Assembly (NCBI GenBank): GCA_903944345.1
Contig: CAJARJ010000018.1
Span: 120,581-184,580 of the forward strand
Reading direction: 5' to 3'
Origin: Candidatus Omnitrophota bacterium
GTDB lineage: Bacteria; Omnitrophota; Gorgyraeia; Zapsychrales; Fredricksoniimonadaceae
Length of the DNA stretch: 64,000 nucleotides
The notes beneath the pieces were generated by a model, which saw nothing but the letters and a program-made list of their open reading frames with translations, was not told where the DNA came from and searched no databases. A program made the translations under genes and the position numbers. Shown in pieces: positions 1 to 64,000 of this stretch (position 1 is its first letter; every line of letters starts with the position of its first letter).

Positions 1-1754
1 CCGCGATAACAATCAGAAAACTGTGCGCTTCTCTTCTGAAGGCTGTTAACCGGCAGGCGATCCCAAGGCAGGTTGGCCGGAGCCCCTATAACGTGAAAAG
101 AACCATTTGCAAGCAAGCTCATAACATTGAAAAAGTCGTGATTCAACGGCGTCCGGTAAGCTTTAGCTGTATAGTCTTGCCCTTTTAGAATGTCGCCCCT
201 CAAACAGGCCAGCTCCGCCAAAGATACACTCGATGGAGTCGGATGATCAAAAAAATCTGCCCGCACGGGGAAGAAATCATCATTAAATGACTCCATCCAC
301 ACATCTTCTTTCCTGAAAGCCTTTGTTTTCAAATAGAACTCCGCCATTTCCTCACCCCAAAGGCCAGTTTCTTCGTGAAGATAGGTTAAGAAAAGAAGCA
401 TAGCCGCATAATCCTGGAGGAACTCATCTTTCTGAAGCTGTCCAGCACAGGAACTATGCGCTAATCGTCCATTCTGATAGTGCCGTGCCAAAAGATTTCC
501 AGCCAGATCGCTGGCCTTGGTCAACTCTTCCTGGTAGCCAAGATACCGATGGGCATGAACAAAGCCGATACCCACAAGACAATTCCAGAAAGTAACAAAC
601 TTTTGATCCACAAAAGGCTGTGCCCGTTTCCTGCGTTCTTTCAAAAGAATAGCCTCAATCTCGTCCAATGAAGAATGATCTTTTCTGATCAGATGATTCT
701 TGCCTTCAAAATTTCCTGTAATCGAAATGTCATAAATCCGGCTAAATTGCGCATACTCTTGCTGTGTCAAAACCTGCGCCAGACTCTGCTGTCCCCAGAG
801 ATACGTTGCCCCTTCCTGATGATCCGTATCAGCATCATGTCCCGAATAATAAAGACCCTGACTCTCAAAAGTTTCATCCAGGCAATTCAACAGCTTCCTT
901 ACCACCCGGGAGTAAGTGTCTTTCCTGAAAACAGCGAATGCCAGACTGTAAACCCACACCAGCATAGCCTGGTCGTACAACATTTTCTCGAAATGAGGAA
1001 TTGTCCATTTCCGATCGACGCAATATCGAAAAAAGCCCCCCTGCAGATGATCGTGCAAGCCGCGCAAATACATATTGTCCAGGGTCTTCTCAAGGTCGAG
1101 CTTAACCTTTTCATCTCCGGAAGAAGCAAGGGAATAAAGCAGAAACACAAGCGTCGTATGCGGAGGGAATTTTGTACCCCGGCCAAAACCACCGAACTCG
1201 GGGTCAAAAGAGCCCCTTAGAATATTGACCAGATCCGCCTCTGTTTCGTAACTATCCTCTGCCCAGGTTAACGGCGGATCAAAAGATTTAACCTGTTGCC
1301 CGGAACGGGCATAATAATCTTTTACCTTCATTAAAATTTCGATAAAAGACACCCTGCCGTATTGCGGCTCAACAGGGGCATAGGTCATGGCATACATAGG
1401 ATGAAGATCAGGCGTGAGAAAAGCGTTTAGCGGCCACCCCCCGCCAACACCGGTGGCCGTTATGTAGGCCATCAAGTAATGATCAATATCGGGGCGCTGT
1501 TCCCGGTCAATCTTGATGGAAACAAAATGATCATTCAGGTACTGCGCGGCGCGCGCATCCTGAAAAGATTCCCGGGCCATCACATGACACCAATGACAGG
1601 TCGCATACCCGACAGAGACAAAAATTGGCTTTGAACTTTCCCAGGCATAATCCAGAGTTTCTTGAGTCCACTCCTGCCACCAGACCGGATTGTCCTTGTG
1701 TTGTTGAAGATAAGGCGATGAAGCCGTGTCGAGGTTATTCCTGGAGAAGTTCAT
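1..1754 (-). CDS. Thioredoxin-domain protein of the DUF255/YyaL family; the 3' end runs off the window start
   Basis: The ORF track misses it because the ORF is open-ended. Manual minus-strand translation from the ATG at 1754-1752 gives MNFSRNNLDTASSPYLQQHKDNPVWWQEWTQETLDYAWESSKPIFVSVGYATCHWCHVMARESF..., which contains the diagnostic CHWCH motif of DUF255 thioredoxin-like proteins. The plus-strand ORFs at 480-1220 are antisense shadows. Confidence 0.75.
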   Translation of the reverse strand, partial: MNFSRNNLDTASSPYLQQHKDNPVWWQEWTQETLDYAWESSKPIFVSVGYATCHWCHVMARESFQDARAAQYLNDHFVSIKIDREQRPDIDHYLMAYITATGVGGGWPLNAFLTPDLHPMYAMTYAPVEPQYGRVSFIEILMKVKDYYARSGQQVKSFDPPLTWAEDSYETEADLVNILRGSFDPEFGGFGRGTKFPPHTTLVFLLYSLASSGDEKVKLDLEKTLDNMYLRGLHDHLQGGFFRYCVDRKWTIPHFEKMLYDQAMLVWVYSLAFAVFRKDTYSRVVRKLLNCLDETFESQGLYYSGHDADTDHQEGATYLWGQQSLAQVLTQQEYAQFSRIYDISITGNFEGKNHLIRKDHSSLDEIEAILLKERRKRAQPFVDQKFVTFWNCLVGIGFVHAHRYLGYQEELTKASDLAGNLLARHYQNGRLAHSSCAGQLQKDEFLQDYAAMLLFLTYLHEETGLWGEEMAEFYLKTKAFRKEDVWMESFNDDFFPVRADFFDHPTPSSVSLAELACLRGDILKGQDYTAKAYRTPLNHDFFNVMSLLANGSFHVIGAPANLPWDRLPVNSLQKRSAQFSDCYR

Positions 1755-1800
1755 ACCCACCTGAATTCTGAAAAAAGATATCCCCCTCTAGCCGTACCCC

Positions 1801-2655
1801 CTAGTCATAGTCTATTCCTAATCGATCAATAGTCAATACGGCCAGCATCCGGCAAGACGCGTTTCCGTAAAACGTTCCGGTAACCGGCATTGTCTGTAAC
1901 GGATCAGCCGCGGCGCTCAAAGCAAGGTAATGATGATCACACGCCACCCCCTGGGCCGGATCGAACCCCCGCCATCCGGCTCCGGGCAAGAAAACCTCCA
2001 CCCAGGAATGAAGGTCCGCAGGGCCAGCCGCATCATCATTCAAGTAGTAACCGCTGACATACCGGCTGGCAATCCCCATCCGGCGGCAAAGAGCCATCGC
2101 CAAAACTGCGAAGTCCCGGCAACAGCCCTTGCGTTCCTTTAAAGTGAAAGCTGGTGCCCAGGCGGCACCCTCATTGCGCTGTTCATAAGAAAAGCCGTTG
2201 CAAACAGCCCGGCACAAGTTCGTCAGAAAAGAAAGCGTGTCCTGATTGCTGTCGGCAGCAAGACTAGCCGCAAAATCCGCGAGGGTGGATATTTCTTCCC
2301 GGTCCATATACGGCACAAGCGCAGCGGCCTGTTCCGACGGATAGACCATTGGCAATCGGGCACACGATACCGGATAGAAAATGAAGTGCAACGGATTAAA
2401 AGGTTCCACTCGCACCACCAACTCGCTGCGTATTTCCAAAAGATCGCAAGCCTTCCGAAACCAGGCCAGCATAACACGATCCCCGCCCGCATCCAGAACA
2501 CTGCTTGTCCCCGCCGGCTCCGGAGTAACTTTGAAGTCGTGCGAGTCAACACAACAGGTGCCCAGTCGCGGAAAAAGACGCAAATAATGCGGATCAAGCA
2601 CCACTTTGTCTGTATAGCGATAACTGGTCTGATGAACAATGCGAAAAGAAGTCAT
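1801..2655 (-). CDS. Transglutaminase-like cysteine protease (Bact_transglu_N plus transglutaminase core)
   Basis: MTSFRIVHQTSYRYT matches the Bact_transglu_N start. The GCCRDFA catalytic Cys motif and a HSWVEV His motif are present. The start is set at the internal Met so that it abuts the Anbu stop at 2657; the ORF track extends it to 2724. Confidence 0.85.
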   Translation of the reverse strand: MTSFRIVHQTSYRYTDKVVLDPHYLRLFPRLGTCCVDSHDFKVTPEPAGTSSVLDAGGDRVMLAWFRKACDLLEIRSELVVRVEPFNPLHFIFYPVSCARLPMVYPSEQAAALVPYMDREEISTLADFAASLAADSNQDTLSFLTNLCRAVCNGFSYEQRNEGAAWAPAFTLKERKGCCRDFAVLAMALCRRMGIASRYVSGYYLNDDAAGPADLHSWVEVFLPGAGWRGFDPAQGVACDHHYLALSAAADPLQTMPVTGTFYGNASCRMLAVLTIDRLGIDYD

Positions 2656-2656
2656 C

Positions 2657-3400
2657 TTACTGCTGCTGCCCCTGTTCATAATTTTCAAGCAACTCATTGG
2701 CCCAGTCCTCGGGAAACTCCTCAATACCCTGAGAAATTTTTGCCTGCCACCAGTTCGAATAGCGCATCATCTGCTCGTGGGTCAACTGCTGGGTGGCCAT
2801 GTAAAAACTGTTCTTCCGGCAAAGAATCAGGTCAACCGGGTACCCGACGTCATTCGAACTCACCTGCGTCGCATTGAATGAAAGGAATCCCACTTTCATG
2901 GCAAAATTGAGGCTGGACTCATACCGCAGGGCGCGATCCAGGATCGGCTTACCATGGCTCGTATTGCCGATAATAAAATAAGGATTCGCATCGCCCACCT
3001 CCACCCAGTTGCCCTCGGGGAAAACCATAAAGAGTTTATGCTCCGGGTCGTCCTCAAGCTGTCCGGCAATAAGCGCGTGAATATTGAAATCATAATGCGC
3101 CGCTTCAAGCGCCTTGCGGTCTTCATCGCTTACCCGACGGATCTGTGCTCCGAAAGCATTCACCAACTGGTAGAGCTTGCGATACTCGAAACCGGACTCT
3201 TCCACTATCTCGTTAAAGTAAATCATGGCCTTGTCGCGCAGCGCCCGCAGGCCGGAGGTCATGAAAAAAACGGCATACTTGCCTTTTTTCTGCTGAATAA
3301 TAACCTTTTTGGCTGTCAGCGTCTGATTACCCGTAGTAATCCGCGTATCTGCCAGTCCAATCAACCCCTCTTTTACCTTGATCCCGAGACAATATGACAT
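2657..3400 (-). CDS. Anbu (ancestral beta-subunit) proteasome-type peptidase
   Basis: The N-terminus MSYCLGIKVKEGLIGLADTRITTGN matches the Anbu signature (T/S-YCLGI...D-T/S-R). Its length of 247 aa and its position within the ATP-grasp/Alpha-E operon also fit. Confidence 0.8.
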   Translation of the reverse strand: MSYCLGIKVKEGLIGLADTRITTGNQTLTAKKVIIQQKKGKYAVFFMTSGLRALRDKAMIYFNEIVEESGFEYRKLYQLVNAFGAQIRRVSDEDRKALEAAHYDFNIHALIAGQLEDDPEHKLFMVFPEGNWVEVGDANPYFIIGNTSHGKPILDRALRYESSLNFAMKVGFLSFNATQVSSNDVGYPVDLILCRKNSFYMATQQLTHEQMMRYSNWWQAKISQGIEEFPEDWANELLENYEQGQQQ

Positions 3401-3415
3401 AAAGCTCCGCTTCTG

Positions 3416-4357
3416 TTAATGCACCTGATTAAAAAACGTATGGAATATTTCTTCCCCAAGGCAGTTTAGCCTTACCTGAAAATCATCCAGATACTCGTGT
3501 AACCCGTGATGAACCACATCATCTACATCATTAAAACTGAACCGGGCAATGATCTTGCCCAGCTCTTTCTCGGCCGCATTACCGAACGCTCCCACGGGAG
3601 CGCCGGAAATGGCATGTAACGAACGATCCGCCTCCAGCAGCGAGAAATGGATAGCTCGCGGAAACTCCCGGTCAAAAACTAGCAGTTCCAGGATATTGCG
3701 AAAATCCATCCCCCCGTATTTCTTGCGATACACCTCATAAGCGCTCGTCGACTTGAGCAGCGCCGACCACTGCAACAGGTCAATCGCAGTCCCGACATCC
3801 TCGATTCTGGGCAGCAGATAAAAATACTTCATGTCAATGATCCGGGCCGTCTTGTCTGCCCGCTCGAGCAAGCGCCCGAGATTGGCAAAATGATACGACT
3901 CGTTATGCATAAGCGTTGAATCCATAATACCATTAAACAAGTGCGTCCCGTTCTTGATATCACGATACAGGTCAGACAAGTTCCCGTGCCTCTTCATCGT
4001 CATATCCTTCACAGACAAATAAAGTTCGTTTATCTGACGCCACATCTCGCTGGAAATAATCTCGCGCACCGTCCGTGCATTCTCCCTCGCCTGGGTCAGG
4101 CAACTCAGGATGGAATTGGGATTATTTCTGTTGAACGTCAGAAACTCAACAACCGCCTCGCGGGAATACTCGCCGTACTGGGATTCAAACAGAATGTCAT
4201 CCCCGGTAACACGCACCAGCGGTTGCCACTGTTCCGGCAAATCCCTGGGCAAATCGATACTTAACGAAATATTAACATCCATAAACCGGGCATAATTCTC
4301 CGCCCGTTCGATGCAACGATTCATCCAGTAAATAGAATCCGCCACCCGACTAAGCAT
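3416..4357 (-). CDS. Alpha-E domain protein (COG2307)
   Basis: MLSRVADSIYWMNRCIERAENYARFMDVN is a typical Alpha-E start. The ATG overlaps the upstream stop in the sequence ATGCTTAG, which suggests translational coupling. Confidence 0.8.
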   Translation of the reverse strand: MLSRVADSIYWMNRCIERAENYARFMDVNISLSIDLPRDLPEQWQPLVRVTGDDILFESQYGEYSREAVVEFLTFNRNNPNSILSCLTQARENARTVREIISSEMWRQINELYLSVKDMTMKRHGNLSDLYRDIKNGTHLFNGIMDSTLMHNESYHFANLGRLLERADKTARIIDMKYFYLLPRIEDVGTAIDLLQWSALLKSTSAYEVYRKKYGGMDFRNILELLVFDREFPRAIHFSLLEADRSLHAISGAPVGAFGNAAEKELGKIIARFSFNDVDDVVHHGLHEYLDDFQVRLNCLGEEIFHTFFNQVH

Positions 4358-5807
4358 GATCCACGCTCCCTTCCGCATTGCTCAGAACCCACGTATCTTT
4401 GGAACCGCCGCCCTGGGAAGAATTAACAACAAGCGACCCCTTGCACAAAGCAACACGGGTAAGCCCTCCCGAGAGAACCAGCGGTTCTTTTCCGAACAGG
4501 ATAAACGGCCGCAGATCAACATGCCGGCCTTCCAGCCCGTTGCCAATGAGCGTCGGAACCCGGGAAAGCGCCATGATCGGCTGAGCGATATAATTACGGG
4601 GGTCCTTCCTGATCTTGCCGATAAAATCCTCCTGCTGCGCCCGGGTGGAGGCAGATCCGACCAGCATGCCGTACCCGCCCGATTGACCGGATTCCTTGAC
4701 AACCATTTTCTCTATATTGGCAATAACATGCTCCCGTTCTTGCGGACGCCAGCACAAATACGTCGGGACATTGGGCAGGACAGGATCCTCGTGCAAATAA
4801 TACCTGATCATATCGGGCACAAAAGCGCAAATAACCTTGTCATCCGCCACCCCTGTACCGGGCGCATTGGCAAGCACCACCCGCCCTTTACGATACACAT
4901 CAAACAGTCCGGGCACGCCCAGCAGGGAATCGGAACGAAACACCTGAGGATCCAGCGACTCGTCGTCTACCCGACGATAAATTACATCAACCTGTTTAAG
5001 TCCACGGGTTGTCCGCATACAGCAAACCCCGTTATCCACAACAAGATCCCGCCCTTCGACCAGCTCCACCCCCATTTGCTGGGCCAGGAACGAGTGTTCA
5101 AAATAGGCAGAATTGTAAATACCCGGTGTCAGCACCACCACGTTCGGTTCCGGCACATCAGAGAGATATTCCAGCATCTCCAGAAGGCGCAGCGGGTACG
5201 TATTGACCGGACACACGTGGGTTCGCTCAAAGACTCCCGGGAACACGCGCTTCATGATCTCGCGATTCTCCAGAACATATGACACGCCGGAAGGAACACG
5301 GCAGTTATCTTCCAGCACATAATAGTGCCCGTCAGAATGGCGAATAAGATCAATCCCGCTGATATTGACCCAGCGGTTCCTGGGCGGATGGATTCCTTCG
5401 CAAGCCTTGAGATATCCCGACGAAGATTCAATGATCTCCTGCGGGACAACCTTGTCTTTAATCACGAGTTTCTTGCCATAGACATCATCAAGGAACGCAT
5501 CCAGTGCACGGACGCGCTGGATCAACCCCCGCTCGATCCCGCTCCATTCTTCGGCAGAAACGATCCTGGGCAGAAGGTCAAAGGGCATGGTGCGCTCGAC
5601 CCCTTCTCCCTCGGAATAAACGTTAAACGTAATGCCGCGGGCGATATAAGTTCTTTCGGCCGCGTGCTGTTTGGCCCTCAACTCATCCAGACTTATTGCC
5701 TGCAGATCATTAATAAAGGAACGGTAAGCCGGACGGACATCGCCGGAAGGGAAAAAGACCTCGTCGTAGAAACCGTCGGACTGATAGGACTGCAGTAGAT
5801 CTTTCAT
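4350..5807 (-). CDS. Circularly permuted ATP-grasp amidoligase (COG2308)
   Basis: MKDLLQSYQSDGFYDEVFFPSGDVRPAYRSF is a characteristic start. A GGGAGG ribosome binding site lies 6 nt upstream of the ATG at 5807. The ORF track's 5843 start is a TTG. Confidence 0.85.
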   Translation of the reverse strand: MKDLLQSYQSDGFYDEVFFPSGDVRPAYRSFINDLQAISLDELRAKQHAAERTYIARGITFNVYSEGEGVERTMPFDLLPRIVSAEEWSGIERGLIQRVRALDAFLDDVYGKKLVIKDKVVPQEIIESSSGYLKACEGIHPPRNRWVNISGIDLIRHSDGHYYVLEDNCRVPSGVSYVLENREIMKRVFPGVFERTHVCPVNTYPLRLLEMLEYLSDVPEPNVVVLTPGIYNSAYFEHSFLAQQMGVELVEGRDLVVDNGVCCMRTTRGLKQVDVIYRRVDDESLDPQVFRSDSLLGVPGLFDVYRKGRVVLANAPGTGVADDKVICAFVPDMIRYYLHEDPVLPNVPTYLCWRPQEREHVIANIEKMVVKESGQSGGYGMLVGSASTRAQQEDFIGKIRKDPRNYIAQPIMALSRVPTLIGNGLEGRHVDLRPFILFGKEPLVLSGGLTRVALCKGSLVVNSSQGGGSKDTWVLSNAEGSVDHA

Positions 5808-5962
5808 CCCGGCCTCCCTGATATAATAAAAAAAGCCCGACAAAAGAAAATTCTTTTGCCGGGCTCCATTACCCCTGAAAACAACATCAATATCGTTTCA
5901 ATCGTCACTATATCGGCATATGCGTCCGCTGTCAAGAAAAGTAAAACCTCTGCCGGCCTTTT

Positions 5963-7003
5963 TCATCTGCTGCCGTTTGCTAAACTCATCCCTTTAAGGT
6001 AGCCGAACCCGACCAGGCGGCAATGCTCTTCATCCCACAGGCGAAACGACAACGAACGAAAACTGTCCCGCAACGTAACTGGCGTGATCTTCTGAAAAAC
6101 AGGATTTTCCAGGTAGCACTTTTCCAGTAAATAATTGGGAATCCGGGGGTTCAGATGGTGAATGTGATGAAACCCTATATTGCCAGTAAACCATTGCAAT
6201 ACCCTGGGGAGTTTATAAAATGAGCTCCCCTTAAGCGCTGCGGTAACGTAGCTCCACCTATCGCTACGCTCCCAATAAGCTCCCTCAAACTGATGCTGCA
6301 CATAAAATATCCATACGCCAACAATCGCTGCTACCGTAATTGAGGGTATCTGGATCAAAAGAAATGCCTTCCACCCCACCAAGAATATCAACCCCGCAGC
6401 AACGAGCACAATGCCCAGATTGGTAAGGTGAATCCCCCTGCGGGCGCCCCGGTCCGTACTGCCTGACGGGATCCGGTGCAACACAAGAAAAAGAAACGGA
6501 GGAATGACTGTAAACAGAAATAGCGGATTCCTTAGAAAACGATAGGCCCAGCGCCTGTAACGGGGTGCCTGCAGATACTCGGATACGGTCATAGTCCACA
6601 CACAGCCGAAACCACGGCCATCAAGATTTCCGGATGACATGTGATGTCGATTGTGTTCCTCCCGCCAGGGAGCATAGGCAGTATGAATAATAACCCCGGT
6701 AATAACCCCCAGCAACTGATTCGCCCACAAGGACTTGAAAAATGCCCCGTGTACACAGTCGTGAAATATGATAAAGACCCGAACCAGAAAACCTCCCGCC
6801 AGAATCGCCAGCGCAAGGGTCAGCCAATACGATACCTGCAGACTAACGAACATGAGATACCAAACAATGGCATACGGGACAATCGTATTGACAATCTGCC
6901 AAAGACTCGCTCCCAGCCGGGGTTTTTCATATTTGGTAACCAGCCCAACCAGGAACCGTGCAAATACAGCGTCATTTTCTTTACCAGAGGTATTGTTACC
7001 CAT
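5963..7003 (-). CDS. Membrane fatty-acid desaturase
   Basis: Three histidine boxes are present: HDCVH, HNRHH and HHIHH. The protein is strongly hydrophobic. The likely start is MGNNTSGK. Confidence 0.85.
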   Translation of the reverse strand: MGNNTSGKENDAVFARFLVGLVTKYEKPRLGASLWQIVNTIVPYAIVWYLMFVSLQVSYWLTLALAILAGGFLVRVFIIFHDCVHGAFFKSLWANQLLGVITGVIIHTAYAPWREEHNRHHMSSGNLDGRGFGCVWTMTVSEYLQAPRYRRWAYRFLRNPLFLFTVIPPFLFLVLHRIPSGSTDRGARRGIHLTNLGIVLVAAGLIFLVGWKAFLLIQIPSITVAAIVGVWIFYVQHQFEGAYWERSDRWSYVTAALKGSSFYKLPRVLQWFTGNIGFHHIHHLNPRIPNYLLEKCYLENPVFQKITPVTLRDSFRSLSFRLWDEEHCRLVGFGYLKGMSLANGSR

Positions 7004-7294
7004 AACAACCTTTCTCCAAGGCAATAGCAAATGTCCCTTATAGTTGAGTCGTTCGAAAACAGGAACGGATTACATATTGTTTTGATCTTCTCTGTGCTCA
7101 CTTCCCGCTCAAAACAAATGTAAGGTCTGAAGATCGCAGCTTGACCAACAGGACAGGAAAAAACAACCCCCACCATAAGGAGGATGTATAAGCAACTGTG
7201 ACATCTACGATAAAAGCTGTTCAAGCCCGTCCACGGAATTCTGTAACGGAAGTCCACTGGGAAGCAGCCTTTAGGCAACTGCTAACAAAAGCTC

Positions 7295-7331
7295 GAACCC
7301 TTGCCCTACTCGAGGAGCAAGACAAGGGTTC
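7295..7331 (-). terminator. Putative intrinsic terminator after the 7373-8308 gene
   Basis: Inverted repeat gaacccttg...caagggttc, followed on the minus strand by GAGCTTTTGTT. Confidence 0.35.
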
Positions 7332-7372
7332 ATGATTCAAGTTCGGGACACACAATTGTTTTCTGATGTTTT

Positions 7373-8308
7373 TTAGAGAGCAGACTTCGTTTCCTGGCAC
7401 CGTATCAGCTCGACAAGTTCTTTTAATTTCCCGGAACCAATTCCCCGGCCAAGCTTGAAATGCACAATCCCTGCGCGTAACTGCATCCTGACAGTCTTGC
7501 GGATATTGATAGGAAAAAAACAATGCTTAACCGCACCGCAGTTGAAAAGGCGCGCAAGAACAAACTGACCCGCCTCAAACAACACCTTAAAATCTGACAT
7601 CTTTAGCATCGAGATCTTGTTCTGACGACTGATATAGGCGTAGTGATCGTAACAATTGCACCCGTTCGAACAATAGGTATTGGCTATAACAATAATTTTC
7701 TGCTGACTCTCAAGCGCCAGTTCCTTTAACAACGACTCTCGACGAGAATCCTGAGGGGTAAAAATAACCGCGTCATACTGCCTGCAATCAGCACGATACA
7801 TGGTCATGGTCTCCCGGGGAGTCAATATTCTGTCCGGAGCCACATACTTCGTACACGAACCAAAATAAGCCAACCTGTTGCCAAGGTCATGCCGAAGCCG
7901 GTCTTCAAGAACCCTGTTATTGATAATGACTCCGTTACGAACTCCGTACGTCTCGCCAAGCTCTGCCAATTTTCTTATCGGCTTCAACGCCGAGTCTTGC
8001 AGATCATTCGCTTCTACAAAAAGGTTGGTCAGTACAGCGTGAAAGGGAATACCTTTGGCATTGATCATTCTCACCGTACGAAAAAACTTGTCGGAAACCC
8101 GATCAAGCTGGGGCCTGCCCATTCTGAACAGAAACCTGTCCCACAAAAACTGTCCGTCCAGAGTGTAATTAAACCGCCCGCCGTGCAGCGGTGAATCCGG
8201 AATGCCCCCAAAGACACGTATTGCAACATCCGGCAACCGATTAAAGCGATCCAGCTGATTAAGAGAATACGAATATAGCGGCACTTCTATTGAATACTTT
8301 TTGGACAT
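7373..8308 (-). CDS. Hypothetical protein with Cys-rich motifs (CSNGCNCYDHYAY; FNCGAVKHC)
   Basis: A 311-aa ORF with no recognisable family. It sits downstream of the outer membrane protein gene on the same strand. Confidence 0.5.
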   Translation of the reverse strand: MSKKYSIEVPLYSYSLNQLDRFNRLPDVAIRVFGGIPDSPLHGGRFNYTLDGQFLWDRFLFRMGRPQLDRVSDKFFRTVRMINAKGIPFHAVLTNLFVEANDLQDSALKPIRKLAELGETYGVRNGVIINNRVLEDRLRHDLGNRLAYFGSCTKYVAPDRILTPRETMTMYRADCRQYDAVIFTPQDSRRESLLKELALESQQKIIVIANTYCSNGCNCYDHYAYISRQNKISMLKMSDFKVLFEAGQFVLARLFNCGAVKHCFFPINIRKTVRMQLRAGIVHFKLGRGIGSGKLKELVELIRCQETKSAL

Positions 8309-8368
8309 GATATTATTTAGAAAACCACCAATAAATGTTACCGGAGAAAATCCACCTCCGGTCTGCTG

Positions 8369-9577
8369 TTAAAACTTGTAAGCCAACCCGAGATCGATGG
8401 AATACTGGGACATTTTTGTTTCCGCCGAATTAATAAACTGCTGGGCGAAGTTTTCCGCACGGAATGTTATTCGTGGCGCGTACATTGCCCCGATATTCAG
8501 CGAAAGAGCATCAGTTATGCGCACTCCAGCCCCAAGGGTGAAGTGATGTTCCGCAATCGCCGGGAAAGCCACCCCTTCAAAAAGACGATCCTGGTCGAGC
8601 GGATTCTTCCCATAATTATAACCGGCACGCAGCGTCAGAAGCCTGTTGAGATCATACTCAGCACCGATTTTGTAAACAAACTGGTTCTCCCAGTTCATGT
8701 TCCACGGTGTAGCCCCGCTGCTGTTTTCGGAATAAACAGGCTCCCCCTCACCCGTGCATTGCGGCCAGTTAATCCACGACACATCAAGCGCAACACGAAA
8801 TGTTTTTACAGGTTTGAACGCAACGCCCGCAGTAAGCGTTTGCGGCTGGTCAAAATTCATCTTGTCTGTTCCGCGGTCAGTATTGAATTTGAAATCCTGG
8901 AAATCCTGAAAACTTTCATAAGATAATCCGAGAGAAACCTCCTCGACGAGCTTGTAAATGGCCCCTACCGTATAACCCAACCCCCAGGCCACTCCTCCAT
9001 GATGCTGAACCTGGGAAGGATCTCCGGCTTCAAAGTCCATGGTAGCATAATCGATATTGGGAGCAAACCCCAGAACAAGCTTTTCATTTACATTCCAGGC
9101 CAGCGCAGGTGCGATCTTCAGAAGCGAGTATTGCGTATAGGTCTTGTTATTATAGAGATTACTTTCATACAAAACCCCCATCCCGGAAACACCGTAAGCT
9201 CCAAGACCCAAAGTGATAGTATCGTTCTTGTGCAGAACAAATCCCATGGCTGGTATCCATGAAGCGGCCGCATCCGATTTAATCTTGCGCCCGTTACTGG
9301 TAACCATGCCGGCATCACTGTGCGCAGAATAAGACACATGCGGCTCGAAATATGTCAGCCCTATATCCAGCCGCCGGTCCAAAAGACCTATCCCGGCCGG
9401 GTTGCTGATTGTAACAGAAGCATCCAGCGGCAGAGCTACGCCAGCCCCACCCATAGAACGCTGAACCGGCCCAACCCCAATAACTTTCATCCCGTTTGTG
9501 GCCTGGGCAAAGGAGGAAGAAAATATCAAAAATCCGGCTACAAGCACAATTAAAAAGAATTTTACTGTTACTTTCAT
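8369..9577 (-). CDS. Outer membrane beta-barrel transport protein, FadL/TodX-like
   Basis: Signal peptide MKVTVKFFLIVLVAGFLIFSSSFAQA. Alternating beta-strand pattern with Gly- and aromatic-rich stretches. C-terminal LAYKF ending in Phe, typical of outer membrane proteins. A GGAGAG ribosome binding site lies before the MKVTVK start. Confidence 0.6.
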   Translation of the reverse strand: MKVTVKFFLIVLVAGFLIFSSSFAQATNGMKVIGVGPVQRSMGGAGVALPLDASVTISNPAGIGLLDRRLDIGLTYFEPHVSYSAHSDAGMVTSNGRKIKSDAAASWIPAMGFVLHKNDTITLGLGAYGVSGMGVLYESNLYNNKTYTQYSLLKIAPALAWNVNEKLVLGFAPNIDYATMDFEAGDPSQVQHHGGVAWGLGYTVGAIYKLVEEVSLGLSYESFQDFQDFKFNTDRGTDKMNFDQPQTLTAGVAFKPVKTFRVALDVSWINWPQCTGEGEPVYSENSSGATPWNMNWENQFVYKIGAEYDLNRLLTLRAGYNYGKNPLDQDRLFEGVAFPAIAEHHFTLGAGVRITDALSLNIGAMYAPRITFRAENFAQQFINSAETKMSQYSIDLGLAYKF

Positions 9578-9877
9578 CTTTCTCTCCATTCTTGCAGTGT
9601 TATTAAATAAATTTACAACACTCTATACTGATAGTTTTTGAGACCCAATCCCCGATTGAGGAAAAAATATGTATCAGATTTCGCCTCGCATCAATTGCGA
9701 TTAACTCTATTGAGATAGTCGGAATTTAGCAAATATATATAAATTGTCAAGGCAATATTTCAAGCGCCTTTATTGGCATGGGAATAAACCGGGAGGCCGT
9801 AAGGGGAAAAAAATAATTGCGTGTGCGCTGATTATCACTCGGTAGTGTAAGAATTACCAACACAACAACCTTCTTCC

Positions 9878-11203
9878 TTAACGGATCAATCTATCAATAT
9901 CCTCAAACCCAAGAGCCTGCCATTCAACTTTATACTTTGGATAACTGGCGATCAGGGCCTTTGATTTTGCCTTTAATGCCGCGAGATCAATTCGGTCCTT
10001 GTTCATCTTAACTTCAGCAATAACCAGTTCTTTCTTCATATCGTTCATCGCCACCAGATCGATCTCGTTCTGATGATCCTTCTCCCAGTAAGACCCGATC
10101 TTATTGAATTTCCCAGTCTCCGCGAATAACGCCTGAAAGAACTGCTCAAGGACGCGGCCGGCATACGTCGAATAATCGCGCCTGATCACATCCCGAATAT
10201 ACTCAAAGTTCCCAGTCTCAACTGCGGACCGATTCCGATAAATGAACCGAAACCAGAATGCCAGGAAATTATCCGTGATCCGATACTTTTGGGACTTCGA
10301 ATTAGGCTTGGCATTGATCGGCTTATACTTCTCGATCACGGCATAGTCCCGTTCCAAGCGCTCAAGATACCCGCCGATATCTGACTCAAGAATGGACTGG
10401 ATCTCCGAGCGGCCCGTCTTCCCCACAGAGATCAACTCAAGAATAGAGAAGTATGTCCCATATTCCTTGCCGAACTCTTCGATCAACAGATTTCTGCCCT
10501 CATTGAGAAACGGCGAATTGGCCTCGACTACAAAGTTAAGCATCTCTTCAAATGTAAAGGCCTTATTCTCCACTAACAAATCAATATATTTTGGGCTCCC
10601 ACCGGTGAAAAGGAAATAATTGAACACCGCGGCAGAGTCCTTAACCTTATAATCACGCAGGATACTTGCTGTTGTCTTAACCGAAAAAGGCTTGATCATG
10701 AACATCCGATCCGCTCTATTGAACAACGGCTCTTTGGATCCTTCAAATATCTTGTGCATCAGGGAATAAACTGATCCAACGCAAATGACATTCAACTTGC
10801 TCTTGGCCTTGTTCAGATCCCAGAGTTTCTGCACCTCGGAATAAACTGACGGATTGATGTTGTAGAACTCCTGGAACTCATCAATGATAACAGTGAACGG
10901 CACATCCTTGGCGATCTGCAGCAACAACTGAAAAACATCACGGAAGGAACGGACATCCCCGATTACAGGAGCATCTGGGAACGATCGTTTGATATCTGCA
11001 ACAAACTCCTCACAAAGCAACACCTCAGACTTCTTGGCTACAAAAAGGTAAAGGTACTTCTTATCCTTGGCAAACTCTAAGGACAAAAGAGTCTTCCCCA
11101 CACGCCTGCGGCCGGTAAGAACGGCCATGCGGGAACCGCCTTTTGTCTGCCCCATCAATTTGTTGAGTTCAACCAATTCCTGCTGTCTATCATAGAATCT
11201 CAT
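9878..11203 (-). CDS. AAA+ ATPase of the archaeal-ATPase/DUF234 family
   Basis: Walker A motif LTGRRRVGKT. Walker B-like motif VIIDEFQEF. The C-terminal DUF234-like region (NFLAFWFRFIYRN) is present. A GGAGG ribosome binding site lies 8 nt before the ATG at 11203. The gene is AT-rich relative to its neighbours. Confidence 0.75.
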   Translation of the reverse strand: MRFYDRQQELVELNKLMGQTKGGSRMAVLTGRRRVGKTLLSLEFAKDKKYLYLFVAKKSEVLLCEEFVADIKRSFPDAPVIGDVRSFRDVFQLLLQIAKDVPFTVIIDEFQEFYNINPSVYSEVQKLWDLNKAKSKLNVICVGSVYSLMHKIFEGSKEPLFNRADRMFMIKPFSVKTTASILRDYKVKDSAAVFNYFLFTGGSPKYIDLLVENKAFTFEEMLNFVVEANSPFLNEGRNLLIEEFGKEYGTYFSILELISVGKTGRSEIQSILESDIGGYLERLERDYAVIEKYKPINAKPNSKSQKYRITDNFLAFWFRFIYRNRSAVETGNFEYIRDVIRRDYSTYAGRVLEQFFQALFAETGKFNKIGSYWEKDHQNEIDLVAMNDMKKELVIAEVKMNKDRIDLAALKAKSKALIASYPKYKVEWQALGFEDIDRLIR

Positions 11204-11394
11204 AATTGTAACCTCCGTTACTGTAACCAAGGTTACTATATAAAGCGGTATTTGTCAATGACTGGATAAATAGAAAGCCCCTCGTGATCTTACGATCACA
11301 AGGGGCTAAACTTCCAAATGCACTCCGTTGGGCACATTATGGTCACATATCTAAGATGTTAATTCCCGACAATATGCACTGCAACGATTTATAA

Positions 11395-11415
11395 ATAATG
11401 GCGGAGGTGACGGGA
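11395..11415. repeat. Degenerate copy of the ssrA 3' terminus (attR-like direct repeat)
   Basis: AATGGCGGAGGTGACGGGA at 11395-11415 is compared with TAATGGTGGAGGTGCCGGGA at 12782-12802. Identity is 19 of 21 positions, in the same orientation. The repeat lies 7 nt beyond the toxin gene stop. Confidence 0.5.
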
Positions 11416-11424
11416 GAAAAGGTA

Positions 11425-11793
11425 TTAACGATACAGCCCGACAATCCTTGCCCTGTCCTCATTCTCTTTATCGCCCTTATAGTAAATCTCAATGAACTCA
11501 ACCACATCTCCCGTCGATAAATAGGAGTAGATTACTCTGATACCACTCTGCGCCCCCTTGCCCTTGAGTGACTTGCAGGCAAACTTCTTGGCTTTATAAA
11601 CTTTCGGCTCTTCAATGCCAAGACCAGCAATCCGCACAACACCGCCATTATCCACGCCCAGCTTGTGTGTCAGAACTAACTGCTTATCAATGAATACATC
11701 CAAATCTTCGTCCAGCGACTGAAATTTCTTCAGCAGCTTCTTGAATTCCTTCTCAAACTCCGGCAGTTTCTTAATCTCAGTGAACTTCTTCAC
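11425..11793 (-). CDS. RelE/ParE-superfamily-like toxin (toxin-antitoxin module)
   Basis: 122 aa. A lysine-rich N-terminus is followed by KSLKGKGAQSGIRVIYSYL...IEIYYKGDKEN, which resembles the RelE/ParE core pattern (K.L.G...YRiiY...hRkd). It overlaps the upstream antitoxin gene by 17 nt. Confidence 0.6.
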   Translation of the reverse strand: MKKFTEIKKLPEFEKEFKKLLKKFQSLDEDLDVFIDKQLVLTHKLGVDNGGVVRIAGLGIEEPKVYKAKKFACKSLKGKGAQSGIRVIYSYLSTGDVVEFIEIYYKGDKENEDRARIVGLYR

Positions 11794-12565
11794 TATACGA
11801 CCTCACTGAGTATGGCTGTGTACGATAAAAAACAGATTCATAGTCAATGATGTCGCCTTCCTCCGTTGTCATCCACGGCACATCACGATGCGAGTAGTCG
11901 CTAATTTCAACTGCCTTCATGTGGGACAATTTAGCAATAACGTCGTCGATAACCTCGACTTCCCTTGCGTTTAACTGCTCCAACCTCGGCTCACGCAATG
12001 GCAGGTATTTCTTTTGCGGGTACTGAAAGAACTGGCTTTCAATCTTTTCCAATTCCTGGCTCTGAATCATGTCTTGAACAATCTCTTTGAACTCAACAGG
12101 AGCTGGTCCATGAGGCAGTTTCTGGTAGGTTGCTCCGACAAGCTGCTCCTCGTACTTCTCATAATAATCAAAATCAATGAAGTACAGCAGTTTATACAGC
12201 ACTGTTTCCCCGACATTCGGCTTAGACCCGACCTTATCGAGGACATACAACAGCACTTCCTTGAATTTATCTAGCTTCTTTTGAGGAACGCTGATACGGA
12301 TTTCCTGCTTAACTTGTTTGGGCGTTTTCTCCAAATGGACTTTAACCGCTTTGTTCCAATCCAATAAAGCATCCGTGCCCATCTGAAACAACTTGGCAAA
12401 ACCTGCCAGCTCTTCAGCACTCAGCTTTCTCTCCCCATTCTCCAACTGCGAAAGAGATACCCTGCTAATCCCAAGAGTTTTTGACACCTGCTCCTGAGAT
12501 AAGCCAGCCTTCTCCCTGAGTTCTTTGATGCGGGAACCTATTTTCTGTCCAAAATTACCACTCAT
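11777..12565 (-). CDS. HTH-XRE plus Panacea (DUF4065) domain antitoxin-like protein
   Basis: N-terminal XRE helix-turn-helix (GLSQEQVSKTLGISRVSLSQLENGERKLS). The C-terminal LYKLLYFIDFDYYEKYEEQLVGATYQKLPHGPAPVEF matches the DUF4065/Panacea pattern. Confidence 0.7.
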   Translation of the reverse strand: MSGNFGQKIGSRIKELREKAGLSQEQVSKTLGISRVSLSQLENGERKLSAEELAGFAKLFQMGTDALLDWNKAVKVHLEKTPKQVKQEIRISVPQKKLDKFKEVLLYVLDKVGSKPNVGETVLYKLLYFIDFDYYEKYEEQLVGATYQKLPHGPAPVEFKEIVQDMIQSQELEKIESQFFQYPQKKYLPLREPRLEQLNAREVEVIDDVIAKLSHMKAVEISDYSHRDVPWMTTEEGDIIDYESVFYRTQPYSVRSYSEEVH

Positions 12566-12725
12566 GGGGCACCTTCCTTATCTAAAACTTGCCTGAAATC
12601 TACCCAAGATTACCATGTGTTGGATAATCTGTCAATTAGATGTCATATATTGCTACAATTAAAGGCAATACAAACAACTCTTGCCTCTACCCAATGGGCA
12701 CCTTTGGGGCACAAACATTTCTCCG

Positions 12726-12772
12726 TAAAAACACGAACGCCGCAAGTCGTTCATTGATAACAGCTTGCGGCG
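12726..12772 (-). terminator. Intrinsic terminator of ssrA
   Basis: Stem cgccgcaag/cttgcggcg at 12739-12747 and 12764-12772. On the minus strand it is followed by TTCGTGTTTTTAC. Confidence 0.55.
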
Positions 12773-12781
12773 CAGTGAAAC

Positions 12782-12802
12782 ATAATGGTGGAGGTGCCGG
12801 GA
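12782..12802. repeat. ssrA 3'-terminal att core (partner of the 11395-11415 repeat)
   Basis: See the repeat at 11395-11415. Confidence 0.5.
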
Positions 12803-13175
12803 ATTGAACCCGGGTCCTTGTGTGTCTAAGATTGAGCATCTACATGCGTAGGCCGTCTTTAAATCTTGTTTTACGCGTTTCAACGGTCAAACCCGCGTAA
12901 AACCAGCCCTCTTGATCTTGTCCTTCCGGCGAAGGCATCGGAAAGACCAGCCTGTTTAGTTCCAATAGTAAAGCGACAGACTCCCTTTACTACAGGGCTT
13001 AGTCTTTTATTAGACTAAGGCTGGTGCTTCAGCTCCGGCCAAAATGGCCTCGGCTTCGGCGACGACGTCGTAGTTGTCGTTTGCGTTTGTTTTTTGATGG
13101 ATTTATACGAGGCCAACCATCATCCCCGGCATGCCACCCAGCCCCGGCTCACTCAAGTCGAGACCAGTCACCCCC
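12786..13175 (-). ncRNA. ssrA: tmRNA (SsrA)
   Basis: The 5' end is GGGGGGUGA (reverse complement of tcacccccc at 13168-13176). The 3' T-arm and acceptor end is GGGUUCAAUUCCCGGCACCUCCACCA (reverse complement of 12786-12810). The acceptor stem carries a G3.U wobble. A tag frame reads GCA AAC GAC AAC TAC GAC ... TAA TAA. smpB lies 560 bp away. Confidence 0.85.
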
Positions 13176-13278
13176 CTAAATCTCAATGAACAGATAAAAC
13201 ACTTTACCCGGTAAAAAATTACAGGCTTATTATACCTCAAAGACCCGCAGGAAGCAATGCGCCAACAAAGCCAGGCCC

Positions 13279-13719
13279 TCAGGATCCTTTTAACGGATAC
13301 CCGTTGACCAGATCGAAGTCAATGTCATCCTCCAGAAGCAGAACGCCGTCTCTGTCTTTAACCCTGAGCTTTCCCTGCCCGGACAAAGACTGCATTTTCT
13401 TCTCGTCAAAAAAACACGACCAGGGAGCCGACTCGTGCCTCATGGTCTTGCTGCAGCGTAAAGAGGCTATGGACTGCCCCTGGCTGGCAAGCTCCATCTG
13501 AACAGTATTCGCAAACGCGATCTCGCGGCTGTCAACCTGAATGCCCGTAACCCCCGCCGGAACATGCTCATCCATCAGCCGGTAACGAAACGAATCTTTG
13601 CGTTTCAACGCCGGATCAAACCCGCGGCCTCCCCAGTTGATACCCGCCCCGGCTGCTGTCATCAGAAAGAAAAACGTGACCAGAAACAGAAAGATAGCCC
13701 GAACGGAAAAACTGTTCAT
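13279..13719 (-). CDS. Secreted hypothetical protein
   Basis: Signal peptide MNSFSVRAIFLFLVTFFFLMTAAGAG. No recognisable domain. Confidence 0.5.
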   Translation of the reverse strand: MNSFSVRAIFLFLVTFFFLMTAAGAGINWGGRGFDPALKRKDSFRYRLMDEHVPAGVTGIQVDSREIAFANTVQMELASQGQSIASLRCSKTMRHESAPWSCFFDEKKMQSLSGQGKLRVKDRDGVLLLEDDIDFDLVNGYPLKGS

Positions 13720-13733
13720 CCCCGCATCCTTTC

Positions 13734-14189
13734 TTAACGGGCCCGGCTGCGTACCGCCCGCGCGATCTCGCGCTTGCTGTCGCGCTCCTTGATATCGGCG
13801 CGTTTGTCGTAAAGCTTTTTACCCTGGGCCAAGGCAATCTCAACCTTGACCAGCCCCCGGGAATTCAGATAAAGCTTTGTCGGCACACAGGTCAGGCGCT
13901 TCTGCGTCAGGTTGCCAAAAAGACGCTTGATCTCTTTTTTATGCATCAAAAGACGGCGTTTGCGGTCAGGATCTTCGTTAAGATAACTGGCCTGCGCATA
14001 AGGCGCAATGTGCATGTTATAGAGCCAGACCTCGTTTTCTTCCACCCGCACATGGGCATCGGCAAAATTGACTTCCGCATCACGAACCGACTTGACTTCG
14101 CCGCCCCGCAATTCGATGCCGCATTCCCATTTCTCGGTGAGAAAATAGTTCTGGTACGCTTTTTTATTGGTCGCCAAGGGTTCTGCCAC
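13734..14189 (-). CDS. smpB: SsrA-binding protein SmpB
   Basis: ATNKKAYQNYFLTEKWECGIELRGGEVKS is a canonical SmpB N-terminus. The basic C-terminal tail is present. Confidence 0.9.
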   Translation of the reverse strand: MAEPLATNKKAYQNYFLTEKWECGIELRGGEVKSVRDAEVNFADAHVRVEENEVWLYNMHIAPYAQASYLNEDPDRKRRLLMHKKEIKRLFGNLTQKRLTCVPTKLYLNSRGLVKVEIALAQGKKLYDKRADIKERDSKREIARAVRSRAR

Positions 14190-14225
14190 AAGACCTCTGC
14201 AAATCGTTTGTTTTCAGCCCGCCTG

Positions 14226-14588
14226 TCAGCGGGCGTAGTCGTCTTCAATGCGCTCTATATCGTCTTCGCCAAAATAATCACCGGTCTGAATTTCGATGAA
14301 GACCAGACTCTCGGTACCTATATTTTCAATGCGGTGCGCACACTCGCGCGGAATATCAATATACTGCCCCACAGCCAGCACACGCGCCACACCGTTAATG
14401 GTCACCCGCGCGGTTCCGCGATGAATAAACCAGTGCTCCTCGCGTTTGCGGTGCCGTTGCAGGCTGAGCCGCTGTCCGGCGTGCACTGTAATTTCCTTAA
14501 CTTTGTGGTCAACCCCGTTGAGAAGAACCGTGTACGTTCCCCAGGGACGCTCGCCCACCGAAACCAGATACTCACGCTGATGTTCCAT
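14226..14588 (-). CDS. Cupin-domain protein (mannose-6-phosphate isomerase type II C-terminal-like)
   Basis: Cupin motifs G(X)5HXH-like (QRHRKREEHWFIHRG) and a second motif are present. Confidence 0.7.
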   Translation of the reverse strand: MEHQREYLVSVGERPWGTYTVLLNGVDHKVKEITVHAGQRLSLQRHRKREEHWFIHRGTARVTINGVARVLAVGQYIDIPRECAHRIENIGTESLVFIEIQTGDYFGEDDIERIEDDYAR

Positions 14589-14740
14589 GTTTCCTCCCGC
14601 TATTAGATACGTCGGAGATTATCGCTCATTTCCCTCGTTTGGCAAAGAAAAATCGTAGCTGTTCTGTTATTCGAAAGGCCTTCTATTGACAGACCGGGGG
14701 ACAACGTCTATACTAACGCACGTTTTTCCCCGTCTTCTAC

Positions 14741-14821
14741 GCGGAAGTGGTGAAATGGCAAACACGCAGGTCTCAGAAGCCTGTGCCGCAAGGCTTGAGG
14801 GTTCAAGTCCCTCCTTCCGCA
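14741..14821 (+). tRNA. tRNA-Leu (anticodon CAG)
   Basis: Acceptor stem GCGGAAG/CTTCCGC. Anticodon stem CAGGT/GCCTG with loop CTCAGAA, giving anticodon CAG. Long variable arm GCCGCAAGGC. T-arm GGGTTCAAGTCCC. The structure resembles E. coli tRNA-Leu. Confidence 0.8.
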
Positions 14822-14921
14822 TTAATAAATTTACCAATTTAAAAGGGACTTGAACTGAGCCCCGCTGGACGCGACGAACAGGAGCATCCTCAAGGCGAAA
14901 CACGCCCTGACCTGCTATTTG

Positions 14922-15782
14922 TCAGAATGAATCCGTGCCCGAATAATTCCTGCAACGGCTTTCGGACTTCTGCTGAGCCAAAGGATCGTAAGCATTATTT
15001 AGCCGGTAAGTCACCTTGACGACAAGCGGAAAAAGCACATCATCTTTTTTAATCCAGATCGTGCTCTCTCGATCATCCGGAACAACCACCCCTTCTGGCC
15101 TGCCATCTTTCGCCGGAGATGAAATAGCAAACGCCTCGCCATACGTCCGTTGGATCACCTTGTCGAGAGTTTCCAAAGAAAGCCAAAGCGTCGTTTTATC
15201 GACAACTGGAGAATAATGATTCGAGTTCCCCCAGGCGATCAGTGGATTACTTTGATCGGGAATGGCAAGTTCGACACAACGATTGGGTGGATCAAAATAT
15301 TCATTGGGGGCTACCATAAACTTGCCGTCGAATGCCCTGTGCATTTGCTCGCCTAGAGCATCCACCGGATATTCTTTATGGTCAGGACTGAGAAATGTTG
15401 ATTTCCCTTCAACCCTGGCATTGATTCTGAGATTCCAGCATTCAGCGCACACATCCTCAAAAGGCTTTGTCTGACACTCTCGATCAGATACTATAAAAAC
15501 CGTACTACCACTGCGATTGCGGACAGCAATAGCCGCTGCCGGATCCCGGTCATGGGTCAACGGTTTATACATGTCCGCTTCGCTCAAAGCTTGCCCGTCA
15601 ACCACGACAAGCTCAACCCCGTCCGGCAGGCGGGAAACATCAAATGAAACATGCTCCACAAACCATGGATCAGGGCTCACCCTGCATTCAGCCTGTACTA
15701 CCGTTTGACTGGCCTGAAACAGGAAAGTCGCACAGATAAACATACAAACAAAAACGACAGACATCTTCTTGTTTGACAGCAT
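14922..15782 (-). CDS. Secreted hypothetical protein
   Basis: Signal peptide MSVVFVCMFICATFLFQASQTVVQA. No recognisable domain. Confidence 0.55.
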   Translation of the reverse strand: MLSNKKMSVVFVCMFICATFLFQASQTVVQAECRVSPDPWFVEHVSFDVSRLPDGVELVVVDGQALSEADMYKPLTHDRDPAAAIAVRNRSGSTVFIVSDRECQTKPFEDVCAECWNLRINARVEGKSTFLSPDHKEYPVDALGEQMHRAFDGKFMVAPNEYFDPPNRCVELAIPDQSNPLIAWGNSNHYSPVVDKTTLWLSLETLDKVIQRTYGEAFAISSPAKDGRPEGVVVPDDRESTIWIKKDDVLFPLVVKVTYRLNNAYDPLAQQKSESRCRNYSGTDSF

Positions 15783-15793
15783 CTGTCCTCCGG

Positions 15794-16933
15794 CTAATCT
15801 CTCGGCGGGCGTTCGCCGTAGTACTGATAATAACTGGCTTCGATAGTCCCGTTGAAAAGCTTTCTTATCCGGTCGGGTTTGGCTCTGGTAAAAGCGTCAG
15901 GAAACTTCTTGTCGGCAGTAATCACATACACTGACCAGCCCTTCATGTGCTTGAGCGCCCGGTCAAACGCGGCGTAAAGCGAAGACAAATCTTCCGGGCG
16001 GCCAAGCTTGATACCATAAGGAGGGTTAGTCACCAAAACTCCATAAGGCGATGACAGTTTGAGATCAGTCACATTGCGGCACTCAAAAACAATATCTTCC
16101 TGCACGCCGGCCCGCTTCGCATTGGCCCTGGCCGCCTCGACCATGCGGGGATCCATATCGGAACCTGTTATCTTCAACCCGCCCGAAGGCAACATAGCCG
16201 TACGGGCCGCCGCCCTGGCCTCTGCCCAAAGGGCCGCTTCCATTAGCGGCCAGCGTTCACTGGCAAACGTGCGCGCCAGTCCGGGAGCCATATTGCGGGC
16301 GATCATGGCCGCTTCAACAAGAATGGTCCCCGACCCGCACATAGGATCAAGCAGAACTCGCTCGCGTTCCCAGAACGTCAACTGAACCAGCGCGGCCGCA
16401 AGCGTTTCGCGCAAAGGCGCGTCTCCGCTGTCCATACGGTATCCGCGTTTGTTCAATCCCGGGCCGGTAGTGTCCAGCGTCAGCTGGGCCGTGTCATTAA
16501 GCAAAGAAACAAGCACCGTAAACTCGGCCCCGGTCTCAGGCAGAAGCCCAACGCCCAGACGCTCCTTGAGCCGCTCCACCATCGCTTTCTTGACAATGGA
16601 CTGGCAGGATCGCACACTGGCAAGAATGGAGCGCACCGATTTTCCGTCTACGGTCATTTTGGCGTCCGCCGGAAGCCAGGTTTCCCAGGAAACCGCGGCG
16701 GTGCCGTCGTAGAGCTGGTCAAAATCAATGGCCGGAAACTCAGCCAGCTTGATCAGAACCCTGTCGGCTGACCTGAGCCACAGATTAAGCAGCGGAACAT
16801 CTTTACGCGCGCCTCGGAACTCTACCCTTCCGTCGGAAACCCTGGTTTCCGCAAACCCCAGCGCTTCAAGTTCCTGCCGGACAACAGCCTCAAGCCCGAA
16901 AGCGCAGGTCACCACAAGGTCCAGCCAGTTCAT
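15794..16933 (-). CDS. THUMP-domain class I SAM-dependent RNA methyltransferase (RlmL N-terminal-like, COG0116)
   Basis: N-terminal THUMP-like region. DPMCGSGT SAM-binding motif. NPPYG catalytic motif. Confidence 0.8.
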   Translation of the reverse strand: MNWLDLVVTCAFGLEAVVRQELEALGFAETRVSDGRVEFRGARKDVPLLNLWLRSADRVLIKLAEFPAIDFDQLYDGTAAVSWETWLPADAKMTVDGKSVRSILASVRSCQSIVKKAMVERLKERLGVGLLPETGAEFTVLVSLLNDTAQLTLDTTGPGLNKRGYRMDSGDAPLRETLAAALVQLTFWERERVLLDPMCGSGTILVEAAMIARNMAPGLARTFASERWPLMEAALWAEARAAARTAMLPSGGLKITGSDMDPRMVEAARANAKRAGVQEDIVFECRNVTDLKLSSPYGVLVTNPPYGIKLGRPEDLSSLYAAFDRALKHMKGWSVYVITADKKFPDAFTRAKPDRIRKLFNGTIEASYYQYYGERPPRD

Positions 16934-19900
16934 AAAGCAGCCTCCGCTTTCCGGTCAAGCTTGACTGTAGCATGATGAAGAAAACGCAGCGACAGATCAT
17001 CCAGCACCGCATAAATACAGGGTGTCACCAGCAAAGTCAAAAACGTCGAGGAGACAAGCCCCCAGACCAGCGCCATGGCCATCGGGCGAATGAACGGGTC
17101 ACCACCGCCGAAATTGTAGGCAATGGTTGTCAGTCCGGCCACGGTGGTAATGGACGTCATCAGGATCGGGCGCAAGCGCAGTCGCCCGGCTTCAACCAGC
17201 GACTCCATGCGGCTGAGTCCGCGCTGACGCAGCATATTGATAAACTCGATCATGATAATAGAACTGTTAACCACAACCCCCGCCAGGCCGATCATGCCTA
17301 CAAAAGCAAAGAAACTCAATGGCATCCCGTGCAGAAAAAAGGCAATGATCACCCCCATAAACCCGAAAGGAATGGAAAGCATAATGGTAAACGGCTGAAT
17401 AATCGAACCAAAAGAAGCCGCCAGAATAATGAAGATCAAAAACGCCGCCAGCAGGGCGGAAACCCCGAGGTTCATTAGACTTTCCATATTCTCCTGGTGC
17501 TGTCCTCCGAAATACAGCGAATAGCCGGGATTGTCTTTGGAAAGGCTGGCGAACTTCTGCTGAAGAACACGGTTAACGGTTAACGATGTCGCCTTGTCAT
17601 CGTCCACCTGGGCGCTGACATAAACAACCCGCTTGCCGTTATAATGGCCGATGGAGTTAATCCCTTCCTTGTCGACTATTTGGGCCACTGCTGTCAAAGG
17701 CACCAGGTCTCCACGGGTATTCGCCACCAGAATCCGGGAGAAAGCCTCCCGGCCGCTGCGGACATCTTCCGGAAAACGCACCAGAACATCAATCTCCTTG
17801 TCGGCTTTCTCCGGCTTGATCGTGGTGGCCAGCCGGCCATAGAAAGCAGCCCGCACTGAGGAAGCGATCTGCCCGATAGTCAGATAAGCCTGGCGTGCGG
17901 CCTCCTCGTTGATCTGCACTTCAATCTGCTGTTTGCCAAAGTCGAAATCATCGCGCACATCTGAAACTCCCGGCATGACAATCAGTTCAGCTTTCAGCTG
18001 AGCGGCGATACGGTTAATGCCCTCGTACTTCTCACCGCGAACCCCGACCTGCACCGGTTTTCCGGTGGGCGGCCCCATCTGGGGAACATCAATGTAAAGC
18101 TTCTCTAGTTCCGGAATTGTCTGGCGAAGTTTTTCCAGTTCCGGCCGCAGCCGCTCGGCAATCTGTTTTGCGGTGGCCTTACGCTGCTGGAAGGGAGTAA
18201 GAAAAACTTTGATCTGGGCCAGATGCGTTCCGGTACGGGACGAGGAACTTCTGCGCTCACCCTCGACTTCGCCAACCGAGGTAGTAAAATCCTTTATCTC
18301 CTCGCGTGCGTCGCGCAGAAGCAGATCCTCCACCTGTCCGGTCAACGCAAAAATCTTGTCCAGCGAAATCCCTCGCCGAGCCTCGGCCATAACCGTCAGT
18401 TCTTCAACCCCGTCGCTTACAAAAAAGACCACCTTGATAAACCGGGTCACCAGAACACCGGTCAAAATCGTCAACCCGATCAAAGAAAGCATGACCCAAT
18501 ACCGTGCCTCAAGCAGACGGCGAACAACACGGGTATAGTGATCCTGCAGTCCGACAAACCAGCGGCGTTCGGGCCTGACCGCAGCGCCACTTTTCATAAA
18601 CACCGCCAGATGCGCCGGCAGGATAATGAAAGCCTCGAACATTGAGGCAGCAAGGGCAATAATTACAATAATCGGAATGCTAACCACAAATTTTCCGGTC
18701 AAGTCAGTCATTAAAAGCAGCGGGATAAAAGAGGCCCAGGTTGTAACAATACTGGCCACAACTCCCAGGCTGACCTCGCTCGCCCCTTCTCTGACTGCCT
18801 GCAAAATAGGAATCCCCCGCTGGACATAACGATAAACGTTTTCGGTGATCACAATACCGTCGTCCACCAGCATTCCCAGAACAATAATAAAACCGATCAT
18901 GGAAACAACATTGACCGTAATCCCCAAGAGATTCATGGCCGCAAAAGTTATAAAGAGCGCTGTGGGAATCCCCAGCGCGGTCATAACAGCCGGCACCGGC
19001 TCCAAAAAGATAAAAAGCGCTATCAGAACCAGGATGAAACCCATATAAGCATTGCTGGTTAGAACACCCAAACGGCGTTTGACATAGAACGACATATCGT
19101 CCACCAGCTGAACCTGGACATCCTGCCGCAAAAGCTTCTGAAAATCTGACACTGTCTGCTTGATCTCCCCCACAGTTCGCAGAACATCCCTTTTTTCTTT
19201 CTTGAAGATCCTCAGTCCCAGTGCTTCTTTGCCATTAAGCCGAGAACGCGTGACGCGATCCTCAAATGCCGCACGCACCCGCGCGACATCCCTGACCCGA
19301 ACCCAGTTACCGGCATCGTTGGCACGCACAATAACGTCCAGGACTTCCTGGGGTGTATAAAACTCGCCGGTCACACGCACATTGAATTCGTCCTCGGCAT
19401 TACGAACAATACCACCGGGCAAAGTAATATTGCGACTCTGCAGGGCCGCGGCCACCTCATCAAAGGAAACATGCCATTCCTGCATTTTCTGCGGATCAAC
19501 CTCAACCCAAACCTCGCGGTCTCTCCAGCCGATATGTCCGACCCGGGCCACACCGTCAAGATCCAGAAGCAGGTCTTCAAGCTGTTCCGCGTACTCGCGC
19601 AGAACTTCCTCGGGCACATCGCCACCGATATAAATATCCAGAACCGGCATGATCTTGGTTTCCAACTCGGTGACTTGCGGGTCTTCGGCTTCATCCGGCA
19701 GGTTATCGACCCGGTCCACAGCGTTGCGCAAATCGTCCACCACCCGTTTCTTGTCACTGGCCTTGGGATCAATGGTCACCGAAATGGAAGAAACGCTCTC
19801 CACCGAGGAAGAATCGATACGTTTCACACCGGAAACGCCGCGCAGTTCTTCTTCAATAGGAATCGTCAGCAGTTTCTCGACGTCATCTGCGGGAGCTCCG

Positions 19901-20055
19901 GGCATGAGGGTCACGACCGAAACCTCGTCAAACTTGACGTCCGGGAAGACCTCGCGCTGAAGCCGCCACAAAGCAAACACCCCGCCGAGCAGGATAAACA
20001 CCGACAACAGATTCACAAACAATGTGTTCTTGACCGAAAAATCAATCAGATTCAT
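16930..20055 (-). CDS. RND efflux transporter permease (AcrB/HAE family)
   Basis: 1041 aa. Has the twelve-transmembrane-segment pattern with two large periplasmic loops, and a typical N-terminus MNLIDFSVKNTLFVNLLSVFILLGG. Confidence 0.9.
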   Translation of the reverse strand: MNLIDFSVKNTLFVNLLSVFILLGGVFALWRLQREVFPDVKFDEVSVVTLMPGAPADDVEKLLTIPIEEELRGVSGVKRIDSSSVESVSSISVTIDPKASDKKRVVDDLRNAVDRVDNLPDEAEDPQVTELETKIMPVLDIYIGGDVPEEVLREYAEQLEDLLLDLDGVARVGHIGWRDREVWVEVDPQKMQEWHVSFDEVAAALQSRNITLPGGIVRNAEDEFNVRVTGEFYTPQEVLDVIVRANDAGNWVRVRDVARVRAAFEDRVTRSRLNGKEALGLRIFKKEKRDVLRTVGEIKQTVSDFQKLLRQDVQVQLVDDMSFYVKRRLGVLTSNAYMGFILVLIALFIFLEPVPAVMTALGIPTALFITFAAMNLLGITVNVVSMIGFIIVLGMLVDDGIVITENVYRYVQRGIPILQAVREGASEVSLGVVASIVTTWASFIPLLLMTDLTGKFVVSIPIIVIIALAASMFEAFIILPAHLAVFMKSGAAVRPERRWFVGLQDHYTRVVRRLLEARYWVMLSLIGLTILTGVLVTRFIKVVFFVSDGVEELTVMAEARRGISLDKIFALTGQVEDLLLRDAREEIKDFTTSVGEVEGERRSSSSRTGTHLAQIKVFLTPFQQRKATAKQIAERLRPELEKLRQTIPELEKLYIDVPQMGPPTGKPVQVGVRGEKYEGINRIAAQLKAELIVMPGVSDVRDDFDFGKQQIEVQINEEAARQAYLTIGQIASSVRAAFYGRLATTIKPEKADKEIDVLVRFPEDVRSGREAFSRILVANTRGDLVPLTAVAQIVDKEGINSIGHYNGKRVVYVSAQVDDDKATSLTVNRVLQQKFASLSKDNPGYSLYFGGQHQENMESLMNLGVSALLAAFLIFIILAASFGSIIQPFTIMLSIPFGFMGVIIAFFLHGMPLSFFAFVGMIGLAGVVVNSSIIMIEFINMLRQRGLSRMESLVEAGRLRLRPILMTSITTVAGLTTIAYNFGGGDPFIRPMAMALVWGLVSSTFLTLLVTPCIYAVLDDLSLRFLHHATVKLDRKAEAAL

Positions 20056-21503
20056 AACTTCTCCCCGGTGACACCCTGCCAGTATGCGGGCAGGATCGCG
20101 CCTTCTCTCAATTCCAGTTCAACCTGGGCCAGACGAAACCGCAGGGCCGACTGTGCCATTTTAAGCCGGGCCGCCAGAAGATCCTGCTGGTAACGGATAA
20201 TCGTATCAATCGAAGACCGTCCCCGGGCAAATTTCTTTTCTTCCTCGGCCAGCTTCTGGGCCTGCAAATCCGCAGCCTCGGCTTCTGCCCGCGCGGCCTC
20301 AAAATACACCCGGCAGGCGCGAATCTGGTCATGAACTTCCAGGATAATCCGGCGTTCAGCCTGTTTAAGCTGCAACAAAGCCGTTGCTTTTTCCAGACGA
20401 GCGCGCTCCGCCCGGGAACGGGCGGCTGAATTCTGCAAAGGCACCTTCACAGAGAACCCGACAAAAAAATCGTCATTGCTGTTGGCCGCCCCGTCGTCGG
20501 CAGCTTCCGGGAAATCTTCCCCCAGGCCATTGCGCAGCAACGAAGCCTTCAGGTTGACCACCGGCAACATTCCATCCCGGGCCACCACCAAAGACAAATC
20601 CCTGGCTTGCACCGCACGCAAAGCGGATAAATAATCCCGGCGTTCACGGAAAGCCTTCTTAAGCAACTGTGCTTCGGACACCTCAAATTTCTCGGGGAAC
20701 AGCGTATCGGCAGGGCTCATGGCCGGAGCATTATGATCCAGATTCAGGAGAAACTTCAGCACCTGTTCATTGGACTCGGACGCATGCCGGGCCAGAGCCA
20801 GATCGCTGGTCCGCGAGACAAGATGCGCCCGTGCGGCAGCGACATCTCCCGTTTCGGCAAGGCCGGTCCGCAATTTTTCTTTCTGCACCGCATGCAGCCT
20901 GGCGGCCTGGACTTCCAGCGCCCCCTCGATCGATCGCTGTTCCAGGCTAAAGACCCATTGCCAGTACGCCGCGATCACCTCGGCAATTTTCAACTCCACC
21001 TGTCTTGACGCGCCAAGTTCGGCCAGCCCGGTCTCGACTTGCGCCAGAGCAATGCCAGCCCGGTCAGCCCGCCCGAAAAAATTTCGTCCCAGATCCTGAA
21101 CAACCGTCAGGCCGTAAACCTGCTCATGATTCAGCCCGTTAAGGTCGCTCCACAAACGGTTGGACGATACGCCCATATCCAGGCTGGTTCCGCTGGAGAG
21201 TTTCTTTTGCGCCTCCAGGGAATATTCGTGATCACGATTATCCAGTGCCGAGGATGAAGACAACTTGCGGCTGTCATTCGAGCGATAGCCGGCGTCCGCC
21301 GTAAGATAGGCATCCAGTACCGAACGCGCCTGCCCCTCGCCGGTGGCGGCAATGCGCTGTGAATAGAGCGCCAGCTGCACATCCAGGCTGTTGCGCGCGG
21401 CAAGGCGGCCGATATCGGCTGCTGTCAGTACAACCGGATCTGCCCCGGCCCGGCCACATACCAGCAACACAAGCAATCCCGACAAGAATAATCCGCGTTT
21501 CAT
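20052..21503 (-). CDS. TolC-family outer membrane efflux protein
   Basis: Signal peptide. Two OEP-type repeats with long coiled-coil segments. A 4 bp overlap with the RND gene. Confidence 0.85.
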   Translation of the reverse strand: MKRGLFLSGLLVLLVCGRAGADPVVLTAADIGRLAARNSLDVQLALYSQRIAATGEGQARSVLDAYLTADAGYRSNDSRKLSSSSALDNRDHEYSLEAQKKLSSGTSLDMGVSSNRLWSDLNGLNHEQVYGLTVVQDLGRNFFGRADRAGIALAQVETGLAELGASRQVELKIAEVIAAYWQWVFSLEQRSIEGALEVQAARLHAVQKEKLRTGLAETGDVAAARAHLVSRTSDLALARHASESNEQVLKFLLNLDHNAPAMSPADTLFPEKFEVSEAQLLKKAFRERRDYLSALRAVQARDLSLVVARDGMLPVVNLKASLLRNGLGEDFPEAADDGAANSNDDFFVGFSVKVPLQNSAARSRAERARLEKATALLQLKQAERRIILEVHDQIRACRVYFEAARAEAEAADLQAQKLAEEEKKFARGRSSIDTIIRYQQDLLAARLKMAQSALRFRLAQVELELREGAILPAYWQGVTGEKL

Positions 21504-21614
21504 AACACCTCTTGACTGTTAGACCCTGACCCACAAAGAATGATGGAATGAATAGATATTCTAATCCCGGAACCCTGCTTAGACAAAGCATTTCCTGACC
21601 AAAGGAATTGCGCC

Positions 21615-21663
21615 AATAAAAAAAACGAGAGCTGCGAATGTCAGTCAGACATCGGCAGCTCTC
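21615..21663 (-). terminator. Intrinsic terminator after the 21685-22527 gene
   Basis: Perfect 9 bp stem gagagctgc/gcagctctc, followed on the minus strand by GTTTTTTTTAT. Confidence 0.6.
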
Positions 21664-21684
21664 GACAAATAAAACCAACAATTC

Positions 21685-22527
21685 TTACTTGACCGGGCAC
21701 ATCTCCGATCCGGCAGGAAGATTCTTGATAACCTGCTGGAGAATTTTTCCGCCCTGGACGCCCTTGTCGGTCTTGACCAGAGTGTCGTAATAGAATATCC
21801 CGTTATAGAAAGAGAAATCAAAACCGCTCCAGGCCACCGGCTTTTGCCAGACGGTTGTTCCATCTCTTTTGAAGAAATAGAGAATGCCGTCGCTGGAATC
21901 AGGATTCGAACCGCGGCCGGAATGCCAGGCGAAATAACCGCCCTTGGTCGACCGAATGCTGACATTGGTACCGACTCCCGGAGCCTGGAAGGACTTGACG
22001 AATGTACCACTGCGGGTCAATTCATAAACAGTGTTGTTCCCGTTGTAAACGGTGACCAGAAGATGATTCGTACAGCCGTCGTAATCAATGTGCACCGGAG
22101 AAGAAATAACCTGTCCGTTGGCATCTCTTAAAAGCCAGGACTGAACCACTTCCCCGCTCTGGATGTTGATCTCATAAACGGTGTTGTCCCAGTAACCGGT
22201 AGTCCAGACACTTTTGTTGTCGCTGGCGGCACCCATTCCCCAGAAGGTGTACTGATAATCATAAGGCGACCACACGCCGCGAACATAACGCTCCAGAGTT
22301 CCGTCATAAGAACGAATGATCAGGGATTTGTTGGCACCCATCGCTGCAATAAAATAGTTTTTGGTAAAAGCCAGCCCGCGATACAGAGTATCATCATAGC
22401 CGACGGTGCTTGTTTTGAAATTGGTCTTGAAAATAGCCGGGGCCGTCTGTGCCGCTGCCGGTCTGGGCAGGAACGATGCCAGAAGCACCCCCGTTACAAG
22501 AGCCGATACAAACAATTTTCTAACCAT
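21685..22527 (-). CDS. Secreted hypothetical protein (beta-rich, propeller-like composition)
   Basis: Signal peptide MVRKLFVSALVTGVLLASFLPRPAAAQT. Rich in Gly, Tyr, Trp, Thr, Ser and Asn. No recognisable family. Confidence 0.55.
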   Translation of the reverse strand: MVRKLFVSALVTGVLLASFLPRPAAAQTAPAIFKTNFKTSTVGYDDTLYRGLAFTKNYFIAAMGANKSLIIRSYDGTLERYVRGVWSPYDYQYTFWGMGAASDNKSVWTTGYWDNTVYEINIQSGEVVQSWLLRDANGQVISSPVHIDYDGCTNHLLVTVYNGNNTVYELTRSGTFVKSFQAPGVGTNVSIRSTKGGYFAWHSGRGSNPDSSDGILYFFKRDGTTVWQKPVAWSGFDFSFYNGIFYYDTLVKTDKGVQGGKILQQVIKNLPAGSEMCPVK

Positions 22528-22632
22528 ACTTTCTCCTTGATTGTTGTTTTTATTCCTTATCCATTGCGCCATCTTAGCATTCGGAGCAAAACTGTCAATC
22601 TGCCTGTTATACCATGAAAAGATTCGGCAGAA

Positions 22633-23013
22633 TCAGGAGTGAGCTTTGACCTTAAAGCCCTGGCTGGCCAGAAATTGCGCTGCTTTCTGCAGATGAGATC
22701 CCTGGATCTCGATCGTTCCCAGACCATCCTCGATATAAATGGTTCCTCCGCTTCCGAGAGAACTTTTAAGCTGACGAGCCAGTTCTTCAAGTTGCCCGGA
22801 TTCAGAGGGAAGGCCGGAAACCAGAGTAACAACCTTGCCCTGACGACCTTTTTTGTCCAGACGAACGCGCACAAAGAAATAAGTATGCGCGGTCGCAGAG
22901 GTCGGTTTTTCAATAGCCGGACAATCACAGGCAGCTGTCGTCTTGCGGCAACGGGGGCAAAGCAAAGCCCCCTGATCGTCACGGGGAAAGAATGAATCGG
23001 GAATATGAATCAC
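22633..23013 (-). CDS. yciH: SUI1/YciH-family translation initiation factor
   Basis: The C-terminal region KVVTLVSGLP...GGTIYIEDGLGTIEIQG matches SUI1. Confidence 0.8.
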   Translation of the reverse strand: MIHIPDSFFPRDDQGALLCPRCRKTTAACDCPAIEKPTSATAHTYFFVRVRLDKKGRQGKVVTLVSGLPSESGQLEELARQLKSSLGSGGTIYIEDGLGTIEIQGSHLQKAAQFLASQGFKVKAHS

Positions 23014-23918
23014 GCCTGCGTTCCTTTATGAAGAGGGTTTGCACGCGCTGGCTCAATATGCACAATCACATCCGTCACTTCCGTAATCTGCAGCCTGATA
23101 GCACGCTCGATCTCATGCCCGATCTGATGCGCCTTGTCCAGACTCAGATCCGCAGACATTTGCACATGCAAGTCCAGATGGATATCGTCGCCGCGCCCGC
23201 GGGAACGGATCTTGTGGCAGGAACAAACCCCTGGCACCGCCAGCACGATCTTTTCGATCCGGCTGATATCCTTGATAACAGCCTCATCACACAACACCCG
23301 GGCACTGTCAAAAATAATCTCGTAAGCAGCATGGCCGATAAAAAGTGAAATCAGGAGCGTTGTCAATGCATCCAGAACAGGCCAACCCAGACGAACAGCG
23401 AACAAGGAGACAATAACCGACAGCGACGTAAAAATATCCGCGCGGGTATGCATGGCGTCCGAAAGCAATAAATCACTGTGCAAAGCCAGCCCTTTGCGGC
23501 GTTCGTACCACATCACCGCCACGTTGACCAGAAGCGTGCCAATCATGACCGCGAAACTCAGCCAGGAAACCGTGGGGACAACCGGATGGAAAAGGCGCTC
23601 AACGCCTTCCTGAATCAGCTCCACACATACCAGCCCCAGCAAAAAAGCAATCCCGAGAGAAAAGAACGTTTCAAATTTCTTATGCCCGTAAGGATGCCCC
23701 TCGTCTTTGGGGCGGGAGGCAAAGAAAATCCCCGCCAGGCCAATAATATTCGAAACACCGTCGGAAAAAGAATGCAACCCGTCCGCCGTCATACTGGCCG
23801 AACGGCTGATGATCCCCAACGCAACCTTGGCCAGGGCCACCAGCCAGTTCAGAAACAAAACCAGTAAAAGCACGCGGCGCACTTCTGCGTAACGATCAGA
23901 GACTTGCTTACTGCAATC
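23010..23918 (-). CDS. Cation diffusion facilitator family transporter
   Basis: Cation diffusion facilitator signature SFSDGVSNIIGL. Six transmembrane helices. A C-terminal cytoplasmic domain. The likely start is MADCSKQ; the ORF track extends it to 23996. Confidence 0.85.
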   Translation of the reverse strand, partial: DCSKQVSDRYAEVRRVLLLVLFLNWLVALAKVALGIISRSASMTADGLHSFSDGVSNIIGLAGIFFASRPKDEGHPYGHKKFETFFSLGIAFLLGLVCVELIQEGVERLFHPVVPTVSWLSFAVMIGTLLVNVAVMWYERRKGLALHSDLLLSDAMHTRADIFTSLSVIVSLFAVRLGWPVLDALTTLLISLFIGHAAYEIIFDSARVLCDEAVIKDISRIEKIVLAVPGVCSCHKIRSRGRGDDIHLDLHVQMSADLSLDKAHQIGHEIERAIRLQITEVTDVIVHIEPARANPLHKGTQA

Positions 23919-23925
23919 TGCCATG

Positions 23926-24495
23926 CTACCTCCACAAGGAGAACATCTGCTTGCCCTGGGTTGAAGGGAAGACCCCTTCATTGACATGCCGGACATTCTC
24001 TATTGTATAAAAGACCCGCGGCGAAACTTCCTCGACCAGCCGCACCACATCCCGGACATTGCTTCTGGCCACAACCGTATAAAGAATGTTGACCGGCCCC
24101 TTGGCTCCCTGCGCCGGATGAGCCGTTACTCCGTAACCCTTGTCCTTGAGGACTTTCATCAGGTCGCTACCGTCAAGAGGAGTTATAATTCTGATCATCA
24201 GCGCCCCTATCCCGACACGCTCTTCTATCCAGACGCCTGCATAATTCCCGCAGGCGAAACCGGCGGCGTAAGCAACAAAACACAACGGATTGGGCAAATT
24301 AACGATCACCTGGCGCGCAACCGCCAGCCAAATAACAACTTCGAAAAAACCAATCACCGCCGCAAACAGACGCCGCCCCTGCCCGATCATGATAATGCGC
24401 ATGGTATCCAGCGACATATCACAAATACGGGCCAGGAAAATGACTAACGGCAGAACGCCCCACAAATACAAGGACGACTCAAAGAATGACTGCAT
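23926..24495 (-). CDS. YitT/DUF2179-family membrane protein
   Basis: Hydrophobic N-terminus followed by a C-terminal DUF2179-like region (ITPLDGSDLMKVLKDKGYGVTAHPAQG...VFYTIENV). Confidence 0.55.
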   Translation of the reverse strand: MQSFFESSLYLWGVLPLVIFLARICDMSLDTMRIIMIGQGRRLFAAVIGFFEVVIWLAVARQVIVNLPNPLCFVAYAAGFACGNYAGVWIEERVGIGALMIRIITPLDGSDLMKVLKDKGYGVTAHPAQGAKGPVNILYTVVARSNVRDVVRLVEEVSPRVFYTIENVRHVNEGVFPSTQGKQMFSLWR

Positions 24496-24508
24496 ACCTG
24501 ACTCCGGA

Positions 24509-24985
24509 TTATTTCGCTGTCCCGAAAGAGCCAAGCAGATTTTTTACCCCGGTGGCCGTCTGCTGGACATCCGCCCCCACCTTGGAAACCTGCGCAGCCT
24601 GGTCGGCCTTGTCCTTGGCCATTTTGAGCAAGGCGGCTTTGGCATCCGCAACGATTTTCTTGGCATCGACGGACTTGGAATTCAAAGTCGCGATCACGTA
24701 ACTGCCAAGATCAATCGCCGGCTGATAATTCCCCGCAGCCAGATATTCTTTGGCTTTGGTGACAAGAAAATTTTCCTGTTTGGCCGGAGTGCCCAAAGCC
24801 TTGGCCTGCTCGACCGCCTGCTGGGCCTGTGGCGTCAGCGACTGTACGGCAACCTGGGCTGCCGAATTAAGCACCGAACCCCAGGAGGACTGTCCGGCGG
24901 CTGAAATCCCGGCGAACCCCGCCGTCATCCCTGCGGCCAAAATAAATGCAACACCAACTTTTCTTGAACCTGACTGCATAAACAA
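24509..24985 (-). CDS. Secreted Ala/Lys-rich hypothetical protein
   Basis: Signal peptide. Low-complexity Ala-rich sequence. Confidence 0.5.
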   Translation of the reverse strand: MFMQSGSRKVGVAFILAAGMTAGFAGISAAGQSSWGSVLNSAAQVAVQSLTPQAQQAVEQAKALGTPAKQENFLVTKAKEYLAAGNYQPAIDLGSYVIATLNSKSVDAKKIVADAKAALLKMAKDKADQAAQVSKVGADVQQTATGVKNLLGSFGTAK

Positions 24986-25012
24986 CCTCCCTGATATTAA
25001 ATTAACCTTGTT

Positions 25013-25588
25013 TTACGCGTGAAGCTTCTTTAGCAACCAGGCCATGTTCTCGCCCAGCACTTTCATGGTGCGCAACCCTTCCTCGTCTTTAAGCACATCG
25101 CCGGGTTCGCGGCCCATCGCAAAATTCCAGTAGGAAGAACTGGCCACCACCATCTCGCTGATCATAAAAAAATGATTCATGGTGTCGAACGCATGAATAG
25201 CCCCACCCCGGCGCACCGCCATGACCGCGGCCCCGACCTTGCGGCGGAACAGCCCGCCGTTGGCCCGGCCGACCAGACAGGCGCGATCCATCAAGGCCTT
25301 CATCTCCGAGGAAACATCAGCGACATACACCGGAGACCCCAGAATTATCCCGTCAGCCTGAACCATTTTATCGATACACTCCTGCGCAGGATCGCCCTCA
25401 ATAATACAACGCCCGTTCTTGTTACGACTGCAGGCGTAACAGGCCTGGCAACCGCGCACCGGACGACCAGACAGCTGGATCATTTCGCATTCAATCTTTT
25501 CCCGGCGCAACTCATCAAAGACTTTTTCAATCAATAGCGCCGTATTGCCGTCCTTGCGCGCACTGCCGTTAATGCCGATCACTTTCAT
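25013..25588 (-). CDS. Flavodoxin-like NAD(P)H-dependent FMN reductase (iron-sulfur flavoprotein-like)
   Basis: MKVIGINGSARKDGNT FMN-binding start. A Cys cluster CQACYACSRNKNGRC. Confidence 0.75.
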   Translation of the reverse strand: MKVIGINGSARKDGNTALLIEKVFDELRREKIECEMIQLSGRPVRGCQACYACSRNKNGRCIIEGDPAQECIDKMVQADGIILGSPVYVADVSSEMKALMDRACLVGRANGGLFRRKVGAAVMAVRRGGAIHAFDTMNHFFMISEMVVASSSYWNFAMGREPGDVLKDEEGLRTMKVLGENMAWLLKKLHA

Positions 25589-25618
25589 AAGCCCCCCTAT
25601 TATACACCTCCACCCCCG

Positions 25619-26290
25619 CTAACAGCGGTCGGAAGTCAACAAATGCCCCGGAAGAAGCGAGCGCAGTTTTAAAAGCCTTTCGATATTCTCCTGTATCCGC
25701 CCGGAAGGAACCGGATGGAAGAACAGCAGCGCCAATGTATTGCGGTCGATCTCAATATGCAGATCACGATTCTGCATCAACCATTCGATCAACGGAAAAG
25801 AACACATATCAAAAGCAAAAATCTTGTTCTTGGAGCGTACACAAAAAGCATCCGAGAACTCTTTTGACGGAAAATCGATATCGTCATACCCCAGCGTCTG
25901 TGCAACCTTGGACAAGACCCCTTCAGGCGCGATCACCAGCTCGGGAAGGTTGACCGGCAAGGCAAGCGACAAAACCGTCAAATGATAATGCTGCGTCCGG
26001 GAGCGCCTGCTATAAGAACGAATCTGGTAATGATAATCAAAAAGGGTCAATTCGTGTCCGTGGTAATCCCCGCTGATCACATTGTAAGCATAACGGTTCT
26101 CGCCCTTGTTCAGCGGATTCAGGCAGGCGAAACGCCCGCCGGTAATGTGATCTCTGTCCGGAGAAAACCTGAGTCCGAGAGATCCGGCCAGCCCGGCCAG
26201 CTCGGCCCGGCGCTTTTCTTCCATCTTGTAATTGTATATCATCAGCCCGATACCCAGAACCAGAACCAGAAAGAAAAGAAAGAATGCCAT
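25619..26290 (-). CDS. Membrane-anchored hypothetical protein
   Basis: One N-terminal transmembrane segment. No recognisable domain. Confidence 0.5.
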   Translation of the reverse strand: MAFFLFFLVLVLGIGLMIYNYKMEEKRRAELAGLAGSLGLRFSPDRDHITGGRFACLNPLNKGENRYAYNVISGDYHGHELTLFDYHYQIRSYSRRSRTQHYHLTVLSLALPVNLPELVIAPEGVLSKVAQTLGYDDIDFPSKEFSDAFCVRSKNKIFAFDMCSFPLIEWLMQNRDLHIEIDRNTLALLFFHPVPSGRIQENIERLLKLRSLLPGHLLTSDRC

Positions 26291-26314
26291 CGCCCCCTCC
26301 TTGTCCGATAACAG

Positions 26315-27058
26315 TTAACCGATTTGACGCGCCTGCAAATAGTCAGCAATCACCCGGTTATGATCAAAAGCAAAAGACATCCCCGGCAACTGGCCAAACG
26401 GCACAATCTTCAGCCCCTTGGCGTCATCCCCCGCCCGGGGCTCTCCCCGTCCTTTGGCCGTAAACACGGTTGTCACTGTATGAAACCGCGGATCGCGGGC
26501 AGGATCCGAATAAGTATGAAATTGTTTGAGATCTTCCAGCTCGAGATTGGTCTCTTCTTTGGCTTCCCGGCGAGCCGCTGTTTCCAGAGCTTCACCGTTA
26601 TCCACAAAACCACCGGGCAATGCCCAGCCAAAAGGCGGATTGGTCCGTTCGATCAGGACAATGCCGTCGCCGATTTCGATAATAATATCGGTCGTAATAT
26701 ACGGCCCCCAGGCCATGTCCTCAGTCACATGGCGCAGATACCCGAAAACCTGTTTCTCGAAAATCCGGAAATACTCGTCGTTATCCAGACAGACAAGAAT
26801 CTGCTGCAACGAGCCGCGCCCTTCGCGGGCAGCCCGGAGAATCTCCTGCGAAACAATCTTGGCACTGCCCACAACCGGAAACCCTCCCGCACAGCCGACA
26901 GCGGGCACACTCACCGAACTTTCGCCCCGGCTGGACGCTTCGCTGATAATCTCTGCGCACGCCCGGCGGACGGTATGCTCGTTGACCTCTCCTGAAAGCG
27001 CCGGCAGACCAGCGCAGTCGCCGCGAAGAACACTAACAGCAATATTTCTGATTTTCAT
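26315..27058 (-). CDS. NUDIX hydrolase with an N-terminal macro-domain-like segment
   Basis: NUDIX box GWALPGGFVDNGEALETAARREAKEETNL. The N-terminal ~110 aa resemble the C-terminal half of a macro domain (VPAVGCAGGFPVVGSAKIVSQEI). Confidence 0.7.
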   Translation of the reverse strand: MKIRNIAVSVLRGDCAGLPALSGEVNEHTVRRACAEIISEASSRGESSVSVPAVGCAGGFPVVGSAKIVSQEILRAAREGRGSLQQILVCLDNDEYFRIFEKQVFGYLRHVTEDMAWGPYITTDIIIEIGDGIVLIERTNPPFGWALPGGFVDNGEALETAARREAKEETNLELEDLKQFHTYSDPARDPRFHTVTTVFTAKGRGEPRAGDDAKGLKIVPFGQLPGMSFAFDHNRVIADYLQARQIG

Positions 27059-28512
27059 GATTCCCCACTGACTTTCACGGTCTTTTCCGCCAGAAGAAGT
27101 GCCTCTTCTTTTGTTGTTATTTTACCCAGATGCTGGGCCTCGGCAACCTCCCGGAGTATCCTGGCAAAATCCGGACCGGGCTTGAGTTGCAAATCTTTAA
27201 TCAAGTCATGCCCGTTTAACAAACAGATAAACGGCTTTTCCCGCTGGTCCGTGAAGTAGCGGTGCACCAGCGGGAAAAGGATACTTTCCAGATGTGCCAC
27301 CCGTTCCGGCGTCGTCAATGGCCCGCGCGTAGCACGCTGATCGGCTATCGCCAGAAGAAGAATCGAAACCGCTTCTTTTCTGGCATCGCGCATAAAACGA
27401 AACACCATACGTTCTGACGCCTGGCTGAAATTGGCCAGATACCCCGGCCGTAAATGCAAGGCCACCATATCTTCGAGAGCGTACCGCTCGCGGTCTGAAA
27501 TCCGCAAATTGCGGGCAATCGCACGCACAATTCTTTGCCCGACGCGCTCATGCCCGTGATAACTGACGCGTCCGCCAGGCTCTTCTTTTCTTGTGTCCGG
27601 CTTGCCGACATCATGCAACAGGCAAGCCAGCTTGAGCAAAGCCCGGCGGCTATGCCCCCCGGCTACTGTTTCTGAAAGATACCCGTTTAATTCAAAATCC
27701 GCCGCAGCCGTCGCGGCTATCAATTCTTCCAGCTCCGTCAATACGCACAAAGAATGCTCAAGCACGTTCAGATGATGATAACCGCCCTTGCCAACGCCTC
27801 GCATCCCCGCCATCTGCGGAAAAATGGCCAGGAGAAGACCCGACTGAGACATGGCTTTAAAAGACGCCCCTGCACGCGGCGTATCCAGAATGCGAAACAG
27901 CTCTTCGCGCACACGTTCAGCCGCGACCGTATTGATCCGGGCACAGTCTTGTTTGATCCGGACGAGCGTAGCCCGCTCAATCGAGAAACCATACTGTGCC
28001 TTGAGCACATACGCACGTAAAAGGCGTAAAGGATCGTCAAGAAAAGCCCCCGGAGCCACCATGCGGACACGTTTGCGTCGGATATCTTCCCGCGCACCGC
28101 ACAAGTCCCTGACCTGAGGCAAGAGGGGCTTGCGTCCGTCAAAAGTCAACAGATCCAGCGCCAGGGCATTGACCGTAAAATCACGACGGCGGATATCGGC
28201 AGGCAATGTCTTGCCGCGCAGGTCAGAAAAATCAAAAACTTTAACTTCACCCTCGGCCTGCCTGACAACACGGGCACACCCCATCTCTTCGTCGAGAACC
28301 ACAAAGGCGCCATGAATTGCCCGCGCAAACGCCCGGGCGAGGCCAATAGCTCCCGAGGAAACGGCAAAATCCAGGTCTTTGGCCGGAGAGTCTTCTTTTG
28401 CGGCCACCGCCATATCGCGCAGAAAGCCCCCCACGCCATAAAGCCTGAGCGAGCGTTTGGCCGCCAGCTTGCGCAAGACAACAACTTCAGGATGATTATC
28501 CAGGAATGGCAT
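27055..28512 (-). CDS. cca: CCA-adding enzyme / poly(A) polymerase-family nucleotidyltransferase with HD domain
   Basis: GGFLRD nucleotidyltransferase motif, RRDFTVNA motif, and a C-terminal HD motif (LHDVGK). Confidence 0.8.
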   Translation of the reverse strand: MPFLDNHPEVVVLRKLAAKRSLRLYGVGGFLRDMAVAAKEDSPAKDLDFAVSSGAIGLARAFARAIHGAFVVLDEEMGCARVVRQAEGEVKVFDFSDLRGKTLPADIRRRDFTVNALALDLLTFDGRKPLLPQVRDLCGAREDIRRKRVRMVAPGAFLDDPLRLLRAYVLKAQYGFSIERATLVRIKQDCARINTVAAERVREELFRILDTPRAGASFKAMSQSGLLLAIFPQMAGMRGVGKGGYHHLNVLEHSLCVLTELEELIAATAAADFELNGYLSETVAGGHSRRALLKLACLLHDVGKPDTRKEEPGGRVSYHGHERVGQRIVRAIARNLRISDRERYALEDMVALHLRPGYLANFSQASERMVFRFMRDARKEAVSILLLAIADQRATRGPLTTPERVAHLESILFPLVHRYFTDQREKPFICLLNGHDLIKDLQLKPGPDFARILREVAEAQHLGKITTKEEALLLAEKTVKVSGES

Positions 28513-28545
28513 TAAGCTTCTCCGGGAAGAGCGCCGGGCCGCGGA

Positions 28546-28953
28546 CTAATCCCCGGCTCCGGAAATCTTGACAAAAACAGCCTCACGGACAAATATCGGG
28601 ACATTCAGCCGGACAGCCAGCGCCACCCCGTCCGACGGACGGCAGTCTACATCCACAAAAGCCCCCTGTGCATTCTTGACCCGCAGGGAGGCATAAAATG
28701 TCCCGTCCACAACATCCGTGATCGATAACGCCGCAACTTCCCCTCCGAGTGTCTTGATCATGTCCGCAAAAAAGTCATGCGTCATGGGCCGGGGCAGCTT
28801 CGTGCCAACAATAAACATCTGAATGCTTGTGGCCTCGGTGAAGCCGATCAGGATAGGAATCTGGCGACAACCGTCCTGTTCGCGTAACAAAATGACCTGT
28901 TCGCGGTCTTTTTCGTTAATAATGATCTTGGAAAGAGTTACCGGAATCATCAT
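28546..28953 (-). CDS. Bifunctional nuclease family protein (DUF151)
   Basis: 135 aa matching the BFN/DUF151 pattern (PILIG...RPMTHD...). Confidence 0.7.
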   Translation of the reverse strand: MMIPVTLSKIIINEKDREQVILLREQDGCRQIPILIGFTEATSIQMFIVGTKLPRPMTHDFFADMIKTLGGEVAALSITDVVDGTFYASLRVKNAQGAFVDVDCRPSDGVALAVRLNVPIFVREAVFVKISGAGD

Positions 28954-29429
28954 ACGAGCGGGAGTGTCTTGACCTTGTCCTTCTCCAGAATCCCCTTGAT
29001 CTCGTTCATAAAATGATTCACATCACGAAACTGCCGGTAAACAGAAGCAAACCGTACATAAGCTATTTCGTCGATAGCGTAAAGTTTCTCCATCACCAGT
29101 TCGCCGATCTGAGTGGACGAAACCTCTCGGTCGTTCGTCTGCTGGATCTCGCGCTCGATTTCAATCGCGGTTTCTTCGATACGCCCCATGCTCACCGGAC
29201 GTTTCTCGCAAGCCTTGGTGATCCCGTTGATCAAACGTGAACGGTCATACGGCTGACGACGACCGTCTTTCTTGACCACCATAAGCGAAACCTGCTCGAC
29301 ATACTCATGCGTCGTGAATCTGCGGGAACATTTCAGGCACTCCCGGCGGCGGCGTATGGCTGTTGCTTCCGCGGTTTCGCGCGAATCAACAACCTTGGTG
29401 TCTTTATAGCCGCAAGCCGGACATTTCAT
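28950..29429 (-). CDS. nrdR: Transcriptional repressor NrdR
   Basis: MKCPACGYKDTKVVDSRE zinc ribbon followed by an ATP-cone. Confidence 0.9.
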   Translation of the reverse strand: MKCPACGYKDTKVVDSRETAEATAIRRRRECLKCSRRFTTHEYVEQVSLMVVKKDGRRQPYDRSRLINGITKACEKRPVSMGRIEETAIEIEREIQQTNDREVSSTQIGELVMEKLYAIDEIAYVRFASVYRQFRDVNHFMNEIKGILEKDKVKTLPLV

Positions 29430-29444
29430 GGCAGCATACCCTGA

Positions 29445-30692
29445 TTAACCGGCGAGGCCGGCATAGATAGGAAACTTCCCGGTCAAAGCGGCAACATCCC
29501 CGGCGACCTCGGCAAGTACTCTGGCATCCGAACGATGCACCACCGCACGGTCGATCAGATCGGCAATTGTCTTCATCTGTGTTTCTGTCATGCCGCGCGT
29601 CGTCACCGCCGGAGTTCCGATACGGATACCGCTAGTGACAGCCGGTGGCTGCGTATCGAAAGGCACCAGGTTCTTGTTGACCGTAATCTTGACGGAATCA
29701 AGCAAGGTGGCCGCATCTTTACCGGTAATATTCTTGGGCGCCAGGTCAACCATAAACAGATGATTGTCTGTCCCTCCTGAAACAATGCGAAAGCCCCGGG
29801 CAGCCAGCGCTTCGGAAAACGCCCGGGCGTTACGGATAACCTGCTGCTGATAAAGCTTGAACTCGGGCTTGAGCGCTTCGCCAAACGCCACCGCTTTGGC
29901 GGCAATCACATGCATCAGCGGCCCGCCCTGGATCCCGGGAAAAATATTCATGTCCACCTTGCGGGCGTAAGCACTCTTGCACAAAACGATACCGCCGCGC
30001 GGACCGCGCAGGGTTTTATGCGTCGTCGAGGTCACAAAGTCGGCAAAAGGAACCGGATTGGGGTGCAGGCCTGCGGCCACCAGACCGGCGAAATGGGCCA
30101 TGTCAACAAAAAGCACGGCCCCGATCTTGTCACAGATCGCACGAAAACGCGCAAAATCCAGTTCACGGGAATAAGCGGAATAGCCGGCAATGATCATTCT
30201 GGGTTTATGCTCCAGCGCTGCGCGTTCCACCTCGTCCATATTGATCCGCTCGGTTTTCGGATCAACTTTATATGACACCATATTATAAAGCTTGCCGGAG
30301 AAATTGATCTTCAGTCCATGCGTCAGATGACCGCCGCAAGCCAGATCAAGGCCCATAACGGTGTCACCCGGATTAACAGCCGAAAGATAAACCGCCATAT
30401 TCGCCTGTGATCCTGAATGCGCCTGGACATTGGCATGCTCGGCTCCGAAAAGCTGTTTCAGCCGGTCGATGGCCAACTGTTCAACCTCGTCAACATATTC
30501 ACAGCCGTTATACCAGCGAGCCTTGGGGTAACCTTCGGCGTATTTGTTGGTCATGACCGATCCCATGGCCTCCATGACGGCGGGGGAAACAATGTTCTCC
30601 GACGCGATCAGCTCCAGGTTCTCCTGCTGACGGAGAAGTTCGTGTTTGATCGTAGCGTAAACCTGCGGATCCGTATTCTGCAAAGCACTCAT
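29445..30692 (-). CDS. glyA: Serine hydroxymethyltransferase
   Basis: Canonical GlyA motifs ([30 protein letters not shown]). Confidence 0.95.
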
Positions 30693-30731
30693 AATAACCT
30701 CGTTGGTTGACTGCCGGCCAGACAGGCGCGG

Positions 30732-31199
30732 TCAGGATTCTTTCATGAATTTTTTTTCGATCTCCCGGATCTGCTCGAAACGGCGTAAATGACGACCGCC
30801 CTCGAAATCCGCCTGCAGCCAGGCCTCGATGATCCCCAGAAGTTCGTCGCTACCGACAAACTTTGACCCGAGCACCAGAACATTGGCATTATTATGCTGA
30901 CGGGAGAGCACCGCGGCTTCCTTGTTATAACACAAGGCCGCATAAACCCCTGGCACCTTGTTAGCCGCTATGGAATGCCCTATACCGGTCATGCAAATCA
31001 GAATACCGCGCGACTCCGGTGCGGCCGCCACCTGTTCACCCAGAAGCAGAGAATACCCCGGATAATCGCAGGCAGCATTTTCATCGTGACTTCCCAGATC
31101 CACAGGATCGTGCCCCTGCCGGGCCAGCCAACGCGCAATCTCGCTTTTAAGCTGTACTCCGCGATGATCCGCGGCAAGAAAAACCCTGAATTTCATATT
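30732..31199 (-). CDS. rpiB: Ribose-5-phosphate isomerase B
   Basis: MKFRVFLAADHRGVQLK and the LacAB_rpiB family pattern. The ORF track's 31310 start is unlikely because it would overlap the upstream gene. Confidence 0.85.
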   Translation of the reverse strand, partial: NMKFRVFLAADHRGVQLKSEIARWLARQGHDPVDLGSHDENAACDYPGYSLLLGEQVAAAPESRGILICMTGIGHSIAANKVPGVYAALCYNKEAAVLSRQHNNANVLVLGSKFVGSDELLGIIEAWLQADFEGGRHLRRFEQIREIEKKFMKES

Positions 31200-31204
31200 T
31201 ACCC

Positions 31205-32278
31205 CTAGACCAGATGTAAAATCTTGCGCAAACACTCCGCGATCATATCCCGACAATGTTGATACTCCGCGTGGGAATGCCCGATTGGATCGGGTATATC
31301 CAGATCGCAATCCTGATGCAAGACCGAATTCTTGAACTCACCCAGCAGATAAACCCTCTTCTCGATTGAAGGCACCCGTTCCAGCAACTGACTGCGATGC
31401 CCCCGGGTCATGACAAAAACCAGATCCGAACGTTTGAGCAGCATATTGCTGACCGGACGCGAAACATGCGCTCGCGCATCAATACCATTCTCCCGCAAAA
31501 CAGAAAGAGCTTCCCGGCTGGCTTGCGTCGGATAAAGGACACCCGTGCCGGCAGAAGAAACTGCGATATCACTGCGCCCGCCCAAAAGATACCGAAACTG
31601 ATATTCAGCCATGACCGAACGACAACTGTTGCCGGTACACACAAACAGGATATGCTTCTTTCCGGTTACGGCGTCCACGTCCTGCCGGGAAATAACCCCC
31701 GTGCGGACAACCTCCGGTTTCCCGGAAACAAAATCAACAATAGTTGATGAAGTGCCTATATCTACACGCCCGCTGTCGATGGCCAGATCAACCAGACCGT
31801 CAAGATCCCGCAAGGCTTCCTGAATCGTCGCCGGCGGAGGGTTGCCTTCGAAATTGGCTGAAGGCGCAGCCACCGTACAATGAACATTCTCGATCAGCCT
31901 CAAGGCAACCGGATGATCCGGGATACGTATCCCGGTCGAATCGCGGCCATTACCGGAAGGGACAATAACAGTCAGCGGCCCCGGCCAGTAACGATCTATC
32001 AACTTGTAAAGAGCAGGCGCATCCAGAGAAGTATAATTACGGATCAGTTCCTTCTGTGGAATCATGATCGCAAAAGGCTTGCCTTCCTGTCGACGCTTGA
32101 CCTCTCGCAGCCGCTTCATGGCCAGCGGATTGGCGGAATCGGCGGCAATCCCGTAAACAGTCTCGGTGGGAAAGATCACCAGTCCGCCGCTGTGTATTGT
32201 ACGTGCCGCTTCCAGGACCAGATCCATCTGGGGAGAGGCGGGATCAATTGCAAGAATTCTGGTCTTCACGGCCTTCAA
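31205..32278 (-). CDS. L-threonylcarbamoyladenylate synthase (YrdC/Sua5 domain) fused to a low-molecular-weight protein tyrosine/arginine phosphatase
   Basis: N-terminal YrdC domain (VIFPTETVYGIAAD). The C-terminal low-molecular-weight phosphatase P-loop is ILFVCTGNSCRSVMAE. Confidence 0.8.
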   Translation of the reverse strand: MKAVKTRILAIDPASPQMDLVLEAARTIHSGGLVIFPTETVYGIAADSANPLAMKRLREVKRRQEGKPFAIMIPQKELIRNYTSLDAPALYKLIDRYWPGPLTVIVPSGNGRDSTGIRIPDHPVALRLIENVHCTVAAPSANFEGNPPPATIQEALRDLDGLVDLAIDSGRVDIGTSSTIVDFVSGKPEVVRTGVISRQDVDAVTGKKHILFVCTGNSCRSVMAEYQFRYLLGGRSDIAVSSAGTGVLYPTQASREALSVLRENGIDARAHVSRPVSNMLLKRSDLVFVMTRGHRSQLLERVPSIEKRVYLLGEFKNSVLHQDCDLDIPDPIGHSHAEYQHCRDMIAECLRKILHLV

Positions 32279-32751
32279 CCTTTAAGAATCTGTTCCGCCT
32301 GCTCCCTGGAAAAATCTTCGAGCTTGCGGACAAGAGTATCGTCAGACAAAGCCAACATGCGTACCGCCAGCAAGGCGGCATTCTTGGCCCCGGGTTTGCC
32401 TATGCCAACAGCCGCCACCGGCACTCCCGGAGGCATCTGAACCGTGGACAACAGCGCGTCAAGCCCCTGAAAACCCATGGAGTCCAGAGGAATACCAATC
32501 ACCGGCAAGGACGTATGTGCTGCCACAACCCCCGCCAGCGCGGCAGCCCCACCCGCCGCGCAGATAACAACCTTGACCCCACGGCCAGCCAACGCCTCGG
32601 CATATTCGGCAGTCTGACGCGGAGTCCGGTGGGCAGACAAAACCCGAACCTCGGAAGATACTCCGAAAGATTCCAGCATACGCACCGCTTGCTCAACCAC
32701 AGGCATATCATTACGGCTGCCCATCATCAAAGCGACCTGAATCTTGTCCAT
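32275..32751 (-). CDS. purE: N5-carboxyaminoimidazole ribonucleotide mutase
   Basis: VALMMGSRND...RVLSAHRTP matches the PurE signature. Confidence 0.9.
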   Translation of the reverse strand: MDKIQVALMMGSRNDMPVVEQAVRMLESFGVSSEVRVLSAHRTPRQTAEYAEALAGRGVKVVICAAGGAAALAGVVAAHTSLPVIGIPLDSMGFQGLDALLSTVQMPPGVPVAAVGIGKPGAKNAALLAVRMLALSDDTLVRKLEDFSREQAEQILKG

Positions 32752-32775
32752 AGGATCTCCTTACGCACCGCAACT

Positions 32776-34044
32776 TTAACTGCGGGTCAAAGCTTTCTGT
32801 CCAATATCCCGACGATAATGCATCTTCTCAAAATGTATGGCCGCAACACCGGCATAAGCCCTGGTTATGGCCCGGGCAATCCCATCCCCCATGGCCGTAA
32901 CGCCCAGCACCCGCCCGCCTGCAGTCACTACCTGTCCACCGGACAGTTTTGTCCCGGCATGAAAAACCACCACATCTTCGGGAACATCAGCCAGCCCGCC
33001 AATCTTCTGTCCGGTTGCATAGTCCTGAGGGTAACCGCCCGCAGCCAGGACAACACACACACACGCACGCGCATCCCACTCCAGCCGATGCTGCGCCAGA
33101 CGCCCTTCGACAGCCGCCAACACCAACTCCAGAAGATCGCTCTTAAGGCGGGGCAGAACAGCCTGGGTTTCGGGATCGCCAAAACGGGTGTTAAATTCAA
33201 GCACTTTCGGGCCGCTGGCCGTAACCATAATTCCGGCGTAAAGAATCCCCTTGAATAAAACGCCTTCCGCACGCATCCCCTCGACCACCGGACGGATCAC
33301 TTGCCCGGCAATTTGCGTCATCAACTGCGGAGTGACCAGCGGAGCCGGAGAATAGGCTCCCATGCCGCCGGTATTCGCACCGCGATCCTGATCAAAAATG
33401 CGCTTATGATCTTGAGAAGAATCCAACAGCAGAAAATCTTTACCGTCGCAGACAGCCAGAATAGAGGCCTCTTCCCCGGACAGGAACTCCTCGATGACCA
33501 CCCGGCTTCCCGCTTCCTTGAACACCCGGTCGGTCATGATCTGACGTAAGGCATCTTCTGCGGCCGAGCGGTTTTCGCAAATAACCACACCCTTGCCTGC
33601 GGCCAGTCCGTCCGCCTTGACAACAACCGGCAGAACAAACGCGTCGAGGCCGCTCACGGCCGCTTCATAGCTGTCAAAAGAGGCGTACCTGGCCGTAGGA
33701 ATGTTGTGCCTGGCCATGAAATCTTTGGCAAAAACCTTGCTGCCCTCAAGACGGGCCGCGGCTTTTGACGGGCCGAAAATCCGAATACCAGCTTTTTCGA
33801 ACACATCCACAATCCCTAGCACAAGAGGAACTTCGGGACCCACCACAACACAATCAATATCGGTCTTGCAGGCAAACGCCAACAGGCCGTCAATATCATC
33901 TGCTTTGATATCCACGCACTCGGCCAATGCGGCAATACCGCCGTTGCCAGGCGCGCAATAGATCGCCGACACCTTCGGGCTCTGGCACAACTTCCAAACC
34001 AGAGTATGCTCCCTGCCACCTGAACCAACAACCAGAACTTTCAT
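32776..34044 (-). CDS. purD: Phosphoribosylamine--glycine ligase
   Basis: MKVLVVGSGGREH and the ATP-grasp region. Confidence 0.9.
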   Translation of the reverse strand: MKVLVVGSGGREHTLVWKLCQSPKVSAIYCAPGNGGIAALAECVDIKADDIDGLLAFACKTDIDCVVVGPEVPLVLGIVDVFEKAGIRIFGPSKAAARLEGSKVFAKDFMARHNIPTARYASFDSYEAAVSGLDAFVLPVVVKADGLAAGKGVVICENRSAAEDALRQIMTDRVFKEAGSRVVIEEFLSGEEASILAVCDGKDFLLLDSSQDHKRIFDQDRGANTGGMGAYSPAPLVTPQLMTQIAGQVIRPVVEGMRAEGVLFKGILYAGIMVTASGPKVLEFNTRFGDPETQAVLPRLKSDLLELVLAAVEGRLAQHRLEWDARACVCVVLAAGGYPQDYATGQKIGGLADVPEDVVVFHAGTKLSGGQVVTAGGRVLGVTAMGDGIARAITRAYAGVAAIHFEKMHYRRDIGQKALTRS

Positions 34045-34081
34045 AGAATCCTGCCGGTGTTAAGACTTGAAAAAACCGGGA

Positions 34082-35077
34082 TCAGACCAGCTCCAGCTTT
34101 TCTTTCGTACGACGGATAGCCTCTCCGACCACAAAAGAAGGCATGCCAGTCTTTTCCAGAAGCGCGCGCACACGCACCACATCCGCCGGACGCACCACCA
34201 CAATAAACCCGATACCCATGTTAAAGGTGCGATACAACTCTTTCTCGGCAATATCCGCCTTGGCTGTAATAAGCTGAAAAATTTCCGGCAGCGGCCAGCT
34301 GCCCTTTTTGATCTGTAATGAGCACTGATCCGGCAGGCATTTGGTCAGTTTTTCATAAAAAGCCCCGCCGGTGTTATGGGCCATACCATGAATATCAAAT
34401 TTCTTGACCAGCGGCAGGATGTTGCGGACATAAATTCTGGTCGGCTCCATAACAAGGGCGGCATACTTCTTAAGCTCGGCGGCAGAAAAAATCTTGCGCA
34501 CCAGAGAGTACCCGTTGGAATGAATTCCGCTGGAAGGCAGGCCGATGATGACATCTCCGGGCCGCATCTTACTGCCATCAATAACCCGGTTTTTCTCCAC
34601 CACGCCCACTGTAAATCCGGCCAGATCATAATCTTCCCCGCGGTACATTCCAGGCATCTCGGCGGTCTCACCGCCAATAAGCGCACAACCCGCCTGTCGG
34701 CAGCCTTCTGTAATGCCCTTCATAACCTCGACCATCAGCTTGCGGTCGAGCTTGCCGCAGGCCAGATAGTCCAGGAAAAACAGCGGCTCGGCTCCGACAC
34801 AAAGCACATCGTTAACGTTCATCGCCACAAGGTCAATACCCACTGTGGAGTGCCGGCCGGTCAGATTGGCCACCAGAAGTTTGGTGCCGACGCCGTCGGT
34901 TGAAGACACAAGCACCGGATTTTTATACTTACCCAGAGCAAACAACGAGCCAAAGGCCTTTGTCCGGTCCATCACGCCAGGACGACGGGTTGAGGCGGTC
35001 ATCCCCTTGATGGCTCCAACAAAACGGTCGGCTTCGACAATATCTACTCCGCTGTCTTTATACGTCAATCTGGCCAT
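34082..35077 (-). CDS. purM: Phosphoribosylformylglycinamidine cyclo-ligase (AIR synthetase)
   Basis: YKDSGVDI and GGETAEMPG motifs. The start is taken as MARLTYK. Confidence 0.9.
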   Translation of the reverse strand: MARLTYKDSGVDIVEADRFVGAIKGMTASTRRPGVMDRTKAFGSLFALGKYKNPVLVSSTDGVGTKLLVANLTGRHSTVGIDLVAMNVNDVLCVGAEPLFFLDYLACGKLDRKLMVEVMKGITEGCRQAGCALIGGETAEMPGMYRGEDYDLAGFTVGVVEKNRVIDGSKMRPGDVIIGLPSSGIHSNGYSLVRKIFSAAELKKYAALVMEPTRIYVRNILPLVKKFDIHGMAHNTGGAFYEKLTKCLPDQCSLQIKKGSWPLPEIFQLITAKADIAEKELYRTFNMGIGFIVVVRPADVVRVRALLEKTGMPSFVVGEAIRRTKEKLELV

Positions 35078-35091
35078 AGGACTCCGTAAGT

Positions 35092-35892
35092 TCATGCACA
35101 AAAAGTTCGCGTCGCATAATCGACACCGTTCTGAAAAATCCGCGCACCGTCTCCCGGCTGATCAGGATGGCCGAAGCGTGTCCAGTACGGATGCTGTGTA
35201 TGCGTAAAATGCCGCTCGGGATGAGGCATAAGCCCCAGCACCCGGCCAGTCGGATCCGTAATGCCGGCAATCGCCTCCAACGAACCATTTGGATTCTGCG
35301 GATACAAAGCGTCCGCTCCGTTCTCGTCGACATAGCGGAAGGCTACCTGGCCACTGTGTCCAAGTGCCTGCAATGTTTTTTTATCTGCGGGAATAAACTT
35401 TCCTTCGCCGTGAGCCACCGGAAAATAAACAATATCCTTGAGTCCTTCCGTCCAGACCGAACGTCCTTCGACTTTCAAATGCACCCAGCGGGCTTCAAAC
35501 TTGCCCGAATCATTATGCGTCAGGGTTACGGACTGTCGATGGGTGGCCGGCTTGAACGGGCCGGGAAGAATACCGGCCTTGACCAGAATCTGAAACCCGT
35601 TGCAAATGCCTATGACCAGCTTGCCATCATCAATAAACCGCCGCACATCCTGTCCAAGCCGAAGACGCAACTCGTTGGCAAACAACCGACCTGAAGCGAT
35701 ATCATCTCCGTAACTAAACCCGCCCGGCAGCGCCATAATATGATAATCCGCCAGATGGACCTTGCCGGAAAACAACCGCTCCAGATGCACCTCTTCGACC
35801 ACGGCACCACAGCGGGCAAACGCAAATGCCGTTTCAGAATTGCAATTTGTTCCGGCCGTCCTTAAAACTATAACTTTAGCCTGTGTGGACAT
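35092..35892 (-). CDS. purQ: Phosphoribosylformylglycinamidine synthase I (glutaminase subunit)
   Basis: GICNGFQ catalytic Cys motif and HPE motif. Confidence 0.85.
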   Translation of the reverse strand: MSTQAKVIVLRTAGTNCNSETAFAFARCGAVVEEVHLERLFSGKVHLADYHIMALPGGFSYGDDIASGRLFANELRLRLGQDVRRFIDDGKLVIGICNGFQILVKAGILPGPFKPATHRQSVTLTHNDSGKFEARWVHLKVEGRSVWTEGLKDIVYFPVAHGEGKFIPADKKTLQALGHSGQVAFRYVDENGADALYPQNPNGSLEAIAGITDPTGRVLGLMPHPERHFTHTQHPYWTRFGHPDQPGDGARIFQNGVDYATRTFCA

Positions 35893-36560
35893 TACTCCAC
35901 CTTCTTGCCTTTATAAAAATTCTTGATAATTTTAAGAACATCCTCGGCCGAATCAACAATCTTGAATATGTACATATCATTCTCGCTGATGCACTTTTCA
36001 CCCAGCAATTTGTCCTTGAGCCAACCCTCCAGGTCTTTCCAAAAATAACTCCCGACCATGATAATTGGAACCTGGGGCATGCGCCCGGTCTGCACAAGCG
36101 TAAGGCTTTCAAAAAGCTCGTCCAGCGTACCAAAGCCGCCCGGGAAAACCACCACCGCCTTGGCATACTTGACGAACATGACCTTGCGGCAAAAGAAATA
36201 ATGAAAATTGATCAGCGTCTTGATAAAAGGATTGGGCTTCTGTTCAAAAGGCAGCTCAATATTAAGCCCGATCGAGTCGCCATCCGCCAGAAAAGCTCCG
36301 CGGTTTCCGGCTTCCATAATGCCGGGGCCTCCGCCCGTAATGACCCCATAGCCATTTTTAACCAGCAATTTTCCGGTTTCTTCGGCCAGACGATACATTT
36401 TGTGCTCCGGTTTCAGACGCGCAGAACCGAATATGGTAACCGCTTTCTTGAGCTTGTGCAAACGGTGAAAACCTTCGACAAACTCCGCCATGATACGGAA
36501 AATCCGCCATTGATCCATTTCGTAAAAATTGTCCTCGGACTTCGCTTGTTTTTTGGTCAT
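35892..36560 (-). CDS. LOG-family nucleotide 5'-monophosphate nucleosidase (TIGR00730)
   Basis: VFGSARL...GGGPGIMEA...PGGFGTLDELFE are LOG signature motifs. Confidence 0.8.
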   Translation of the reverse strand: MTKKQAKSEDNFYEMDQWRIFRIMAEFVEGFHRLHKLKKAVTIFGSARLKPEHKMYRLAEETGKLLVKNGYGVITGGGPGIMEAGNRGAFLADGDSIGLNIELPFEQKPNPFIKTLINFHYFFCRKVMFVKYAKAVVVFPGGFGTLDELFESLTLVQTGRMPQVPIIMVGSYFWKDLEGWLKDKLLGEKCISENDMYIFKIVDSAEDVLKIIKNFYKGKKVE

Positions 36561-36573
36561 AACAGTTTCCTTC

Positions 36574-39534
36574 TCAGAATTGCAGTGGTGTTTTCCAGAC
36601 AGCCTTCAGTTCATGAATATCAGCCTTTAAACACAGATTCTCTTTAATCCCGTAAGCAAACACATCCGGGGCTTCCTGGACACGGCCAAACATTCCCATC
36701 GGCACCCCAGCCATGATACGCTCGAACGCGACGCGATCCGCAGGATCAACTTCTACAATAAGCCTGGAATTTGATTCCGAGAAAGCCACAACATCGTCAC
36801 GCCGCCGCTCCCCTTTGAACGGGACAGCATTCAGAATTGCCGTCGCACCACAACCTCCGGCAAAAGCCATCTCGACCAGAGCAGTCAGAAGCCCGCCCTC
36901 CGAGCAATCGTGCGCAGCCCGGATCAAGCCCTTGGCCGAAGCCTGGCTTAACGCGGTATACGCTTTAAGTGCGGCTTTGGCAGATACGACAGGAATATTA
37001 TTTCCGATCAGATCATATGTCGCCAGATAAGCTGAACCGCCCAGCTCGTCGTAAGTCGTGCCGATAACATAAATCAGGTCACCAGGTTTTTTGAGGTCCA
37101 TAGTCACCGCTTTATTAACATCAGCCATGATACCAATAGCCGAAATGAGAAGCGTCCCGGGAATCGCGATAGAACGTCCCTTGTCGGTATATTCATTATA
37201 AAAACTGTCTTTCCCCGATATGAAGGGTGTGCCGAAAGCCACCGCATAGTCATGACAGCCCAGTGCCGCCCGGACCAGTCCACCCAGGCGATCTGGCTTG
37301 TCGGGATTACCCCAACAGAAATTATCCAGCAGGGCCACCTCGTCCAGGCTGCCGCCAACCGAAATAATCTGACGAATCGACTCGTCAATGCAGGACGCCG
37401 CCATCCAGTAGGGATCAATCTTGCCAAAGCGCGGATTGATGCCATTGGAAAGAACAATCCCCTTTTTACTGTCGAGCTTGACACGCAGAACACTGGCGTC
37501 AGAAGGTCCATCGCAAGCCGGTCCGGCCAAAGGCTTGACCACCGCAGCTCCCTGCACCTCGTGGTCATACCGGCGGATAATGGCTTCTTTGGAACACACA
37601 TTGTAATCGGAAAGAATCTGGCGCAGCTTTTCATTAAAAGTAGCCGGACACGGGAATGCCGACTCCTTGTGCCTGGGCTGGGCCCAAAGCGCTTCTTTGG
37701 TGATACGCGGAGTTCCGTCATGAAGAAAAGCCATGTCCAGACAGCAAACCTGGGTGCCTTGATAAAACAATTCAAGCTTGCCCGTTCCCGGGAACGTACC
37801 AATCACCGCCAGTTCCACATTCTCACTGTCAAAGATCTCCTTAAGCCGCGGGAAATTGCGCGGGGAAACGGCAAACACCATCCGTTCCTGCGACTCCGAA
37901 ATCCATATCTCCGTATAGCTTAGCCCCTGATACTTGAGCGGGACCTTGTCGAGATCGACTCTGGCTCCGAGTTCAGCCCCCATCTCCCCGACAGCACTCG
38001 ACAATCCGCCGGCTCCGCAATCGGTAACCGCCGAATACAGGTTTTCGTCGCGCCCCTGCAAAAGAACATCCAGGACTTTCTTTTCCTCAATAGGATTCCC
38101 GATCTGAACCGCGCCGGAAGAAACCACTTCGGATTCGTGCGTCAGCTCACCGGAAGAAAAAGTTGCACCATGAATGCCGTCACGACCGGTACGGCCTCCG
38201 GCGACAACAATATAATCACCTTTACGAGCCGCTTTTTTTTCACGCCCGGCAGGAATAACCCCCACATCTCCACAAAACACAAGAGGATTCCCCACATACA
38301 AACGATCAAAACAAATAGCCCCGTTAACTGTCGGGATACCCATCTTGTTGCCATAGTCGCGCACTCCGCTGACAACGCCCTTCATTACCCGTTTGGGATG
38401 CAAGGCTCCGGCAGGTAGCTCCCCGGCCGGAAAATCCGGCGGAGCAAAACAGAAAACGTCAGTATTCGCAATTGGTTTAGCACCAAGACCAGTCCCGAGA
38501 ATATCACGAATAACTCCGCCGACTCCCGTATTGGATCCGCCAAACGGCTCCAACGCCGAAGGATGATTGTGCGTCTCAACCTTGAAACAGACATTATGCC
38601 TGGAATCAAATTTGATAACCCCGGCATTGTCGTGAAAAACAGAAACACACCAGGACTTATCGAGCGTCCGGGTGGCTTTCATGATCGTGGACTTGAAAAG
38701 ATTGTCGATCAGACGAGTGCGGGTTTTTCCTTTTTCACGAATCGAATATTTAATACGACCCCGAAAAGTTTTATGATTGCAATGCTCACTCCAGGTCTGG
38801 GCGATTGTTTCCAGTTCGACATCGACCGGCTCCCGGTCAAGTTTGTCGAAATAGGACTGTATCGTTTTCATTTCGTTAACGTTAAGATAAAGCTGTCCCT
38901 TGTGGGCGAGAGTCATTAACGCCTTGTCGCCGAGACCCCGTAGCGGAACATTGACCGCTTGCGGTGCTACCCCGCTAACTGTCTTGAACGTCAAAGGTTT
39001 GAACGCATCAGCGGGCGATTTACGCGCGTGCTGGATAATCTTGTTAAGCAGAATCTTGTCCGCAATAAGATCGGCGTCTTTAGCCGTCAAAGATCCTTCC
39101 AGAACAAACTGACGGGCCGTGCGAACCGCTGCAACTGTCTTGATTCCAAGATCCCGAATGCCTTTGAGCACCGAAAACTCGACCGGATCCATGACGCCGG
39201 AATTATACGCCACCTCGACCACCCGGTATTTTGAAACAGCCGAAGCCGCAAAGTGATCTTTGAACGGTGTATCACTGTAGCGAAAGTCCTGAACCACCGG
39301 ATCGATTAAAAGATCCTGGCAAATCCGCTCGACATCCGCAGCAACGATATCGCCGTCCAGCAGGTAAACCTGCACAACACGGACGGACTTGACACAGCCA
39401 AGCCCAAGGTCCTGAATATCACGGTGCACTCCACTGCCGAAAGAATCAAACTGCCCTTCTTTATCTTTTATCTCGATGCGCCAGATCACTGCGTCCCTTC
39501 CTCTTCGGCCCCTTGTATTGCACACCTGCTGCAC
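36574..39534 (-). CDS. purL: Phosphoribosylformylglycinamidine synthase, PurS-PurL fusion
   Basis: Two N-terminal PurS-like modules are followed by a PurL (AIRS-type) core (TWSEHCNHKTF, GGG...DCGAGGL). The start is ambiguous; an internal GTG near 39489 is possible. Confidence 0.85.
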   Translation of the reverse strand: MQQVCNTRGRRGRDAVIWRIEIKDKEGQFDSFGSGVHRDIQDLGLGCVKSVRVVQVYLLDGDIVAADVERICQDLLIDPVVQDFRYSDTPFKDHFAASAVSKYRVVEVAYNSGVMDPVEFSVLKGIRDLGIKTVAAVRTARQFVLEGSLTAKDADLIADKILLNKIIQHARKSPADAFKPLTFKTVSGVAPQAVNVPLRGLGDKALMTLAHKGQLYLNVNEMKTIQSYFDKLDREPVDVELETIAQTWSEHCNHKTFRGRIKYSIREKGKTRTRLIDNLFKSTIMKATRTLDKSWCVSVFHDNAGVIKFDSRHNVCFKVETHNHPSALEPFGGSNTGVGGVIRDILGTGLGAKPIANTDVFCFAPPDFPAGELPAGALHPKRVMKGVVSGVRDYGNKMGIPTVNGAICFDRLYVGNPLVFCGDVGVIPAGREKKAARKGDYIVVAGGRTGRDGIHGATFSSGELTHESEVVSSGAVQIGNPIEEKKVLDVLLQGRDENLYSAVTDCGAGGLSSAVGEMGAELGARVDLDKVPLKYQGLSYTEIWISESQERMVFAVSPRNFPRLKEIFDSENVELAVIGTFPGTGKLELFYQGTQVCCLDMAFLHDGTPRITKEALWAQPRHKESAFPCPATFNEKLRQILSDYNVCSKEAIIRRYDHEVQGAAVVKPLAGPACDGPSDASVLRVKLDSKKGIVLSNGINPRFGKIDPYWMAASCIDESIRQIISVGGSLDEVALLDNFCWGNPDKPDRLGGLVRAALGCHDYAVAFGTPFISGKDSFYNEYTDKGRSIAIPGTLLISAIGIMADVNKAVTMDLKKPGDLIYVIGTTYDELGGSAYLATYDLIGNNIPVVSAKAALKAYTALSQASAKGLIRAAHDCSEGGLLTALVEMAFAGGCGATAILNAVPFKGERRRDDVVAFSESNSRLIVEVDPADRVAFERIMAGVPMGMFGRVQEAPDVFAYGIKENLCLKADIHELKAVWKTPLQF

Positions 39535-39542
39535 TTTTCGGG

Positions 39543-40250
39543 TTATTGACCGGTTACTCTTTTAAGAACTTCCTGATACCCTTCCTTGATGTTTCCCAGA
39601 TCATTGCGAAAACGATCCTTGTCAAGGCGAACCCCTGTGCCCTGCTCCCAAAGGCGGCAGGTGTCGGGTGATATCTCGTCGGCAAGAATGATTCCATCCT
39701 TGCAGCGGCCGAACTCAAGCTTGAAATCAATCAGCTCAATCTTGAGCGCCAGAAAAAACTTCTTCATCAGGTCGTTGACCTGCATGGTCATGCGCCTGAT
39801 CGTTTTGACTTCATCTTCCGTGGCCAAGGCAAGCGCGACAACATGATCATCATTCATCAAAGGGTCGTTGTAGGCGTCATTTTTGTAGCAGAATTCGAAG
39901 ATCGGCCGCGTCAGCACCTGCCCTTCGACAGCTCCGTAGTTACGGCACAAAGAACCCGCCACCCGATTGCGCACAATAACTTCCACTGGAACAATCTGAA
40001 CCTTTCTGACCAGCATTTCCCGATCCGACAAAAGACGGACAAAGTGATTGGGTACGCCATTGGCACCCAAAAACTCGAAGATTTTGGCGGAAATGCTGTT
40101 ATTCATCACGCCCTTCTGATCCACCGACCCCTTCTTCTTGGCATTGAAAGCCGTAGCGTCATCTTTGAAATACTGGATGACCAATTCCGGATTGTCGGTG
40201 GCATAAAGAATTTTTGCCTTGCCTTCGTACAACTTTTCTTTCTTTTCCAT
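39543..40250 (-). CDS. purC: SAICAR synthetase
   Basis: KLYEGKAKILY start and the LIDFKLEFG motif. Confidence 0.9.
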   Translation of the reverse strand: MEKKEKLYEGKAKILYATDNPELVIQYFKDDATAFNAKKKGSVDQKGVMNNSISAKIFEFLGANGVPNHFVRLLSDREMLVRKVQIVPVEVIVRNRVAGSLCRNYGAVEGQVLTRPIFEFCYKNDAYNDPLMNDDHVVALALATEDEVKTIRRMTMQVNDLMKKFFLALKIELIDFKLEFGRCKDGIILADEISPDTCRLWEQGTGVRLDKDRFRNDLGNIKEGYQEVLKRVTGQ

Positions 40251-40298
40251 AAAATCCTCATATTTCGCGGACCAAACACAAAGCCCGCTCTATTGGTC

Positions 40299-41594
40299 TT
40301 ACTTGATCCCGACTCTCTTGAGAATATAATCGCGATGCTTGATGTAATACTTGATATCGAAACAAGCCTCAATCTCGTTCTTGGACATATACTTGCGAAC
40401 CCGACGATCACGGGAAAGCACATCGCGAAAATCTGTTGTTTCCTGCCAGACCTGCATGGCACAGCTCTGGATAATCTCGTAAGCTGTCGCACGCGGCAAC
40501 CCCTTCTTCATTAATTCAAGAAGACAGCGCTGGGAATAAATAAGACCGCGGGTTCTTTGCAGAGACTCAATCATGTTTTTGGGATAAACCAGCAAGCCAT
40601 CAATGATCGGAATAAACTTGTTGAGCATATAATCAAGCGCAATGGTGCTATCGGGAATAATAACTCTTTCCGCCGCGCTATGACTGATATCGCGCTCATG
40701 CCACAGAGCAATATTGTCCATACCGATCTGGGCATTGGCCTTGAGAATACGCGACAAACCGCAAATACGCTCACAAGTTACGGGATTACGCTTGTGCGGC
40801 ATGGCGGAAGATCCGATCTGCCCCTTGAAAAACGGCTCTTCAACCTCGAGAACCTCGGTTTTCTGCAACAAACGGACTTCAGTGGCAAATTTATTGAGTG
40901 AAGCTCCCACCAAAGCCAGCGTATTAAGATAATTGGCATGATGGTCGCGCTGGATAACCTGTGTGGCGATATTGGCTGGTTTAAGATTGAGCTTCTGACA
41001 AACATACTCTTCGACCGCCGGATCAATGTTGGCATAAGTTCCAACCGCACCGGAAAGCTTGCCAATGCGCAAATCCTCGGCTGCGGCTTCAAGGCGCGCC
41101 AGATTGCGCAGAGTCTCGTCGTACCAGAGAGCCATCTTTAACCCGAACGTCATCGGCTCGGCATGCACACCATGAGTACGCGCGATGCAAACTGTATCCT
41201 TGTATTTCTTGGCTTTGTCCCGGAGCACGGTGATCAATTTTTTCATGTCCGCAATCAAAAGCTCGGAAGCCTGCCAACACTGCACGGAAAGGGCGGTATC
41301 CAGAAGATCAGAGGAAGTCATGCCCATATGCAAATATTGAGCTTCAGGTCCGAGATTTTCACCGACATTCTGAATAAAGGCTACGATATCATGCTTGGTT
41401 CGCTCTTCAATGCGTTTAACTTCGTCGAGATCAAACTTGGCGTTCTTCTTGATCTTTTCCAGAGCCGGCTTGGGAATCTTTCCCATATTACACATCGCTT
41501 CACACGCTAAGACCTCAATCTGCAACATAATCTCGAGTTTGTGCTGCTCTGACCAAATGCGTCCCATCTTGGAAAGCGTGTACCTGTCGATCAT
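40299..41594 (-). CDS. purB: Adenylosuccinate lyase
   Basis: Fumarate lyase signature GSSAMPHKRNP. An AAGGAGA ribosome binding site lies before the ATG. Confidence 0.9.
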   Translation of the reverse strand: MIDRYTLSKMGRIWSEQHKLEIMLQIEVLACEAMCNMGKIPKPALEKIKKNAKFDLDEVKRIEERTKHDIVAFIQNVGENLGPEAQYLHMGMTSSDLLDTALSVQCWQASELLIADMKKLITVLRDKAKKYKDTVCIARTHGVHAEPMTFGLKMALWYDETLRNLARLEAAAEDLRIGKLSGAVGTYANIDPAVEEYVCQKLNLKPANIATQVIQRDHHANYLNTLALVGASLNKFATEVRLLQKTEVLEVEEPFFKGQIGSSAMPHKRNPVTCERICGLSRILKANAQIGMDNIALWHERDISHSAAERVIIPDSTIALDYMLNKFIPIIDGLLVYPKNMIESLQRTRGLIYSQRCLLELMKKGLPRATAYEIIQSCAMQVWQETTDFRDVLSRDRRVRKYMSKNEIEACFDIKYYIKHRDYILKRVGIK

Positions 41595-41799
41595 ACTGAA
41601 TTCTCCTTATGAGTTTAAACCCTCTGCGACACCGATGATACCGCACCCACACCCGGCCTCAAGAAACCGGAAAAAGACAAAATGCACAAAATAGGTGCCT
41701 AAATATATCAAATAAGTATTTCAAAATCAAACAAATTCATGGCGCGCAGCTATAAATGCTTGCGAAACAACTGTTTGGAGAAAATTGCGGCGAGGTTGA

Positions 41800-42420
41800 T
41801 TATTCCTGAACAGGATCTGTAGCGCCCCGCAAATTCTGGGGCATATTTTCTTCGAAATATTTGGAACTGACCGCCACGCTTTCCTGCATGATGCCGGGAA
41901 TGCTGCTGACCAGTTTTCGACCGCTTGGTGAAGAGTAAAATTCGATATACGCCTGCAAATCTTCAACCGAGAAATACTTTTCATAAAGCGGAACCAGAAG
42001 CTCAATAATTTCGCCAACCGAAAAGGCCTTGCGAAAAGATTCTGCCTGATCCGGCGGCAAAGAAGCAATCATCTGCTCCAGATTCTGGGTCATGGCGGCC
42101 TTGGTGCCAAAAAGCTCGACAAATTTAAGCACCAGAGCAGATTTGTCGTCGGATAAAGCAGGAACCGCCCTTTTTGTCACAGCAGGAATAGCCGGAGAAA
42201 CAGGTTCCGCAGCCACCACCTCATCACCCTGAAAACTGGCGATCTCGTCGTTGTAATACGTCAGGACAACACCGCCGACATCCATTCTGATCCGGTCTTC
42301 CGTGCGCTCGATAACCCTTCCATTGACAACCGAACCGTTATTAAGCTGAAGTACAGCGGCATGGAGCGGCAGTGTGCAAACAACAAGAGCAATGGCGGCC
42401 AGGTATAAATTTTTCATGAA
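41800..42420 (-). CDS. Secreted DUF2059-like protein
   Basis: Signal peptide MKNLYLAAIALVVCTLPLHA. The C-terminal region resembles DUF2059. Confidence 0.5.
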   Translation of the reverse strand, partial: FMKNLYLAAIALVVCTLPLHAAVLQLNNGSVVNGRVIERTEDRIRMDVGGVVLTYYNDEIASFQGDEVVAAEPVSPAIPAVTKRAVPALSDDKSALVLKFVELFGTKAAMTQNLEQMIASLPPDQAESFRKAFSVGEIIELLVPLYEKYFSVEDLQAYIEFYSSPSGRKLVSSIPGIMQESVAVSSKYFEENMPQNLRGATDPVQE

Positions 42421-42503
42421 CATCTCCGGAAATTTGTCTTTGCACCACCGGAAAGTCTGCCCGGCGAGAGCAAAAGGGCCTAAAGCATATAAGAAAAGGT
42501 AAC

Positions 42504-43637
42504 ATGATAAAGGCGCAATTGTCAAACAAAGACTTGTATGTTAGGATAACCCCTATGCTTGATAAACTTCGTCAGGAAATTAATATAAGTATCGGCGAAT
42601 TTCTTTCCCTGATCCGTAAAGAATACCGCCTGGATCTGGTCAACCCCATCCTCTACGAGAGCATTCGCGAATTTTCTCTTCGTCCGGGGAAACGGATACG
42701 ACCGCTGCTGCTTCTGCTGAGCTATCTGGGCTACTCAAAAGCGGGCAAAAAAATTTCCCGCTCGGTTTATAATGCCTCAACCTGCATCGAATTCCTGCAC
42801 AATTTCATGCTGATTCATGACGACATTATAGACCATTCCGAACTGCGGCGCGGCCAGCCCACCATGCACCGAGTCCTGCGTAATACCATCAACTGCCCCG
42901 ACCCCGATCTATTGGGCATTAATCTCGGCATCATAGCCGGAGACATTGTTTATGCTTTGGCGATCGATGCCTTCTTGTCAATTAAAGAAGACCCCGCTCG
43001 CAAGGAACGCGCCCTGAAATATTTCATCCAGACAGCGGCTTTTACTGCCATGGGCGAATTTGTAGACACTGTCCACGGTGTTGACTGCATTGGCAACGTT
43101 CAGGAAAAGGATGTTTACCTGAACTATTCACTCAAAACCGCCCGCTATACTTTTGATTGTCCGCTGGTCACTGGCGCTATCCTGGCCGGAGCTGCAAAAA
43201 AGGAAACCGACCGCCTAGCCAAGTTTGGACTGCTGATCGGACAGGCTTTTCAGATTCAAGATGATGTGATTGGAATTTTCGAGTCCGAAGAAACCATCGG
43301 AAAATCTATCCTCAGCGATCTGGAAGAACAAAAGAAGACTCTGCTGGTTGCTCACGCCTACAGGACATTATCACCACAGAAACGCAAAGCCTTTTTACAG
43401 ATTTTCTCCAAAACCCCAAAAACAATCGCCGATCTTGAAGAAGTCCGTGCGATATTCCTTTCTTCAGGAAGCCTGGCTTACTGCCTTGAAGCCCTCGGCT
43501 CACGCACCCTGCAGGCCAAAAAAATCCTTGATTCCTTGACCATGCTGCCCCGTTATCGCCAGCTGGTCAGCGATTCCTTATTCCAGTTATTCCGGCAATC
43601 CGAAGACGTGGCCCGACGCTACGGAATAAAAACCTGA
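42504..43637 (+). CDS. Polyprenyl (geranylgeranyl/farnesyl) diphosphate synthase
   Basis: First DDxxD motif LIHDDIID and second motif FQIQDDVIG. An alternative start is the ATG at 42555. Confidence 0.85.
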   Translation: MIKAQLSNKDLYVRITPMLDKLRQEINISIGEFLSLIRKEYRLDLVNPILYESIREFSLRPGKRIRPLLLLLSYLGYSKAGKKISRSVYNASTCIEFLHNFMLIHDDIIDHSELRRGQPTMHRVLRNTINCPDPDLLGINLGIIAGDIVYALAIDAFLSIKEDPARKERALKYFIQTAAFTAMGEFVDTVHGVDCIGNVQEKDVYLNYSLKTARYTFDCPLVTGAILAGAAKKETDRLAKFGLLIGQAFQIQDDVIGIFESEETIGKSILSDLEEQKKTLLVAHAYRTLSPQKRKAFLQIFSKTPKTIADLEEVRAIFLSSGSLAYCLEALGSRTLQAKKILDSLTMLPRYRQLVSDSLFQLFRQSEDVARRYGIKT

Positions 43638-43674
43638 GCAAATTCGGCAGGAAGTCGTTGTCCTTTTACGCCGG

Positions 43675-44073
43675 TTACTTAATAACCCACTCGCCGGACT
43701 GGCTCTGAATACGGTCACCCGCAGATGCTTTCTGACGCTGCACCTCGGCGAACACTCCCTCGACAGTTGCCAAAGCCCCTTTACCGAGATTATTCTGCAC
43801 GACAATAGCCTCGTAGATAGCCTTGCGGTCGCGGTTTTCATCGTCTGCCAGGGCTCGGGCATCAGCCGCTGCCCCCAGAACCTCGACGTAACCACGATTA
43901 TTCTCTCCAAGAACTCCCTGGGCCTTGAGGCTCTTGAGCTGCGCAAAGCGTTGTTTACGGCCATCGAGGGCCGACTGCACCTGGGGCGTCATCTGTTTAA
44001 TGTCATAAGCTCCTGCGGCCAAAACCGTGCCAGCCATAATCACCAAAAAAAACAAAGCTGCTATATATCTCAT
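43675..44073 (-). CDS. ydbL: YdbL-family (DUF1318) periplasmic protein
   Basis: Signal peptide. The pattern RKAIYEAIVVQNNL...GEWVIK is typical of DUF1318. Confidence 0.65.
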   Translation of the reverse strand: MRYIAALFFLVIMAGTVLAAGAYDIKQMTPQVQSALDGRKQRFAQLKSLKAQGVLGENNRGYVEVLGAAADARALADDENRDRKAIYEAIVVQNNLGKGALATVEGVFAEVQRQKASAGDRIQSQSGEWVIK

Positions 44074-44094
44074 AAACCCTCCATTATTCAATCT

Positions 44095-44286
44095 TTATTG
44101 TCCGCTCACCATGTCTTCTATGCTGGATGCGGTCTGCTGAAGCCCTTTGATGTCAATTGTAATATGTGCATTAATCGTGATCGGACGGTTAGGGTCGCCA
44201 ACGGCCTTCACCGTACAGCCACAAATCCCGCTCCCAAAAAACATACAGCATAAAATACTGCCAAAGATTTTCCGTCGCTGATCCAT
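44095..44286 (-). CDS. ynbE: YnbE-family lipoprotein
   Basis: MDQRRKIFGSILCCMFFGSGICGC lipobox followed by a ~40-aa mature peptide. Confidence 0.6.
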   Translation of the reverse strand: MDQRRKIFGSILCCMFFGSGICGCTVKAVGDPNRPITINAHITIDIKGLQQTASSIEDMVSGQ

Positions 44287-44317
44287 ACAACCTCCGGAAC
44301 CACGGTTTCTGATATTC

Positions 44318-45364
44318 CTATTTCTGTAACTGCTCCGACAAGGACTGCCAGTAAGTAAGCAGATTTTGCCACGCCCCATCGGTACGAATATCATAACCCA
44401 GATTCAGCGCAGTATTGACGGCCTTGCTCGTCAAATGCAATTCTCCGGCCAGAAGCCCGTAACCGACATTAGCTATTCTAACGGAAAAAAGCTCAACTGC
44501 AAGCTTTCCCCCGGCCTTGACCAGCCGCTCAACCAGTTTCTTCTCGCGGGATTGGGGCAGATAAGACAAAAGACTGCCCAGCAAAGCCGCATTCACCGCC
44601 CCTCCCGAAGACAAATGCAACCCGGCCTGAAGAGCGTCCATGCGCTCGGCAGTGCCCTCGACCTTTAGCTGCCCTGATACCATCCCGTCAATCTGCTGCG
44701 GAACACTGGCATCAATATCCCCCATGAGCAGTGTGCTCAGCTGGTCCAACGCAAGGTCCAGCGTGTACCCGGCCGAAGCAAACTGAACTCCTAACGCCCC
44801 TGCAATATGACCGCCATAAGCTTCTGCCTTCATTTCCTCAAGGCGCAAAAAAGAGGCATCTCCGGAAAGTTTCCCTCGGGCGCTGGTCAGGCGAAGCTTG
44901 TCCCAGGTCAAAGACTGTAGCTGCCACTGGCCGTCAAAAACAGGCTGACCCGCAGGCCAGCTCAGGCGCAAAGCAACAGTTCCACCCGCCAGATGTCCGG
45001 GTTCCCAGCGCAGATCTGCCCCCTCAAGCACAAATTTCCAGACCCGCCCGGGACCAAAAACACTCCGCCAGCCGCGCCACTCCAACTGCTCCAGACGGAA
45101 TTCCAACGGTTTTCCCCGCAGGATCCCGGACAAAGAAAGGTTTTTCCAGACACACACACCTTCCAGGCGGCAGCGCTGCTCTCCGACGGTAAAACGCTCG
45201 AGAGAGAACTCCCTGAGCACCCGCCCGCAAACAGGCCCCGCCAACTGCCGCACCAGCCATGTCGAATTAGATAACCAGACAACAGCCGCACCGAGTGCCA
45301 GAACAAACAAAGCCAGCACCAGAACTACAGCCAGTCGTCTAGACCAGCCTGGCAGAAATTTCAT
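44318..45364 (-). CDS. YdbH-like (AsmA/TamB-related) protein, short form
   Basis: N-terminal membrane anchor. It is in the conserved neighbourhood ydbH-ynbE-ydbL. At 348 aa it is far shorter than E. coli YdbH (~880 aa). Confidence 0.5.
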   Translation of the reverse strand: MKFLPGWSRRLAVVLVLALFVLALGAAVVWLSNSTWLVRQLAGPVCGRVLREFSLERFTVGEQRCRLEGVCVWKNLSLSGILRGKPLEFRLEQLEWRGWRSVFGPGRVWKFVLEGADLRWEPGHLAGGTVALRLSWPAGQPVFDGQWQLQSLTWDKLRLTSARGKLSGDASFLRLEEMKAEAYGGHIAGALGVQFASAGYTLDLALDQLSTLLMGDIDASVPQQIDGMVSGQLKVEGTAERMDALQAGLHLSSGGAVNAALLGSLLSYLPQSREKKLVERLVKAGGKLAVELFSVRIANVGYGLLAGELHLTSKAVNTALNLGYDIRTDGAWQNLLTYWQSLSEQLQK

Positions 45365-46442
45365 CCAGCACCATCCTTCCCCGGGAAGTCGCCTTGATCC
45401 GCCCGTCTTCGTCGGTCAAAAGGCCATCCCGGACAAAAGAACCAAGAATTGCCCGACGGTCATCAGAAATCCGGACTCCAAAACGCTGTTCCAGCAAAAG
45501 AATATCCACACCTTCATTAAGCCTGAGTCCGAACAAAAAAGCTTCCATCAGCTTCCCCTGCGAAGAAAGCTGCTCGCTGCCAGTCTCTGCGCTGCCTGAA
45601 GCGGCCATCATGGAAAGATAACCCGGCAGCGTATCCGCATTCCAGAACCTGCGCCCGTCGATATGCGAATGCGCCGACATACCCAAACCCCAATATTCGC
45701 CCGCCCGCCAGGTATTAAGATTATAACGGGATTCGAAACCCGGAAACGAAAAATTACTGACTTCATACTGCCTCGCGCCCGCAGACTCAATCCGGGCGCG
45801 CACCAGTTCATAAGCCTCTGCCTGATCATCCGGGTCAACTTTCAGAGCACGGGCATAAAAAAGACTGCGCGGCTCGATCTCCAGCATGTACAAAGAAACA
45901 TGCTCACTGCCCAGGGCAAGAATCCGGTCGACATCGCGGGCAAGCTCGTCGACAGACTGTCCGGGAAAACCAAAAATAAGATCCACGTTAATGTTTTTGA
46001 AACCCGCCTGCCGCAGAATCCCGAATGCCTCGGCGGCACCAGCAGCCGTATGCCCGCGGCCCAGCCAGCGTAAACGTGAATCATCAAACGACTGAACGCC
46101 CAGACTGACCCGATTGGCCCCGGCAGCCCGCCAGGCCAGGGCCCGGGCAATATCGACACTCTCGGGATTGGCTTCAAAAGTAAACTCCGCCTGTTTATCG
46201 ACGGAGAAATTATCCGCAATCAGACGACCAAGACGCTCCACCCCTTGCCGGGAAAGAAGCGAGGGCGTTCCGCCTCCGACATACACCGGCCCGCACTCCT
46301 GCAGGGTCCGGTGCCCTGCTTCACGTTCCAGTGCGGCAAGATATTCTTCTTCTTTTCGAATAAACCCGGCCGAAACGGGAAAGGAACAGTACAGACATTT
46401 GCCCGCACAAAAAGGAATATGCACATACAAACTGCGCGCCAT
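45339..46442 (-). CDS. hemW: Radical SAM heme chaperone HemW (HemN-like)
   Basis: LYVHIPFCAGKCLYCSF radical SAM CxxxCxxC motif and a HemN C-terminal domain. Confidence 0.85.
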   Translation of the reverse strand: MARSLYVHIPFCAGKCLYCSFPVSAGFIRKEEEYLAALEREAGHRTLQECGPVYVGGGTPSLLSRQGVERLGRLIADNFSVDKQAEFTFEANPESVDIARALAWRAAGANRVSLGVQSFDDSRLRWLGRGHTAAGAAEAFGILRQAGFKNINVDLIFGFPGQSVDELARDVDRILALGSEHVSLYMLEIEPRSLFYARALKVDPDDQAEAYELVRARIESAGARQYEVSNFSFPGFESRYNLNTWRAGEYWGLGMSAHSHIDGRRFWNADTLPGYLSMMAASGSAETGSEQLSSQGKLMEAFLFGLRLNEGVDILLLEQRFGVRISDDRRAILGSFVRDGLLTDEDGRIKATSRGRMVLDEISARLV

Positions 46443-46570
46443 AAAATTATTTCTTATTTTTCGGAATATTGCTTACGGAAATAAAAACCACATCAGAACG
46501 AATTACAAATCACCGTCGAGAAATGAAACATTTTTTTTCACATCACATAATAAAAAATGTCAAAATTTTT

Positions 46571-46600
46571 TTGAATCTTTATCATCGGATGTTATTATAA
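46571..46600 (+). promoter_or_regulatory. Sigma-70-like promoter for the mini-ORF pair
   Basis: TTGAAT at 46571-76, a 17 nt spacer, then TATTAT at 46594-99. It lies in a very AT-rich intergenic region about 40 nt upstream of the first ATG. Confidence 0.4.
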
Positions 46601-46640
46601 ATCAAGAGCATACAAATACCCAGAGGAAAGGAGAAATCAT

Positions 46641-46718
46641 ATGCCCTGTTGCTGCAAAAAAACATCAAGCAAAGAAACAAAGAAGGCCCCTGCAAAGAAA
46701 GCGGCCAAAAAGAAATAG
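46641..46718 (+). CDS. Mini-ORF 1: 25-aa basic peptide MPCCCKKTSSKETKKAPAKKAAKKK
   Basis: ATG preceded by GGAAAGGAGAAA with a 5 nt spacer. Read directly from the sequence. Confidence 0.4.
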   Translation: MPCCCKKTSSKETKKAPAKKAAKKK

Positions 46719-46777
46719 ATTTCAGGTTTAGAATTCAAACACATCAACCCGTTCCAACCTCAGGAAAGGAGAAAACC

Positions 46778-46852
46778 ATGGCCGTTAAGAAAGCCGCTGC
46801 AGCCAAAAAGCCTGCAAAGAAGCCTGTCAAGAAGACCGCAAAAAAGAAGTAA
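46778..46852 (+). CDS. Mini-ORF 2: 24-aa basic peptide MAVKKAAAAKKPAKKPVKKTAKKK
   Basis: ATG preceded by an identical GGAAAGGAGAAA ribosome binding site with a 4 nt spacer. Followed 20 nt later by an intrinsic terminator. Confidence 0.5.
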   Translation: MAVKKAAAAKKPAKKPVKKTAKKK

Positions 46853-46873
46853 CAACTTCTTTTCTCTTTTGAA

Positions 46874-46910
46874 AAACCCTCTGCCTGAAACGGAGGGTTT
46901 TTCTTTTATT
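46874..46910 (+). terminator. Intrinsic terminator after the mini-ORFs
   Basis: Stem aaccctc/gagggtt followed by TTTTTCTTTTATTT. Confidence 0.6.
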
Positions 46911-46925
46911 TCAGATTTAAAGCAT

Positions 46926-46960
46926 AAAAAGGCGGCCCCGAAACGGACCGCCTTTATATT
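46926..46960 (-). terminator. Intrinsic terminator of pgi
   Basis: On the minus strand: aaaggcggtccgtttcggggccgccttttt followed by a T-run. Confidence 0.5.
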
Positions 46961-46987
46961 GTTCCCGACGCTGCTATCTGTCCTGCT

Positions 46988-48262
46988 TCAATCTTTACCA
47001 AGCAAAGCAAACATCTTTTTCTTGTACGCCTCCACACCAGGCTGATCAAACGGATTGACGCCCAGCAGATAACCCGAAATGCCAATAGCCTTCTCGAAGA
47101 AATAATACAGCTGACCCAGATGAAAAGCATCCCCCCGCTCCAGCATCAGCATCAGGTTGGGAACCCCGCCCTCGTGATGCGCCGCCGCTGTAGCCAGATA
47201 CGCCTGCTTATTGACCCAGTCAAGACTCTTTCCGGCCACACAATTAAACTTGTCCAGATCAGCTTCCTGACGGGGAATCAGCAAAGGCTCCTCCACCTGC
47301 TCAAGCATGAGAAAAGTCTCAAAAATATTACGCATCCCGTCCTGCATAAGCTGTCCCATGGAATGCAGATCGGCGGAAAGCACGGTCGAGGCAGGGAAAA
47401 TGCCCTTGCCGTTCTTGCCTTCGCTCTCGCCATAAAGCTGCTTCCACCACTCCATCGCATACTGAAAATTGGGATAGAAAGACGCCATCATCTCGATATG
47501 CTTGCCTCCGGCATAAAGCAGATTGCGCACAGCCGCGTACTGATACGCAGGGTTCTGCATAAGATCTTCCAGTGCGTATGCTTTCTCGCCAGCACGAAAA
47601 CCGTCGACAAACGCCCCGATGTTCACGCCGGCAAGCGCCAGCGGCACCAGTCCGACAGGAGTCAGCACCGAAAAACGTCCGCCCACATCATCCGGTATCA
47701 CCCAGGAACGATAACCTTCCTGATCAGCAATCCGGCGCAATGCCCCCTTCTTCTCGTCGGTAACACAAAAAATGCGCTTCTTGAGTTCGCCGGAGGCATA
47801 TTTCCGGCGCATGGCGCCGTCGATCAGACGAAAAGCCAGTGCAGGCTCAGTCGTCGTGCCCGATTTGGAGATAACCACAACGCTGACATCTGTTGTCTCG
47901 ATCAACCGCAAGACCTTGCGCATGTCGGCATTGGACATGTTGTGTCCGGCATAATACACCGGAAGACCTCCCTGCACGTCCAGAAAGTCCAACGTAGCCC
48001 TGATACCAAGATAAGAGCCGCCAATCCCGATCGAGATAACCGCCCTGGAATGCTGGCGCACCTCGCCTGCCAATGCTGTCAATTCGTGCACCAGGGCATC
48101 TGGCGTCCTCGACGGCAGATCCACCCAACCCAGAAAATCATTACCCGCACCGGTCTTCTGGTGCAAATCCCGATGCGCCTTGGCGACGGCTGGCGCCAAA
48201 GACTGAATCTGCTGATCGGAAACAAAACCCTTAAGATATTCCTTGTTTAGAACGATACCCAT
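46988..48262 (-). CDS. pgi: Glucose-6-phosphate isomerase
   Basis: GIGGSYLG and the phosphoglucose isomerase family pattern. The start is taken as MGIVLNKEY; the ORF track's longer N-terminus is Arg-rich and likely spurious. Confidence 0.85.
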   Translation of the reverse strand: MGIVLNKEYLKGFVSDQQIQSLAPAVAKAHRDLHQKTGAGNDFLGWVDLPSRTPDALVHELTALAGEVRQHSRAVISIGIGGSYLGIRATLDFLDVQGGLPVYYAGHNMSNADMRKVLRLIETTDVSVVVISKSGTTTEPALAFRLIDGAMRRKYASGELKKRIFCVTDEKKGALRRIADQEGYRSWVIPDDVGGRFSVLTPVGLVPLALAGVNIGAFVDGFRAGEKAYALEDLMQNPAYQYAAVRNLLYAGGKHIEMMASFYPNFQYAMEWWKQLYGESEGKNGKGIFPASTVLSADLHSMGQLMQDGMRNIFETFLMLEQVEEPLLIPRQEADLDKFNCVAGKSLDWVNKQAYLATAAAHHEGGVPNLMLMLERGDAFHLGQLYYFFEKAIGISGYLLGVNPFDQPGVEAYKKKMFALLGKD

Positions 48263-48296
48263 AACACACCTTTCAAAATAAACATTGTGTCCAATA

Positions 48297-48926
48297 CTAC
48301 CGTTTTCTCTTCTTCGACAGCTCCGCTGCCGCTGCCTCCACCTCTGCCTTGGTCTTTGAAACAAGATCCTTGTCCTGTCCCATCTTCAGCTTCTCAACAA
48401 GAATTCCATCCTTGTAGACTTCCTGGGCAATAACCTCGCCAGTCTCGGAAAATTCGGTCAGAATGCCGTTAAGAAACGCTTTCTTGTATGTCATTTGCTT
48501 GTGAATAAGCCCGCTGGGATAATAAAATCTGGCTTCACCGCTTAATATCCCTTTTTCGTACGTTTCCTCTTTCTCCGGAAGGCCTTTTTCGTCATAAGTA
48601 CGAAAAGCCCCCTGCAATTCGTTATCTTTATAAACACCCTGTGTCTTGAGCATCCCGGTGGCCCAATATGTCCCGGCCTCGCCCTCGCGCAGCCCTTTGA
48701 CATACGTGGTCACCGATTTGCGGCTTCCGTTCTCATAATATTCCGTCACCTGACCATCAAGCAGGTCAAACTTGTAGTTCTCGGATTTCTGCAATGCCCC
48801 CGAGGGATAGAACTGTTTAAACTCGCCGTCGGAGACCGGAGTCTTTTTTCTGGCTGCATACACTTCGCCTCCGGCAAAAGCCAGCGTCAGAACAGAAAGA
48901 CAGATTACCGCAGTCAATCGCTTCAT
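48297..48926 (-). CDS. MORN-repeat (YwqK-like) secreted protein
   Basis: Signal peptide MKRLTAVICLSVLTLAFAG. Repeated YxNGxxKxxxxYxxGxxxG units. Confidence 0.6.
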   Translation of the reverse strand: MKRLTAVICLSVLTLAFAGGEVYAARKKTPVSDGEFKQFYPSGALQKSENYKFDLLDGQVTEYYENGSRKSVTTYVKGLREGEAGTYWATGMLKTQGVYKDNELQGAFRTYDEKGLPEKEETYEKGILSGEARFYYPSGLIHKQMTYKKAFLNGILTEFSETGEVIAQEVYKDGILVEKLKMGQDKDLVSKTKAEVEAAAAELSKKRKR

Positions 48927-50029
48927 ATTTCCCCCTTGGCAGGCATTAAACAAAAATCATCCGGCAAAACACCCGTTATAAGAGCGCCCCCGAGCACAAC
49001 ATCTCCATCATAAAAAACCACCGATTGTCCGGGAGTGACCCCGTGCTGCGGCGTATGAAAAACCGCTCTGAGAGTTGCCTCTTTCCCCAAATACACAGAC
49101 GCCGGGATATCAATGCGATTATATCGTATCTTGAGGCCGGCATCGAACTTTTCTTGAGAAAAGTCCATGCCGGTCAGCCGCAGGCCTTCTGCCTCAAGTC
49201 CGCAGCACAAAAGCTTTTCCCGCGGGCCCACCCTGACCGTATTGGAAGAACTGTCCAACTGGTAGACGTACGCCGGATAACCGAGAGCAATCCCGAGGCC
49301 TTCACGCTGCCCGATGGTATAACGCGACAAGCCCGCATGCCGAGAGACCACCCTGCCGTTGTGATCAAGCATGTCACCCGGACGATCGCCTCCCGGAGAA
49401 CGAGCGGCCACTACATCGTAATATTTACCATCCGTTACAAAACAGATATCCTGGCTGTCCGGCCGTTCAGCAACCGGGAGCGCGCGTTCACGCGCCATCG
49501 CCCTAACCTGGCTTTTGGTATACGCCCCGAGTGGAAAAAGAACAAACGGCAGAGATTCCCGGCGAATACCGTAAAGAAAATAGGACTGATCCTTGCTTTC
49601 ATCCACTCCTTTGCGCAAAACCCAGCCGCGCGAAGAAGCCTCGACACGGGCATAATGCCCCGTGGCCAGGTGAGTGCCGCCTAATCCCCGAATATCCCGG
49701 AACAAACGATCAAATTTAAGAAAGGTATTACAGCGCACACAAGGATTGGGCGTGCGTCCGCGGACATATTCCTCGGCAAAATCCCTGATGACCAGCTCTT
49801 CCAGGACATCGCCGTAATTAAGCACATGATGCTCGATGCCCAGATGTCGGCAAACACTTCTGGCGGCGTCAATCGCCTCACGCCCGCAACAACTGGCCGT
49901 TCCCGGGCGAGCCGCAGAAGGCAATTCAAAACACATGGTCACGCCCGCCACCGCATACCCCTGTTCCAGCAGCAGTGCGGCTGTTAAGGAAGAATCAACC
50001 CCTCCGGACATCGCGGCAAAGACTTTCAT
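48923..50029 (-). CDS. mnmA: tRNA-specific 2-thiouridylase
   Basis: AMSGGVDSS PP-loop motif and the MnmA family pattern. Confidence 0.9.
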   Translation of the reverse strand: MKVFAAMSGGVDSSLTAALLLEQGYAVAGVTMCFELPSAARPGTASCCGREAIDAARSVCRHLGIEHHVLNYGDVLEELVIRDFAEEYVRGRTPNPCVRCNTFLKFDRLFRDIRGLGGTHLATGHYARVEASSRGWVLRKGVDESKDQSYFLYGIRRESLPFVLFPLGAYTKSQVRAMARERALPVAERPDSQDICFVTDGKYYDVVAARSPGGDRPGDMLDHNGRVVSRHAGLSRYTIGQREGLGIALGYPAYVYQLDSSSNTVRVGPREKLLCCGLEAEGLRLTGMDFSQEKFDAGLKIRYNRIDIPASVYLGKEATLRAVFHTPQHGVTPGQSVVFYDGDVVLGGALITGVLPDDFCLMPAKGEI

Positions 50030-50030
50030 A

Positions 50031-52076
50031 TCAGCACCCGCACCAGGGACGGGTCATGTCCCCGCGGACATCCTCAAGCGCACGCTCGAGCGCGCTGACC
50101 AGATGATCCAGTTCGGCCTCGGAAATTGACAACGGAGGCATGAGCACAATCACATTGCCCAAAGGACGCAGGATGACTCCGTAACGTCTGGCCTGCTCGC
50201 AAACCCTGACCCCGACCCGTTTCTGCCAGGCAAAAGGTTTCTTTGTCGCACGATCCTCGACCAGCTCAATACCGACCATAAACCCGCGCTGACGAATGTC
50301 CCCGACAAAGGGTTCATTCCGGCGCAAACGATCCAGCCGTCGCGCCAGAAACCCGATCTTGGGCCGCAGTTTTTCCAGCGTGCGTTCTTTTCGAAACAAA
50401 TCCAGGCTGGCCAATGCCGCGGCACAGGCAATGGGGTTCCCGGTAAAGGTGTGCCCGTGAAAAAAGGTTTTCATATCCTCATAAGGCCGCACAAAAGCAT
50501 CAAAAATTTTCTGTGTTGTCAGGGTTGCCGCCAGAGGCAAAACGCCTCCGGTCAGCCCCTTGGCCACACACATGAGGTCCGGACGAACATCTTCCTGCTG
50601 GCAGGCGAACATGGTCCCAGTCCGGCCAAAGCCAGTGGCCACCTCGTCACAAATCAGCAAAACATCATACTTGCGGCATAGCGCCTCAAAACGTTTCAGA
50701 ATCCCGGCAGGCCACATGATCATTCCGGCTGCTCCCTGCACAATCGGCTCCAGCACCAAAGCCGCCGTGGAAACATGGTTCTTTTTCAGAAAAGACTCAA
50801 AAACAGCCACTGCCCGCAGCGCATCCTGCGGATATTCCCCGCGGTAACAATCCGGAAAGTCCACCTGATGCGTCCGAAACGTCAGTCCGCGGTAAACCTT
50901 GTGAAATAGATCAATCCCCCCGATACTCACGCCGCCCAGAGTGTCCCCATGATACGAATTGGCCAGATGGCATATGCCGGTTTTTTTCTTCTGTCCCATA
51001 TTCTGCCAATACTGATAACTCATCTTGACCGCGACCTCGACAGCAGTAGAACCGTTATCAGAATAAAACACCTTGCTCAGCCCCTCGGGGGCAATGCCCA
51101 CAAGCTTTCCGGCCAGTTCGGCCGCCGGCGCGTTTGCCAGTCCAAGCATGGTGGAATGATCCAGCCGGGCAGCCTGCCGGGCGACCGCCTGTGTGATGGC
51201 CGGATGCCCGTGACCGTGCACCGTCACCCATAGGCTCGAAACACCATCAATATATCTGCATCCGGAAGCATCCTCCAGGTACGAACCACGCGCGCGAGAG
51301 ATAACCAGCGGAGTCCCGGAGAGCCAGTCTTTCATCTGGGTGAAAGGATGCCAGACAAAATCCTTGTCCAGCTTCTCCTGGCGGACAGCCGTGTCGGCTT
51401 TCCGGATAAATAACGGCCGCGAATCCAGATTCTTTCGACACGCCGCCAGCACGGAAAGAGGGTCTTTCTTCCTTATATAAGGGATCTCTCCCAGCAAAGG
51501 AGCCGTACCAAATTTTCTTATATCCTGCGGATTATTTTTCTCCGCCAGTCCCTTTTTCCCGGAAGCAGCATGACAAATGACCACTCCGGCGACTTCAAGT
51601 CCCCGGTTACGTGCCTCGCTAAGTGTCAGCAACGTATGATTGATGGTACCCAGCCCAGGACGCGCCACCACAATCAGCGGACAATCAAGCCTGGCAGCCA
51701 AATCAGCCATCAAAAAATTCTCCGCAAGCGGAACCAGAAGGCCTCCCGCTCCCTCCACCAGCACAATATCGTAGCGCCCAAGCAGCACATCCAGCGCCGA
51801 GATAACCCGGCCCGGATCAAAAGATATCTTCGCACGCCGAAGCGCCAGATGCGGCGATACCGGCTCCGCAGCACAAAACGGATTAAGCTCATGCAGCGAA
51901 TCCTTGAGGCCAAGCCTCCTGCGCAGAAAACCGGCATCATCTCCACCGGACTGAACCGGTTTAAGAATACCGACCGAAAGCCCCTCTTCCCGCAAAAGCA
52001 AGGCCAGCGCGTAAACCGTCATGGTTTTCCCCACCCCGGTATCCGTCGCCGTCACGAAAAACACCCTGTTATCCAT
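50031..52076 (-). CDS. bioDA: Bifunctional dethiobiotin synthetase / adenosylmethionine-8-amino-7-oxononanoate aminotransferase (BioD-BioA fusion)
   Basis: N-terminal BioD P-loop TDTGVGKT. C-terminal class III aminotransferase (BioA) with a VWHPFTQM start and a pyridoxal phosphate lysine region. Confidence 0.85.
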   Translation of the reverse strand: MDNRVFFVTATDTGVGKTMTVYALALLLREEGLSVGILKPVQSGGDDAGFLRRRLGLKDSLHELNPFCAAEPVSPHLALRRAKISFDPGRVISALDVLLGRYDIVLVEGAGGLLVPLAENFLMADLAARLDCPLIVVARPGLGTINHTLLTLSEARNRGLEVAGVVICHAASGKKGLAEKNNPQDIRKFGTAPLLGEIPYIRKKDPLSVLAACRKNLDSRPLFIRKADTAVRQEKLDKDFVWHPFTQMKDWLSGTPLVISRARGSYLEDASGCRYIDGVSSLWVTVHGHGHPAITQAVARQAARLDHSTMLGLANAPAAELAGKLVGIAPEGLSKVFYSDNGSTAVEVAVKMSYQYWQNMGQKKKTGICHLANSYHGDTLGGVSIGGIDLFHKVYRGLTFRTHQVDFPDCYRGEYPQDALRAVAVFESFLKKNHVSTAALVLEPIVQGAAGMIMWPAGILKRFEALCRKYDVLLICDEVATGFGRTGTMFACQQEDVRPDLMCVAKGLTGGVLPLAATLTTQKIFDAFVRPYEDMKTFFHGHTFTGNPIACAAALASLDLFRKERTLEKLRPKIGFLARRLDRLRRNEPFVGDIRQRGFMVGIELVEDRATKKPFAWQKRVGVRVCEQARRYGVILRPLGNVIVLMPPLSISEAELDHLVSALERALEDVRGDMTRPWCGC

Positions 52077-52914
52077 CCCACTCCTCCGTCGCTTTCTGCG
52101 CCGTAATCCATATAATCTCAAAAGTTGCAACCAGGCCATTACGCTGGGGAAACTTCTCGCGATAATACATCTCGGCCCGGCGCAAAAGCTGCGGCCCCAG
52201 AAAAAAATTACTCCTTAAAGAATTCCCGCCGACAGAACGCAGCCACCTCAATATCCCCCGCAAATCCGAAAATACAACTGTCCGCTGCTGCGCCCGGGTT
52301 TGCCAGCTGTCAAAACGGGCCTGCGAAAGAGCACTTTCGACCGTGCCCGAGGTCGGCAACCGGCCCAGTTCAAAGACATCTTTTCTGGATCCCAGCAGGG
52401 CAGCGAATTCAAGCGCTGCAAAAAACTCGCGCAAGGTGTCGTGTCCAAAGAAAGCCGCCTGAAAGACACCGCCAGGCTTGAGCACCTTGCGAACACTCCT
52501 GAAAGCCGCCGGCAAATCTTCAACCCATTGGTAAGAAGAGGCCGACACAACAGCATCAAACACATTGCGCCTGAAGGGAAGCGCTCCGGCATCAGCCTGC
52601 ACCCAGCGCAAACCCCGTGCGTCCCGGCGCCCTTGCTCGATCATACCCGAAGCCACGTCCAGCGCCACCGGGCACTGCTGGGGCCAGCGGCGATTAATGT
52701 CGGCAAGTAACGCGCCCGTCCCGGCGCCCACATCCAGAAGAAGTCCTCCGGCTGCAAGCTCCAGCCGGGAGGCAAGTTCGCGGGCAATCTCTCTCTGAAT
52801 CATGGCGGCAGCATCATAGGAGGTCGCAGCACGCGAGAAATTTCTTCGTACAATCCCTGGACGATCATCCCGATGGGGCGACTCCGGAAAACGACACCGG
52901 ACAGACTCAGACAT
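52069..52914 (-). CDS. bioC: Malonyl-ACP O-methyltransferase BioC-like
   Basis: SAM-binding motif LLDVGAGTG. Position within the bio cluster. Confidence 0.7.
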   Translation of the reverse strand: MSESVRCRFPESPHRDDRPGIVRRNFSRAATSYDAAAMIQREIARELASRLELAAGGLLLDVGAGTGALLADINRRWPQQCPVALDVASGMIEQGRRDARGLRWVQADAGALPFRRNVFDAVVSASSYQWVEDLPAAFRSVRKVLKPGGVFQAAFFGHDTLREFFAALEFAALLGSRKDVFELGRLPTSGTVESALSQARFDSWQTRAQQRTVVFSDLRGILRWLRSVGGNSLRSNFFLGPQLLRRAEMYYREKFPQRNGLVATFEIIWITAQKATEEWDG

Positions 52915-53737
52915 AACCACTCCCATTCGCAAAACCGGAAAGCACTTCTTCAAGCACCGCGTTGACCTCCCCGGAACGTGTCAAAAAAGGAAAATGTCCG
53001 CAATCCGGATAAATCCGAAACTGCGCGCCGGGCACAAGTTCCCGCAAAGCCGAATGAACGGCCAGCGGACAAAGCGGGTCACTCTCTCCCAGAAGAAAAT
53101 GCACCGGACAAAAACAGCTGCGCAGCGAATCACGCAAGTCCATGACTTCAAGAAGATCAAGAAAAGCCAGAAGAGCCTCTTTTCGCGGCAACGGTTCAGC
53201 ACGTAAAATATCACGGATACAATCATAACCGCAAGCCGAACGTTCCTGCAAAGTAAAAAGAGAACGGAAAAACATGGCCAGCACACCGCCGACATCCCGA
53301 TCAAATTGTCCGGCCAGTTTGCGAATCTTCCGTGAATCAAGCCCGGCCGGAAAATCCGGGCAAAAGGTAAATCGCGGCAAACCGCCCGCCAGAACCAGAG
53401 CCTGTGCACATTCTGGAAACAATTCCTGCAGCCTCAACGCCACCAACGCCCCCATAGAACTGGCCACAATAACTGCCCGGGAAACCCCGCACGCCCGCAT
53501 AAGTTCAGCCGTGTCCTGAGCCAGATCATCAAGCGTCGAAGGAATCCAGGCACTTGCGCCGTGTCCGGGCCAGTCAGGAGCAAGCATCCGCGCTTTGGAC
53601 GCCAACGCGGACAACTGCAAGTCCCATACTCCGGAATGTCCCGCAAAACCGTGCAGAAAGACAACCGCCCCCGGAGCCTGTCCGATATCTTGGTAACTCA
53701 TGGTTGCTCCGCGAGCAGTCCGAAAAAAGAAGCTCAT
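52907..53737 (-). CDS. bioH: Pimeloyl-ACP methyl ester esterase (BioH-like alpha/beta hydrolase)
   Basis: Alpha/beta hydrolase with nucleophile elbow SSMGA. Position within the bio cluster. Confidence 0.7.
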   Translation of the reverse strand: MSFFFRTARGATMSYQDIGQAPGAVVFLHGFAGHSGVWDLQLSALASKARMLAPDWPGHGASAWIPSTLDDLAQDTAELMRACGVSRAVIVASSMGALVALRLQELFPECAQALVLAGGLPRFTFCPDFPAGLDSRKIRKLAGQFDRDVGGVLAMFFRSLFTLQERSACGYDCIRDILRAEPLPRKEALLAFLDLLEVMDLRDSLRSCFCPVHFLLGESDPLCPLAVHSALRELVPGAQFRIYPDCGHFPFLTRSGEVNAVLEEVLSGFANGSGYV

Positions 53738-54897
53738 GCCAATTGATCCCGTACGTTGACCAGTGCTGCAACCAAGCGCACAATATCTTCCTCGAGATGC
53801 AGAGCCGTAACCGTAATGCGCAACCGCGCTGTACCTGAAGGCACTGTCGGCGGACGAATAGCCGAAATCAGAATATCCTGTTCCATCAACTTCTCGGAGA
53901 AAATTCTGGCCTTGAAAGTATCTCCGATCAACACCGGAATGACCGGAGTTACGCTCTCCATCGTGTTAAACCCTGCCCGCCGCAACTCCGTCCGCAGCCG
54001 TCCTGCCAAAAACAAAACACGAGCCCTGCGCTCAGGCTCCGCACGCATGATCCCCAACCCGGCGCGTATAGCCGCGGCAACTGCCGGAGGCAGCGCAGTA
54101 GAATAAATAAAGCTTCTGGCCCGATTAACCAGATAATCGATGAGTTCACGAGAACCCGCTACATACCCGCCACAGGCTCCGACCGCTTTGGACAAAGTCC
54201 CCATCTGGACATCCACGCGCTCGGCCACTCCGGCTTCCTGCACCATTCCCGCCCCGCCAGGCCCGAACAGTCCAAAAGCATGTGCCTCATCGACCATAAC
54301 CCAGGCACCATAACGACGGGCCAACCGCGTCAGCTCCCCGAGGGGAGCCACATCGCCATCCATGCTGAACACCGTGTCTGTCACCACCAGTTTACGGCCG
54401 TGTTTGCCGGAATTCTGCAGGCAGCGCTCCAAATCCTGCATATCCAGATGCCGATACCGCCGCATGTGCGCGCGGCTCAAGATAATACCGTCAACGATAG
54501 AGGCATGGTTAAGCCGGTCGGAAAAAACAGTATCCTCGCGGCCGCAAAGCGCGGGAATAATGCCGACATTGGCCATATAACCTGTCGAAAAAACAAGCGC
54601 GGCCTCGGTGCCCTTAAAACGAGCCAGTTCATGTTCCAGCAAAAGATGCTCTTCACTATTACCGCAAACCAGCCGCGAAGCTCCCCCGCCAAAACCGTAA
54701 CGGGCAGAAGACTCGACTGCGGCAGCGGACAGGCGCTCATCACCCGCCAGCCCCAGATAATCATTCGAACAGAAATTAAGAACCCTGCGCCCCTCCAAAA
54801 GAACTTCCCTGCCCTGACGGGAAAAAAGTGAACGCATCGAACGGTACAGTCCACCGGCCCGGGCAGCCCCCAGCTCCTGACTTAAAGTATTCTTCAT
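53734..54897 (-). CDS. bioF: 8-amino-7-oxononanoate synthase
   Basis: Pyridoxal phosphate-dependent alpha-oxoamine synthase motifs (FCSNDYLGL, pyridoxal phosphate Lys TLSKA). Confidence 0.85.
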   Translation of the reverse strand: MKNTLSQELGAARAGGLYRSMRSLFSRQGREVLLEGRRVLNFCSNDYLGLAGDERLSAAAVESSARYGFGGGASRLVCGNSEEHLLLEHELARFKGTEAALVFSTGYMANVGIIPALCGREDTVFSDRLNHASIVDGIILSRAHMRRYRHLDMQDLERCLQNSGKHGRKLVVTDTVFSMDGDVAPLGELTRLARRYGAWVMVDEAHAFGLFGPGGAGMVQEAGVAERVDVQMGTLSKAVGACGGYVAGSRELIDYLVNRARSFIYSTALPPAVAAAIRAGLGIMRAEPERRARVLFLAGRLRTELRRAGFNTMESVTPVIPVLIGDTFKARIFSEKLMEQDILISAIRPPTVPSGTARLRITVTALHLEEDIVRLVAALVNVRDQLA

Positions 54898-55790
54898 AAA
54901 TAAATTTCCCCTGCCACCCTTTTTATGACACGGCCGTCATCCAGAGCCAGCATAAGGCCGCCATCATCTGCAAGCCCCAATGCCGTTGCTGTCAGCCTTT
55001 TGCCTCCAGAGTCGAAACTTACCCGACAACCGGCAACCGCGGAGCGACGCTCCCATTCGCGTAAAACAACACTCCACCCGCAGTCTGATACAGAGAAATA
55101 TCTGCGCTCAAAAACACGCAAGAATGCCTGCAGAAGGACACTCCTGCCGCAATTGCCAACAGCCACCTCGCTTAACCCTATTGCTGTCGAGGACAGCTCT
55201 CCGGAAAGCGGGGCTATATTGAGCCCGATGCCAAGAATTACAAACTCAACACATTCTTTAGCCACTCGGGATTCCAGCAGAATACCTGCCAGTTTGCGCC
55301 CGTTGACCAGAATATCGTTAGGCCATTTGATGCGACAGTCGATACCTGCCGCGTCCTGCAAAGTTTCAGCCAACGCGACCGCAGAAAGCAAAGTCAGCAG
55401 CGGCGTCACAGTCGCCGGCCACGCGGGACGAAGAAGTAATGAAAAGTACATTCCGTTTCCGACAGGAGACACCCACGCACGCCCCAGGCGTCCACGCCCT
55501 TTGGTCTGGGCTTCAGCCGTAACCAGCGTCCCCTCGGGAGAACCAGACTCTGCCAGACGAAGCGCCTCATCCATAGTGGAAGAAAGGACGGGATGACAAT
55601 ACACCTGCCGGCCCATAATCCGGGTGTTAAGGCCGCAAATAATCCCTTCAGCCGAAAGGTTCGGGGCAACCGTGTTTGTACCCGGAGAGTCCGATGTCTG
55701 CCTGTTTATCATCCTGTCATAGTAAAGAGAGATAATTGGCTTGTCAACGGGGATCAAAGCCGAGGAAACCCAAAAGATCTTCCTGTGCAT
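54894..55790 (-). CDS. birA: Biotin--protein ligase (group I BirA, no N-terminal HTH)
   Basis: GRGRLGRAW and KWPNDIL motifs. The ATG at 55790 overlaps the upstream giant ORF by 47 nt. An alternative start is MINRQ at 55712. Confidence 0.8.
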   Translation of the reverse strand: MHRKIFWVSSALIPVDKPIISLYYDRMINRQTSDSPGTNTVAPNLSAEGIICGLNTRIMGRQVYCHPVLSSTMDEALRLAESGSPEGTLVTAEAQTKGRGRLGRAWVSPVGNGMYFSLLLRPAWPATVTPLLTLLSAVALAETLQDAAGIDCRIKWPNDILVNGRKLAGILLESRVAKECVEFVILGIGLNIAPLSGELSSTAIGLSEVAVGNCGRSVLLQAFLRVFERRYFSVSDCGWSVVLREWERRSAVAGCRVSFDSGGKRLTATALGLADDGGLMLALDDGRVIKRVAGEIYL

Positions 55791-58700
55791 GAACCGCGAT
55801 AATCACCGGCGAGAGGCCGGGCGTGTCACGTAGCGCCTTGAGCTGGGCTGAATCGATGTGAAACCGCAGAGCTCTGCCGGAGAACCCGACCTCCAGCCTG
55901 TCTGCCACAAGCCCGAGATCGACACCGCCAACAGGAGTGTCCGTTTCTGCGGCTTCGTTCGTAATCTGCACCGGGACAAAAAGATTCTCAACTATCCCGT
56001 CTTTCAAGAAAACACCATCCGGGACATTCTGCGCTGCAGCCTGGTAATTCATTTTTATCGGCTCATGCAAATGCAACGTCAGCTGCGGTTGGCGGTAAAG
56101 ACCCGCGCTTACCTTGACCAGAACCGGCGCGCCATTTTCATCCTGCATAGGCAAAGCACCGTAAGCATCAGAATACATAAAAGAAGAACGCCCGGGGAAA
56201 AGACTCAGATTAAAAGAACGCAAATCATTAAAACTGCGCATGATCTCCTGCGCCGGTCGATGCGAGGTGGTCACAAGCACGGGCAGTCCGGTCCGGAAAG
56301 AAAGGGCCTCAAACAGTCGATAAAGCCTGAGAATATCCCTTGTCCCAAACTGTTCGCTCTCCTCGATGACAATCGCCGGAAACTTTCTGCTTTCTTCCTG
56401 CACAATCATAAGCCTGACCATCCTCCGGGGCGGACTAACCTGCCCGTTCTCGTCAAGGAATGTCGCCGCCTTTACCGTTCCGTTAGAAATATACCCCGTT
56501 AGGCCGCGGTTGAGATCATTGGAATACGTGACACTCTGGCAAGCCGTTGACCCGGGATAATTGCCGATGTTCAGCAAAGCATAATAATCATCCGTAAAAG
56601 ACGCCCGCAAGCCTTCCCCCAGATCTATCTCAAGCGTTTCTTCCCAGGAACGTATCTTTTTAACCCTGGACTTAAGTTCATCGAATCCCTCGACTGCCAT
56701 CAGTTTCCTGTAAAAGCCCGCCTCGGATGTTACCCCGAAAGCCGCCTCCAGTCTGCCTTGATCTTCCGGAGCAAGCTCCCCCATAAAAATGGCCACGGCC
56801 TCGTCCAGAACCTTGAGATAATCCGGACTGGCATACTTCCATTGCCGGAACTCCCCGCGCGCTTCCGCCAGCAAGGCATCAAACATGTTGACGTAAATCT
56901 CCTCATCCTGGACACGTGACAAATACGTGCTGAGCAAATCCTTTATGCTGCGCTTCTCATGATCCAGCCATGAACTACGAGGATTATCAGGAGAAAAGTA
57001 CTCCCTTAACTCGGAAAATTCCTCCCCGCTAACCGGACGCAAGCGGCCGACCCGTTCTGCAAGAATGATCAAGTCTTTATCGGCATACATTTTTAGAAAA
57101 TCGCCGATGGCCCTGCGGTCGATCTGACCGGATCCGGCCTGCGCCAGGATATCAGCAGCCCGGGCGAACAGACCTTCACCGGAAGGATCATCAAGAGCCC
57201 GGAAAACCTTGTCAAACGCGCTTAACAATCCGGATAATTCTTCCGCCCAGGACGCCAGATTTGTTCTTGCCGGAAATCCAATTTCCGAATGCAGGAATTG
57301 CATCATCGCCGTAAAAACAGCCGTTTTTTCAGGATTCTTCTCAACGGACAATCGCGCTAGTGATTCATAAAGCCTGTTCTTGATCAACGACGATCCCGGT
57401 GCATTGTAAGCCGCCCTCATAAGAACCGCGAACAGCTGCATATCCTCCCGGGACTTTGCAAGCCGCAACAAAGGCTCAAAAAACACATGCGGTATCTGCG
57501 TCTGAACCGAAACAAGCACTCCCCCATCCTGATCAACAACTCCGGATTTGAGCTCTTCCAGCCCGGCCAGAAGTTTCGGGTCTCTTTTGGTTGCGGCCGC
57601 AAGGCTGCCGGTGACCTGTTCTTGCACGGCAACAGGCAACTGGCGCAAGAATGCAAAGCCATATTCCCGCAGGCTGTCTGCGGCTGAGAAAGAGTCCTCA
57701 TGATCTGCAGACGAGAGATCCCGGAATTTCTGAAGTCTGAGGGCCATGTCAGGATTCCCGGCATTGGCCAGGACTGTGCCAATAAACTTGCCTTTACCGT
57801 CAACCTTCGACAATGTATTCAGTTTAAATTCAATAATGGGTAATAACCCGATCTGTGCCAGACGCTCCTGCGGCAAATACCTTTCGACAGCTCTGACAAG
57901 ATTGGGCAAAGTCGCAGACTGTTTGACCCCTTCAAGGAAGCCCGGAACATCTACTGGAGCCGCAGTCCCTGCCGCCAGAAGAATGTCCCCCAGAAATACA
58001 ATCTGATCGCTGAGGACAAACAGGTTGGAAACAATAAACTCAAACTCGCGCATCAGCTGATCAATATCAAGATCTTCCCTTGCCTTAAACCTGGCCCTTA
58101 AATCTGTTCTTAATTCTTCCAGGGACTGTTTGGGATCATCCCGAATAAACGCCAGAATCCGGGACAACTCCTCAACCGATACCCAGCCCAACAAACGCTG
58201 GATGTCCTCCAGCTTGACGGCATACTGTTGCGAATCGTTATAAAAGAACTCTTCGAAAACCTTCCTGTCGGCCCCGACATCCCTTCCCTCCGAAAAAAGA
58301 AGATCAAACAGCTCGTTCTTCTGGTCTTCTCCCAGCCTTCTGATCGCAGGATGTTCCACCTTCTCACGGTTGAGTTCCCTTGCGACCCAGTTAATCTGGC
58401 CACGGAACTCCGGATCGTAGACCCGGCGGACATCCCCGCGCTCCTTAAGATAGCGGGCGACCTTGATGTTAACACCAAACAACCGCGCAATCTGGACATC
58501 CGGCAGAGCACGAATCACGCCTAAAAGCACAACCGCCGTTTCAGGATCATTGCGCACAAGAGCTTCGATAGCCTTGCCCGTCACCCCGGGGAAATGGCCC
58601 GCCAGAAACTGCAACCGGGCAAGAATTAACCCGTATGTTCTGGATGCTGATTCTGTTCCTGCAACAGATCTGGCGAGAAACTCCGTATGGAAGATATCCA

Positions 58701-61700
58701 GCAAACTTTTAACAACCAGTCGGGATTGACGATCTCCGTTATAGGATAATTTTCTTAAGATTTCTATCTCCCACTCTCCCGCTGTCTGCTGTGAGGACAA
58801 ATCATTCTCTGTGCGCTCCTGTGCGAGGGCCCGCGCCAGACGCTGAACCATGACCTGACGTAAACCATCGGCAACGCTATCCTCAAGCGCTCCGGCCTGA
58901 GTGAGAATACCACTCGCCTCGCGGAGAAGAACTTCATTTGCCCCGCCGTTGAGAACAATATCCAGAAGAACATTCCCGGGCCGGGCCGCGACTCTGGCTC
59001 TTATTAAGCGCCAGGACTCCAGTGTCATCTCATCCCCTGCATTCACCGCAAGCTGGTATGCTTGTTGAATCTCCGCCTCATATGACCCCAGGTCAAAAGC
59101 CTCCGGCAACTCATCCCACTTCTGCAGAATCTGTTGCGGATCATAAGCCAGAAGAAACATCAAGATCCTGCGTAAATCATCCGGATTCTTTCTCTCGATC
59201 CTGTCCAAAAGGCCTTTCCAGACTTCAGCCTGGCGATCTGGCTCTGTTCCGGAAACAATAACCGGAGCTAACAACATTAAACTATCGTATGCCCATCGGT
59301 TTTGACTGCACAAACGCTCGATATCCGCCCAGGAATCAGCGAGCAAATCCGGCCCCAGAGACTCACCCAGAACAGAAAGAAATCTGGCCGGTGAGCTGTC
59401 ATCCTGCCGCAAACCGTACAAATAATGAAAATAATCCTCGGCATCCGCGATTAATTCTTCTGCCCGGTGCCCGAATGCCTCCATAAAAACAACCACAAAT
59501 TCAAAAAGCGTAACTCTGTCTATCCCGGACACCTCTTGCCCGGTCATCTGCCCAACCACGGGGACGACTAGCTCCTGATGTGCCAGATACCATTCCCCCG
59601 CACCACCGGACATAAACCGCAACAGAAGCGGCCTGACACCCGTACGCTCGCTCATAGGCAGCAGGCTCTCAAATATCCCCGCCCGGCTGACGATCAGCGG
59701 AAGCCAGGTTCGCCATCGAACAAGCCGATATTCCGCACTCTTAAGAGCCTCGGACATAAGAGCAACCACAAGATTTCTGTCATAACTTCCCGTCGGTGGA
59801 AATCTCCCTGCGATCTGCGCCACAGCAGGGTTAATCTCTTGCAAAAACGTCTCCAGTTCCATATCAGAAGCGAGCAAGGCGACAAGATCATAGGTATACT
59901 CCTCAACATAACCCAAAGAGTCTCCCCATTGATTGAGTCCCGAAACAATCTGCTCTCCCAGCAAACGTGCATCAACACGAAAAACATCTTTCCCATAAAC
60001 TGAAACCAGTGCTCTGATAAAACCCAGAACGGCGGGTCTGTGCAGGTGCTGGATTGTATTTAACGGCCCGCAGAGCGAATCAATCCAGTCGTTGAACTTC
60101 CGCCCGGAGATGCCGATATCGTTCCCTGTTCTCTCAAGCACTGTCAAAAAAACCGTTTCAAGAAAACCTCTGTCCGCGCCAGCCTTCTCCGGAAGAAAGA
60201 AACCAAAGATATCTTCATCCGATTCTCCCCAAAAATTCTGCAGTCCGCGAGACTCCTTCCAGGCCAGAATACTGGCGACACGTCGCAGCTGAACATCAAT
60301 CCAGGCATCTAATCCGACCGTTTTTTCGACCAGGGCAAGGAACCCCCCCGTAAAATATGCCCAGTGCTTGCGGATTTTCTCCCTTCCCATATATTCAACG
60401 GCCACGCCCAGTAAATAAATCCTTCTTTCCGCATCTTTCTGCCCCAGCCATGGCGGAAGATGCGTTTCAAAGTCTTCCCATGCGTCAGCACCTTCCGGCT
60501 GAGCACGCAATCCGATAAGATTCTTCACGGCTGACTCAAGGCTCCAATCGGACACCTCAGGCGAAGCGGCTGCGGCCAGCTGATGCGTAAAGTTCAGAAT
60601 GGAAGAAGCGTGGGCAATAAAGCGTGCTCCTCCGATTCTCCCTTTCATTCCCTTTAGAACACCATTAAGAACCCCAACAAATTTTTTTCTTGATTGCGAC
60701 GGTAATGTGGCAAACGTTTCCGCCCATTGGCCGCTTAGTTCCGGCCAGAATGCTATGAAATTCCGTTCCCCTTCAAGGACATCCGCAACGCTCCGGATCA
60801 CCGAAACATAATCTTCTCCCAATCCGGGATATTTTCCGTCATCATCAACTTTTCTGACAATAGCTGCCACCCCCTCGATAAATCCTTCCTGTTTCAGCCA
60901 GTCCCGGGGGTATTTCGCATGAACTTCTTTCCACACCGCAGCAATTCTTGCGCCATCATCTCCCGTTTCAAGAACAAGCGCAAGCATATCCGACAAACGC
61001 TCCAGAGTCTCTGCCTCTTGACCGGAAGAACTCTCTTCCAGCATCAACTCCAGCATATTGCGCAAAGCATAACTTTTGACCTGATCGGCATGCACAGCAA
61101 ACAGTTTTCTGGCAGCTTCAAACAGGGTTGCCCCATTATTACGCCACCCCTCCATGCCTGCTTTCTGTGCCAGGGAAACAACTGCCCCGGGCAAGGCACT
61201 GTAAAGCATGCCGGAGAGCTGTCTGGGCGGAGTTCCTGCAAAAAATGACCAGACGCTGTCAAATAGTTCCGGATTTTCCTGTAACGGGAAATAAACCTCT
61301 TCCACAAGACGCTTTGCGAGAAACACTCCCACTCCGTTCCTGAGCAAGCCAAAAATACGCCGCCAGATCTCGGGAGGAATCCGTTCAGGATTCTCCTGCC
61401 ATTCTGCCGGATGCCATAACAGCTGCAGCCCGGAACGTATATCCTCAGCCTCGCTCAACAAGCCATTATCACGCCAGAATTCTACCTGACTGCGAAAAAA
61501 GGCAAGATCAGCCATTGAAGGAGAACCGAACATCCCGGCCTGATAAACAATGGCTTTATTCAGCCTCCGGGCAAGTGAACGTGCGCGCGAACCAACCTTG
61601 GGCTCCTCTGCACTCTGACCGTGCACTCCTGCTACCGCTGTCTGCAAGGTGCGAACGGATTGACGCAAGGAAGGTTTTAACATGACCCGCAGCCCATAAT

Positions 61701-62868
61701 ATGTACCCTTTATCGCCCCGCCCATCCGGCTTAAAAAACCGGAACGATCTGCTGTGGTAATCTGCATTGCTTTATCCATCTCACCGGCAAAAGAAAATCC
61801 ACCGGCAAAATATTTGCGCGGGATAAGCTCTCCCGAATACACATCCTGCTCGTCTCTGATTATGTCGTAAGCCCCCTGTTTGAATGACTGGATATAACGC
61901 TGCCAGATCTTTTCACTTTCATCGGGATCCGCCATGTCAACCCCCGCCACTCTGCCGCGATCTACGTACACCCGGGACAACAAACTCTCCTTGATCTTGC
62001 GCTTGTACCACGCCGAGAGGACGAGCGAATAGTACGCCTGCCGCAAGCGGGCAAACCCGGCGCCATAATTAACCTCGTGCTCAAGAACCGGGAGTACCAC
62101 TTCACGAAACACCGGCCTGACCAACTCCTGCATAGAACCTTCAGAAGGAACACTCTCTTCTTGCGATTGAAACGAATTATTTTTCGTAACCGCCAGATAA
62201 TCTGTTTCCAGAAGCACTTTAAGCCTGGTCTCGGTCACATAAGCTGCCACCTCGGTCTGTCCATCCTCTCCATCTGATTGCCTCTCAAAAATAGCTGCCC
62301 GATCAGGCATGATCCAGACTTTATTAAACGTATCAACCGGAATATCTGTCGTACCGTAGCGTGCAAATGCCCGCGCGTAAACCTTCTGCCAGAACGCTTT
62401 CCCTGCCTCCTCTTGCGGATAAAGTAAAGAAGAGGCCAGCTGCTTGAGCAAATAATCTTGCGCCAGCAAATCCCGCCCCATCTCGGTCTGTCCAAACTCG
62501 TTGACTATAATGCGGCTTTTTTCATAAGGCGAAAGGTTGACCCACAGATCTTTCTCCGGTATGGTCAAGCCCGCCAAAAAGTACCGAATCAGGCGTGGGG
62601 CTTCTGTCTGCAAAATCTCATCTGAAGTCTTTCCGGAGGGAGGAGCATCACTGGCAGCCAAAATAAAATCCAGCCGAAGAGGATCGGCTTCCTGCACCCT
62701 GACTCCTTTAAGAACTGGCGGAGAATAATCGACACTCAAGGCCACCCTGGTTCCTGGCACCGGCAGCAGGGACGCCGACTGCCCGTAGACAGGAGGCATG
62801 CTACTGGTCGTAAACAAAGCCGCAAGCACAGTCAGACAGACTATTCTTTTGACTCCGTTAGACATCAT
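55744..62868 (-). CDS. Giant (2374 aa) secreted protein of unknown family, predicted mainly alpha-helical
   Basis: A single uninterrupted ORF. Signal peptide MMSNGVKRIVCLTVLAALFTTSSMPPVYGQSA. An AAGGAGAGA ribosome binding site directly precedes the ATG. The composition is dominated by L, A, E, R and is low in G and P. No recognisable catalytic or repeat motifs were found. The C-terminal ~330 aa have a different composition. Confidence 0.7.
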   Translation of the reverse strand: MMSNGVKRIVCLTVLAALFTTSSMPPVYGQSASLLPVPGTRVALSVDYSPPVLKGVRVQEADPLRLDFILAASDAPPSGKTSDEILQTEAPRLIRYFLAGLTIPEKDLWVNLSPYEKSRIIVNEFGQTEMGRDLLAQDYLLKQLASSLLYPQEEAGKAFWQKVYARAFARYGTTDIPVDTFNKVWIMPDRAAIFERQSDGEDGQTEVAAYVTETRLKVLLETDYLAVTKNNSFQSQEESVPSEGSMQELVRPVFREVVLPVLEHEVNYGAGFARLRQAYYSLVLSAWYKRKIKESLLSRVYVDRGRVAGVDMADPDESEKIWQRYIQSFKQGAYDIIRDEQDVYSGELIPRKYFAGGFSFAGEMDKAMQITTADRSGFLSRMGGAIKGTYYGLRVMLKPSLRQSVRTLQTAVAGVHGQSAEEPKVGSRARSLARRLNKAIVYQAGMFGSPSMADLAFFRSQVEFWRDNGLLSEAEDIRSGLQLLWHPAEWQENPERIPPEIWRRIFGLLRNGVGVFLAKRLVEEVYFPLQENPELFDSVWSFFAGTPPRQLSGMLYSALPGAVVSLAQKAGMEGWRNNGATLFEAARKLFAVHADQVKSYALRNMLELMLEESSSGQEAETLERLSDMLALVLETGDDGARIAAVWKEVHAKYPRDWLKQEGFIEGVAAIVRKVDDDGKYPGLGEDYVSVIRSVADVLEGERNFIAFWPELSGQWAETFATLPSQSRKKFVGVLNGVLKGMKGRIGGARFIAHASSILNFTHQLAAAASPEVSDWSLESAVKNLIGLRAQPEGADAWEDFETHLPPWLGQKDAERRIYLLGVAVEYMGREKIRKHWAYFTGGFLALVEKTVGLDAWIDVQLRRVASILAWKESRGLQNFWGESDEDIFGFFLPEKAGADRGFLETVFLTVLERTGNDIGISGRKFNDWIDSLCGPLNTIQHLHRPAVLGFIRALVSVYGKDVFRVDARLLGEQIVSGLNQWGDSLGYVEEYTYDLVALLASDMELETFLQEINPAVAQIAGRFPPTGSYDRNLVVALMSEALKSAEYRLVRWRTWLPLIVSRAGIFESLLPMSERTGVRPLLLRFMSGGAGEWYLAHQELVVPVVGQMTGQEVSGIDRVTLFEFVVVFMEAFGHRAEELIADAEDYFHYLYGLRQDDSSPARFLSVLGESLGPDLLADSWADIERLCSQNRWAYDSLMLLAPVIVSGTEPDRQAEVWKGLLDRIERKNPDDLRRILMFLLAYDPQQILQKWDELPEAFDLGSYEAEIQQAYQLAVNAGDEMTLESWRLIRARVAARPGNVLLDIVLNGGANEVLLREASGILTQAGALEDSVADGLRQVMVQRLARALAQERTENDLSSQQTAGEWEIEILRKLSYNGDRQSRLVVKSLLDIFHTEFLARSVAGTESASRTYGLILARLQFLAGHFPGVTGKAIEALVRNDPETAVVLLGVIRALPDVQIARLFGVNIKVARYLKERGDVRRVYDPEFRGQINWVARELNREKVEHPAIRRLGEDQKNELFDLLFSEGRDVGADRKVFEEFFYNDSQQYAVKLEDIQRLLGWVSVEELSRILAFIRDDPKQSLEELRTDLRARFKAREDLDIDQLMREFEFIVSNLFVLSDQIVFLGDILLAAGTAAPVDVPGFLEGVKQSATLPNLVRAVERYLPQERLAQIGLLPIIEFKLNTLSKVDGKGKFIGTVLANAGNPDMALRLQKFRDLSSADHEDSFSAADSLREYGFAFLRQLPVAVQEQVTGSLAAATKRDPKLLAGLEELKSGVVDQDGGVLVSVQTQIPHVFFEPLLRLAKSREDMQLFAVLMRAAYNAPGSSLIKNRLYESLARLSVEKNPEKTAVFTAMMQFLHSEIGFPARTNLASWAEELSGLLSAFDKVFRALDDPSGEGLFARAADILAQAGSGQIDRRAIGDFLKMYADKDLIILAERVGRLRPVSGEEFSELREYFSPDNPRSSWLDHEKRSIKDLLSTYLSRVQDEEIYVNMFDALLAEARGEFRQWKYASPDYLKVLDEAVAIFMGELAPEDQGRLEAAFGVTSEAGFYRKLMAVEGFDELKSRVKKIRSWEETLEIDLGEGLRASFTDDYYALLNIGNYPGSTACQSVTYSNDLNRGLTGYISNGTVKAATFLDENGQVSPPRRMVRLMIVQEESRKFPAIVIEESEQFGTRDILRLYRLFEALSFRTGLPVLVTTSHRPAQEIMRSFNDLRSFNLSLFPGRSSFMYSDAYGALPMQDENGAPVLVKVSAGLYRQPQLTLHLHEPIKMNYQAAAQNVPDGVFLKDGIVENLFVPVQITNEAAETDTPVGGVDLGLVADRLEVGFSGRALRFHIDSAQLKALRDTPGLSPVIIAVHAQEDLLGFLGFDPR

Positions 62869-62873
62869 TCTCT

Positions 62874-62901
62874 CCTTCAGGCTTCAGACTCCACCTGAAG
62901 G
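62874..62901 (-). promoter_or_regulatory. Stem-loop overlapping the ribosome binding site of the giant gene
   Basis: Perfect 8 bp inverted repeat ccttcagg/cctgaagg. The arm proximal to the start codon contains the AAGGAG ribosome binding site. Confidence 0.3.
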
Positions 62902-62957
62902 AAAGAATGACACATTATTAATAGGGAAACAAGGCGAGGCTTGGACGGCTTCCTGAA

Positions 62958-63245
62958 TCAGCGCCCGGCCAGAGAGTAAAGCACCCGGACAAGGAATGTC
63001 TGCAAGAACGCAACCGCCAGCAGCAGGATGATCGGAGAGATATCAATCGGAAGACGAGGAAGCCTGCGGCGGATCGGCCCCAGCAATGGTTCGGTGCTGC
63101 GTTCCAGAAACTGAACTATCGGATTAAAAGGATCAGGATTAACCCAACTGATCAGAGCCCGAAAGACAATCACCCAGGTATAAAGCCCACAAACCATATC
63201 CACAACCCGTGCCAGAGCCACAAACAAACTGGAAAAAATAAACAT
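62958..63245 (-). CDS. YggT-family membrane protein
   Basis: The start is taken as MFIFSSLFVALARVVD. The ~95 aa protein has two transmembrane segments and the YggT pattern (VLYSL ending). Confidence 0.6.
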   Translation of the reverse strand: MFIFSSLFVALARVVDMVCGLYTWVIVFRALISWVNPDPFNPIVQFLERSTEPLLGPIRRRLPRLPIDISPIILLLAVAFLQTFLVRVLYSLAGR

Positions 63246-63246
63246 T

Positions 63247-63987
63247 TTAACCCTCCTGGGATTCTTTGACAAACGTCCTTGTCGGAAAAGGAATAATAAT
63301 TCCTTCTGCAGCATAAACTTTCAGGACTTCCTTGATAAAATCGTGTTTGACCAAATGCGACGAAGGCCAATCTTTCGCCCGCATGATCACATTAAGCCCG
63401 ATACTGTACTCTCCAAAAGTGTGATAACGGATAAAAGGATCAAAAGAAGGCACCCCTCCGGAGGACTCCTTCATAATCTTGCGGGCGACAGCCACGGTCA
63501 CCTGCTCCACTTTGTCCAGATCCGAGGCATAATGCACCCCAATGCCGACCAAAACCACCAGTTCCTGGCTGGGATAAAAATAATTCGTTACCCGCGTATT
63601 AACCAGGGTTTTGTTAGGAATGACCACCGTATTGTTATTCGACATGGTGATCCAGGTCGAGCGCCATCCGATACAGGCAACCGTTCCCTCTTCCCCCGAC
63701 TCCAGCTTAACAAACTGCCCGATCTGGATCGGCTTGTCCGCGATGAGCTGAACCCCCGAAAAGAAATTCTCCAGCGTCGGCTGCAAAGCCAGGGCCACCG
63801 CCAAAGAACCAATACCCAAAGAAGCTATCAGGGGAGTGATCGAAACCCCAAAGGTGTCCAGCAGAACCAGTCCGCCCATCACCACAACCACAACCCGGAC
63901 AAAGCCCTGTACGACTGGCCCCGAGGTGTGCAGTATTTCCACCCGGGCCGATGCATGCGAAATAAGTCCACGCAAAAACTTATCCAC
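63247..63987 (-). CDS. MscS-family mechanosensitive channel (N-terminus probably beyond the window end)
   Basis: MscS beta-domain and C-terminal region (IGWRSTWITMSNNNTVVIPNKTLVN...). Only one or two transmembrane helices fall inside the window, so the true start is likely past 64000. Confidence 0.75.
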   Translation of the reverse strand: MDKFLRGLISHASARVEILHTSGPVVQGFVRVVVVVMGGLVLLDTFGVSITPLIASLGIGSLAVALALQPTLENFFSGVQLIADKPIQIGQFVKLESGEEGTVACIGWRSTWITMSNNNTVVIPNKTLVNTRVTNYFYPSQELVVLVGIGVHYASDLDKVEQVTVAVARKIMKESSGGVPSFDPFIRYHTFGEYSIGLNVIMRAKDWPSSHLVKHDFIKEVLKVYAAEGIIIPFPTRTFVKESQEG

Positions 63988-64000
63988 GAACAGAACTACA

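What the first reader, a model, noticed from the sequence alone, without database searches (positions are those of the whole stretch)
55744..62868. 2374-residue secreted all-alpha protein of unrecognisable family, translationally linked to the birA/bio operon
A single 7.1 kb ORF with a clean Sec signal peptide and a strong ribosome binding site. Its composition (L, A, E, R dominated, low G and P) and absence of beta-rich or repeat motifs suggest a giant alpha-helical, solenoid-like periplasmic or extracellular protein. I could not match any part of it to adhesin, RHS, alpha-2-macroglobulin, polymorphic toxin or enzyme motifs. No thioester CGEQ, no RHS YD repeats and no Ig-like repeats were found. 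Its stop lies inside or within 32 nt of the birA start, so it heads a transcript that continues into birA-bioF-bioH-bioC-bioDA. That operon partnership has no obvious rationale. The C-terminal ~330 residues (from about DDYYALLNIGNYPGSTACQ) differ in composition and may be a separate functional domain.
Basis: seen in the sequence. Interest (0 to 1): 0.75.

Follow-up and report, generated by a model that had tools for sequence, protein, structure and literature searches.

The report
Two-capped modular exported protein of Omnitrophota
The 2374-residue ORF is real and intact, but it is not an orphan: it belongs to a very large, apparently undescribed protein family of the candidate phylum Omnitrophota, in which a signal peptide plus a conserved 340-residue head and a conserved 60-residue tail bracket highly variable cargo, and its position next to the biotin genes looks incidental.

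Summary
There is an intact 7.1 kb ORF (55744-62868, minus strand) with an AGGAG ribosome-binding site and a signal-peptide-like N-terminus. It has no Pfam, NCBIfam, PADLOC or PDB-sequence match and is under purifying selection along its whole length (Ka/Ks 0.15).

The protein is one of more than 2000 database clusters, essentially all from Omnitrophota MAGs and several per genome, that share three features:
- a signal peptide with a small-x-small|Q cleavage-type motif;
- a single, strictly C-terminal ~60-residue tail (GGIDL...PGFxPVIINIxP...FLG).

Between these caps the cargo differs completely from member to member (methyltransferases, SNF2, radical SAM, PP2C and others). Here the cargo is a lineage-specific 900-residue stretch followed by a ~900-residue module found in about 90 other clusters. 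That module ends in a confidently modelled GNAT-fold domain with an invariant Cys in GSTACQ.

Neighbours of family members are not conserved, and the closest cargo homologue whose locus I examined (P0003) lies among tryptophan-pathway genes. A conserved sigma-70-like promoter overlaps the giant gene's stop codon just before birA.

Best reading: the two caps are export or anchoring modules for variable cargo. This mechanism is inferred, not shown.

The parts
55744..62868 (-). Whole ORF, 2374 aa (stop TGA at 55744-55746)
   Evidence: purifying selection Ka/Ks 0.15 against orthologue L001
62872..62876 (-). Shine-Dalgarno AGGAG, 3 nt before ATG 62868 and 6 nt before ATG 62865
   Evidence: read directly from the sequence
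62782..62868 (-). Signal-peptide-like N-terminus, residues 1-29 (KR, hydrophobic core, VYG|Q)
   Evidence: A small-x-small|Q motif is present in 98 of 119 family N-termini. No dedicated signal-peptide predictor was available.
61753..62781 (-). Conserved N module ('head'), residues ~30-372; ends ...PRKYFAGG followed by DKAM
61765..61776 (-). D-K-A-M junction motif, residues 365-368
   Evidence: The D-x-A-M motif is enriched at both cap junctions and about 7-fold within cargo across 185 members
58882..61608 (-). Lineage-specific cargo, residues 421-1329 (only in P0001 and P0002)
   Evidence: Ka/Ks 0.175; no Pfam hit at E<=5
56719..58881 (-). Shared cargo module, first part, residues 1330-2050 (motifs VNIKVARYL, NREKxxHPxxRRLGEDEK, DPKQSLEE, QIPHVFFEPLL, WxDHExR, WKYxSPDYL)
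   Evidence: Aligned with P0003-P0006. The profile finds 91 representative clusters.
55999..56718 (-). GNAT-fold domain, residues ~2051-2290, with invariant Cys2110 in NIGNYPGSTACQ (56536-56553)
55747..55929 (-). Conserved C tail, residues 2314-2374 (VGGVDL...FHIDSAQLKALRDTPGLSPVIIAVHAQEDLLGFLGFDPR)
   Evidence: Single copy and always at the extreme C-terminus in 124 of 207 proteins examined. Present together with the N module in 66 of 95 ORFs in genome loci; at least 12 of the other 29 end within a few bases of the locus end and 5 are split genes with a tail ORF just downstream. Poorly ordered on its own in AF2.
55719..55747 (-). Sigma-70-like promoter TTGACA-17 nt-TACTAT overlapping the stop codon, 6 nt before the birA ATG (55712)
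   Evidence: the 50-nt junction is identical in orthologue locus L001 although Ks is about 0.75 in the flanking coding sequence
54894..55712 (-). birA (group I biotin-protein ligase, no HTH domain), first gene of the downstream bio cluster; not part of the giant protein's system

Best explanation
The ORF encodes a member of a large Omnitrophota-specific family of modular proteins built as signal peptide, conserved N-terminal head (~340 aa), variable cargo, then conserved C-terminal tail (~60 aa).

Shown: the architecture, its strict polarity, the phylum restriction, several copies per genome, the total variability of the cargo, and the GNAT fold of this member's last cargo domain.

Inferred: the protein is exported by Sec and its signal peptide is cut at VYG|Q. 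The two caps are constant because they interact with a common partner, so they most likely act as targeting, anchoring or docking modules that bring different cargoes to the same place, such as the cell envelope or surface, or a host or prey cell. In this member the cargo is a long, probably helical scaffold that ends in a divergent GNAT-type acyltransferase-like domain. Its invariant Cys, Glu-Glu and Tyr-Ser-Asp residues suggest ligand binding or catalysis.

The position in front of birA-bioF-bioH-bioC-bioDA is an accident of a compact, co-directional genome rather than a functional partnership.
For: Family membership and architecture: 2059 hits at E<1e-3, with only residues ~1-372 and ~2314-2374 shared. 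The N module is always N-terminal, the tail is single-copy and always terminal, and there is usually no other TM segment. In 79 genome loci, 66 ORFs carry both caps; most of the remaining 29 are cut by contig ends or split by frameshifts. The shortest ORF not cut by a locus edge is about 735 aa and the longest 3535 aa. 13 loci hold tandem members.

Taxonomy: at least 591 loci, and nearly all of the 79 listed loci are labelled Omnitrophota/Omnitrophica; 19 carry the label 'uncultured Planctomycetales' and 2 'Candidatus Elulimicrobium', which I did not verify. Up to 5-6 of the 79 come from a single MAG.

Export: the N-terminal hydrophobic core and small-x-small|Q motif occur in 98 of 119 members.

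Caps as interaction modules: there is about 50% identity across paralogues whose cargo is unrelated. The tail does not fold confidently alone and was not found apart from the family.

Cargo: the module at 1330-2260 occurs in 91 representative clusters, and its last domain has a GNAT fold. In relatives it sits next to canonical GNAT domains.

Context is incidental. A conserved promoter-like site precedes birA.
Against: No experiment or localisation data exist. No signal-peptide predictor was run. Much of the cargo in the family consists of ATP-, SAM-, CoA- or Fe-S-dependent, cytoplasm-type enzyme domains, which fits poorly with Sec export to the periplasm or outside unless they act inside another cell. 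No secretion or sorting gene recurs next to family members. The N module has no structural relative that would suggest a trafficking role. The tail matches no known sorting-signal profile. The GNAT-like domain has no sequence-level GNAT match, and its CoA-loop motif is only approximate (QFGxxG rather than Q/RxxGxG/A). Residues 421-2050 were not modelled.
Confidence: 0.55

Rival explanations
1. Head-to-tail docking. The C tail of one member binds the N module of another (or of itself), for example by donating its PVIINI strand. The many paralogues would then assemble into chains or a surface coat, a non-covalent counterpart of the covalently giant multi-enzyme proteins of the same phylum.
For: Both caps are present on every complete member and nowhere else. 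The tail is disordered on its own in AF2. The N module has exposed beta-hairpins. The cargo domain repertoire resembles that reported for Omnitrophota giant proteins. Velamenicoccus is described as a 'coated' coccus.
Against: No covariation was analysed. A more divergent subfamily (P0126, P0131, P0132) has an N module but a different C-terminus.
Confidence: 0.2
2. Housekeeping envelope protein. The N-terminal segment is an uncleaved signal anchor or ordinary signal peptide, and the family consists of inner-membrane- or periplasm-resident scaffolds and enzymes serving the cell's own envelope. There is no delivery to other cells and the caps have no role as export signals.
For: There is a single N-terminal hydrophobic segment. 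Family members sit in ordinary chromosomal, co-directional housekeeping contexts. Purifying selection acts throughout.
Against: A conserved small-x-small|Q site suggests cleavage. Dozens of paralogues with unrelated, cytoplasm-type enzymatic cargo are hard to explain as periplasmic housekeeping. It does not explain the conserved terminal tail.
Confidence: 0.15
3. The giant protein is functionally tied to biotin metabolism, co-transcribed and translationally linked with birA-bio, for example as a biotin- or acyl-related enzyme or scavenging factor.
For: The genes lie on the same strand with a 31-nt gap. Synteny is identical in the 80% orthologue. The last domain has an acyl-CoA-transferase-type fold, and biotin synthesis starts from acyl-ACP or acyl-CoA chemistry (established pathway knowledge).
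Against: The orthologue is too close for its synteny to be informative. P0003, which shares the same cargo module, lies among trp-type genes. No neighbour family recurs across 60 members. A conserved promoter-like element lies between the two genes. Short same-strand gaps are the norm for this family: 47 of 60 members have a same-strand downstream gene, and in 43 of those 47 the gap is under 250 nt.
Confidence: 0.05

Closest known systems
Two-partner-secretion exoproteins (TpsA: FHA, CdiA, HMW1)
   Same: A Sec signal peptide is followed by a conserved N-terminal module of 250-350 aa, which in TpsA is the secretion signal, and then by a very long, variable passenger. There are several paralogues per genome.
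   Different: There is no match to the TPS domain profile and no beta-helix fold. No TpsB-type gene is adjacent. This family has an additional conserved C-terminal tail, and its cargo is enzyme-like rather than adhesin or toxin repeats.
Type IX secretion cargo with a C-terminal domain (CTD) in Bacteroidota
   Same: An N-terminal signal peptide, arbitrary cargo, and a conserved small domain at the extreme C-terminus that is the only feature shared between otherwise unrelated proteins.
   Different: There is no hit to T9SS CTD or any sorting-signal profile in Pfam or NCBIfam. The phylum is different. The tail is shorter (~60 aa) and always comes with the N module.
Polymorphic toxin/effector families (Rhs, CDI, LXG, MafB)
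   Same: Constant trafficking parts are joined to highly variable functional parts. The families are multi-copy, and orphan remnants are present (an orphan tail ORF in L085).
   Different: The variable part is central and very large, with metabolic or regulatory enzyme domains rather than short C-terminal toxins. No recurring immunity-like neighbour was found.
Giant (>10,000 aa) proteins of Omnitrophota (West-Roberts et al. 2023 preprint, doi 10.1101/2023.11.21.568195; Nielsen & Lui 2026 preprint, doi 10.64898/2026.06.07.730766)
   Same: The same phylum. Signal peptides are common. The cargo domain repertoire is the same (methyltransferase, HATPase, GNAT, HAD, radical SAM, HEAT scaffolds).
   Different: This protein is 2.4 kaa and has only two hydrophobic segments that reach a TM-like score, the N-terminal one and one at 1616-1634. 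It has no dockerin, TSP3 or C39 domains. Those papers, as far as I read them, do not describe the head and tail caps.
GNAT (GCN5-related N-acetyltransferase) superfamily
   Different: There is no sequence-profile match. The pyrophosphate-binding loop motif is only approximate. An invariant Cys lies in a GSTACQ loop not typical of GNATs. Activity is untested.

Membership tests
Omnitrophota two-cap family (undescribed; defined here) | N-terminal module with the LPxPG...PEKDLWVNLSPYEKDRI...TEMGRDLLAQDYxLKQ...PRKYFSGG signature directly after a signal peptide | tested here: met
   44-56% identity over residues 1-372 to 118 proteins; invariant columns listed
Omnitrophota two-cap family (undescribed; defined here) | Single GGIDL...PGFxPVIINIxP...FLG tail at the extreme C-terminus | tested here: met
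   Residues 2314-2374 align to the tails of 89 of 118 hits. The query's tail is a divergent version (31% identity to the reference tail).
Sec-dependent signal peptide (SPase I type) | Basic n-region, hydrophobic h-region, small residues at -3 and -1 | tested here: inconclusive
   Met by inspection (K7 R8; residues 9-27 with KD 1.71; V-Y-G|Q) and conserved in 98 of 119 members. No SignalP-type predictor and no experiment.
Two-partner secretion TpsA | TPS (haemagglutination activity) domain after the signal peptide, and a partner TpsB gene | tested here: not met
   No Pfam or NCBIfam hit; the model is not a beta-helix; no Omp85-type neighbour
Type IX secretion substrates | C-terminal domain matching T9SS CTD profiles | tested here: not met
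   No hit for residues 2040-2374 in Pfam at E<=5, or in NCBIfam for the whole protein
PGF-CTERM, PEP-CTERM, LPXTG and similar sortase-type signals | Short motif followed by a TM helix and a basic tail at the C-terminus | tested here: not met
   The tail contains 'PGF/PGL' but no C-terminal TM segment and matches no NCBIfam sorting-signal model
RHS / alpha-2-macroglobulin / RTX / autotransporter | YD repeats; thioester CGEQ with MG domains; GGxGxD repeats; C-terminal beta-barrel | tested here: not met
   No Pfam or NCBIfam hits for the whole protein or for tiles; no internal repeats by self-BLAST
GNAT superfamily (domain 2051-2290) | GNAT fold (beta-alpha-alpha-beta3-alpha-beta-alpha-beta) | tested here: met
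GNAT superfamily (domain 2051-2290) | Acyl-CoA pyrophosphate-binding loop Q/R-x-x-G-x-G/A after strand beta4, and sequence-profile membership | tested here: inconclusive
   The family consensus after beta4 is EExxQFGxxG (query EESEQFGTRD), close to the motif but not identical. No Pfam GNAT hit.
Omnitrophota giant proteins ('Archaeovorin' or dockerin type) | More than 10,000 aa, multiple TM helices, dockerin/TSP3 or C39 domains | tested here: not met
   2374 aa, only two hydrophobic segments reaching a TM-like score (9-27 and 1616-1634), and none of those domains

The most novel reading that the evidence does not exclude
The head and tail caps are the recognition elements of a previously undescribed, Omnitrophota-specific export, display or delivery pathway. 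It would carry a large, shuffled repertoire of cytoplasm-type enzymes (methyltransferases, radical SAM, SNF2 ATPases, kinases, phosphatases, and GNAT-like domains such as the one here) out of these ultra-small, host-dependent or predatory cells. The destination would be their surface coat or the interior of host or prey cells, possibly with processing at the conserved Gly-Gly and D-x-A-M junctions. This would be a new class of effector system.
Probability: 0.25. Interest if true: 0.9.

Novelty: new variant of a known kind. Interest (0 to 1): 0.65.

Why it matters
Omnitrophota are abundant, uncultured, ultra-small bacteria thought to live as predators or parasites, and how they act on their hosts is unknown. 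This family has the following properties:
- thousands of members;
- a head of unassigned fold that is about 50% identical between paralogues;
- a constant C-terminal tail;
- a signal peptide;
- interchangeable cargo rich in cytoplasm-type enzymes.

That is the kind of signature that identified TPS, T9SS and polymorphic-toxin systems elsewhere. It gives a concrete, searchable handle (two sequence profiles) for listing candidate effectors or coat proteins in every Omnitrophota genome. It also gives testable predictions about export, processing and head-tail docking.

For annotation, it shows that these 'hypothetical proteins' are often mis-started. JGI calls this gene from Met24 and so loses the signal peptide. 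It also shows that operon-style inference from neighbours is misleading in these compact genomes.

Tried and rejected
1. Whole-protein and tiled scans against Pfam (E up to 5), NCBIfam, PADLOC and PDB sequences, using single sequences and the profiles A1 and A2, gave nothing usable.
3. A word-indexed homology search with the middle region 400-2300 returned only the two orthologues. It missed P0003-P0006, so it says little about remote relatives of residues 421-1329.
4. Distant carriers of the GSTACQ domain have no Pfam annotation on that domain. The PF13480 and PF00583 hits in P0004, P0151 and P0160 lie in a second, separate GNAT domain, so I did not use them as sequence evidence for the query's domain.
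5. The tail as a PGF-CTERM-like sorting signal was rejected: there is no TM segment and no profile hit.
6. The apparent '429-aa minimal member with caps only' is a fragment cut by the locus edge.
7. Apparent stand-alone tail proteins are contig-end fragments or split or remnant genes.
8. D-x-A-M as an in-frame ribosome-binding site plus start codon was considered and not pursued. The variable second codon argues for a protein-level motif.
9. Five literature searches and the parts I read of four papers or preprints gave no description of the caps.
Full report
OBSERVATION

The window carries one ORF of 2374 codons at 55744..62868 on the minus strand.
- An AGGAG sits at 62876-62872, 3 nt before the first ATG and 6 nt before a second in-frame ATG.
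- The N-terminus is MMSNGVKRIVCLTVLAALFTTSSMPPVYG|QS. It has two basic residues, a hydrophobic core that is one of only two segments in the protein reaching a TM-like hydropathy score, and a small-x-small site.
- The stop TGA is at 55746-55744.
- Downstream on the same strand are birA, bioF, bioH, bioC, a bioD-bioA fusion and mnmA. Upstream are yggT and an MscS-type channel gene.
- The longest birA ORF begins at 55790, inside the giant gene. The orthologous locus calls a 271-aa BirA that corresponds to the ATG at 55712, 31 nt after the stop.
- No Pfam, NCBIfam, PADLOC or PDB-sequence match was found, for the whole protein or for tiles at E up to 5.

The gene is real. An orthologue with 80% amino-acid identity (P0002, locus L001) aligns end to end with 5 gap positions. 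Ka/Ks is 0.12-0.25 in every region and 0.15 overall.

Composition is L 12.1, A 9.4, E 7.8, V 7.6, R 7.5, G 7.4 and P 4.2%, with four Cys. 'L/A/E/R-rich' is therefore right and 'low G' is not.

WHAT IT IS: THE FAMILY

A search of the 5.8-billion-protein collection returned 2059 proteins at E<1e-3 among a capped candidate list. Where a source names them, they are almost all from Candidatus Omnitrophica/Omnitrophota MAGs. Apart from the 100% and 80% copies, the hits share only about 15% of the query.

Local BLAST showed where the similarity lies: residues 1-~372 at 44-56% identity, and in 89 of 118 proteins also residues ~2314-2374, which lie at or within about 20 residues of the C-terminus of the hit.

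The consensus of the N module is striking:
- LPxPGxMVxLSPxFxPPxLKGIKVxPDNPFRFDFILDKGD
- LIKYFLASLTVPEKDLWVNLSPYEKDRI..FGxTEMGRDLLAQDYxLKQ
- NKVWIVPEKAVVYE
- EVNEGKNFAQLRQVYNSLILAxWYKKK
- IPRKYFSGG

The tail reads GGIDL...IKF..DPAxLxQLQNAPGFxPVIINIQPMxDLxxFLG.

HMMs of the two caps show the following:
- The N module is always at the N-terminus.
- The tail is single-copy and always at the extreme C-terminus.
- Most members have no hydrophobic segment other than the N-terminal one.

Nearly all of the 79 listed loci are labelled Omnitrophota or Omnitrophica; 19 carry the label 'uncultured Planctomycetales' and 2 'Candidatus Elulimicrobium', which I did not check. Up to five or six of the 79 come from one MAG.

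In those 79 loci:
- 95 ORFs carry an N module and 66 carry both caps in one ORF.
- Most of the remaining 29 are cut by contig ends or split by frameshifts: at least 12 end within a few bases of the locus end, and 5 have a tail ORF just downstream.
- The shortest ORF not cut by a locus edge is about 735 aa and the longest 3535 aa.
- 13 loci have two or three members in tandem.

The cargo between the caps is unrelated from one member to the next. It includes SAM methyltransferases, SNF2 ATPases, radical SAM/B12 domains, PP2C, PEP-utilising domains, HATPase, M48/ABC1, response regulators, NUDIX, HAD, nucleotide kinases, HEAT, WD40 and pentapeptide repeats, plus many stretches with no annotation.

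A tail-only profile search returned only short fragments on short contigs. In two cases on long contigs the hits were split or remnant genes beside an N-module ORF. The tail was therefore not found independently of the family.

THE CAPS

98 of 119 N-termini have a small-x-small|Q motif after the hydrophobic core, typically S-Y-A|Q. This is the signal-peptidase-I pattern, so export by Sec with cleavage is the simplest reading. It is an inference, because no predictor or experiment was available.

The tail is only weakly ordered when modelled with the preceding domain (pLDDT 47-80).

In passing I found a short D-x-A-M motif:
- It occurs 4-8 residues after the head's terminal YFSGG in many members (104 of 185 within 45 residues).
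- It occurs 7-8 residues before the tail's GGIDL (64 of 185).
- Inside cargo it occurs at seven times the frequency expected from composition.
- The query has FAGG-FSFAGEM-DKAM.

Together with the Gly-Gly on both junctions, this could mark processing sites. C39 peptidase domains, which cut after Gly-Gly, are reported in giant Omnitrophota proteins. This idea is untested.

THIS MEMBER'S CARGO

Residues 421-1329 occur only in the two orthologues.

Residues ~1330-2260 form a module shared at 29-39% identity with P0003-P0006. A profile search of 1.84 billion representatives found 91 clusters (38 at E<1e-30), many within proteins of 2000-8000 aa, with or without the caps.

The first part of the module carries sharply conserved motifs of unknown meaning: VNIKVARYL, NREKxxHPxxRRLGEDEK, DPKQSLEE, SNLFVL, QIPHVFFEPLL, WxDHExR and WKYxSPDYL.

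Its most widespread piece is the last ~190 residues: FTDDYYxLxNIGNYPGSTACQ...NRGLxGY..NGxxKA...RRxVRL...PxIFVEExxQFG...GRSxxxYSDxYG. This piece also occurs in short proteins and in a family of about 1000 aa, and it has no Pfam annotation.

In P0151, P0160 and P0004 this domain is followed by a canonical, Pfam-detectable GNAT domain. This is a tandem-GNAT layout in which one copy is often non-catalytic (general knowledge of Eis- and MshD-type proteins). The CoA-loop motif is only approximately kept (QFGxxG).

It is a divergent GNAT-fold domain plus the family tail. Whether it is an active acyltransferase is open.

THE BIO-OPERON QUESTION

Synteny (giant gene, then birA-bioF-bioH-bioC-bioDA-mnmA) is identical in the 80% orthologue, but that is too close to be informative.
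- P0003, which shares both the head and the cargo module, lies between a glutamine-amidotransferase gene and trpC/trpF-type genes.
- Among 60 complete members, the 110 non-family neighbours fall into no cluster larger than four. That cluster and most of the two-member ones are the same ORF counted from both sides. No secretion or immunity gene recurs.
- 47 of the 60 have a same-strand downstream gene, and in 43 of those 47 the gap is under 250 nt. Tight co-directional packing is simply the norm.
- A TTGACA-17 nt-TACTAT site overlaps the giant gene's stop codon and ends 6 nt before the birA ATG. The 50-nt junction is identical in the orthologue although synonymous divergence in the flanking coding sequence is about 0.75. 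This suggests a functional promoter and/or start region for birA.

Read-through cannot be excluded, but nothing supports a functional partnership.

MECHANISM

Constant ends with about 50% identity around freely exchanged cargo point to ends that serve a shared partner. That partner could be a targeting, anchoring or docking machinery.

The closest design analogues are:
- TpsA proteins (signal peptide, conserved N-terminal secretion domain, long passenger);
- T9SS cargo (signal peptide, cargo, C-terminal sorting domain);
- polymorphic effectors.

None of their defining domains is present, so this is an analogy and not membership.

The main difficulty is that much of the family's cargo needs ATP, SAM, CoA or Fe-S clusters. 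This suits a cytoplasm, either the cell's own (the rival in which the proteins stay at the membrane) or that of a host or prey cell (the novel case). That would fit the predatory or parasitic lifestyle proposed for Omnitrophota.

A further rival is head-to-tail docking of paralogues into chains or a coat.

I put about 0.55 on caps acting as trafficking or anchoring modules of an exported protein, 0.2 on head-tail assembly, 0.15 on a resident envelope role, and 0.05 on a biotin link.

NOVELTY

I found no description of the caps in Pfam (2025 copy), NCBIfam (2026), five full-text searches, or the parts I read of the Omnitrophota papers I opened.

The protein is a new member of an apparently undescribed family. 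If the trafficking reading is right, the family is a new variant of the known 'constant trafficking domains plus variable cargo' kind.

Noticed in passing
window 61765-61776 (-), residues 365-368; family-wide in loci L004-L082: A short D-x-A-M motif recurs just after the head's YFSGG, just before the tail's GGIDL, and inside cargo at about 7 times the expected frequency. It may be a processing or linker signal.
   Followed up: partly
window 55719-55747 (-): A perfect -35 (TTGACA) overlaps the giant gene's stop codon, with a TACTAT -10 ending 6 nt before the birA ATG. This implies a leaderless or near-leaderless birA mRNA. The 50-nt junction is identical in the 80% orthologue.
   Followed up: partly
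window 62800-62868 (-); JGI records Ga0486119_06112 and Ga0488962_0542020: The public gene call (P0001, 2351 aa) starts at Met24 and drops the conserved signal peptide. birA is called 226 aa there, against 271-272 aa supported by the orthologue.
   Followed up: yes
window 50031-52139 (-): bioD and bioA are fused into one 702-aa ORF (AAA_26/dethiobiotin synthase plus class III aminotransferase). BirA lacks the N-terminal HTH domain, so it is a group I ligase and not a repressor.
   Followed up: no
window 12786-13175 (-): tmRNA with an unusually long tag peptide, ANDNYDVVAEAEAILAGAEAPALV, ending in LV rather than the common AA.
   Followed up: no
L085 4900-9444 (MAG JADFXH010000003.1): A 1298-aa family member with its own divergent tail is followed, after about 200 nt, by a 147-aa ORF that is only a canonical tail. 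This looks like an orphan remnant and hints at recombination or cargo swapping between paralogues.
   Followed up: partly
P0126, P0131, P0132 (3020-3731 aa): A divergent subfamily with a weaker N module (E about 1e-63 to 1e-65), a different N-terminal signature (FEQAGFAQVA) and a different conserved C-terminus (...ANILRLEED..V.TP.ELKEIL), carrying the same GNAT-ended cargo module.
   Followed up: no
P0151 442-522, P0160 835-914, P0004 2152-2289: In several relatives the GSTACQ GNAT-fold domain is followed by a canonical Pfam GNAT domain, a tandem-GNAT layout that the query lacks.
   Followed up: partly
window 62881-62899 (-): An inverted repeat, CTTCAG-gtggagt-CTGAAG, lies immediately upstream of the ribosome-binding site of the giant gene. 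One arm carries two substitutions in the orthologue (CTGAAG becomes TTAAAG), so the pairing is weakened there. Its function is unknown.
   Followed up: no
window 4350-5843 (-) and 9878-11230 (-): A circularly permuted ATP-grasp protein and an ATPase_2/DUF234 protein lie elsewhere in the window. Otherwise the window is ordinary chromosome (purL, purD, purB, glyA, AcrB/OEP efflux, CCA-adding enzyme) with nearly all genes on the minus strand.
   Followed up: no
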